Shown here piece after piece: positions 1-32,000 of a stretch of 32,000 bases of DNA (position 1 is its first letter; the number at the start of each line of letters is the position of its first letter). The position numbers and the translations under genes were made by a program. Source of the stretch: Lachnospiraceae bacterium. GTDB lineage: Bacteria > Bacillota > Clostridia > Lachnospirales > Lachnospiraceae. The notes under the pieces were generated by a model, which was not told the DNA's origin, did not search any database, and saw only the letters and a list, made by a program, of their open reading frames with translations. The stretch covers positions 1 to 32,000 of the forward strand of contig JAFZZY010000039.1 in assembly GCA_017615545.1 (NCBI GenBank), in the 5' to 3' direction.

Positions 1-2
1 TC

Positions 3-128
3 CGCAGTAACGATGTAATAGACAGAAGTGTTGCAAGAATCAACATGTATCAAATACTTGACACCATAAAAGTGGATACGGTCAATAAGAATGTTTGTGA
101 AATCGTGAGTGAAATACTGACGCTTTGA
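3..128 (+). CDS. possible 3' end of a gene truncated by the window edge (41 codons open to position 3)
   Basis: Frame 3 is open from the first base to TGA at 126-128 (..SVARINMYQILDTIKVDTVNKNVCEIVSEILTL*). No recognisable motif. Supported only by the open frame running into the edge. Confidence 0.3.
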   Translation, partial: RSNDVIDRSVARINMYQILDTIKVDTVNKNVCEIVSEILTL

Positions 129-209
129 TATCAACAACTTCCGGTTTGACGAGATCTTTATCCTTGAATTATATGTGCTAAGACAAATCGAAGTTTAGGA
201 GATCAAGCC

Positions 210-674
210 ATGTCAAAAGAAACCAGGCAAAAGAAGCAGCCCCGACTTCCTTCGGAATACACGGAAGGCATGTTCCATTTCAAGACAGGCTCAGGATGGA
301 GGGCCTGCTATGACAGTGATAGGGAGTTTTATTCTGCCGAAACCTTTTGGGCGGGTTACTACGATCTTTATGAGATCACGGAAGTAGTATTCAGCAAACT
401 GAAAACGAAAGGCATGGAAAGAAGAGAAGCCTACGAATTGATCGTCACCGGCAGGCATCTGTATAAAAGCGTTAGCGACCGCAATGGTTCATATGATATT
501 GCACTTGATGAAGACTATGCCTCTCTCTGCCCGTGGGCCGATGTACAAAAAACAGGGGAGACGTGGGATACGGAACTGACCGATCTGGCAGTAGCTGTTT
601 TTGATTCGGAAAAGCAGAACCGGGAGCAGAGACTGGCGAGAGACAAATCGGGGCTTATGGAGAAAATTGATTAA
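210..674 (+). CDS. hypothetical protein (154 aa)
   Basis: ORF preceded by AGGAG about 8 nt upstream of the ATG. Protein-like composition. Followed 3 nt later by the next gene. No motif recognised. Confidence 0.6.
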   Translation: MSKETRQKKQPRLPSEYTEGMFHFKTGSGWRACYDSDREFYSAETFWAGYYDLYEITEVVFSKLKTKGMERREAYELIVTGRHLYKSVSDRNGSYDIALDEDYASLCPWADVQKTGETWDTELTDLAVAVFDSEKQNREQRLARDKSGLMEKID

Positions 675-677
675 AAC

Positions 678-1121
678 ATGGAAAAAGGGAACATTACGAT
701 CCGTGAAGAACGGATATCGTCAGAAGAATATATTGATTTTTTGAAAAGAACCGATCTTGGTTCACAGTATCCTAAGGAAAGGTTTTACGAAAGAATTCCA
801 AAACTTGTAAGCAATGTATCGATCAGCCTGGTGGCGAGAAATGAAGAAGGCATTGCAGTCGGGGTGCTTTTTGGACTGACTGATTTCTGCTATTGGTTGT
901 ACGTTACCGACCTTGGAGTAGACAGAAACTATGAGAGACAAGGCATTGCTTCGAGATTGATGAAAACAGCTCATAAGCTTGCGGGGGGTGAAAAGGATAT
1001 AGCTGTATATCTGATAGCCAATGAGAATGCTGTACCTTTTTATAAAAAACTTGGAATGAAATATTCGGATGATGTAATGCAATACAACCATATTGAGTGG
1101 ACTGAATGGACGGTTGAGTAG
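678..1121 (+). CDS. GNAT family N-acetyltransferase
   Basis: 147 aa. The ..LYVTDLGVDRNYERQGIASRLMKTAHKLA.. segment resembles the GNAT motif-A acetyl-CoA loop, and FYKKLGM is a typical C-terminal GNAT motif. Confidence 0.8.
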   Translation: MEKGNITIREERISSEEYIDFLKRTDLGSQYPKERFYERIPKLVSNVSISLVARNEEGIAVGVLFGLTDFCYWLYVTDLGVDRNYERQGIASRLMKTAHKLAGGEKDIAVYLIANENAVPFYKKLGMKYSDDVMQYNHIEWTEWTVE

Positions 1122-1166
1122 ACAAATCAGGATTTACCGGAGCAAAATATTATCAAGGGTGGTGTT

Positions 1167-1622
1167 ATGGTTAAGTTCACATGGGTTAAGGGTTTAGTTC
1201 CTGAAAAACTACCTGTAAAACAGGTTTATGGAATTGCCTTTTCAGATGATGGTCGAGTCATTTTAAGGATCGAGGATGGTCAATACAAATTGACCGGAGG
1301 CAAACCTGAAAATGCTGAGACTTTTGAAGAAACGTTAAAGCGGGAATACATTGAAGAATTAAATGTTGAATTGGAAGATATTCATTATCTGGGTTATTTA
1401 TTTGTGGAGGATAACGCAGACAAGTATGCCCAGGTAAGAATGATAGCAAAGATAAAAAGCATTCATGATTGTCATGCTGATCCGGCTACGGGAAAGACTT
1501 ACGGGAGAGAGTTGGTACCTGAGGCTAAGCTTAAAGAATACCTAAACTATTCTGATTCGGCTGGAAATGAGATGATAGATGATGCGATGTCACTTGCAAA
1601 AGAACAAATAGCATTTAGATAG
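1167..1622 (+). CDS. NUDIX family hydrolase
   Basis: GGKPENAETFEETLKREYIEELNV fits the Nudix box Gx5Ex7REUxEExGU except for G->N at the penultimate position. RBS AGGGTGG lies upstream. Confidence 0.7.
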   Translation: MVKFTWVKGLVPEKLPVKQVYGIAFSDDGRVILRIEDGQYKLTGGKPENAETFEETLKREYIEELNVELEDIHYLGYLFVEDNADKYAQVRMIAKIKSIHDCHADPATGKTYGRELVPEAKLKEYLNYSDSAGNEMIDDAMSLAKEQIAFR

Positions 1623-1646
1623 ATTCCGGATTGTGGAGGTAGTGCA

Positions 1647-2027
1647 ATGTGGCCTTATCATGAGATTACAAGAGAAGAATTTGAAATAATCAAAGACCAT
1701 ATTGAGGAGATCATGATCGCTCATGGAGCCGAGGTTTTTGAAGTTGACTTACCGTATGAACAGGGCACCACAACAATTATTATTGGGAAGGAGCCGATTG
1801 AATGGACAAGTCATCGAAGAGTATTTAAATACCGCGATCTCTATTATTGGATCGATGAAGTATGCTATCCCCAAAAACCATTCATCGTTGCTGAAATTGG
1901 TACGTATGATGAACTGATGAAAAATACCATGGATGAATCCGAACCATTTCCCTACGATCTGACAGAACAAGAAATGGAGGATGAGGTTTCATACTTTTTA
2001 GGGGAGAAACCCTATCCGGAAACATAG
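1647..2027 (+). CDS. hypothetical acidic protein (126 aa)
   Basis: GGAGG RBS 7 nt upstream of the ATG. The ORF ends just before an intrinsic terminator. No motif recognised. Confidence 0.6.
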   Translation: MWPYHEITREEFEIIKDHIEEIMIAHGAEVFEVDLPYEQGTTTIIIGKEPIEWTSHRRVFKYRDLYYWIDEVCYPQKPFIVAEIGTYDELMKNTMDESEPFPYDLTEQEMEDEVSYFLGEKPYPET

Positions 2028-2044
2028 CAGACACGACTGAAGAT

Positions 2045-2072
2045 AAAAAAGCCCCTTTGGGGGCTTTTTCTT
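2045..2072 (+). terminator. rho-independent terminator of the 210-2027 gene set
   Basis: AAAAAAGCCCC-TTTG-GGGGCTTTTTC: GC stem 2051-2064 followed by a T-run. Confidence 0.75.
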
Positions 2073-2195
2073 TGCTTTAATATATGCGATGTCTTTCGTG
2101 TGAAATATGACTAGGATGCATGGAAAGCCTCGATTTAGGCATGAAAAGGGTGCTATCTGGGCATGCTCGGGACGCCGCCCGCCCTGGCCCTTTCC

Positions 2196-2225
2196 TTGAC
2201 AATTTCATAATAAACATGGTATAGT
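2196..2225 (+). promoter_or_regulatory. sigma-A type promoter for the 2273 operon
   Basis: TTGACA (2196-2201), 18-nt spacer, TATAGT (2220-2225), with an extended -10 TG at 2217-2218. Confidence 0.5.
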
Positions 2226-2272
2226 AGGGATTGAATTATTATTCTAGGGATGAGGATAATAAAGGGGAGTAA

Positions 2273-3844
2273 ATGATCAAGTTTACGGTTTTATGGATCG
2301 TTTGTGTTTTATTAAGTTTCGCAGGTTTTGCGCTTAAAGAGCGCTACAGTCCGGCGAGAAAATTGGGGAACCTGTTTCTGACGTTGCTTTTGCTGGGTGC
2401 TTTGGGGGCTCAGCTGGCGGCGATCTATCAAACAGCCTTGCGGTCGTCGTTTTTCGCGATGTTCGCCGTGATGGGCTTTGACTATTATTGGTTCTACTTT
2501 ACGCCGTTTTACCCCAACAGTGATCCGGCGGGAAATGGTATGGCGCGGGCTTTTCGCTCGATCGTTATAACGATGGGGGCTCTGGTTCTGGGCTTGGTAT
2601 CTTTCCTGCTCATCAAGTTTTTTGTGGCCGGCGAAACGCGGGTCGGCCTGTATCTCGTTTTGTTTGTTGCGGGGTGGATCGGCCTGTACAATATTTGGGC
2701 GAACCGGGACTCGTTCCTGTCCGGAAGTTCTCTGGATTCGGCTGCGCGATGGGTGCGTTTGAATGTGGATGATTTCCGAAAGTCAATGATCCGGGAGAGC
2801 ATGCTTGAGAAAGGTGACTCTTGGGAAGCGAAGGAATTAGACGCGAACCCGCAAGAACTAGAGCATTTTGATGTTTATGGGTGCAAGAGCGTCAACATAA
2901 GGACGTGGGGACTGCTTCCGTGCTCGCTGATAGAGGGAAAGTTCGAATTCCCGGATCGGACGGCGAAGGTGCGCCGCAGCGGTTATTACGCCGGCTGCCT
3001 CGGCTATACGAGCGAGGGCGATGCAAATGACAGGACCGTCTATATGCCGAATTCGATGACATTGGCCTGGTACGATGCATCGGAGGATAAGACCTACAAG
3101 ATCCAAACGGACCTGCCGAAGGAACTGGACCGCTATTTTGAGGATACGGACCGCTTCTGGCTGGATGATATCGAGTTTCGCATTCTGCCGTGGGGCAGAG
3201 TCTGGATGTATCACAACCGTATAAATCAGATACACAATATCATGATCGACTATCCGCTGGTGGGTGAGGAGACGGACGAATATGGTGAGAGAAACGATGA
3301 CCTTACTGCACTGAAGGGGGTAAAGGTTCCCTCGGCGGACACCATCAGCGACTACCATAAACGCTTCAAGTATACGATCATATTTCGCTCGGACGACGCC
3401 CGGTTTAAGATCACTAAGACCATTTGTAACTTCTTCAATGGGGAGAAGATCTTATCGGACGGCGAGTGGAAGGAAGACATGGACCCGGCGCGATTAAAGG
3501 ATGTTTTCCTGCGGTTCGAGGATGAGAAGTCCGGGCATGCCGCCTTCATTTATTTCGATGAAGAGGAAGTCCTGAAGGCATTCCGGGAGGCATTTGCCGA
3601 AGAGGATAACTCTGCGGCGGGCGAGTTCGTCATCACCTGCGGAGACACACTAGGTGCATTTTCGTTTGTATTAGCTGTGGGCGACAGGACCGTTCGGTTG
3701 GAGAAGACCGAGATTCGGCTTTACAAGGTCAATGCAGACGAGAGAGGGAAGTTGGTATTTAAAAATTATAAAGGCAACCACAAGAACCGGTCCTTCGGAC
3801 TTGAGATCAAGTTGCCGGAAAAACATGGGGAGGAAACCATATGA
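2273..3844 (+). CDS. polytopic membrane protein with large C-terminal soluble domain, unknown function
   Basis: 523 aa. About 5 hydrophobic helices in the first ~150 aa, then a ~370-aa hydrophilic domain. RBS AGGGGAG. Its stop overlaps the next start (ATGA at 3841-3844). Confidence 0.8.
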   Translation: MIKFTVLWIVCVLLSFAGFALKERYSPARKLGNLFLTLLLLGALGAQLAAIYQTALRSSFFAMFAVMGFDYYWFYFTPFYPNSDPAGNGMARAFRSIVITMGALVLGLVSFLLIKFFVAGETRVGLYLVLFVAGWIGLYNIWANRDSFLSGSSLDSAARWVRLNVDDFRKSMIRESMLEKGDSWEAKELDANPQELEHFDVYGCKSVNIRTWGLLPCSLIEGKFEFPDRTAKVRRSGYYAGCLGYTSEGDANDRTVYMPNSMTLAWYDASEDKTYKIQTDLPKELDRYFEDTDRFWLDDIEFRILPWGRVWMYHNRINQIHNIMIDYPLVGEETDEYGERNDDLTALKGVKVPSADTISDYHKRFKYTIIFRSDDARFKITKTICNFFNGEKILSDGEWKEDMDPARLKDVFLRFEDEKSGHAAFIYFDEEEVLKAFREAFAEEDNSAAGEFVITCGDTLGAFSFVLAVGDRTVRLEKTEIRLYKVNADERGKLVFKNYKGNHKNRSFGLEIKLPEKHGEETI

Positions 3845-4635
3845 GAAGAGTAACAAAACGTATTTCTATGATCGTTATGGCACTGATGCTGATGTTCGCC
3901 ATGGTCGCATGCGTGGGTAAAAACAGCGAAGACGAGACGAAGGGCAGCACGGACACGAAGGCTGGCAATGTCTCAAAAACGCAAGCGGCAAACCAGACGG
4001 GCATAATGGGCGCAACAGGGGATCTTATCGATAAACCGGGAGCAGCGTCTCTCGAGGAATTGGTTAATAGGGTCATAGATGCGATCAACGACGGCGGCGA
4101 TTTTTCGCAGTTGAAGGATATGACGATCCTGTATCCGATGATCATCGGATTGGGCGGATATGAGGATAATTTCTTTCGAGGTTATTTCAAATCCGGTTCT
4201 ACCGGCGATTATTCGCTCCTACTGGAATACCTTGCTGTGATCAATGATCTGGAAATGGGACTCGATCATATAAAGGAGAACTATCCGAGTTTTACGGCCA
4301 GATGGGGAAAAGAGTTCCTCAACGCGTTTGACGAAGAAGACAGGGAGTTCTTTTTGCGCTGGAAGAATATAATCGACAATAATGTTCCGCTGGATGAGAT
4401 CTATATAAAAAAGATGTATTCCGCTATCGAGTATAACGGGGAAGAATACGGCGTGCGTGAGATAATGGGCCTCGTTTTCCACGATTATTATGAGAACTAT
4501 GCCCCGATCAAATTCGATCAGGATGTCTATGAGGTGAAGTTCGACGGTTATGATCACATCGTATTGAGAGTTGGAAATCGGACGATCTCGTTCCCATACC
4601 TTGTGTATAATGACATGTATTACCTTTGGGATTGA
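3841..4635 (+). CDS. putative lipoprotein, unknown function
   Basis: N-terminus MRRVTKRISMIVMALMLMFAMVAC|VGKNSEDE has a basic n-region, a hydrophobic core and a lipobox-like MVAC. Translationally coupled to the upstream gene. Confidence 0.8.
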   Translation: MRRVTKRISMIVMALMLMFAMVACVGKNSEDETKGSTDTKAGNVSKTQAANQTGIMGATGDLIDKPGAASLEELVNRVIDAINDGGDFSQLKDMTILYPMIIGLGGYEDNFFRGYFKSGSTGDYSLLLEYLAVINDLEMGLDHIKENYPSFTARWGKEFLNAFDEEDREFFLRWKNIIDNNVPLDEIYIKKMYSAIEYNGEEYGVREIMGLVFHDYYENYAPIKFDQDVYEVKFDGYDHIVLRVGNRTISFPYLVYNDMYYLWD

Positions 4636-4711
4636 ACATGGGTCAAGAGAAGAATTTGCCGACGCGTTTCGAGTACATGTTGAAGGGCTGAAGAAAACAA
4701 GAGGTAATAGG

Positions 4712-5224
4712 ATGCAGATCGGAAAGAAGATCCTGGTGTTGGGGTGTTCCGGCAGCGGGAAGAGTACATTGTCCAGAAAACTTCAGGAGATCACGGGCTT
4801 GCCGCTAGTCCATCTGGACATGGTCTTTTGGAGGCCGGACCATACGCACGTCTCCGCCGAAGAGTTTGATGAGAAGTTGGCGGAGATCCTGCAGGGCGAT
4901 GGGTGGATCCTGGACGGCGACTACAGTCGGACGTACGAAGTGAGGATCCGGGCCTGCGATACCGTGATCTTTCTGGATTACGGCCTGGAGCAGTGCATGA
5001 AGGGCCTCAACGACCGGCTCGGGAAGGTGCGCACGGACATGGCGTGGAGTGACCGGACGCTGGATCCGGAACTGGTGAAATATGTTGAACAATACGCCGC
5101 GAACAATCGGCCGACGATCCTGGCCTTGCTGGAGAAATATGCCGACAAGACCACGTTTGTTTTCAAAACGCGCGCGGAGGCTGCGGCGTGGCTTAACGAT
5201 CTGGAAGAGGAAAGCAAAAGATGA
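4712..5224 (+). CDS. P-loop NTPase, topology-modulation (FlaR)/adenylate-kinase-like family
   Basis: Start moved to the ATG at 4712 (RBS AGAGG upstream). MQIGKKILVLGCSGSGKSTLSRKL is a Walker A motif right at the N-terminus, as in FlaR-like kinases. ..WILDGDY.. and DTVIFLD match the family layout from memory. Confidence 0.75.
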   Translation: MQIGKKILVLGCSGSGKSTLSRKLQEITGLPLVHLDMVFWRPDHTHVSAEEFDEKLAEILQGDGWILDGDYSRTYEVRIRACDTVIFLDYGLEQCMKGLNDRLGKVRTDMAWSDRTLDPELVKYVEQYAANNRPTILALLEKYADKTTFVFKTRAEAAAWLNDLEEESKR

Positions 5225-5781
5225 TCTTATATCATTACTATGAGAAGAGCCGCGGGCCGTTTAAGAGTATTTCGGACCTGTCGGACGAGGAGGCGGAAGA
5301 GGTTCTGCGGCGGATCCGGACAGAGAAACCGGACATCTTTCTGGCGAGGCGCCCGGAGGATTATCTGGCGAAGCGGCGGCGCTTTGAGGGCATCCTGCGG
5401 AATGAATTCATAAAGATGGGTGGTCGGCCCGAGCGGCAGACACCGCATTATATGGTCGTGGAAGCCTGCCCGTTTTTTGAGAAGTGGTATGAACACACTG
5501 CATGGGTCTCGGTGGACGCGAGCGAGCTGGATCTGAGCATGCTTTCGTTCACGTACGGTGACTCCCACCCGACCTTCAGCGGAAACGTGAAGGACGGCAA
5601 GGAATACCGGAACCGCCTCTACAACTACGAGGAGATCGTGAAGATCATCGAGAAGTACGGGCTGCCGCAAGTGTGGAATCCGGACTTCAAATACGGGCCG
5701 GAGTGCTATGTCGAGGTCCAGGTCTGGACCGACCGCGGGCTGGAGAAGATGATCCCCGGTCACGACTCGGACCATGAGTAA
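5221..5781 (+). CDS. hypothetical protein (186 aa)
   Basis: ATGA overlap with the kinase gene stop. Balanced protein-like composition, unlike its mirror ORF on the - strand. Confidence 0.65.
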   Translation: MILYHYYEKSRGPFKSISDLSDEEAEEVLRRIRTEKPDIFLARRPEDYLAKRRRFEGILRNEFIKMGGRPERQTPHYMVVEACPFFEKWYEHTAWVSVDASELDLSMLSFTYGDSHPTFSGNVKDGKEYRNRLYNYEEIVKIIEKYGLPQVWNPDFKYGPECYVEVQVWTDRGLEKMIPGHDSDHE

Positions 5782-5801
5782 ACGACGAGAGAGGTTATAC
5801 A

Positions 5802-7016
5802 TTGACCACGATAACGAAACAACAGGCCAGGCAGTTTATACTGGCGAAACAGGGGCTGATCGGGGCGTACCGGTTTGCGGGCAAGGACGGAGCGTACGAG
5901 TATGTGCGTCAGGCCGGATGCATTCAGTACGACCCGGTCGATGTTTGTGGAAAGAACGCGGAGCTTACGCTGCAGTCCCGCGTCAAAGGCTTCCGAAAGC
6001 CCATGCTGCAGGAACTCCTGTATAAGGACCGGAAGCTGGTAGACTACCCCGATAAAGAACTATCGATATGGCCGGCCGAGGATTGGCCGTATTTTTCTTC
6101 GTATAGGGAGCGGAGCCGAAGCCTGGGCGAGACGTTTGCCGGGCTGGAAGGGCTTCAGGAGCAGGCACGCGCGTACATCGCGGAGCATGGCCCGGTCTGC
6201 AGCGACACGCTGCCGATCGAGGGCGAGATCTTTTGGCATTCTTCGATGCATTGGAGCGGCAACTGGGACCGCCCGTCACCGGCGGCGCGGTCGGTGCTGG
6301 AGCAGCTTTACACGGACGGCGAGCTGGTCATCCACCATAAGCAGGGCAGCCGGAAGTATTACGACCTGGCGGCAAAACATCTGCCGGCGGATGTCCTGGC
6401 GGCGGCGAACCCGTGCGCGGATGAGGAGAGTTTCCAGACGTGGCGCGTGCTGCGCAGGATCGGCGCGGTCGGCCTGCTGTGGGATAAAAACAGTACCGCT
6501 TTCCTAGGGCTTTATATCAATGCCGAGACGCGCAGGAGGATCCTGGCGAGTTTGACAGAGGCCGGGAAGATCTGCGCGGTGATGGTGGAAGGCTTCAAGA
6601 TGCCGTTTTATTATCGCTCGGAGGATGCGCCCCTGATGCAGGCGGTCATGGACGGCACGGCAGATTTGAAACCAAGGATGGCATTGATCGCGCCCTTAGA
6701 TCCTCTGATGTGGGATAAGGCGTTTATCCAGGCGCTTTGGGACTTCACCTATGCATGGGAGATCTACACACCCGTAATGAAGCGGAAGTACGGATATTAC
6801 ACGCTGCCGATCCTCTTCGGCGACCGTTTCGTCGGGCGTGTGGACACCGTGGCGGACCGCAAGGAACGCATTCTCCGCGTGAAAGGACTCTGGTGGGAGG
6901 ACGACATTCGACCGACGAAGAAACTGGAGGCCGCGCTGGAGCGGACGCTAAAAGAGTTTTGCAAGTTTAATGAATGCACAGAAGTGCGACGAAAGGAAGA
7001 TACTACTGCGACCTGA
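5802..7016 (+). CDS. winged-helix DNA glycosylase, YcaQ/AlkZ (DUF1006) family
   Basis: TTG start with a GAGAGAGG RBS. The N-terminus ..QQARQFILAKQGL.. and the C-terminal block APLDPLMWDKAFIQALWDFTYAWEIYTPVMKRKYGYYTLPILFGDRFVGRVD align by eye with my recollection of E. coli YcaQ (SPFDPVVWDR...FDFSYRLECYTPAPKRQYGYFVLPLL..G.LVGRMD). Confidence 0.8.
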   Translation: MTTITKQQARQFILAKQGLIGAYRFAGKDGAYEYVRQAGCIQYDPVDVCGKNAELTLQSRVKGFRKPMLQELLYKDRKLVDYPDKELSIWPAEDWPYFSSYRERSRSLGETFAGLEGLQEQARAYIAEHGPVCSDTLPIEGEIFWHSSMHWSGNWDRPSPAARSVLEQLYTDGELVIHHKQGSRKYYDLAAKHLPADVLAAANPCADEESFQTWRVLRRIGAVGLLWDKNSTAFLGLYINAETRRRILASLTEAGKICAVMVEGFKMPFYYRSEDAPLMQAVMDGTADLKPRMALIAPLDPLMWDKAFIQALWDFTYAWEIYTPVMKRKYGYYTLPILFGDRFVGRVDTVADRKERILRVKGLWWEDDIRPTKKLEAALERTLKEFCKFNECTEVRRKEDTTAT

Positions 7017-7117
7017 AGACGGAAAGCTTCGAGGTTTGAGGGTTCTATATGGACATCGGGAGATATCCCTGATATACTATATAGGGGGTGGATCATAAGG
7101 TATGGAGGATGTAGTAG

Positions 7118-7864
7118 ATGAATATCAAATCGATCCAATGTCCGTCCTGCGGCGGTAACCTGAATGTCGAAAACATCAACCAGTCGTTGTTCTATTGCCA
7201 GTACTGCGGTGCAGCGGTACAGCTGGAAACGAACCGAAATAAAGGTTACGACCTGGAGCACGGTCGACTGGATGCCCGTGCCGAGATGGCGGATACGATC
7301 CTTCAGAGGATCGAAAAGATCAAACCCGAACTGATCCGTAACGGAAATGCGGACCATGACATAAAGAACCTGCCTGGTGTTATCGGTGAATACAAAGCAG
7401 ATCTGAGTGAAAACCGGATCTACGGGACGAAGGATATGGTCATAAGGGGCTTTTTCAAGGGCCTGGGCATGCTGTTTATCGGCGCTTTTTTCGTAGTTGC
7501 ACTGAACAAAACGCTGCCGACGCCGCTCCATACTTTGCTCATGATTCTCGTCGGATTTGCGCCGATCTATATCCCGGCCATCGGCGTTTTCATTGTGACC
7601 AGGAGAAGTGCCGAGATCAAGTGGCAGATCGCACGTACGGAGGAACGGCTCGCGCAGGCGCGCAGGGATTACGCCGAGTCGGAAGCGTATCTGGCGCAAA
7701 ACGCCGAGGTCGAGATCCCGCCGCGTTTCCGCACAGAGCAGGCGCTCAACTATATGATCCGTGGCTTGAAGGCTAGGGAGTTCATTTCTCTGGATCAGGC
7801 GATCTTCCGCTGCGAGGAGGCCATGGCGCGAAACGAGGTCCCGGACCTCTACCGCCCGTTCTGA
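7118..7864 (+). CDS. zinc-ribbon membrane protein, unknown function
   Basis: N-terminal CPSCGG..x17..CQYCGA is a CxxC..CxxC zinc ribbon. Two central hydrophobic helices and a charged, helical C-terminus. GGAGGA RBS. Confidence 0.7.
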   Translation: MNIKSIQCPSCGGNLNVENINQSLFYCQYCGAAVQLETNRNKGYDLEHGRLDARAEMADTILQRIEKIKPELIRNGNADHDIKNLPGVIGEYKADLSENRIYGTKDMVIRGFFKGLGMLFIGAFFVVALNKTLPTPLHTLLMILVGFAPIYIPAIGVFIVTRRSAEIKWQIARTEERLAQARRDYAESEAYLAQNAEVEIPPRFRTEQALNYMIRGLKAREFISLDQAIFRCEEAMARNEVPDLYRPF

Positions 7865-7876
7865 TCGTGATATAGG

Positions 7877-7908
7877 GCTTCCCGACATGTTGTCGGGGAG
7901 CTTTTTTC
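7877..7908 (+). terminator. rho-independent terminator
   Basis: GCTTCCCGACA-TGT-TGTCGGGGAGC followed by TTTTTT. Confidence 0.7.
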
Positions 7909-7974
7909 GTTCGAGTTTTTGCGGAAAATGTGGTATGATAGATGGGTATTTATATTCCGAAAAGGAGAGAGAAA

Positions 7975-8709
7975 ATGTCAACATCAATTCAAGACTACAG
8001 AAAAATGGTCGATCAGCCGTGGGGCACCATGTTCTACGAGCAGATCTTTCGGCAGTTGGTGCTGCCCAATGATAAAAAATTGAAGATCCTGGATTTCGGC
8101 GCGGGCTTCGGCCTGACGGCGGAGCACTACGCGGAGTATCATGATGTGATCGCGCTGGAGCCGAACGAGGAAATGCGCTCCCTGCGCGTGCAGACCCGCG
8201 ATTACACGCTGATCCCGCAGGGCATCGAGTATTTGAAAACGATGGAAGAAAACTCCATGGATGTGGTCATTTGCCATAATGTGATGGAGTACACGGAGAA
8301 TAAAGAGGAGATTGTGAAGGAACTGGCCCGCGTGCTGAAGCCCGGCGGGATCCTGTCGATCGTAAAGCATAATCTGCTGGGCAGAGTCATGGGAAGCGCT
8401 GTGTTGGCGAATGATCCCGGGGCGGCGCTGGCGCTGTTGCGCGATGATTCGGAAAACAGCTTGTTCGGACACCGGAGCGTGTACAGTAACGAGTCGCTCG
8501 TCGAAGCATTGGCCGGGGAGATGGAATTGACCGCGATATACGGGATCCGGACGTTTTTCGGCCTGTCCTCCAACAACGAGATCAAATACACGGCGGAGTG
8601 GTACGGCCCCATGCTGGAGTTGGAAACGAAGGCCGCCGAGATGGAAGAGTATAAAAAGGTCGCGTTCTTCAATCATCTGATCTTTACGAAGAAAGCAAAT
8701 GCTTTTTAG
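7975..8709 (+). CDS. class I SAM-dependent methyltransferase
   Basis: Start placed at the ATG at 7975, behind AAAGGAGAGAG. Motif I is KILDFGAGFGLTAE. LKPGGILSIV is a typical post-II motif. Confidence 0.8.
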   Translation: MSTSIQDYRKMVDQPWGTMFYEQIFRQLVLPNDKKLKILDFGAGFGLTAEHYAEYHDVIALEPNEEMRSLRVQTRDYTLIPQGIEYLKTMEENSMDVVICHNVMEYTENKEEIVKELARVLKPGGILSIVKHNLLGRVMGSAVLANDPGAALALLRDDSENSLFGHRSVYSNESLVEALAGEMELTAIYGIRTFFGLSSNNEIKYTAEWYGPMLELETKAAEMEEYKKVAFFNHLIFTKKANAF

Positions 8710-8711
8710 TG

Positions 8712-8740
8712 TTGAAAAGCACGAACGGAGCATATATAAT
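8712..8740 (+). promoter_or_regulatory. sigma-A promoter for the MetRS-family gene
   Basis: TTGAAA (8712-8717), 17 nt, TATAAT (8735-8740). Confidence 0.6.
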
Positions 8741-8790
8741 AGTAACATGGGTTTTGTGCCCTGCGATCAAAGGAAAGGAATCCTAAGAGT

Positions 8791-10770
8791 ATGTTTGATA
8801 AAAGAATCCGCCCAGACGAGCGCCCGGTATTTCCGAAGCGTTGCGTGATCACCGGCGGCATGCCTTATGGCAATAAAGAGTTGCATTTCGGACACGTGGG
8901 CGGCATGTATGTGCACGCCGACGTTTTTGCGCGTTTTATGCGTGACCGCATCGGTAAGGAGAATGTTATCTTTGTTTCCGGTACGGACTGCTACGGTTCT
9001 CCCGCGATGGAGAGCTACCGAAAGCTGAAAGAAGCAGGCTATCAGGACAGCATCGAGGACTACGTTCGCTCCAACCATGTGAAGCAGAAGGAGACGCTCG
9101 ATAAGTATAAGATCAGCCTGAATTTCTTCGGAGCTTCCGCCCTGGGTGAGGGTGGCAAATATCACGTGAAGACGTCGGCAGAGGTATTCAATCGCCTGTA
9201 TGAGAAGGGATATCTCGAGAAGCTTTCCGCGCCGCAGTTTTTCGATGAGGAACTGGGTGTGTTCCTGAACGGTCGCCAGGTCGTAGGACGCTGCCCGATC
9301 GAAGGCTGCACCAGTGAGAGAGGCTACGCGGACGAATGCTCCCTCGGCCATCAGTACATGCCCAGCGAGCTCATTGACCCCGTCAGCGTTCTGTCCGGAA
9401 AGAAGCCGACCCTGGTCAATGTATCGAACTGGTACTACAAACTGGAAGACGATATTGACTATCTGAAGGGCTGCATCAACGACCTTCGCGCGAATTCCAA
9501 CCGCCGTAAGTTCGAGATGCAGATCATCGATGAGTTTTTGAATAAGCCCGCGGTACATATTCCGAAGAAGTATCTGGAGGGCCTGGATCAGGACGCACTC
9601 CTCGCGAAGTTCCCGGAGCACGAGCTGATCGACGAGGAGAAGAGAAAGTCTCTGCTCTGCGTATTCCGTTCATTGGACGACCGTGACCTGGCCAGAAAGG
9701 TGCTGGAGGAAGCGGGCGTGCACTATACAGCCGCAAAGACCCTGGTTCCGTTCCGCCTTACGGGCAATGTAGAATGGGGCGTTCCGGTTCCCGAGGTCGA
9801 GGGTGAGAAAGACCTGACCTTCTGGGTATGGCCGGAGTCGCTTTGGGCGCCGATCTCCTTCACGAGAGCCTACCTGGCCTCGAAGGGCGCCGACGAGGAT
9901 GAATGGCAGAAGTGGTGGAACGACGACGAGGCCATGGTCTACCAGTTCATCGGCGAGGACAACATCTACTTCTATTCGATCGCAGAGATGGGATTTTTCC
10001 ATGCGTTGGGCAACCTGAAGCCGCCGCACATCATCCCGAACCGTCATATTTTGTTCATGGATACGAAGGCCAGCAGCAGTTCGGAGATCAAACCGCCCAT
10101 GGCAGCGGATCTGCTGCAGCACTACTCGGTGGACCAGTTGCGCATGCATTTCATCAGCTTAGGTCTGTCCAACAAGAGCACGGGCTTCAAACCGCAGGTC
10201 TACCTGCCGGAGGACCAGAGAGAGAGTCCGGACCCCGTGATCAAAGAAGGCAACCTTCTGACCAACGTTTACAACCGTTTGATCCGTTCCTGCTTCTATT
10301 CCACGCAGGCTTCCTTCAACGGCATTCTGCCCGAGGGTGAAGTCTCCGAGAAAACGTTCCGTCTCGCCGAGAAGAACGTCCTGGAATATGAGAGACATAT
10401 GTACAACCACGATTTCCACCGAGTTTCGTACACCCTGGATGAGTATATCCGCGAGGTCAATAAGAACTGGGCGGCGGTAAGCCGTGAGGCCGAGAAGAAC
10501 AATGATATCGAGATGAAACGTCAGCTCCTCGTGGATACCTGGTTCTCCTGTAAGGTCATGGCAGTCCTGTTCCACCCGATCGCGCCGGACGGCTGCGAGA
10601 TGTTCCGCGAGTACATCAACTTCGATGAGAGGATCTGGAGCTGGGACCTGATCTTGGAACCTCTGACCGCTTACGTTCCGGACCTCAAGACACACAAACT
10701 CAAGTTCTTGGAACCGAGAGTCGACTTCTTCAAGAAGCCCGAGTGGCAGTTCGAAAAAGAAGAAGCGTGA
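8791..10770 (+). CDS. metG: methionine--tRNA ligase family protein (class I aaRS) with non-canonical KMSKS loop
   Basis: MPYGNKELHFGHVGG..HADVFARF..GTDCYGSP aligns with the MetRS HIGH region. There is a CP-domain knuckle CPIEGC..x9..EC. Where MetRS has KMSKS, this protein reads KASSS (nt 10066-10080). DQLRMHF follows, as in MetRS (DSLRYYY). Confidence 0.75.
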   Translation: MFDKRIRPDERPVFPKRCVITGGMPYGNKELHFGHVGGMYVHADVFARFMRDRIGKENVIFVSGTDCYGSPAMESYRKLKEAGYQDSIEDYVRSNHVKQKETLDKYKISLNFFGASALGEGGKYHVKTSAEVFNRLYEKGYLEKLSAPQFFDEELGVFLNGRQVVGRCPIEGCTSERGYADECSLGHQYMPSELIDPVSVLSGKKPTLVNVSNWYYKLEDDIDYLKGCINDLRANSNRRKFEMQIIDEFLNKPAVHIPKKYLEGLDQDALLAKFPEHELIDEEKRKSLLCVFRSLDDRDLARKVLEEAGVHYTAAKTLVPFRLTGNVEWGVPVPEVEGEKDLTFWVWPESLWAPISFTRAYLASKGADEDEWQKWWNDDEAMVYQFIGEDNIYFYSIAEMGFFHALGNLKPPHIIPNRHILFMDTKASSSSEIKPPMAADLLQHYSVDQLRMHFISLGLSNKSTGFKPQVYLPEDQRESPDPVIKEGNLLTNVYNRLIRSCFYSTQASFNGILPEGEVSEKTFRLAEKNVLEYERHMYNHDFHRVSYTLDEYIREVNKNWAAVSREAEKNNDIEMKRQLLVDTWFSCKVMAVLFHPIAPDGCEMFREYINFDERIWSWDLILEPLTAYVPDLKTHKLKFLEPRVDFFKKPEWQFEKEEA

Positions 10771-10788
10771 TATAATTCAACATGGATA

Positions 10789-10829
10789 CAGCCTCGCCGG
10801 TTCAATTTCGGCGAGGCTGGTTTATTTTC
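10789..10829 (+). terminator. rho-independent terminator of metG-like gene
   Basis: CAGCCTCGCCG-GTTCAATTT-CGGCGAGGCTG followed by GTTTATTTT. Confidence 0.8.
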
Positions 10830-10879
10830 GTGGTAATGTGTTGAATGCCGTGCCATACTGAAAGCCCACCTTTCGGGAT

Positions 10880-10943
10880 TAAGATTTTCGTAAGATTTTA
10901 GTAAGACTTCGTTCAAGACTTGTACACAATCCTGTGGTATAAC
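10880..10943 (+). promoter_or_regulatory. four phased direct repeats (YAAGAYTT) abutting an extended -10 promoter
   Basis: TAAGATTTT at 10880, TAAGATTTT at 10891, TAAGACTTC at 10902 and CAAGACTTG at 10914, with 11, 11 and 12 nt phasing. TGgTATAAC is at 10935-10943. No good -35, because the last repeat occupies that position. Confidence 0.5.
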
Positions 10944-11060
10944 TTAATCAAGGTTTTCGAAGGAACGCTCGCAACCAGGATCGCGGCGGGAGATCGGAAA
11001 CAAAAATATTAAAACGGGCGATGCCCGTAATACCCTACACATTAACAGGAGGACACTACG

Positions 11061-11213
11061 ATGAAGAAATTAGTTTTACTCGCTGCACTTGCTGCAGGCG
11101 CTGCATATGCCGTAACCAATAAGGATAAGATTGCTAAGCTTAAGGAAAAGGCTTGCAACTGTAATGGTGATTGCGATTGCGACGATGCAGATGACGATGC
11201 TGACGAGGAGTAA
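11061..11213 (+). CDS. small (50 aa) signal-peptide/TM-anchored Cys-rich acidic protein, below the ORF-track length cutoff
   Basis: Strong AGGAGG RBS 8 nt upstream of the ATG. Translation is MKKLVLLAALAAGAAYAVTNKDKIAKLKEKACNCNGDCDCDDADDDADEE. It has its own upstream promoter-like region and a downstream terminator. Confidence 0.5.
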   Translation: MKKLVLLAALAAGAAYAVTNKDKIAKLKEKACNCNGDCDCDDADDDADEE

Positions 11214-11362
11214 CACAAAACAGTTGTTGCTCGATTCATAATAACCCCCATTTTTTAAAGGCTTCTGCTTCGGCGGAAACCTGTGCCCGAATGCTTCAAC
11301 ACCGAAGCAGTCGGACATCCTTGATCTGCGAAAGCAGATCGCCACTTTCTAACCTTTCATAC

Positions 11363-11400
11363 AAAAACCGCGATGAAACCTACGTTCGTCGCGGTTTTTG
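11363..11400 (+). terminator. rho-independent terminator
   Basis: ACCGCGATGAA-ACCTACG-TTCGTCGCGGT (11 bp including one G-U), followed by TTTTT. Confidence 0.8.
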
Positions 11401-11402
11401 TA

Positions 11403-11433
11403 TTGAAATCAAAATAATAATATGTTATTATTT
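11403..11433 (+). promoter_or_regulatory. sigma-A promoter of the ABC operon overlapped by a 9-bp inverted repeat
   Basis: TTGAAA (11403-11408), 17 nt, TATTAT (11426-11431). AAATAATAA-TATG-TTATTATTT (11412-11433) is a perfect palindrome covering the -10. Confidence 0.5.
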
Positions 11434-11522
11434 ATTTACAAGATGAAAGATCAACGCAACGTGGATCGGATGATGCGTAAACGGAATATGACCCGGGGTA
11501 GCCGGGAAAACGGAGGCGTGGC

Positions 11523-12251
11523 ATGATATTAACGGCAGAGAATTTGACGAAAGAATACGGGAAGAAGAGGGCATTGGATACATTTTCCTATACCTTCCAT
11601 GAGGGGATCTATGGCCTGTTGGGACCGAACGGCGCGGGAAAATCAACGCTGATGGGTATCCTGACGACCGGACTGAAGGCGACATCCGGAAAGGTCCTCT
11701 GGGATGGAACGGACATCGCCTCGATGGGTAAGAATTACCGCGGCCTGGTCGGTTTCATGCCGCAACAGCAGAGGATCTATGAGGACTTTACGCTGACGCG
11801 GTTCTTGTACTACGTTGCTTCTTTGAAGGGCAAGAAGAAGCAGGATGTGAAGGACGAGATCGACGACATCATCCACAGCGTGAACCTGTGGGAAGTCCGC
11901 AATGACTGCATCGGCACGTTTTCGGGTGGTATGAAGCAGCGGACACTGCTGGCCCAGGGACTGGTCGGTGATCCGTCGATCCTGATCATGGACGAACCGA
12001 CGGTCGGGCTGGACCCGAAGGAGCGTGTGCACTTCCGGGAACTGGTCAGCCGCGTAGCCGGCGAGAAGATCGTCATCATCGCGACACATATCGTAAGTGA
12101 CCTTGAAAAATTGGCCTCAGAGATCATCTTTTTGAACCACGGAAAGATCGTAGAGAGCGGTACATTGGATACGCTGTATGAAAAGTACGGCGGACAGAAA
12201 GAGACTTCGGTAGAGGAAATCTACATGAGCCTCGGAATGGAGAGTAAATAA
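11523..12251 (+). CDS. ABC transporter ATP-binding protein (ABC-2/DrrA-like)
   Basis: Walker A GPNGAGKST, signature FSGGMKQR, Walker B ILIMDEPT, H-loop IATH. Confidence 0.9.
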   Translation: MILTAENLTKEYGKKRALDTFSYTFHEGIYGLLGPNGAGKSTLMGILTTGLKATSGKVLWDGTDIASMGKNYRGLVGFMPQQQRIYEDFTLTRFLYYVASLKGKKKQDVKDEIDDIIHSVNLWEVRNDCIGTFSGGMKQRTLLAQGLVGDPSILIMDEPTVGLDPKERVHFRELVSRVAGEKIVIIATHIVSDLEKLASEIIFLNHGKIVESGTLDTLYEKYGGQKETSVEEIYMSLGMESK

Positions 12252-14374
12252 TGTTCCTGCACGAGTGGTATAAATTATGGCATAACAGGAAGCTTCTGGG
12301 CTTTTTGGTCGCCCTTCTTTTGGTGAACGCCCTCTATTTCTGGTACCACGCCGAACGTGATGTCGCGCCTGCGCACGCCTACCGGGCGTTGACGGCGGAT
12401 CTGCGCGGCTATAGCGATGCGGAGGCGGCGGAGCAGCTCGCCCAGATGAAACAGGAAGCGTCGGCGATCTATTATATGGAGCCGGGCAATGTCGTCTGGA
12501 CGGACCCGAAGTATACCGACTCTCTGTTCACGGAGAGGGAGCTGCTCGCGATCAAGGAGGCAGAGTACACCGATGTGCTCGACTATCCCAAGTTCGTGAA
12601 GAAGGCGGCCGGTACAGCGGCTGAGTACAAAATGTTGCTGACGATCCTCGGCGGATCCGGCGATAAGATGAAGGATGTGGAAAAAACGAGTAAGGAGTAC
12701 GAGCAGCTGCTCGGCCTTACGATCCGCCAGACACATACGAAGGGAATTGCGGAAGCATTGTCCCTGCCGAGTTTGATATTTTTGGAACTGTTGCTTGCGG
12801 TTCTGCTGACTTCGCTGATGTTCACGAAGGAAAAAGAGCAGGGCCTGCTTCGGTTGTATTCTTCCATGAAGTCCGGGCGCGGACGGATGTTCCTGACCCG
12901 CGTGGGAGCGGTCTCCGTGGGATGCGCGGTCTGCAATTTTCTTTTCTTGTTGACGACGCTCCTGACGGGCTGCCTGCTCTACGGAAGGCCGATCGGCTCG
13001 TTCCTGACGGAGCCGGTGCAGTCTCTGATCGGGTATAAGCAGACGGTCATGCAGATCAACATCGGGACATTTCTCCTGTTGGTATTTGTGTGGTCCTGCA
13101 TCGTATCGACGGCAGTCGTGTTGCTTACGTCGGTAGTCAGTTCGCTGGTCTCTTCGGCGTTGAAGGTCTACGTGATCCTCTTTTCGCTGATCGGTATCGA
13201 GGGTATCCTCTACATGAAAATCGACGACCTGAGTTATCTGGCTGGCTTTAAGCGGATCAATCTCGTGTCATTTGCCGATCCCGGATACACGATCGCGCGC
13301 TACCACAACGAGATCGTGTTCGGAAATCCGATCAGTTATCCGATCGTCGCGTTGGCGCTTCTGGCGTTGCTGATCCTGGTCTGCGCAGCGGTCGGCTGGA
13401 TCCTGTCAAATAAAGGCTTCGGCGTGATCCCGAGACGGGGCAGAGGCCTCCGTTTCCTGCGGATCTTCAAGCGGTCGGAGGAGCATGGCTTCGGAAGTCA
13501 TACGAGACTTTCCCTACATGAGAGCGTGAAGTTTTTCCGTTTCGAGAAGATCGGTTATATTCTTTTGATCCTAGCGGTGTTCCTGTTGGCGACGACAAAA
13601 CCGTATAAGAAGTACGACTCCTCGATCGAGGAAATGTTCTATCAATCCTACCTGTATCGTGTGGAACAGGTCGGACCGGAGCAGTACGGCGATATCCTCG
13701 TGCAGTTTGAGGAGGAGATGGAGCGGGAGCAGAGGATGTCATCCGATTCGTCTTCGCTTCAGTATAAGCAGACAGCGCTGAACCGCATTACGGAGTATCT
13801 CACATATCTGCAGTCGAAGGAGGGCTCGCAGGCTCTCGACGTCCGCGGGTATGAGAAATTGTATAAGGACCGGAAGCAGAACGTCATCCTCGGCGTCTGC
13901 GCGGTGCTGGCGGCGATCTTGTGCGGCGCGGCGAGCATGGCGGTCGAATATCGCACAGGTATGATCGGGCAGATCTGCATTTCCCCAAAACGCGGAAAAG
14001 TATTCCTGTGTAAAGCCCTCATCCTGCTTGGTACGGTCACCCTGTTTTACGGGATGATCTACGGCAGATACCTCTATCAGGTGCTGAAGGGCTACGGAAC
14101 GTACGGCATCGGCTTTTCGGCGAACAGCCTGCCGGACTGGAAGAACCTGCCTGCGTCGTTTTCGATGGCCGGAGGGATCGCCCTCGTTTGGCTGAAGCGC
14201 TATGTCGGCATGCTTCTGGTCACCGGCGTGACGGTTTTCGCGACAAGCAGGATCAAAAGCTTCCTGATGACAGCGATCGTGTGCCTTGTGATCATCGCTG
14301 TACCGCTGTTGCTCTGCCTGTGGGAGTCGGGCGTTCTGTCATACATAATGTTCAACTATTTCTTCGTGATATAG
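12251..14374 (+). CDS. large polytopic membrane protein, presumed permease partner of the ABC ATPase
   Basis: 707 aa. TAATG overlap with the ATPase gene. Two clusters of hydrophobic helices (about aa 170-390 and 540-707), each preceded by a hydrophilic segment that begins with one helix. Confidence 0.8.
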   Translation: MFLHEWYKLWHNRKLLGFLVALLLVNALYFWYHAERDVAPAHAYRALTADLRGYSDAEAAEQLAQMKQEASAIYYMEPGNVVWTDPKYTDSLFTERELLAIKEAEYTDVLDYPKFVKKAAGTAAEYKMLLTILGGSGDKMKDVEKTSKEYEQLLGLTIRQTHTKGIAEALSLPSLIFLELLLAVLLTSLMFTKEKEQGLLRLYSSMKSGRGRMFLTRVGAVSVGCAVCNFLFLLTTLLTGCLLYGRPIGSFLTEPVQSLIGYKQTVMQINIGTFLLLVFVWSCIVSTAVVLLTSVVSSLVSSALKVYVILFSLIGIEGILYMKIDDLSYLAGFKRINLVSFADPGYTIARYHNEIVFGNPISYPIVALALLALLILVCAAVGWILSNKGFGVIPRRGRGLRFLRIFKRSEEHGFGSHTRLSLHESVKFFRFEKIGYILLILAVFLLATTKPYKKYDSSIEEMFYQSYLYRVEQVGPEQYGDILVQFEEEMEREQRMSSDSSSLQYKQTALNRITEYLTYLQSKEGSQALDVRGYEKLYKDRKQNVILGVCAVLAAILCGAASMAVEYRTGMIGQICISPKRGKVFLCKALILLGTVTLFYGMIYGRYLYQVLKGYGTYGIGFSANSLPDWKNLPASFSMAGGIALVWLKRYVGMLLVTGVTVFATSRIKSFLMTAIVCLVIIAVPLLLCLWESGVLSYIMFNYFFVI

Positions 14375-14427
14375 AGGACAGAATATGATATAATACTTCT
14401 ATACTCGTAAACGGAGGAAAGGATGCT

Positions 14428-14928
14428 ATGGGATTTTTTGACAAATTAAAAGATGCAATGAAACAGGCTTCGGAAAATGCGAACCGCAAAACCGCAGGTG
14501 TGCAGCCGCAGGATCCACAGCCGGCAGCGGCGCAGCGGAAGAGCAGACTGCCTGAAGGAGTGATCATGGCGATGCTCGATGAGAGAAATATGCAGCCGAT
14601 CGTCTACGGGACCGATGAGAACGGCAAAGACCTGGTGATGAGGGTCAGCGGCGCCATTCATTTCAAGCAGGATAATCCGGATGACACGGATCATGCGGTC
14701 CTTCGTAAGAAGGTAGCAGGCATTGCCCGCGAGCATATCGTAGCCGGCTTGAAGACGATCGATCCGGAGGATCTGAAATCACTGCTTCTCCTGGCGAACC
14801 GCTTAAACGGAGAGATCCTCGAGGATCTGAAGGCGAATGGTTATACCGCCAGCTACAAACTTCCGCTCATACTTACGCCTGCGCGCAGACCGAACCCCGC
14901 GCCGGAAGAGACTTCGGAAGAAAATTAA
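14428..14928 (+). CDS. hypothetical protein (166 aa)
   Basis: GGAGGAAAGG RBS. The N-terminus MGFFDKLKDAMK is followed by a Pro/Gln-rich linker and a globular C-terminal part. No motif assigned. Confidence 0.65.
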   Translation: MGFFDKLKDAMKQASENANRKTAGVQPQDPQPAAAQRKSRLPEGVIMAMLDERNMQPIVYGTDENGKDLVMRVSGAIHFKQDNPDDTDHAVLRKKVAGIAREHIVAGLKTIDPEDLKSLLLLANRLNGEILEDLKANGYTASYKLPLILTPARRPNPAPEETSEEN

Positions 14929-14947
14929 AAAAATTTAAAAAAAACTG

Positions 14948-14976
14948 TTGACAAAGTTGAGAACCTGTATTAAAAT
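14948..14976 (+). promoter_or_regulatory. sigma-A promoter upstream of asnB leader
   Basis: TTGACA (14948-14953), 17 nt, TAAAAT (14971-14976). Preceded by A-tracts (AAAAAATTTAAAAAAAA) that look like an UP element. Confidence 0.6.
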
Positions 14977-15001
14977 GTGCTCAATTTGAATGATGTATGG
15001 C

Positions 15002-15041
15002 AAAGGCGCCACGGAGGATATCCGTGGCGCTTTTTGTTTTT
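15002..15041 (+). terminator. intrinsic terminator inside the asnB 5' leader (candidate attenuator)
   Basis: AAAGGCGCCACGG-AGGATAT-CCGTGGCGCTTT: 9 G/C-rich bp plus an A-U/G-U extension, followed by TTTTTGTTTTT. Lies between the promoter and the asnB ATG at 15083. Confidence 0.7.
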
Positions 15042-15082
15042 CCATTCAAAGATAGAACACATGAAGAAAGAGGCAAAAAACG

Positions 15083-16666
15083 ATGTGCGTTGTAATGGGA
15101 ATGAAAAAGAGAAATATCTCCCGCGCCGCATTTGAGAACCACATGAAGGTCACAACTTCCCGCGGGCCGGATGGAATGCGGGTCGTGCAGGCGGGCGATG
15201 GTTTCCTCGGTTTTCAGAGATTGTCCATCATGGGACTGACCGAGGCCGGTATGCAGCCGTTTGAACGAAACGGCAATATCGTCGTTTGTAACGGCGAGCT
15301 GTACGGCTTCCGAAACCAGAAGGCAAAACTGATGGAAGCCGGCTACACATTCCAGAGCGACAGCGACTGCGAGATCATCCTTCCGATGTACGAGTTGTAC
15401 GGACGGAAAATGTTTTCCATGCTGGATGCGGAATACGCCATGATCCTGTACGACGCTAAGGAGGGAGAACTGATCGCGGCCCGCGACCCGATCGGCATCC
15501 GGCCTTTGTTCTACGGATATGACGAGAGCGGCGACATCTGTTTTGCCAGTGAAGCGAAGAACCTGGTCGGCCTGACCGATAAGATCACGCCGTTCCCGCC
15601 GGGCCACTACTATTACAAAGGCGAGTTCATCTGCTACAACGATCTGGCAGCGCGTCAGCCCTATGTGGACGATGACCTCGAGACCGTTTGTAAGAACATT
15701 CGCGAGAAACTGATCGCAGGCGTGGAAAAACGTCTGGATGCAGATGCAAAGATCGGTTTCCTGCTTTCGGGAGGTTTGGACAGTTCCCTGGTATGCGCGA
15801 TCGCGACGAAGATCTTAGGACATCCGATCGAGACATTTGCCATAGGAATGAACGAAGACGCGATCGACCTGAAGTACGCGAAAGAGGTGGCCGACTTCAT
15901 CGGCAGCAACCATCACGAGATCATCATCAATAAGGACATCGTGCTGGGAGCGCTCCGCGAGGTCATCGCGGCCCTGGGTACCTTCGATATCACGACGATC
16001 CGGGCGAGCATGGGAATGTACCTGATCTGCAAAGGCATTCGCGAGACCACGGATATCCGGGTGCTCCTGACCGGCGAGATCTCCGATGAGATCTTCGGTT
16101 ACAAGTACACGGACTTCGCTCCGAACGCTGAAGAGTTCCAGTTGGAAGCAGAGAAGAGACTTCGCGAGTTGTACATGTACGACGTGCTTCGCGCCGACCG
16201 TTGCATTTCGGTCCACTCGATGGAGGCCCGCGTTCCGTTCGGCGATCTGGATTTCGTATCCTACGTAATGCGGATCCCGCCGGAGAAAAAGATGAATGTC
16301 TACAACAAAGGAAAATACCTGTTGCGCCATGCGTTCGAGGGCCTGGGTTACCTGCCGCAGAACATTCTGATGCGCGAGAAAGCAGCATTTTCCGATGCAG
16401 TCGGACATTCGATGGTAGACTACTTAAAGGCTTACGCCGAGGAAGTCTACAGCGATGAAGTTTTCAAAGAGAAATGCGCGGCTTACGATCACGTGCCGCC
16501 GTTCACCAAAGAGTCGCTTTTGTATCGCGAGATCTTTGAAGAGTTTTATCCCGGACAGGCAGAGATGATAAAGGATTTCTGGATGCCGAACAAAAACTGG
16601 GAGAACTGTGATGTCAACGATCCGTCGGCCCGTGTTCTTAAGAACTACGGCCAGAGCGGTTGTTAA
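15083..16666 (+). CDS. asnB: asparagine synthase (glutamine-hydrolysing)
   Basis: N-terminal Met-Cys (class II Ntn amidotransferase nucleophile). ..RGPDG.., ..QRLSIMG..GMQPF.. and the PP-loop LLSGGLDSS align by eye with E. coli AsnB. Confidence 0.9.
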
Positions 16667-16686
16667 TAAAAAAGGAGGATATCAAA

Positions 16687-18789
16687 ATGGATGTTACCAA
16701 GATTTTCGGAAGTATGGTATTTAATGACGATGTGATGAAAGAACGTCTTCCCAAGGATGTGTATCGTGTTCTTCACAAGACCATCGATGACGGCGTGCAT
16801 TTGCAGCTGGACATCGCAAACGTAGTTGCGGAGGCCATGAAGAATTGGGCCATCGAAAAGGGTGCAACGCACTTCACACATTGGTTCCAGCCGATGACCG
16901 GCATCACCGCAGAGAAGCATGACGGTTTTATCGCTCCGGAAGGAAACGGACGTGTTTTGATGGAGTTCTCCGGTAAGGAACTCGTAAAGGGCGAGCCCGA
17001 TGCATCCTCCTTCCCGTCCGGCGGCCTGCGTGCGACATTTGAGGCACGTGGTTATACAGCCTGGGATCCTACCAGTTATGCATTTATCAAGGACGACACC
17101 CTGTGCATCCCGACCGCGTTTTGTTCTTACAGCGGCGAGGCGCTGGATAAGAAGACACCGCTCCTGCGTTCCATGCAGGCGCTGGATAAGCAGGCAGTAC
17201 GTATCCTGCGTTTGTTCGGAGATACCGCTTCTAAGCGTGTTATGACTACGGTCGGCCCGGAGCAGGAGTACTTCCTGATCGACTGCGACGTTTATAAGCG
17301 TCGTCCCGACCTGATCTATACAGGACGTACATTGTTCGGCGCGAAGCCGCCGAAGGGCCAGGAAATGGAAGATCACTACTTCGGTATGATCAAGCCCAGA
17401 GTAAAGGCTTATATGAAAGACCTGGATGAGGAGCTGTGGAAGCTCGGCATCCTGTCGAAGACGGAGCATAACGAAGTAGCTCCGGCCCAGCATGAATTGG
17501 CCCCGATCTTCTCGACGACCAACATCGCAACGGATCACAACCAGTTGACGATGGAGCTGATGAAGATCGTTGCAGGCAAGCACCACATGGTATGCCTGCT
17601 GCATGAGAAGCCGTTCGCAGGCGTGAACGGTTCCGGTAAGCACAACAACTGGTCCATGTCGACCGACACAGGTAAGAACCTGTTGGAGCCGGGCGAAACA
17701 CCGTCCCAGAATGCGCAGTTCCTGCTCTTCCTGATGGCAGTCATCAAGGCAGTCGATGAATATCAGGGTCTGCTCCGTATGTCGGTTGCTTCCGCGGCAA
17801 ATGACCACCGTCTCGGCGCAAACGAGGCACCGCCCGCGATCATGAGCGTATTCATCGGTGATGAACTCGATGCAGTCCTGAAGGCGATCGAAGATGGCAC
17901 GGACTATCATGATCCCGAGAAGAAGCTGATGAGCATCGGCGCTACGGTCCTTCCTCATATCCCTTGCGATACGACCGACCGTAACCGTACTTCACCGGTT
18001 GCATTTACCGGTAATAAATTTGAATTCCGTTCGCTCGGTTCTTCCGCATCGATCTCCGGTCTGAACATCGTTCTGAACACGATCGTTGCACAGACACTCA
18101 GCGAATATGCAGAGATCCTGGAGAAGGCAGACGACTTCGACGCGACCCTCAACAAACTCATCCGTGACGAGATCAAGGCGCATAAGCGCATCATCTTCAA
18201 CGGCAACGGTTATTCCGAGGAGTGGGTGAAGGAAGCTGAAAAGCGCGGCTTGCTGAACCTGAAGACGACCGTCGATGCACTCGGATCGTTCATCGAGCCG
18301 AAGAACATGAAGATCTTCGAGGACCAGGGCGTTTACTCCGAGTCCGAGATCAAGGCTCGTTACGAGATCCTGCATGAGAACTACTACAAGACCATCAACA
18401 TCGAGGCGCTTACGCTGATCTCCATGGTGAAGAACAACATCACCGGAGCCGTAGCAAACTACGAGGGACGTCTTGCAGATGTGATCATCAAGAAGAGCCA
18501 GGCTCTTTCGAAGGATGCCTGCACATGTGAGGAGACTCTCCTGAAGCACATTTCCCGTCTGGCATGCAGCCTGCAGTGCAAGCTGGGTAAGCTGGAAGAG
18601 GATGTTGCGAAGGAGAAGGAACTGACCGATGTTGTCGCTTTGGCGAAGTATCATCAGGAAGTCATCCTGGCCGACATGGCAGCGCTGCGTGAGGTAGTCG
18701 ACGAGATCGAGCCGCTGATCCCGAGCGATCTGTGGCCGTACCCGACCTACGCTGAGATCCTGTACAGTGTACGGTATCAGCCGGTATAA
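16687..18789 (+). CDS. glnN: glutamine synthetase, type III (about 700 aa)
   Basis: Start placed at the ATG at 16687, behind AAGGAGG. The length and the N-terminal block ..[29 protein letters not shown].. are characteristic of GSIII as I recall it from Bacteroides/Butyrivibrio/Ruminococcus. Confidence 0.85.
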
Positions 18790-18858
18790 ATTAGGCGTTT
18801 TTCTAACCAATCTCTCAAAATACATGGTACCGCCAGGCGGTGCCGAAGCAATTTCATT

Positions 18859-18907
18859 AACGAAGGTGCAACGGGGCACGAAAGGAACCGTTGCACCTTC
18901 GTTTTTT
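18859..18907 (+). terminator. strong rho-independent terminator after the GSIII gene
   Basis: 16-bp stem AACGAAGGTGCAACGG / CCGTTGCACCTTCGTT with a 13-nt loop, followed by a TTTTTT run. Confidence 0.85.
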
Positions 18908-18998
18908 GATCTTGCGAGTCTGGCCAAAGCCGGACTTTAAATCAAAAAAACAAAGGTTGCGGTGCTTACTTTGGGAGGAACGCAACGAGGAGGTTATT

Positions 18999-20771
18999 AT
19001 GGATACTGGTAGCATTATGAGTTTGATCGACGAAAAAGTGTTCGGCGTCTGGTTCCTGATCGGCGCGGCACTCGTGTTCTGGATGCAGGCTGGTTTCGCC
19101 ATGGTCGAGACCGGTTTCGCCCGTGCGAAGAACGCAGGTAACATCTTGATGAAGAACCTGATGGACTTCTGTATCGGTACCGTGACGTTCATCCTGATCG
19201 GTTTCGGTCTGTTCCTGGGCGAAGACGCGCTCGCAGGTTTCTTAGGTCTTCCGAGCTTTGATATCTTCACGGATTACGCTCACTTCGACTGGAGCAACTT
19301 CGTATTCAACCTGGTATTCTGTGCGACGACCGCAACGATCGTTTCCGGTGCTATGGCAGAGCGTACCCGTTTCCTTTCTTACTGTGTTTACTCGGCGATC
19401 ATTTCCGCAGTGATTTACCCGATCGAAGCTCACTGGACATGGGGCGGCGGCTGGCTCGCTAAGCTCGGTTTCCACGATTTCGCAGGTTCCAACTGCATTC
19501 ACATGGTCGGCGGTATCTGCGCCCTGATCGGTGCGATCATGGTCGGTCCCCGTATCGGTAAGTTCGTAAAAGATAAAGCCGGAAAGGTTACTAAGGTCAA
19601 TGCTTTCCCCGGCCACAACATCACTCTCGGCGCCCTGGGTGTATTCATCCTGTGGCTCGGCTGGTATGGTTTCAACGGCGCTGCTGCAACCAGTGTTGAG
19701 CAGTTGGGCGCTATCTTCGTAACGACCACGATCGCTCCTGCGGTCGCAACCGTAGTATGTATGATCTTCACCTGGATCCATTACGGCAAGCCCGATGTAT
19801 CCATGTGTCTCAACGCTTCTCTCGCAGGTCTGGTAGCGATCACCGCTCCTTGTGACGTAGTTGACGCAGCCGGCGCTTCCATCATCGGCGCGATCTCCGG
19901 CCTCGTAGTTATCTTTGGTATCTGGCTTCTCGATCACAAGCTTCACGTTGACGACCCTGTCGGCGCTGTAGGCGTTCACATGTGCAACGGTATCTTCGGT
20001 ACCCTCGCTGTAGGTCTGTTCGCAACCGACACAGCACCCACCTATGCATTGGCCGACTCTTCAGGCAACCCGATGCTCGGACTGTTCTACGGCGGCGGTT
20101 TCAAACTCCTCGGCATCCAGACTCTGGGTATGCTGGCCACGGCAGCCTGGACAGCGATCACCATCACGATCACATTTGCCATCATTAAAAAGATCTTCGG
20201 TCTTCGTGTTACCGAAGAAGAGGAACTTACAGGTCTCGATATCACTGAGCACGGTCTTGCATCCGCATACTCAGGTTTCTCCATCATGGATGTTACCGGC
20301 ATGGAGATGTCGGTCAATGAGAACACGGACCTCGGTGTCAGCGAGTACGGCGAGGCATCGCAGGCTATGGTCGATGCAGCCGTTAAGGTAAATGCAGCGC
20401 CTGTGATGAGCACTGCAACGATGCACAAAGTCGTTATCATCGCAAAGCTGGCTCGTTACGAGCAACTTAAGAAGGCCCTCAACGATCTCGGTGTTACCGG
20501 TATGACGGTCACACAGGTCATGGGCTGCGGTATCCAGAAGGGTGCCGGCGAGAAGTACCGTGGTATTGAAATGGATGCCACCCTGCTTCCGAAGGTTAAG
20601 GTCGAAGTCGTAGTCAGCAAGATCCCGGTGGCGGATGTCATCGAGGCTTCGAAGAAGGCACTGTACACCGGTCACATCGGTGATGGTAAGATCTTCGTAT
20701 ACGGCGTAGAGCAGGTCGTTAAGGTACGTACCGGCGAGGAAGACTTCGCAGCATTGCAGGATGTAGAATAA
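18999..20771 (+). CDS. amt: ammonium transporter (Amt) fused in frame to a C-terminal P-II (GlnB/GlnK) domain
   Basis: Start placed at the ATG at 18999, behind GAGGAGG; the track's 18891 start lies inside the terminator. Amt motifs are FWMQAGFAMVETGF and HDFAGSNCIHMVGG. The last 116 aa (nt 20421-20768), MHKVVIIAKL..GVTGMTVTQVMGCGIQKGAGEKYRG..LLPKVKVEVVV..TGHIGDGKIFV..V.KVRTGE, align without gaps to canonical P-II. Confidence 0.9.
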   Translation: MDTGSIMSLIDEKVFGVWFLIGAALVFWMQAGFAMVETGFARAKNAGNILMKNLMDFCIGTVTFILIGFGLFLGEDALAGFLGLPSFDIFTDYAHFDWSNFVFNLVFCATTATIVSGAMAERTRFLSYCVYSAIISAVIYPIEAHWTWGGGWLAKLGFHDFAGSNCIHMVGGICALIGAIMVGPRIGKFVKDKAGKVTKVNAFPGHNITLGALGVFILWLGWYGFNGAAATSVEQLGAIFVTTTIAPAVATVVCMIFTWIHYGKPDVSMCLNASLAGLVAITAPCDVVDAAGASIIGAISGLVVIFGIWLLDHKLHVDDPVGAVGVHMCNGIFGTLAVGLFATDTAPTYALADSSGNPMLGLFYGGGFKLLGIQTLGMLATAAWTAITITITFAIIKKIFGLRVTEEEELTGLDITEHGLASAYSGFSIMDVTGMEMSVNENTDLGVSEYGEASQAMVDAAVKVNAAPVMSTATMHKVVIIAKLARYEQLKKALNDLGVTGMTVTQVMGCGIQKGAGEKYRGIEMDATLLPKVKVEVVVSKIPVADVIEASKKALYTGHIGDGKIFVYGVEQVVKVRTGEEDFAALQDVE

Positions 20772-20852
20772 GCAGGGCTTATACATCCTATTACAGGAGT
20801 AAAAGTCATTTTGCAGGCGGCCCAGAAAGCCGAAAAAAATTGAAAAAAGGCA

Positions 20853-20881
20853 TTGACACGTCTATGCCGCTGTGCTAAAAT
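20853..20881 (+). promoter_or_regulatory. sigma-A promoter upstream of gltB leader
   Basis: TTGACA (20853-20858), 17 nt, TAAAAT (20876-20881). A-tracts lie upstream (GAAAAAAATTGAAAAAAGG). The hexamers and spacing are the same as in the asnB promoter. Confidence 0.6.
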
Positions 20882-20897
20882 GCTTTCTTAGAAAAGC

Positions 20898-20939
20898 AAA
20901 GGCGCTTTGATGGGTGTAACAGCCCTTCAAAGCGCCTTT
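20898..20939 (+). promoter_or_regulatory. long leader hairpin upstream of gltB (weak terminator or regulatory stem-loop)
   Basis: AAAGGCGCTTTGA(T)GGGT-GTAACA-GCCC(T)TCAAAGCGCCTTT: 13 + 4 bp with one U-U mismatch and a hexaloop. The downstream U-tract is interrupted (TTTCGTGATT). Confidence 0.5.
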
Positions 20940-20989
20940 CGTGATTCCGGGAAAGCATTTTCCGTAGTATCGACAAAGGAGCAGTTAAG

Positions 20990-23900
20990 ATGGAAAAGTA
21001 CGAATATCATCCGATCGAACATGATGCCTGCGGTATCGGCGCCGTGGCAAATATCGACGGCGAGGCAAGCTATGAGACGATGTCGGACGCATTGTCCATC
21101 GTGGAAAAACTCGAGCACCGCGCAGGCAAGGACGCCAGCGGAAGCGTCGGAGACGGCGTGGGCATCCTGTTGCAGGTGAGCCATGATTTCTTTTCAAAAG
21201 CAGCGGCAGAGCAGGGGATCTCTGTAGGCGGTGCCGGAGACTACGGCATCGGTATGATCTTTTTGCCGGCCGATGAGATGAAGCGCACTTTCTCGATGCG
21301 GATGTTGCAGATGATCGCGGCGAAGGAAGGCCTTAAGTTCCTGGGCTGGCGTAAGGTTCCGACGCATCCGGAGATCCTGGGCCAGGTGGCTCTGGACTCG
21401 ATGCCTGCGATCTATCAGTGCTTCCTGGGACGCCCGGAGCATGTGGCGCGCGGCCTGGATTTCGACCGCCGTCTGTACGTAGTTCGCCGCGAATATGAGC
21501 AGAGTGCCGATGATGCTTATGTTTGCTCGCTTTCGTCCCGTACGATCGTTTATAAGGGTATGTTTTTGGTCAAGCAGCTGCGTGCATTCTACGATGATCT
21601 GCGCAGCACCGATTACAAGACCGCGATCGCGATCGTGCATTCTCGTTTCTCGACGAATACGAACCCTTCGTGGGACCGTGCGCATCCGTACCGCATGATC
21701 GCGCACAACGGCGAGATCAACACGATCCGCGGTAACATTGACCGTATGCTCGCCCGTGAGGAAACCATGAAGAGCCGGATCTTTGCCGAGGATCTGGATA
21801 AGGTTTACCCTGTTGTCAGCCTGTCGGGCTCGGACTCTGCGATGTTCGACAACACGATCGAGTTCTTATATATGAATGGGATGCCGCTGCCGCTGGCCAT
21901 GATGATCACGGTGCCGGAGCCCTGGAAGCATAATGAGTACATGGAGCGTACAAAGAAGGATTTCTACCATTACTACGCTACCATGATGGAGCCGTGGGAC
22001 GGACCGGCAGCCATGCTGTTTTCGGATGGCGAGCTGCTTGGCGCGACGCTGGACCGCAACGGTCTGCGCCCTTCCCGCTACTATATCACGGATGACCACC
22101 GCCTGATCCTCGCATCCGAGGTCGGCGTGCTGGACATTGACCCTGCACATATCGTGAAAAAGTCCCGTCTGGAGCCCGGCCGCATGCTGCTCGTAGATAC
22201 GAAGAGCAAGCGCATCATCTCCGACGAGGAGTGTAAATCGATCTATGCAAATAAGGAGCCTTACGGCGAATGGCTGGACCAGAACCTGCAGCATCTTGCA
22301 GATCTGAAGATCCCAAATAAGAAGATCCCGACGCACACGCAGGAGATGCGGGACCGCCTGTATAAGGCATTCGGCTACACCTATGAGGACGTGAAGGACC
22401 TCATCCTGCCCATGGCGAAGAACGGTATCGAGCCGACGGTTTCCATGGGACACGACGTTCCGCTGGCGGTACTGAGCCGCAGACATCAGTCGCTGTTCAA
22501 CTATTTCAAGCAGCTGTTCGCGCAGGTCACCAACCCGCCGATCGACTCGTTGCGTGAGAAGATCGTCACCGACACGACCGTATACATCGGTTCCGACGGC
22601 GACCTGCTGACCGAGAAGAGCGAGAACTGCCGCATGCTCGAGATCAATCACCCGATCCTGACCGGCGTTGACGTCATGAAGATCAAGAGCCTGGATACGG
22701 AGAGCCTGAAGAGCACGACAGTATCCCTGCTTTTCTATAAGAATACTTCGCTTAAGAAAGCGGTGGAGCAGCTCAATATCCGCGTGGATAAAGAGGTTGC
22801 TTCCGGAAAGAATATCATCATCCTGTCCGACCGCGGCGTGGATGAGAACCATATGGCGATCCCGTCGCTGCTGGCGGTTTCGAGCGTGGAGCAGCACCTG
22901 GTGCTCACGAAGAAGCGAACCGCCGTTTCGATCATCCTCGAATCTGCAGAGCCGCGTGACGTGCATCAGATGGCAGTCCTGTTGGGCTTCGGCGCACGAG
23001 CCATCCATCCGTACCTCGCGCATGAGTGCATTGCCGAGATGATCGACCTGGGCATCCTGGATAAGGATTACCACACGGCGATCGAGGATTACAACTCGGC
23101 GATCCTGAACGGTATCGTAAAGATCGCAGCGAAGATGGGTATCTCCACGATCCAGTCCTACCAGTCGGCGCGTATCTTCGAGGCGATCGGCCTGTCGAAG
23201 GAAGTGATGGATCACTATTTCACCGGTACGGTGAGCCGTGTAGGAGGCATCGGCATCCGCGAGATCGAAGAGGGCGTTTTGTTCCGCCACAATCATGCAT
23301 TCGATCCGCTGGAGCTGGGTACAGACACCCGACTGGATTCGACTGGTTTCCACTCGTTGCGCAGCGGTGAGGGTGCGGAGGATCATTTGTACGATCCGAC
23401 CACGATCGTCAATCTGCAGCGCGCGGTACGCACCGGCGATTATGCGAAGTTTAAGGAATATACGGCGCTGGTCGATGCGGAGGATCGTCCGCACACCTTG
23501 CGCGGCCTGCTGGATATGGTATCGGATCGCGCACCGATCGATATCAGCGAAGTAGAGCCGGCGGAAAGTATAGTCCGCAGGTTTAAGACGGGAGCCATGA
23601 GCTATGGTTCGCTGTCCCAGGAGGCACATGAGACCCTGGCGATCGCCATGAACCGTCTCGGCGGTAAGTCGAATACCGGTGAGGGCGGCGAAGCGAGCGA
23701 ACGCTATGGCACAGAGAAGAACAGCGCGATCAAGCAGGTCGCTTCGGGACGTTTCGGCGTAACGAGCGCATATCTGCGGAGCGCAAAAGAAATACAGATC
23801 AAGATGGCGCAGGGCGCGAAGCCCGGCGAGGGCGGACACCTTCCGGGTAAGAAGGTCTACCCGTGGGTTGCGGCAACACGTTTCTCCACACCGGGTATCT

Positions 23901-25510
23901 CGCTGATCTCCCCGCCGCCGCACCATGATATCTACTCGATCGAGGATCTGGCACAGCTGATCTACGATCTGAAGAATGCCAACCGCGACGCGAGAATCAA
24001 CGTTAAACTGGTCTCCGAAGCGGGCGTCGGCACGATCGCATCCGGTGTTGCAAAAGCCGGTGCCCAGGTCATCCTGATCTCGGGCTATGACGGCGGTACC
24101 GGAGCAGCTCCGCCCAGCAGCGTGCATCACGCAGGTCTGCCTTGGGAGCTGGGTCTGGCCGAGGCACATCGCAGCCTGATCGAGAGCGGCCTCCGTTCCC
24201 GCGTCACCATCGAGACCGACGGTAAGCTGATGAGCGGCCGTGACGTTGCGATCGCAGCCCTGTTGGGCGCCGAGGAGTTCGGTTTCGCAACGGCTCCGCT
24301 GGTATGTATGGGTTGTATGATGATGCGTGTCTGCTCGAAGGACACCTGCCCGGTCGGCATCGCGACGCAGAATAAAGAGCTGCGTAAGCGTTTCGCAGGT
24401 AAGCCGGAGCACGTAATGAACTTCATGCTGTTCATCGCTGAGGAACTGCGTGAGATCATGGCACAGCTCGGTTTCAAGACCGTGGAAGAGATGGTCGGCA
24501 GAAGCGACATCCTGCATGTGCGTAAACACCCGATCACGAAGCGTGCGGGCATGGTAGACCTGGCGGCAGTGATCGATCCGACCTATGCAGAGTTCGAGAA
24601 GCGTCATTTCGATCCGAAAGACATTTATGATTTCAAACTTTCCGAGACACCGGATATGAAGCAGTTGCTGCCGTATTTCGCGGATGTTTTAAGCGGAAAG
24701 AAGAGTGAGAAGAAGCCTGTAACAGTGCAGGTTTCCAGTACAGACCGTAGTTTCGGTACCATCCTCGGTTCCGAGATCACACTGAAGCTGGGTAGCGACG
24801 TGAAGGACGACACCTTCCGCGTGGAGGCAGTCGGCGGCGGCGGACAGTCGTTCGGCGCATTCCTTCCGAAGGGCCTGACGATCCGCCTGACGGGCGATGC
24901 AAACGACGGCGTCGGCAAGGGATTGTCCGGCGGTAAGCTCATTATCGTCCCGCCGAAGAACGCGGGCTATGCGGCCGATGAAAACATCATCATCGGTAAC
25001 GTTGCGCTATACGGCGCGACCTCCGGTACGCTCTATGCGAGCGGTATCGCGGGCGAGCGTTTCTGCGTACGTAACTCGGGCGCGACGGCGGTAGCCGAAG
25101 GTTGCGGCGACCACGGTCTGGAGTACATGACCGGAGGCGTGGCAGTCCTGCTCGGACCGACCGGTAAGAACCTGGCAGCCGGCATGAGCGGCGGTATCGC
25201 GTTTGTTCTGGACGAGCATCACGACCTGTATCGCCGGATCAATAAAGAAATGGTAACTTTCGGTGAGATCACCGAAAAAGAAGATAAGGAACGCCTGCTG
25301 GAGATCCTGAAGGATTACGCGGCGGCGACCGGCTCGAAGAAAGCAGCCGGCATCCTGGAGAAGTATGATGAGATGCTTCCATATTTCAAGAAGATCGTGC
25401 CGATCGGTTACAGCCGCATGCTGAAGACCATCGCGAAGTACGAGGCGAAGGGCATCAGCCGCGACGCTGCAGTCCTGGAAGCATTTGAAGAGATTTCAAA
25501 GGAGGGTTGA
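20990..25510 (+). CDS. gltB: glutamate synthase large subunit
   Basis: 1506 aa. Has an N-terminal propeptide followed by the Ntn Cys (HDACGIGAV). FMN/Fe-S domain motifs are NTGEGGE, KMAQGAKPGEGGHLPG, ISPPPHHDIYSIEDL and CxxxxxC..CPVGIATQ. C-terminal GXGXG beta-helix repeats are present. Confidence 0.95.
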   Translation: MEKYEYHPIEHDACGIGAVANIDGEASYETMSDALSIVEKLEHRAGKDASGSVGDGVGILLQVSHDFFSKAAAEQGISVGGAGDYGIGMIFLPADEMKRTFSMRMLQMIAAKEGLKFLGWRKVPTHPEILGQVALDSMPAIYQCFLGRPEHVARGLDFDRRLYVVRREYEQSADDAYVCSLSSRTIVYKGMFLVKQLRAFYDDLRSTDYKTAIAIVHSRFSTNTNPSWDRAHPYRMIAHNGEINTIRGNIDRMLAREETMKSRIFAEDLDKVYPVVSLSGSDSAMFDNTIEFLYMNGMPLPLAMMITVPEPWKHNEYMERTKKDFYHYYATMMEPWDGPAAMLFSDGELLGATLDRNGLRPSRYYITDDHRLILASEVGVLDIDPAHIVKKSRLEPGRMLLVDTKSKRIISDEECKSIYANKEPYGEWLDQNLQHLADLKIPNKKIPTHTQEMRDRLYKAFGYTYEDVKDLILPMAKNGIEPTVSMGHDVPLAVLSRRHQSLFNYFKQLFAQVTNPPIDSLREKIVTDTTVYIGSDGDLLTEKSENCRMLEINHPILTGVDVMKIKSLDTESLKSTTVSLLFYKNTSLKKAVEQLNIRVDKEVASGKNIIILSDRGVDENHMAIPSLLAVSSVEQHLVLTKKRTAVSIILESAEPRDVHQMAVLLGFGARAIHPYLAHECIAEMIDLGILDKDYHTAIEDYNSAILNGIVKIAAKMGISTIQSYQSARIFEAIGLSKEVMDHYFTGTVSRVGGIGIREIEEGVLFRHNHAFDPLELGTDTRLDSTGFHSLRSGEGAEDHLYDPTTIVNLQRAVRTGDYAKFKEYTALVDAEDRPHTLRGLLDMVSDRAPIDISEVEPAESIVRRFKTGAMSYGSLSQEAHETLAIAMNRLGGKSNTGEGGEASERYGTEKNSAIKQVASGRFGVTSAYLRSAKEIQIKMAQGAKPGEGGHLPGKKVYPWVAATRFSTPGISLISPPPHHDIYSIEDLAQLIYDLKNANRDARINVKLVSEAGVGTIASGVAKAGAQVILISGYDGGTGAAPPSSVHHAGLPWELGLAEAHRSLIESGLRSRVTIETDGKLMSGRDVAIAALLGAEEFGFATAPLVCMGCMMMRVCSKDTCPVGIATQNKELRKRFAGKPEHVMNFMLFIAEELREIMAQLGFKTVEEMVGRSDILHVRKHPITKRAGMVDLAAVIDPTYAEFEKRHFDPKDIYDFKLSETPDMKQLLPYFADVLSGKKSEKKPVTVQVSSTDRSFGTILGSEITLKLGSDVKDDTFRVEAVGGGGQSFGAFLPKGLTIRLTGDANDGVGKGLSGGKLIIVPPKNAGYAADENIIIGNVALYGATSGTLYASGIAGERFCVRNSGATAVAEGCGDHGLEYMTGGVAVLLGPTGKNLAAGMSGGIAFVLDEHHDLYRRINKEMVTFGEITEKEDKERLLEILKDYAAATGSKKAAGILEKYDEMLPYFKKIVPIGYSRMLKTIAKYEAKGISRDAAVLEAFEEISKEG

Positions 25511-25512
25511 TC

Positions 25513-27009
25513 ATGGGAAAGCCTACCGGATTTTTGGAATATGAACGACAAGAAAATACGGATGTGCCGGTATCTGCCCGGATCACGAACTTCCGTGAAT
25601 TTCACGAGCCGCTGACGCCGGAGAAACGGCGGACGCAGGGCGCGCGCTGCATGAACTGCGGCGTTCCCTTCTGCCAGTCAGCCATGAAATTGAATGGCAT
25701 GGTGACGGGCTGCCCGTTGCACAACCTGATCCCCGAGTGGAACGAGGAAGTCTATCTGGGCAATGATGCGCACGCATTCAACCGTCTGGCGAAGACCTCC
25801 AACTTCCCGGAGTTCACCGGGAGAGTGTGCCCGGCGCTGTGCGAGAAGGCCTGCATCAATGGCATGTGCGGTTCCCCTGTCACCATTCACGACAACGAGC
25901 TGTTCATCATCGAGACGGCGTTCAAAGAGGGCTTCATCAAGCCGATGCCTCCGAAGGTACGCAGCGGCAAGAAGGTCGCTGTCATCGGAAGCGGCCCTTC
26001 GGGTCTGGCGACGGCAGATACGCTGAACCACCGCGGCCACAGCGTGACCGTGTACGAGCGCAGCGACCGTATCGGTGGTCTGCTGATGTACGGCATCCCG
26101 AATATGAAACTTGATAAATCCGTGATCCTGCGCCGTCAGGCGCTGATGGAGGCCGAAGGTGTGACCTTCAAGACCGGCGTGAACGTCGGCGTGGATGTCA
26201 CCGCGGAGGAGCTCATGAAGGAGTACGACGCGATCGTTTTGTGCTGCGGCGCAAAGCAGGCGCGGTCCCTCGCAGGCATTGACCCGAAGACCATGGGCGG
26301 CGTGTATTATGCGGTGGATTTCCTGACTTCGACCACGAAGGCGATCCTGGATAACGATATCGCCAGCCGCGAGATGAGCGAGCTGGAGGCAGCCGGCGGA
26401 TACATTTCCGCGAAGGGTAAGAACGTCGTCGTTGTCGGTGGCGGTGACACGGGCAATGACTGCATCGGTACGGTGATCCGTCACGGCTGTAAGTCGGTGA
26501 CGGCGCTGGAGATGATGGCGCAGCCTCCGAAGGAACGCGCGGCAAACAATCCCTGGCCCGAATGGCCGAAGGTCGAGAAGACCGATTACGGCCACCAGGA
26601 AGCCATTGACCGCTTCGGCAAGGATCCGCGCCGCTACGAGACGACGGTGAAGGAAGCAATCTGCGACGAAAAGGGAAACCTGAAGGAACTCGTGATCGCG
26701 AAGGTGCGCTTTGTGGACCGGAAGCTTGAGATCGTGGAAGGCAGCGAGGAGACGATCCCCTGCGAACTTCTGCTGATCGCGGCGGGCTTCGTAGGCTGCG
26801 AGCGCTACGTGCCCGAAGCATTTTCCGTAAGCGTGGGTCCGAGGGGCAATGTTGCGACGGCCGAATCGGCGTACACGACCGACGTTCCGAAGGTATTCAC
26901 TGCAGGCGACATACACCGCGGCCAGTCCCTGGTCGTTTGGGGCGTAGCCGAAGGTCGTGCATGCGCACAGGAAGTCGATAAATTTTTGATGGGATACAGC
27001 AATCTGTGA
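25513..27009 (+). CDS. gltD: glutamate synthase small subunit (NAD(P)H-dependent)
   Basis: ATG at 25513, 6 nt after GGAGGG; the track's TTG at 25507 is the alternative start. Fe-S cysteines are [11 protein letters not shown] and [11 protein letters not shown]. Dinucleotide folds are [12 protein letters not shown] and [13 protein letters not shown]. Confidence 0.9.
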
Positions 27010-27031
27010 TATAATATCAAAGGTGGGGCGT

Positions 27032-28480
27032 ATGAAAGGTAATGTGAACGAAGAATGCGGCGTATTCGGCATCTATGAGCCGGAAGAAGGGCAGATCGCA
27101 CAGATCGTGTACCACGGTCTGGTGGCCCTGCAGCACCGCGGCGAGGAAGCAGCGGGCATCGCGGTCAATAAGGGCCGCGTGATCACCTGTGATAAGGATC
27201 TCGGTCTGGTGAGCGAGGTCTTCGACCAGGAGCGGCTTTCGCGTCTGGGCACCGGCAACATGGCGATCGGCCACGTGCGTTACTCGACGAGCGGTTGCAG
27301 CACGAAGGAGAACGCGCAGCCCATGCTGGTGAAACATATCAAAGGCCAGCTGGCGCTCACGCACAACGGCAACCTGGTCAATTCTTCCCAGTTGCGACGC
27401 GAACTGGAAGAGCAGGGCTGCATCTTTCATACGACCAGCGACACCGAGGTGATCTCCTACATCATCACGAGGCAGCGCCTGGTGACCCCGTCCATCGAGG
27501 CGGCGGTCGAGAAGGCGATGGACATTTTGGACGGAGCGTATTCGCTGGTCCTGATGTCGCCGGCGAAACTGATCGCAGTCCGCGATCCGCATGGTTTTAA
27601 GCCTCTGTGCATGGGCAGGATCCCCGCGACCGGCGCCATTCTGTTCGCGTCGGAGACGGCGGCCCTGGCGGCGGTCGGCGCGGAGTTCGAACGCGACATC
27701 CGGCCCGGCGAGATCGTGGTGGTGGAAGCGGGACAGGTCCGCAGCATCACCAGCCACTGCGACACCGAAAAACGCAGTTTATGCATCTTTGAACACATCT
27801 ATTTTGCGCGGCCCGACTCGAAGATCGACGGCGTATTTGCCAATGATTTTCGCATAGAAGCCGGCAAAAGCCTGGCGAGAAACGGGGCGGTCGACGCGGA
27901 CATCGTGATCGGCGTTCCCGATTCGGGCCTATCCGCAGCACTCGGTTTTGCGGAAGAATCCGGTCTCCGCTATGAGATCGGACTGATCAAAAACAAATAC
28001 ATTGGCCGGAGCTTTATCGCTCCGTCACAGGAAGAACGGGCAGACATGGTGCACATGAAGCTCTCGTGCGTGGTGCCGGCGGTGCGCGGAAAGCGCGTGG
28101 TGCTGATCGACGACTCGATCGTGCGCGGTACCACGAGCGCACAGATCGTGCGGCTTCTGAAGGATGCAGGAGCAAAGGAAGTGCACATGCGGATCTCGTC
28201 ACCGCCGTTCATGAACCCCTGCTACTACGGAACCGACATCGACTCGCGTGAACATCTGATCGCGTGCCGGATGACGATCCCGGAGATCTGCAAGTTCATC
28301 GGCGCGGACAGTCTCGCGTTTCTTCAGGTCGACGCGGCCCGGGACATCCTGGCGCGGCTGATGCAGGTTTCCGGAGATCAGGTCGGCGTTTGCACCGCCT
28401 GCTTCGACGGAGACTATCCGACCCGGGTGCCGGAGCATTATGAGAAAAACCGGTTTGAAACAATGGAGGTATCGACGTGA
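27032..28480 (+). CDS. purF: amidophosphoribosyltransferase
   Basis: ATG at 27032 behind AGGTGGGG. The short propeptide plus catalytic Cys ([14 protein letters not shown]) is like B. subtilis PurF. PRPP loop is [10 protein letters not shown]-terminal Fe-S cysteines are [10 protein letters not shown]. Confidence 0.95.
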
Positions 28481-29562
28481 AGGCATATCTGATCTTAGAG
28501 GACGGGACTACATTTTGCGGAACTTGCGTGGGCGCGCCTGCGGAAGTCATCGCGGAGATCGTCTTCAACACATCGATGACCGGATACCTGGAGATATTGA
28601 CAGACCCGTCGTATTGCGGGCAGGCTGTCGTGTTTACGTATCCGTTGATCGGAAATTACGGCATATGTTTCGATGACATGGAGTCAAAGAACATCTGGCC
28701 CAAGGCGATGATCGCCCGCGGCATCTCGGACATCCCGAGCAATTTCCGTTCGGAAAATACGTTACCGAACCTGCTGAAGCGGTATCACATCCCGGCGATC
28801 AGCGGCATCGATACACGTGCGCTGACGAAGCATTTGCGTACGGCCGGGACCATGAACGGCATGATCACCACGAAGGAATACCTGCCGGACGATCTTCCGA
28901 AGATCCTGGCGAAGATCCGCGGCTACAAGGTGACCGACGGCGTTCGTTTGACGACGGCAAAAGAAGCGGAAGAATTCGCGCCGACCGGCCCTTCGATCGG
29001 AAAACGGGTGGCGCTGTATGATATGGGTGAGAAGGAAAATATCCTGCGGAGTCTGCGGGCGCGCGGGATCACAGTGAAGAATTTTCCGGCGACGGCGAGT
29101 GCGAAAGAGATCCTCGCGTACAAGCCGGACGGCATCATGATCTCCAACGGGCCGGGCGACCCGAAGGATAATTTCCATGTAATAAAGGAATTAAAAGAGA
29201 TCTATGCGAGCGACATTCCGGTGTTCGCCATCTGCCTGGGCCACCAGTTGATGGCGCTGGCGACGGGCGCGGATACTTATAAGCTGCCCTATGGACACCG
29301 CGGCGCGAACCATCCGGTGAAGGATCTGGAGACCGGACGTGTGTACATCACGTCGCAGAACCATGGCTATGCGGTCGACATGAAGACCGTGGATCCGAAG
29401 ATCGCCGTGGCGGCCTACGAGAATGTCAACGATAAGACGAATGAAGGCCTGCGCTATGTGGGCAGAAATATATTGACCGTACAGTTCCACCCGGAGGCAA
29501 GTCCGGGACCGAAGGATACGGAGGGACTGTTTGATCGTTTTGTGGAGATGATGGAGGCGTAA
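28477..29562 (+). CDS. carA: carbamoyl-phosphate synthase small (glutaminase) subunit
   Basis: GTG start overlapping the purF stop (GTGA). The class I triad context is ICLGHQL, and HGYAV and QFHPEA are also present. Confidence 0.95.
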
Positions 29563-29563
29563 C

Positions 29564-32000
<2,437 letters not shown>

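Follow-up and report, generated by a model that had tools for sequence, protein, structure and literature searches.

We put at roughly 80% the probability that the leader of the asnB-glnN operon attenuates transcription in the protein-dependent manner of the ANTAR class and is held open by a NitR-like protein that is encoded in the same gene cluster. The evidence comprises two competing RNA structures and their energies, covariation of a small stem among relatives, a match to a published ANTAR-protein site, a link with nitrogen genes, and an ANTAR gene in the same genome.

The window (the whole 32,000-nucleotide stretch of DNA that was analyzed) carries a cluster of nitrogen-assimilation genes, and all of the window features given below lie on the + strand. 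The first regulated gene is asnB (15083–16666), which encodes a glutamine-hydrolysing asparagine synthetase (Pfam Asn_synthase, 2.9e-68, and GATase_7). It is followed by glnN (16660–18789), encoding a type III glutamine synthetase (Pfam GSIII_N, 1.8e-81), and the two are probably co-transcribed, since glnN overlaps the asnB stop codon. The true start of glnN may lie a little downstream of the called one, because the corresponding gene call in a nearly identical contig (L164, described below) is 700 amino acids long. Further downstream are an amtB-glnK fusion of an ammonium transporter and a PII domain (18999–20771; Pfam Ammonium_transp, 8.8e-115, and P-II, 1.1e-22; 590 amino acids by the L164 gene call) and then, downstream of an attenuator of their own, gltB, gltD, a purF-like amidotransferase gene and carA (20990–29562, assigned by Pfam).

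Upstream of asnB, the sequence contains a sigma-70-type promoter at 14948–14976 (TTGACA-17-TAAAAT, an 11/12 match), with an A/T-rich, UP-like tract 5′ of its −35 box (14929–14947, read from the sequence); A-tracts of a similar kind are also found 5′ of the gltB promoter and of promoters in relatives. The start site predicted from this promoter, at about 14983–14984 and ∼7 nt past the −10 box, leaves 17–19 nt of transcript before the stem of an intrinsic terminator at 15002–15041. The terminator consists of a 14-bp stem (15002–15034; 8 of the 14 pairs are G-C) with a 5-nt loop, and then a T-tract that runs to 15041 (TTTTTGTTTTT), and thus presents the G+C-rich hairpin directly before a U-tract by which intrinsic terminators are recognized. 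Its fold has a predicted energy of −26.2 kcal/mol (z = −5.05), a stability reached by none of 200 shuffled sequences. The spacer from terminator to asnB (15042–15082) is 41 nt long and contains a GAGG at 15070–15073 ahead of the ATG at 15083; a promoter scan of this spacer found no promoter-like site. The earlier note had described a near-consensus promoter, a canonical terminator preceded by only about 20 nt of transcript, and 41 nt before asnB that include the ribosome-binding site and hold no second promoter, and all of these descriptions held up. A promoter followed by a terminator is by itself weak evidence, because terminator-like sites are about as frequent in the window as in shuffled sequence; the composite of these elements with the hairpin described next is beyond chance.

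The foot of the terminator 5′ arm can form an alternative structure, a hairpin at 14998–15011 (GGCAAAGGCGCC) in which TGGC (14998–15001) and GCCA (15008–15011) pair as a 4-bp stem around the hexaloop AAAGGC (15002–15007). This hairpin, the proposed ANTAR binding site and antiterminator, begins 21 nt after the −10 box and has an energy of −5.0 kcal/mol on its own; its loop and 3′ half are contained in the terminator 5′ arm, which starts at 15002. Defining features of ANTAR targets are a hexaloop with A1 and G4 and overlap with the 5′ arm of a terminator (Ramesh 2012, PMC3369931; Walshe 2022, PMC8934654). The asnB hairpin combines the A1/G4 signature with a stem of at least 3 bp and with mutual exclusivity with the terminator 5′ arm, all of which belong to the Ramesh 2012 definition of such targets. 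It also matches the binding site of an ANTAR protein from Geobacter sulfurreducens, GnfR, whose site CAGGCAANGGCGCC overlaps premature terminators of nifH, nifX, glnK and amtB (Ueki & Lovley 2010, PMC2995071). Over this alignment the asnB leader (atGGCAAAGGCGCC) agrees at 12 of 14 positions, with GGCAANGGCGCC matched throughout. A strict scan of the window for a 4-bp stem closing a C-A..G..-G hexaloop that overlaps a terminator gave two hits, compared with 0.07 in shuffles. The motif alone, counted with up to one mismatch, occurs twice in the window against 2.83 expected and is not significant; the significance of the two hits comes from their structural context rather than from the motif count.

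The second hit of the strict scan is in the gltB leader. Here a second promoter (TTGACA-17-TAAAAT with a TG; 20853–20881; 11/12), which aligns with that of asnB, precedes by 11 nt a hairpin of the form AAAGC-AAAGGC-GCTTT (20893–20908; −4.0 kcal/mol alone). As at asnB, this hairpin overlaps the 5′ arm of its own terminator-like hairpin (20896–20939; −32.3 kcal/mol, z = −5.79). The U-tract that follows is weak in this strain (CCUUUCGUGAUU), where a relative (L003) has CTTTTTGTATTT. The two leaders share the 10-mer GCAAAGGCGC, and the gltB leader (aaaaGCAAAGGCGCtt) has only the 10-nt core GCAANGGCGC in common with the GnfR site. The gltB promoter region in another relative, L001 (MAG RGIG7558), differs from that of the window; L164 is the near-identical match. 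A candidate third hairpin, GTGC-AACGGG-GCAC (18866–18879; −5.3 kcal/mol), falls within the 5′ arm of an intrinsic terminator that separates the glnN and amtB-glnK cistrons (18859–18907; 16-bp stem followed by TTTTTT; −32.3 kcal/mol, z = −7.85). It has A1 and G4 and is identical in L003 and L164. It is atypical in leaving out the foot of the terminator stem, and the strict scan did not pick it up. A scan of the region between glnN and this terminator found no promoter-like site.

The cluster also encodes a candidate regulator. The L164 contig differs from the window by one mismatch in 13,524 nt, and beyond carA it continues with carB, glnA, an ANTAR gene and pyrG, ∼2.2 kb past the end of the window, which places an ANTAR protein in the same genome as the attenuators. 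In L164 coordinates, glnA (14353–15678; 441 amino acids) is followed after a 4-nt gap by the ANTAR gene (15682–16233), whose 183-residue product matches the ANTAR family PF03861 (2e-14) and gave no receiver-domain match. Members of this ANTAR family have SS in place of DD and N, S or G in place of the phosphorylated aspartate, and by these residues the N-terminal domain of the regulator is a predicted pseudo-receiver without the acidic pocket and the phospho-acceptor Asp. No kinase gene was called among the genes that flank the ANTAR gene in L164. A promoter scan before glnA and the ANTAR gene in this contig found no −35/−10 pair; an extended −10-like sequence, TGTATAAT, is visible there by eye. 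Among relatives, a search with a seed peptide (Pfam confirmed all eight of the hits that were checked) located an ANTAR gene in 22 of 80 glnN loci, usually directly after a glutamine synthetase (GS) gene. In about 18 of these 22 the gene adjoins glnA, and 21 of the 22 also carry the hexaloop motif.

Relatives yielded 215 distinct instances, defined by structure, of a hairpin within a terminator. The earlier note had proposed a comparison of related upstream regions for covariation, and the small stem does covary. In 150 sequences selected by loop and terminator only, 78.9% of the stem cells are paired, compared with 59.2% in shuffles (a level reached in 0 of 500), and the stem has a covariation score of 0.583, where shuffles score 0.224 and slid registers 0.10–0.17. 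The pair types found per stem position include GC, AU, GU, UA and CG. A looser selection (any C-A..G..-G loop with a terminator) was dropped on account of false positives from coding regions, and the loop-only filter was used instead. An unconstrained scan of these loci gave AAAGGC, AAAGAC, AAAGAG, AATGGC, AAAGGT and AAAGAT as the most common hexaloops overlapping a terminator, every one of them with A1 and G4. AAAGGC accounts for 80 of the 163 A1/G4 loops and is by far the commonest, which suggests that the loop is conserved beyond A1 and G4. Where a downstream open reading frame is present, 99 of 112 instances precede glnN, gltB, amtB, carA-like, asnB or purF-like genes, a link that partly reflects the collection of loci around glnN and asnB. 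Further instances precede pyrG, guaA, nadE, dapF and an LL-DAP aminotransferase gene. Nearly all of the genes that follow the element thus serve nitrogen assimilation or use glutamine.

We propose the following mechanism. The strong and probably constitutive promoter at 14948–14976 would start a transcript whose first ∼60 nt fold by default into the terminator, and transcription would stop before asnB. Left to itself, the alternative hairpin would be much too weak to compete (approximately −5 vs −26 kcal/mol). Under nitrogen limitation, the NitR-like ANTAR protein, whose gene lies beside glnA in this cluster, some 5 kb beyond carA, would clamp the hairpin as it emerges from RNA polymerase; the clamped hairpin would hold the 5′ arm, the terminator would not form, and polymerase would read through into asnB-glnN. 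The same switch would operate before gltBD-purF-carAB (and, with it, glnA, the ANTAR gene and pyrG) and probably before amtB-glnK. Because of this repetition the cluster would constitute a small regulon under ANTAR control, in which the regulator probably acts positively on its own expression. As to the signal, our guess is that GlnA, encoded beside the pseudo-receiver protein, or a PII protein controls it by contact, in place of phosphorylation. The adjacency of the two genes suggests GlnA as the partner.

The earlier note had argued for an attenuator without an aptamer, read through with the help of a trans-acting factor, either an RNA-binding protein or a small RNA, that responds to nitrogen status, and had recognized the leader as no named element. 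The attenuator itself is supported by the competition of an ANTAR hexaloop with the terminator, the GnfR-site match, the ANTAR gene of the cluster and the association with nitrogen genes in relatives. The leader is, on the other hand, of a published kind, an ANTAR target like those of GnfR, NitR and the nitrogen regulons of Ramesh 2012. Between the two kinds of factor, the ANTAR evidence favors the RNA-binding protein and leaves the small RNA unsupported.

The note had further drawn attention to perfectly complementary 8-mers that bracket the terminator, TTTGAATG at 14985–14992 and CATTCAAA at 15043–15050. The complementarity is real, and the two halves pair in the minimum-energy fold; it is also unusual, since shuffling of the 5′ flank gave 8 bp in only 57 of 5000 cases. 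In the closest relative (L081; 97% AsnB identity) the 3′ arm reads ACCTCAAA and only 5 bp are kept. Two others (L002 and L094) retain 7 of the 8 pairs; one position has changed in compensation, another forms a wobble and a third is broken. The remaining relatives show at this position only trivial pairing of A-rich sequence with the T-tract. A conserved closing helix was therefore rejected, and by this comparison the bracket appears to be specific to the strain and to lie outside the conserved element.

Among the other explanations, the one that survives best, though we consider it improbable, is that readthrough is driven by an RNA-binding protein other than the neighboring ANTAR protein, or by a base-pairing small RNA. 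Binding of the hairpin by the 183-residue protein is a prediction, the missing P1 hairpin (see below) departs from the ANTAR consensus, and the bracket could allow this strain other interactions. Against this, an A1/G4 hexaloop and agreement with the GnfR site both point specifically to ANTAR proteins, and the motif accompanies an ANTAR gene in this genome as well as in nearly all of the gene-bearing loci. A small RNA would in addition find no conserved single-stranded target, the bracket being unconserved.

It is very improbable that the hairpin is a plain terminator of the upstream 166-residue gene (14428–14928), with asnB-glnN left unregulated and expressed by constitutive leaky readthrough or from the promoter. 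The hairpin does lie on the same strand as that gene, 74 nt past its stop codon, and is the only terminator to follow it, but a near-consensus promoter stands between the two. The hexaloop motif recurs at the foot of the terminator before gltB, and relatives carry the element in divergent intergenic regions that lack an upstream co-directional gene and have a promoter for each strand (for example at 9736(−) and 9902(+) in L074). A plain terminator would also have no need of the small stem that covaries.

We give an equally low standing to a protein-independent riboswitch that senses glutamine, 2-oxoglutarate or ammonium through an aptamer within the terminator. Riboswitches with an aptamer embedded in the terminator exist, as in the HMP-PP thiS class, and conserved nucleotides at the terminator foot with almost no leader would be in keeping with such an arrangement, as would the lack of an Rfam match. 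At the gathering score, the whole window matched no riboswitch, T-box or other curated family; with E-values up to 10, the best match in 14850–15150 was L10_leader (E = 0.12), which aligned to the terminator only, and the equivalent leaders in three relatives (L068, L070 and L074) gave no match. The conserved part is, however, only a hairpin of 4–5 bp with a 6-nt loop and an energy of −4 to −5 kcal/mol. Its sequence equals a site that binds an ANTAR protein, ANTAR genes co-occur in the same clusters, and the apical part of the terminator varies in both sequence and length among relatives.

Less probable again is a DNA operator, in which an inverted repeat such as ACAGC-N6-GCTGT at approximately +3 to +20 would recruit a repressor to block the initiation or the elongation of transcription. 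A promoter of the form TTGnnn-16..18-TAnnnT lies just 5′ of the element in 107 of the 215 instances, and in 59 of those 107 the element begins 9–13 nt past the −10 box, a fixed position that would suit an operator. Yet the arms covary while the spacer is conserved, the reverse of the pattern expected for protein–DNA half-sites. The element is also found far from promoters (21 nt past the −10 box at asnB, between cistrons at amtB, and elsewhere as the second of tandem attenuators), and it always overlaps the arm of a terminator. The least probable explanation is that promoter and terminator make up a gene for a ∼58-nt trans-acting small RNA, such as an ANTAR decoy like EutX/Rli55: a short terminated transcript bearing the hexaloop sequence would accumulate in the off state and sequestration of EutV by EutX is known, but once the RNA has terminated, its hexaloop sequence is taken up in the paired stem of the terminator. 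In every case, too, the element stands immediately 5′ of a nitrogen gene and in the same orientation, and here the asnB ATG is only 41 nt away.

The ANTAR attenuator that we favor can be set beside several known systems. One is GnfR/GnfK, in which GnfR binds RNA containing CAGGCAANGGCGCC in vitro and one conserved site per terminator is described (PMC2995071). In both cases the conserved site is at, or overlaps, the 5′ side of a terminator in the leaders of nitrogen genes, and the asnB sequence GGCAAAGGCGCC is identical to the Geobacter site over 12 positions. GnfR, by contrast, is a phosphorylatable response regulator and has a kinase, GnfK, whereas the ANTAR protein here is a predicted pseudo-receiver; the Geobacter targets have sigma-54 promoters, whereas the promoters here are sigma-70-like; and the present system belongs to the Bacillota (Lachnospiraceae), with asnB, glnN and gltBD as its targets.

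Another is NitR, encoded beside glnA in Clostridium saccharobutylicum/acetobutylicum, which antiterminates GS/GOGAT genes under nitrogen limitation according to the accounts that cite Stutz 2007 (PMC6316151, PMC4676874). As those accounts outline it, the clostridial system shares with ours an ANTAR gene immediately after a type-I glnA in a nitrogen-assimilation cluster, membership of the Clostridia, and a proposed role in GS/GOGAT antitermination under nitrogen limitation. It differs in that it involves an antisense RNA, and in that our cluster includes GSIII (glnN), asnB and an amtB-glnK fusion. In Firmicutes, ANTAR RNA hits have also been reported 5′ of genes for glutamate and glutamine synthase, PII and ammonium transporters.

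With EutV/eut, NasR/nasF and AmiR/amiE the asnB element shares a short A1/G4 hexaloop hairpin with conserved closing pairs that excludes a terminator, and a link to nitrogen genes. AmiR of Pseudomonas aeruginosa is moreover a non-phosphorylated pseudo-receiver that is controlled by a partner protein, AmiC, rather than by a kinase. Unlike in those systems, the entire hairpin here, rather than its 3′ half only, is placed at the foot of the terminator 5′ arm or within it. Also in contrast to them, a P1 hairpin is missing, and the leaders are often too short to hold one; the amiE leader has both P1 and P2. Inspection by eye of 14983–14997 gave no P1 hairpin, the sequences AATGAT and ATTTGA lacking flanking pairs or G4. 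Among the relatives, in which the transcript before the hairpin is often only ∼3–7 nt long, a P1 hairpin was present in 7 of 215 instances, against 18.3 expected by chance. The canonical ANTAR model has two hexaloop hairpins: EutV no longer antiterminates when P1 is missing, and NasR needs a concentration of ∼12 µM to bind a single hairpin. We raise, tentatively and at somewhat less than even odds, the idea of a distinct ANTAR subclass in Clostridia and rumen Treponema. In such a subclass one promoter-proximal hexaloop (nnGC-AAAGGC-GCnn, at approximately +3 to +7) would suffice, and a pseudo-receiver regulator would be set by contact with the adjacent GS (or PII) instead of by phosphorylation; GS would then sense nitrogen on behalf of an RNA-binding antiterminator.

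ANTAR control of nitrogen genes is already established by GnfR (2010), NitR (2007) and the survey of Ramesh 2012, and the element represents no new principle. It does explain how an uncultured rumen Lachnospiraceae bacterium probably turns on its whole ammonium-assimilation cluster (asnB, GSIII, AmtB-PII, GOGAT and carAB, together with glnA, the regulator gene and pyrG), by repeated bypass of terminators that follow strong constitutive promoters under the control of a single cluster-encoded RNA-binding protein. It also provides a signature for annotation that is not in Rfam, a 4–5-bp stem with an A..G.. hexaloop (mostly AAAGGC) overlapping a terminator; nitrogen and glutamine-amide regulons bear this mark in many members of the Clostridia, and in Treponema as well. 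The consistent absence of P1, together with a pseudo-receiver regulator beside GS, challenges the dual-hexaloop model; a single-hexaloop subclass, if it is real, would run counter to the rule drawn from EutV and NasR that two hexaloops with fixed spacing are needed.

The forward strand of the window carries a nitrogen-assimilation cluster in which asnB (15083–16666) is followed by glnN, encoding a type III glutamine synthetase (16660–18789), by an amtB-glnK fusion gene (18999–20771) that joins an ammonium transporter and a PII (GlnK) protein in one 590-residue polypeptide, and then by gltB, gltD, a purF-like amidotransferase gene and carA, in that order. A 166-aa ORF lies directly upstream of the asnB promoter (14428–14928, same strand) and has no Pfam family, nor do the window ORFs at 2273–3844, 3841–4635, 7118–7864 and 12251–14374. 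The DNA differs from ENA ERZ28653754 scaffold_553 (L164) by 1 mismatch in 13,524 nt. A water-buffalo rumen Lachnospiraceae MAG (L001, RGIG7558) encodes a GlnN with 100% identity to that of the window, but its gltB promoter region differs (20820–20890 in the window, ∼14170–14240 in L001), and the window therefore represents another strain.

The asnB leader begins with an A-rich tract, read from the sequence at 14929–14947, and a promoter, TTGACA-17-TAAAAT (14948–14976; 11 of 12 positions matched), which was the top promoter-like site in a scan of 13.5–16.5 kb; transcription is predicted to start at ∼14983–14984. A 14-bp hairpin with 8 G-C pairs follows (15002–15034) and continues into TTTTTGTTTTT. 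Folding of the 60-nt leader gave −26.2 kcal/mol (z = −5.05), a stability equalled by none of 200 shuffles. The U-tract is separated from the asnB ATG (15083) by 41 nt, including a GAGG at 15070–15073, and the scan found no promoter-like site in this spacer. The earlier note had described a near-consensus promoter, a canonical terminator and no room for a second promoter before asnB, and all three observations were borne out. It had also pointed to two 8-mers bracketing the terminator, TTTGAATG (14985–14992) and CATTCAAA (15043–15050), which are indeed fully complementary and base-pair with each other when the readthrough leader is folded to minimum energy; an 8-bp bracket is unusual in this strain, being reached by 57 of 5000 shuffles. 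In the closest distinct relative (L081, 97% AsnB identity) the bracket is lost, the sequence reading ACCTCAAA and being longer by an 80-nt insertion; L002 and L094 retain part of the bracket, the remaining relatives none. We therefore rejected the bracket as part of the switch; at most it is an addition at strain level, which might serve as a closing helix at the 5′ end of the readthrough mRNA.

A feature that the earlier note did not mention is a small alternative hairpin with a six-base loop, TGGC-AAAGGC-GCCA (14998–15011, +), which can form in overlap with the terminator. An ANTAR target is recognised by hexaloop hairpins that have A and G at loop positions 1 and 4 (A1/G4), the second of them overlapping the 5′ arm of a terminator (Ramesh 2012, PMC3369931; Walshe 2022, PMC8934654). 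Such targets have been predicted upstream of PII, ammonium transporter and glutamate/glutamine synthase genes in Firmicutes, Desulfotomaculum among them (Ramesh 2012, PMC3369931). The premature terminators of Geobacter nitrogen genes share CAGGCAANGGCGCC, located at or overlapping their 5′ side, and GnfR binds RNA containing CAGGCAANGGCGCC but not mutant RNA (Ueki & Lovley 2010, PMC2995071); set against this site, the asnB leader reads GGCAAAGGCGCC. Clostridium NitR, an ANTAR protein encoded beside glnA, is reported to mediate GS/GOGAT antitermination under nitrogen limitation (Stutz 2007, cited in PMC6316151 and PMC4676874). We assign a probability of about 0.8 to the reading that the asnB-glnN leader is an ANTAR (NitR/GnfR-type) nitrogen attenuator of a known kind. 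The central proposal of the earlier note, an aptamer-less attenuator with a trans-acting, nitrogen-responsive factor, is supported by the ANTAR-type hexaloop, the GnfR-site match and an ANTAR gene in the cluster; the note did not recognise the leader as any named element, but the GnfR-site match and A1/G4 loop make it a published kind. No Rfam family matched the whole window or the asnB leader. A protein-free riboswitch is unlikely, since the hairpin spans only 14–16 nt and equals a known protein site.

The gltB leader is laid out in the same way, with an A-tract, TTGACA-17-TAAAAT (20853–20881) and a long hairpin, and the 10-mer GCAAAGGCGC stands at the base of the 5′ arm in both. In each leader this 10-mer, together with its flanks, can form the small hairpin; the gltB version, AAAGC-AAAGGC-GCTTT (20893–20908, +), has flanking pairs that are unlike those of asnB in sequence and complementary in both. 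A strict structural definition gave 2 matches in the window versus 0.07 in shuffles. A third, less typical hairpin, GTGC-AACGGG-GCAC (18866–18879, +), lies within the 5′ arm of the strong glnN-amtB terminator. Just past the glnN stop and 5′ of this attenuator, a further hairpin of 8 bp closes a 3-nt loop (GGTACCGC-CAG-GCGGTGCC, 18826–18844) and has no U-tract; it could act in RNA processing or stability. The small hairpins alone have stabilities of −4 to −5.3 kcal/mol, versus −26 to −32 for their terminators, so termination should be the default and the hairpin should win only if held. The gltB U-tract is poor in the window (CCTTTCGTGATT, 20930–20950), where a 96%-identity relative (L003) has CTTTTTGTATTT, and the gltB attenuator may be leakier in this strain.

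The comparison covered 80 loci around glnN, taken from species-representative genomes, and 80 around asnB, taken from metagenomes. The motif GCAAAGGCG[CT] occurred at 105 distinct sites versus ∼7 expected by chance (our estimate, 4^10 over 3.7 Mb), typically at the terminator foot upstream of glnN, gltB, amtB and related genes. Many Clostridia have it, as do rumen Treponema, and at least one strict structural match was present in 67 of 79 glnN loci. An unconstrained scan for any 4-bp stem with any hexaloop overlapping a terminator arm recovered the signature de novo: the most frequent loops, AAAGGC (80), AAAGAC, AAAGAG, AATGGC, AAAGGT and AAAGAT, all carry A1 and G4. Covariation, a check suggested in the earlier note, was evident when 150 distinct sequences, selected by loop and terminator only, were aligned without gaps. 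Stem pairing was 78.9% versus 59.2% in shuffles (0 of 500), the covariation score was 0.583 versus 0.224 shuffled and 0.10–0.17 in slid registers, and stem pairs 2–4 were formed in 84–91% of sequences with five or six pair types each. The register control was less uniform in a previous manual count of sequences selected by the motif, two shifted registers being paired at 68–77%. In a DNA operator the arms should be conserved rather than the spacer; the reverse is observed, which makes that reading very improbable. The idea that the hairpin simply terminates the upstream gene conflicts with three observations: a promoter lies between the two, the small stem covaries, and identical elements occur in intergenic regions between divergent genes. 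An sRNA, which the earlier note had considered as the readthrough factor, or a decoy role found no support.

Where a downstream ORF could be recognised (112 instances), it was glnN, gltB, amtB, carA-like, asnB or purF-like in 99, an enrichment for nitrogen genes that is partly ascertainment, the loci having been gathered around glnN and asnB; most remaining checked instances preceded pyrG, guaA, nadE, dapF or an LL-DAP aminotransferase gene. Because of this tally we take the regulon to be ammonium assimilation together with glutamine-amide/ammonia-using enzymes, which asnB fits.

The element departs from the two-hexaloop model. In canonical targets, deletion of the upstream hairpin (P1) abolishes EutV control (PMC3369931), as does altered spacing for EutV-type control, and monomeric protein binds without antiterminating (Walshe 2022, PMC8934654). 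A lone hairpin is bound by NasR only at ∼12 µM. The minimal ANTAR binding motif has been redefined as a single hexaloop, single sites being expected only where the timing of the transcribing polymerase is irrelevant (Walshe 2022, PMC8934654); the open-access literature yielded no account of ANTAR antitermination by a single hexaloop as such. Within 40 nt upstream, a P1-like hairpin was present in 7 of 215 instances versus 18.3 expected by chance, and is thus rarer. The hairpin starts 9–13 nt past the −10 box in 59 of 107 promoter-bearing instances; in asnB the distance is 21 nt, which places it in a minority with longer leaders. The asnB-type element therefore lacks one defining feature (P1) of the dual-hairpin family of Ramesh, and matches the GnfR-type single site. 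Many relatives carry tandem complete attenuators ∼60 nt apart before glnN (L074, 9902 and 9964; L068, 9898 and 9963; L062, 5463 and 5520; L064, 9863 and 9957; further, L080, 9795 and 9899; L076, 920 and 994; L013, 13298 and 13365), which may tighten control where P1 is absent.

A search with an ANTAR seed peptide, with matches checked against PF03861, identified ∼190-aa ORFs in 22 of 80 glnN loci (PF03861 confirmed in 8 of 8 tested), 21 of which also contain the motif. These ORFs nearly always lie 3′ of a GS gene (400–440 aa). Often the operon also encodes split glutamate-synthase domain proteins, runs divergently from glnN and has the same leader. In L074 (4383–9724, − strand) the operon comprises the leader, three split (archaeal-type) glutamate-synthase proteins (GATase_2; Glu_synthase with Fer4; GXGXG), a ∼402-aa GS and the ANTAR protein; similar operons occur in L068, L059, L058, L064, L066, L050, L072 and L073. 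Past carA, L164, which continues beyond the window, encodes carB, glnA (441 aa), an ANTAR protein (183 aa; PF03861, 2e-14) and pyrG, the ANTAR gene lying ∼2.2 kb beyond the window end in the orientation of the cluster. A scan of L164 found no terminator-like site between carB and pyrG, and the ANTAR gene itself is probably under the gltB attenuator, which would give positive feedback. An extended −10-like sequence, TGTATAAT, without a recognisable −35 box lies in the 64-nt carB-glnA spacer (L164 14285–14300, ∼2 kb past the window end) and might allow glnA, the ANTAR gene and pyrG to be expressed at a basal level independently of the attenuators. The N-terminal part of the 183-aa protein had no receiver-domain match; its family has SS in place of the receiver DD pocket and N, S or G at the phospho-acceptor position. 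This domain resembles the pseudo-receiver of AmiR, unlike the receiver domains of GnfR and EutV, and among proteins of known structure the regulator is closest to the M. tuberculosis ANTAR protein 1s8n. In the operons divergent from glnN, the short GS beside the pseudo-receiver ANTAR protein could be a sensor partner; gene adjacency is what suggests control of the pseudo-receiver protein through contact with GlnA or PII.

Under this ANTAR model, the strong promoter would fire constitutively and the nascent RNA would by default fold the terminator, stopping transcription at ∼15041. Under nitrogen limitation, a NitR-like ANTAR protein would bind the emerging hexaloop hairpin, which would keep the base of the terminator's 5′ arm from pairing and let polymerase continue into asnB-glnN. 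The terminator before amtB-glnK and the promoter and attenuator before gltBD-purF-carAB would be handled in the same way. For the specialist, only the single-hexaloop architecture and the pseudo-receiver regulator beside GS may be surprising.

Other asnB orthologues (69–72% identity) are preceded, ∼200 nt upstream, by T-box-type leaders rather than the hexaloop attenuator. One of these (L154, 2727–2970) scored 109 bits against RF00230, and a AGGTGGCACCGCG box is present in L114, L119, L122–L124, L127, L128, L137, L141, L142, L148 and L155, the four tested missing the RF00230 gathering score. It appears that asnB is under different RNA switches among related gut and rumen Clostridia. Loci from Treponema/Spirochaetes (L009, L012–L019, L025–L029, L031–L033, L071 and L075) encode a GSIII 65–67% identical to the Lachnospiraceae protein and carry the same hexaloop attenuators, with an ANTAR gene adjoining the GS gene in the rumen Treponema loci L012, L026 and L032, which suggests that the whole regulatory module is shared between phyla.

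Follow-up and report, generated by a model that had tools for sequence, protein, structure and literature searches.

ANTAR antiterminators such as EutV, NasR and AmiR recognise RNA hairpins with a hexanucleotide loop, and mutagenesis has shown that loop positions A1 and G4 and the closing pairs are required, whilst in ANTAR target RNAs the terminator-adjacent hairpin overlaps the 5' arm of the terminator (PMC3369931). The seed alignment published by Ramesh et al. (2012; PMC3369931) gives the P2 hairpin as UUAAGC-AAAGGC-GCUUAA for E. faecalis eutA (Fig. S1) and as GAGC-AACGGG-GCUC for L. monocytogenes eutV, and shows the loop AAAGGC for K. oxytoca nasF. The canonical ANTAR target consists of two tandem hexaloop hairpins, both of which are needed for antitermination by EutV, with a constrained linker between them (PMC3369931, PMC8934654). 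Crystal structures of EutV-RNA complexes show both ANTAR domains of the dimer in contact with one hexaloop only, and the minimal binding motif was redefined as a single hexaloop, with single sites being expected where no transcribing polymerase sets a time limit (Walshe et al., 2022; PMC8934654). In Clostridia, ANTAR target RNAs have been reported 5' of asparagine synthase, ammonium transporter, glutamine synthetase and glutamate synthase (GOGAT) genes (PMC3369931), and PMC6316151 and PMC4676874 describe NitR of solventogenic clostridia as an antiterminator of the ANTAR type, with GS/GOGAT genes being induced by it upon nitrogen limitation.

Here we compare these systems with the leaders of asnB-glnN, amt-PII and gltBD in an uncultured Lachnospiraceae bacterium, each of which, judged by its sequence, very probably carries an ANTAR-type transcription attenuator that depends on a protein. 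The three leaders are like the targets of EutV, NasR and AmiR in having a short stem, a closing C-G pair and a hexaloop with A1 and G4, in the overlap of this hairpin with the 5' arm of a terminator, in the presence of a genome-encoded ANTAR protein and in the nitrogen-metabolism genes that follow. They differ in that they lack the upstream P1 hairpin and place a single hairpin right at the transcript's 5' end, and in possessing, in this clade, an extra helix between the 5' end and the sequence after the terminator.

Gene setting and promoters

The window, by which we mean the whole stretch of DNA analysed (32,000 nt; GCA_017615545.1, JAFZZY010000039.1:1-32000), was searched with Pfam, and these scans gave the gene order on the + strand as asnB (15083-16666), glnN, which overlaps asnB and encodes a type III glutamine synthetase (GSIII; 16660-18789), an amt-PII fusion of 590 aa (probable start at 18999, taken from the gene call on a matching scaffold, and end at 20771), gltB (20990-25510) and gltD (25507-27009), with purF and carA next after gltD. 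The original prediction concerned the leaders of asnB and gltB, which were said to share a promoter, a 10-mer and a hairpin bracketed by complementary arms, and thereby to suggest a shared, unnamed cis-regulatory element.

As proposed, asnB-glnN and gltBD are preceded by promoters with identical hexamers and spacing (TTGACA-17-TAAAAT) and an A-tract upstream, at 14948-14976 and, with a TG extension, at 20853-20881 respectively. Both lie on the + strand and match at 11 of 12 positions, and they are the two top sigma-70-like matches in the region 11000-29000. Promoter spacing predicts transcription starts at ~14983-14984 for asnB and ~20888-20890 for gltB. Identical promoters of this strong housekeeping type fit control after initiation and give no pointer to a common operator.

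Hexaloop hairpins and leader terminators

The window contains just two exact copies of the 10-mer GCAAAGGCGC claimed for both leaders, one at 15000-15009 and one at 20896-20905, on the + strand in both cases. Only 0.11 exact matches were expected and 1 of 100 shuffles reached two, whilst with one mismatch permitted the count in the window was not significant against chance. Read as RNA, the 10-mer forms the upper part (GC / AAAGGC / GC) of a small hairpin that had been overlooked. In the asnB leader this putative antiterminator hairpin is UGGC-AAAGGC-GCCA (14998-15011, + strand; hexaloop at 15002-15007), and its counterpart in the gltB leader, which encloses the second copy of the 10-mer, is AAAGC-AAAGGC-GCUUU (20893-20908, + strand; hexaloop at 20898-20903). 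Both loops are AAAGGC, and hence the 10-mer is shared. Its sequence recurs unchanged as the core of the eutA P2 hairpin of E. faecalis, and the same loop is present in the terminator-adjacent hairpin of nasF, the K. oxytoca NasR target, which needs A1 and G4 for antitermination.

The amt leader contains a further mini-hairpin of this kind, GUGC-AACGGG-GCAC (18866-18879, + strand; hexaloop at 18870-18875), with the same loop as L. monocytogenes eutV P2. This hairpin and its terminator (18859-18907) had also been overlooked; they precede amt and are not in the amt-gltB spacer.

Loop A1 and G4, by which ANTAR target RNAs are recognised (Ramesh et al., 2012), and the closing C-G pair, which their seed alignment shows as conserved, are present in all three window copies. 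Folded alone, the asnB and gltB mini-hairpins have energies of -4.4 and -2.9 kcal/mol respectively. The resemblance of AAAGG to a Shine-Dalgarno sequence, raised as a caveat to the original prediction, proved irrelevant, AAAGG being loop sequence at 70-90 nt from the start codons.

In each leader the mini-hairpin shares nucleotides with a large hairpin. That of the asnB leader is an intrinsic terminator (15002-15041, + strand; -24.5 kcal/mol) with a 14-bp stem at 15002-15034 followed by UUUUUGUUUUU, and that of the amt-PII leader, in the glnN-amt intergenic region, is formed by AACGAAGGUGCAACGG ... CCGUUGCACCUUCGUU followed by UUUU (18859-18907, + strand; -30.5 kcal/mol). Both pass the intrinsic-terminator test of a G+C-rich stem leading directly into a U-tract. 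The gltB leader has a terminator-like hairpin of 13 + 4 bp with a GUAACA loop at 20898-20939 (20898-20948 as a whole, + strand; -28.2 kcal/mol), and here hairpin, loop and broken U-tract were as originally described, with CGUGAUUCC following; the tail (UUU/CGUGAUUCC) is weak, with no clean U-tract, and the terminator scan flagged the asnB hairpin (15002-15034) and not that of gltB. Termination in the gltB leader may be weak or may occur by another route. In L167, a relative whose Amt is 97% identical, the tail of the gltB hairpin is UUUUCGUGUUUU, with GCGCUUUUCGUGUUUUCC at the corresponding place, and because this counterpart is followed by UUUUCGUGUUUU the gltB hairpin may be a terminator in the lineage that is leaky in this strain. 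Both leader folds exceed shuffles in stability by far (z = -7.9 for gltB and z = -5.05 for asnB).

In the asnB and gltB leaders the large hairpin's 5' arm begins with the loop and 3' stem of the mini-hairpin (mini-hairpin/terminator 14998-15011/15002-15034 and 20893-20908/20898-20939), and in the amt leader the 5' stem and loop of the mini-hairpin lie inside the 5' arm of the terminator (18866-18879/18859-18903). All three leaders thus show the sharing of nucleotides that characterises the terminator-adjacent hairpin of ANTAR target RNAs, and the two folds are therefore mutually exclusive. The 10-mer had been taken for the start of the 5' arm of the large hairpin, which is right for its loop and 3' half, but the competing mini-hairpin was missed, and with it the switch between antiterminator and terminator. 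Since the mini-hairpins are weak (-2.9 to -4.4 kcal/mol) and the terminators lie at -24 to -30 kcal/mol, a protein would be needed to favour the mini-hairpin.

Conservation in related leaders

Related leaders were drawn from 167 loci, of which 80 were around GltB relatives in species genomes, 80 were from metagenomes and 7 were around close Amt relatives. The genome and metagenome contig scans yielded no GltB of >75% identity, and the closer relatives came via protein search. A first scan, open to every A..G.. loop and to long segments, was too loose: it gave 372 matches, with the A/G class no commoner than other loop classes, and the scan was informative only after a closing C-G pair, a second loop base A and a compact terminator were required. 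The criteria used were a stem of at least 3 bp, a closing C-G pair, a loop AA.G.. and a compact overlapping terminator.

The first set of 81 sequences contained 35 sites with hairpin and terminator, 30 of them directly 5' of gltB, gltD, amt-PII, glnN or asnB and two 5' of glnA, and the metagenome and close-relative loci added ~50 more, including leaders of pyrG, glnA (GSI) and purF. Across the 167 loci there were ~80 distinct copies of hairpin plus terminator, before gltB, gltD, amt, glnN, glnA, asnB, pyrG and purF, in hosts labelled in their records as Lachnospiraceae, Ruminococcus, Clostridium and Treponema or Spirochaetaceae. Conservation of the hairpin in related leaders, on which the original prediction had staked itself, was therefore found, in ~80 leaders and with covarying stems.

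The restriction to nitrogen and glutamine genes is also seen amongst terminator-overlapping hexaloop hairpins in general, where 31 of the 112 that lie near nitrogen genes follow CAA.G..G, as do 4 of the 467 that lie elsewhere (Fisher p = 5e-20), a comparison in which 'near a nitrogen gene' referred to the first downstream ORF and the labelling also caught sites inside gltB, so that it is conservative in its numerator and loose in its denominator. Two of the four cases elsewhere are glnA leaders. The closing C-G pair was also enriched near nitrogen genes.

In the anchored alignment 89.7% of stem cells were paired, compared with 64% in shuffles, and no slid register came close; as the inner pairs (at least 3 bp) had been selected for, only the outer two are free of bias, and these were paired in 68% and 81% of cases. 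AU, GC, CG, GU and UA pairs occur at the same stem positions. A1, A2, G4 and the closing C-G pair were invariant in the aligned instances (31 and 42), although selection had required these features. A covariance model of 42 hairpins, none of them from the window, was searched against both strands of the window, and the gltB hairpin was its best match (21.6 bits, E = 0.0013), the asnB hairpin its second (17.8 bits) and the amt hairpin a weak one (10.2 bits). Amongst individual relatives, the glnN leader of L001 has an 18-mer identical to the gltB mini-hairpin region, and the amt mini-hairpin is kept as GUGC-AANGGN-GCAC in L167 and in two further close relatives, L168 and L169 (Amt 87% and 86% identical). 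The host's own glnA leader has no such hairpin. Rfam gave no match at the gathering threshold anywhere in the window, and at E up to 10 there were only chance-level matches in the region 14900-21000.

A P1, that is a second hexaloop hairpin upstream with a linker of ~5-12 nt, was found in none of the three window leaders. Of the 80 distinct leaders, three had an A..G.. hexaloop hairpin 2-22 nt upstream, which is background, the rate at random positions being 6.5%. A promoter was recognisable in 56 leaders, where the median distance from the end of the -10 box to the stem is 12 nt, and the hairpin therefore starts within the first few transcribed nucleotides. Several relatives' leaders, for example those of L036 gltB, Ruminococcus amt and L168 and L169 asnB, consist of two complete attenuators in series, an arrangement unlike the two hairpins and one terminator of the EutV, NasR and AmiR targets.

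Bracketing arms

The complementary arms predicted to enclose the gltB hairpin, AAAATGCTTTC (20877-20887) and GAAAGCATTTT (20951-20961), do form a perfect 11-nt inverted repeat on the + strand, and those of the asnB leader are an 8-mer pair on the same strand, with TTTGAATG (14985-14992) at ~+2 to +9 of the predicted transcript and CATTCAAA (15043-15050) right after the U-tract. The z values of the arm duplexes against shuffles were -3.5 for gltB and -4.3 for asnB, and an equally long perfect run occurred in 0 of 200 and 1 of 200 shuffles respectively. The gltB 5' arm overlaps the -10 box and the terminator scan found no terminator between amt and gltB, both in agreement with the original prediction; because of this overlap, the arm is probably present only in RNA that reads through from amt. 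Without the 5' arm, the gltB 3' arm folds on itself (CGGGAAAGCAUUUUCCG).

The arms had been given equal weight with the motif, and in this the original prediction did not hold. Complementarity between the upstream flank and the post-terminator sequence was at chance level in ~75 more distant leaders (z ~0), and we therefore rejected the arms as part of the conserved element. They are interrupted already in L167, where both 3' arms carry 2-nt indels, that of gltB being broken by a 2-nt deletion. The asnB leaders of L168 and L169 have a different arm pair at the corresponding position, TTTAAACG/CGTTTAAA and TAGTAAA/TTTACTA in place of the TTTGAATG/CATTCAAA of the window, which looks like compensatory change, each match alone being only modestly unlikely. 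The arms are best regarded as a clade-specific accessory, outside the core shared element. In the asnB leader the helix would join the extreme 5' end of the mRNA to the sequence just past the terminator and would be made only after read-through; our guess, and a loose one, is that it stabilises or marks the read-through mRNA.

The ANTAR gene

No ANTAR gene was found inside the window. One scaffold (L081), which over 13,524 nt differs from the window at a single position, continues past the window end with carB, glnA (GSI), a gene for a 183-aa ANTAR protein (PF03861) and pyrG, and the genome accordingly encodes an ANTAR protein, as is expected where there are ANTAR target RNAs. The ANTAR gene lies between glnA and pyrG at 15682-16233 of the scaffold, equivalent to 34158-34709 in window numbering and ~2.2 kb past the window end. 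Its product is 28% identical over the full length (E = 6e-19) to the NitR-like protein of L042, a MAG labelled C. butyricum, which is encoded there between glnA and gltB, and in the PDB the ANTAR domain has matches to Rv1626 and EutV. A weak alignment to FixJ places Gly at the position of the phospho-acceptor Asp, which suggests a pseudo-receiver that apparently lacks this residue. The protein with its receiver-like N-terminal domain thus differs from NasR, which senses nitrate via a NIT domain. NitR-like ANTAR genes were found at most 10 kb from gltB in 13 related loci, and most motif-bearing loci had no ANTAR gene within 10 kb.

The closest parallel is the NitR system of C. saccharobutylicum and C. 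acetobutylicum (glnA-nitR, gltAB). As far as the accounts cited above describe it, the ANTAR gene directly follows glnA in both systems and the GS and GOGAT targets are in common, induction on nitrogen limitation being described for NitR. Both L042 and L044 (C. paridis) carry the same hexaloop and terminator 5' of glnA-nitR. The systems differ in host, here an uncultured Lachnospiraceae bacterium, and in regulon, here asnB-glnN (GSIII), amt-PII and gltBD, and an antisense-RNA layer has been described for Clostridium.

Discussion

We propose that a strong promoter, presumably constitutive, would start the transcript and that the first few nucleotides of the RNA could fold into a weak mini-hairpin with a closing C-G pair and the hexaloop AANGNN. 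Without protein, the stronger terminator hairpin would win and transcription would halt in the leader. Under nitrogen limitation the NitR-like ANTAR protein, whose gene stands beside glnA ~13 kb downstream in the same cluster, would clamp the hexaloop hairpin, the base of the terminator could then not form and RNA polymerase would read into the operon. The signal would probably reach the pseudo-receiver protein via a partner, candidates being GS, the gene for which is always beside the ANTAR gene, or PII. We infer both the binding of the hairpin by this ANTAR protein and the direction of the nitrogen response. The absent P1, the gltB hairpin without a proper U-tract, the low score of the amt hairpin (10.2 bits) and the lack of any Rfam match count against an ANTAR attenuator.

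The same hairpin/terminator switch might instead have a different reader, be it a small molecule, purely kinetic attenuation or another RNA-binding protein, for instance with a link to PII or GS. The missing P1 is a departure from the ANTAR dual-hairpin rule and most motif-bearing loci are without an ANTAR gene within 10 kb, both of which would suit such a reader, but loop and closing pair agree exactly with the determinants established by experiment for ANTAR targets, the contacts in the EutV-RNA crystals are limited to a single hexaloop (PMC8934654) and an ANTAR gene stands in the same cluster. A hairpin of 14-16 nt is moreover too small for a ligand pocket, and there was no match to an Rfam riboswitch. 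On balance we consider a different reader improbable.

Action at the DNA level, an alternative which the original prediction had itself raised, is less probable again. The 10-mer or the 11-nt inverted repeat of gltB would here be a GlnR/TnrA-type operator, or the long palindrome a cruciform, and it is true that the gltB arms form a perfect 11-mer of which the 5' arm overlaps the -10 box and so is probably absent from RNA made from that promoter. The arms are, however, 63 nt apart, which is not operator geometry, and are not conserved beyond the immediate clade, and no TnrA/GlnR site (TGTNAN7TNACA) occurs anywhere in the window. Stems that vary with pairing kept around a loop that is fixed across species are characteristic of an RNA, the element is found overlapping a terminator in every case, and the three window copies are on the sense strand of the following gene (the comparative matches having been scored against the first downstream ORF on their own strand). 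That the hairpins merely terminate transcription of the genes before them, the 10-mer being a coincidence favoured by SD-like and G+C-rich stem composition, is scarcely credible, for although the asnB hairpin is a textbook terminator and the 10-mer count with one mismatch is at chance, a promoter separates upstream gene and hairpin at asnB and gltB, exact 10-mers number 2 against 0.11 expected, ~80 leaders of nitrogen genes have this loop on covarying stems and are shown by their differing stems and terminators not to be recent copies of a single sequence, and an externally trained model ranks the asnB and gltB hairpins as the best two of the window.

The shared element of the original prediction is thus real, conserved, linked to nitrogen genes and active in RNA, but it is not unnamed, its 10-mer being an ANTAR hexaloop hairpin; by its sequence features it would be a regulator of a known kind, an ANTAR attenuator, and not a new class. 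We file the leaders as working like ANTAR attenuators in a single-hairpin variant, apart from the dual-hairpin family as defined, a form that may already have been noted in the primary NitR paper (Stutz et al., 2007). A bolder reading, which we offer tentatively and rate at somewhat below even, is that they constitute a distinct single-hexaloop class of ANTAR attenuator, in which NitR-type proteins with a receiver-like domain and apparently no phospho-acceptor Asp would need just one 5'-terminal hairpin, and no P1 for recruitment, to antiterminate co-transcriptionally. Its regulon would comprise asnB, glnN, glnA, amt-PII, gltBD, purF and pyrG across Lachnospiraceae, Ruminococcus, Clostridium and some Treponema, and the clade-specific helix between 5' end and post-terminator sequence would mark or stabilise only those transcripts that are read through. 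If true, such a class would contradict the view derived from EutV that two hairpins are needed whenever the polymerase imposes a time limit, and if one hairpin suffices the leader set would provide nature's own test of the model of successive binding put forward for EutV.

For searches in gut and rumen Clostridia, the leaders suggest a simpler regulon pattern, C-AANGNN-G at the 5' end of the transcript and overlapping a terminator, whilst a dual-hairpin model would probably miss most of the ~80 leaders. In this bacterium, asnB-glnN, amt-PII and gltBD are probably controlled after initiation by a NitR-like ANTAR antiterminator, and neither by an operator at the promoter nor by a new class of RNA.

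Attenuators in the window and in related leaders

The window carries a third attenuator, in the amt-PII leader, which was missing from the original prediction. It consists of a clean intrinsic terminator (18859-18907) with a hexaloop hairpin, GUGC-AACGGG-GCAC, embedded at 18866-18879, and the hairpin is kept in three close relatives (loci L167, L168 and L169). The third-best match to the covariance model in the window, GGC-AAGGAC-GCC at 21123-21138 (15.7 bits), is probably due to chance; it sits approximately 135 nt within the gltB ORF and does not overlap a terminator. Upstream of the asnB promoter lie a 707-aa ORF (12251-14374), which follows an ABC ATPase gene, and, just before the promoter, a 166-aa ORF (14428-14928), neither of which gave a Pfam match at E values up to 0.001.

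Some leaders contain tandem pairs of complete hairpin-plus-terminator units, as in two of the close relatives (L168, positions 968 and 1042; L169, 603 and 671), in locus L036 (9833 and 9899) and in the amt leaders of loci L033, L038 and L043, whereas the leaders of this window have one unit. In the Ruminococcus gltB leaders (L038, L039 and L043) a second hexaloop hairpin, for example GGTTC-AATGGC-GAACC in L043, is located 3' of the terminator, near the ribosome-binding site and 60-90 nt upstream of gltB. This hairpin could provide a translational layer of ANTAR control.

Three loci from records labelled Treponema or Spirochaetaceae (L004, L005 and L088) encode both gltB and gltD. Their GltB proteins are 66-68% identical to that of the Lachnospiraceae bacterium and they bear the same hexaloop attenuators, with the loop AAAGAC, which suggests that the leader moved along with the operon when it was transferred.

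The glutamine gene cluster and the extent of the regulon

Past the window end, on the matching scaffold L081, carB is followed by glnA (GSI), a gene for a 183-aa ANTAR protein (15682-16233) and pyrG, the glnA-ANTAR-pyrG stretch spanning 14353-17841 (window-equivalent about 32829-36317). The ANTAR protein has a receiver-like N-terminal domain in which a Gly aligns with the phospho-acceptor Asp54 of FixJ (a weak alignment, E about 0.03), suggesting a pseudo-receiver that responds to a partner protein instead of being phosphorylated. No hexaloop hairpin was seen in the glnA leader of this organism. The cluster is made up entirely of enzymes that make or use glutamine: asnB, glnN, amt-PII, gltBD, purF, carAB, glnA and pyrG.

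Leaders of pyrG, purF and glnA (GSI) in other Clostridia of the gut and rumen carry this type of hexaloop hairpin with its terminator as well (loci L129, position 241; L131, 5230; L132, 3664 and 5202; L133, 5095; L105, 5266; L120, 6269; L087, 8409), and the regulon therefore reaches glutamine-dependent nucleotide synthesis.
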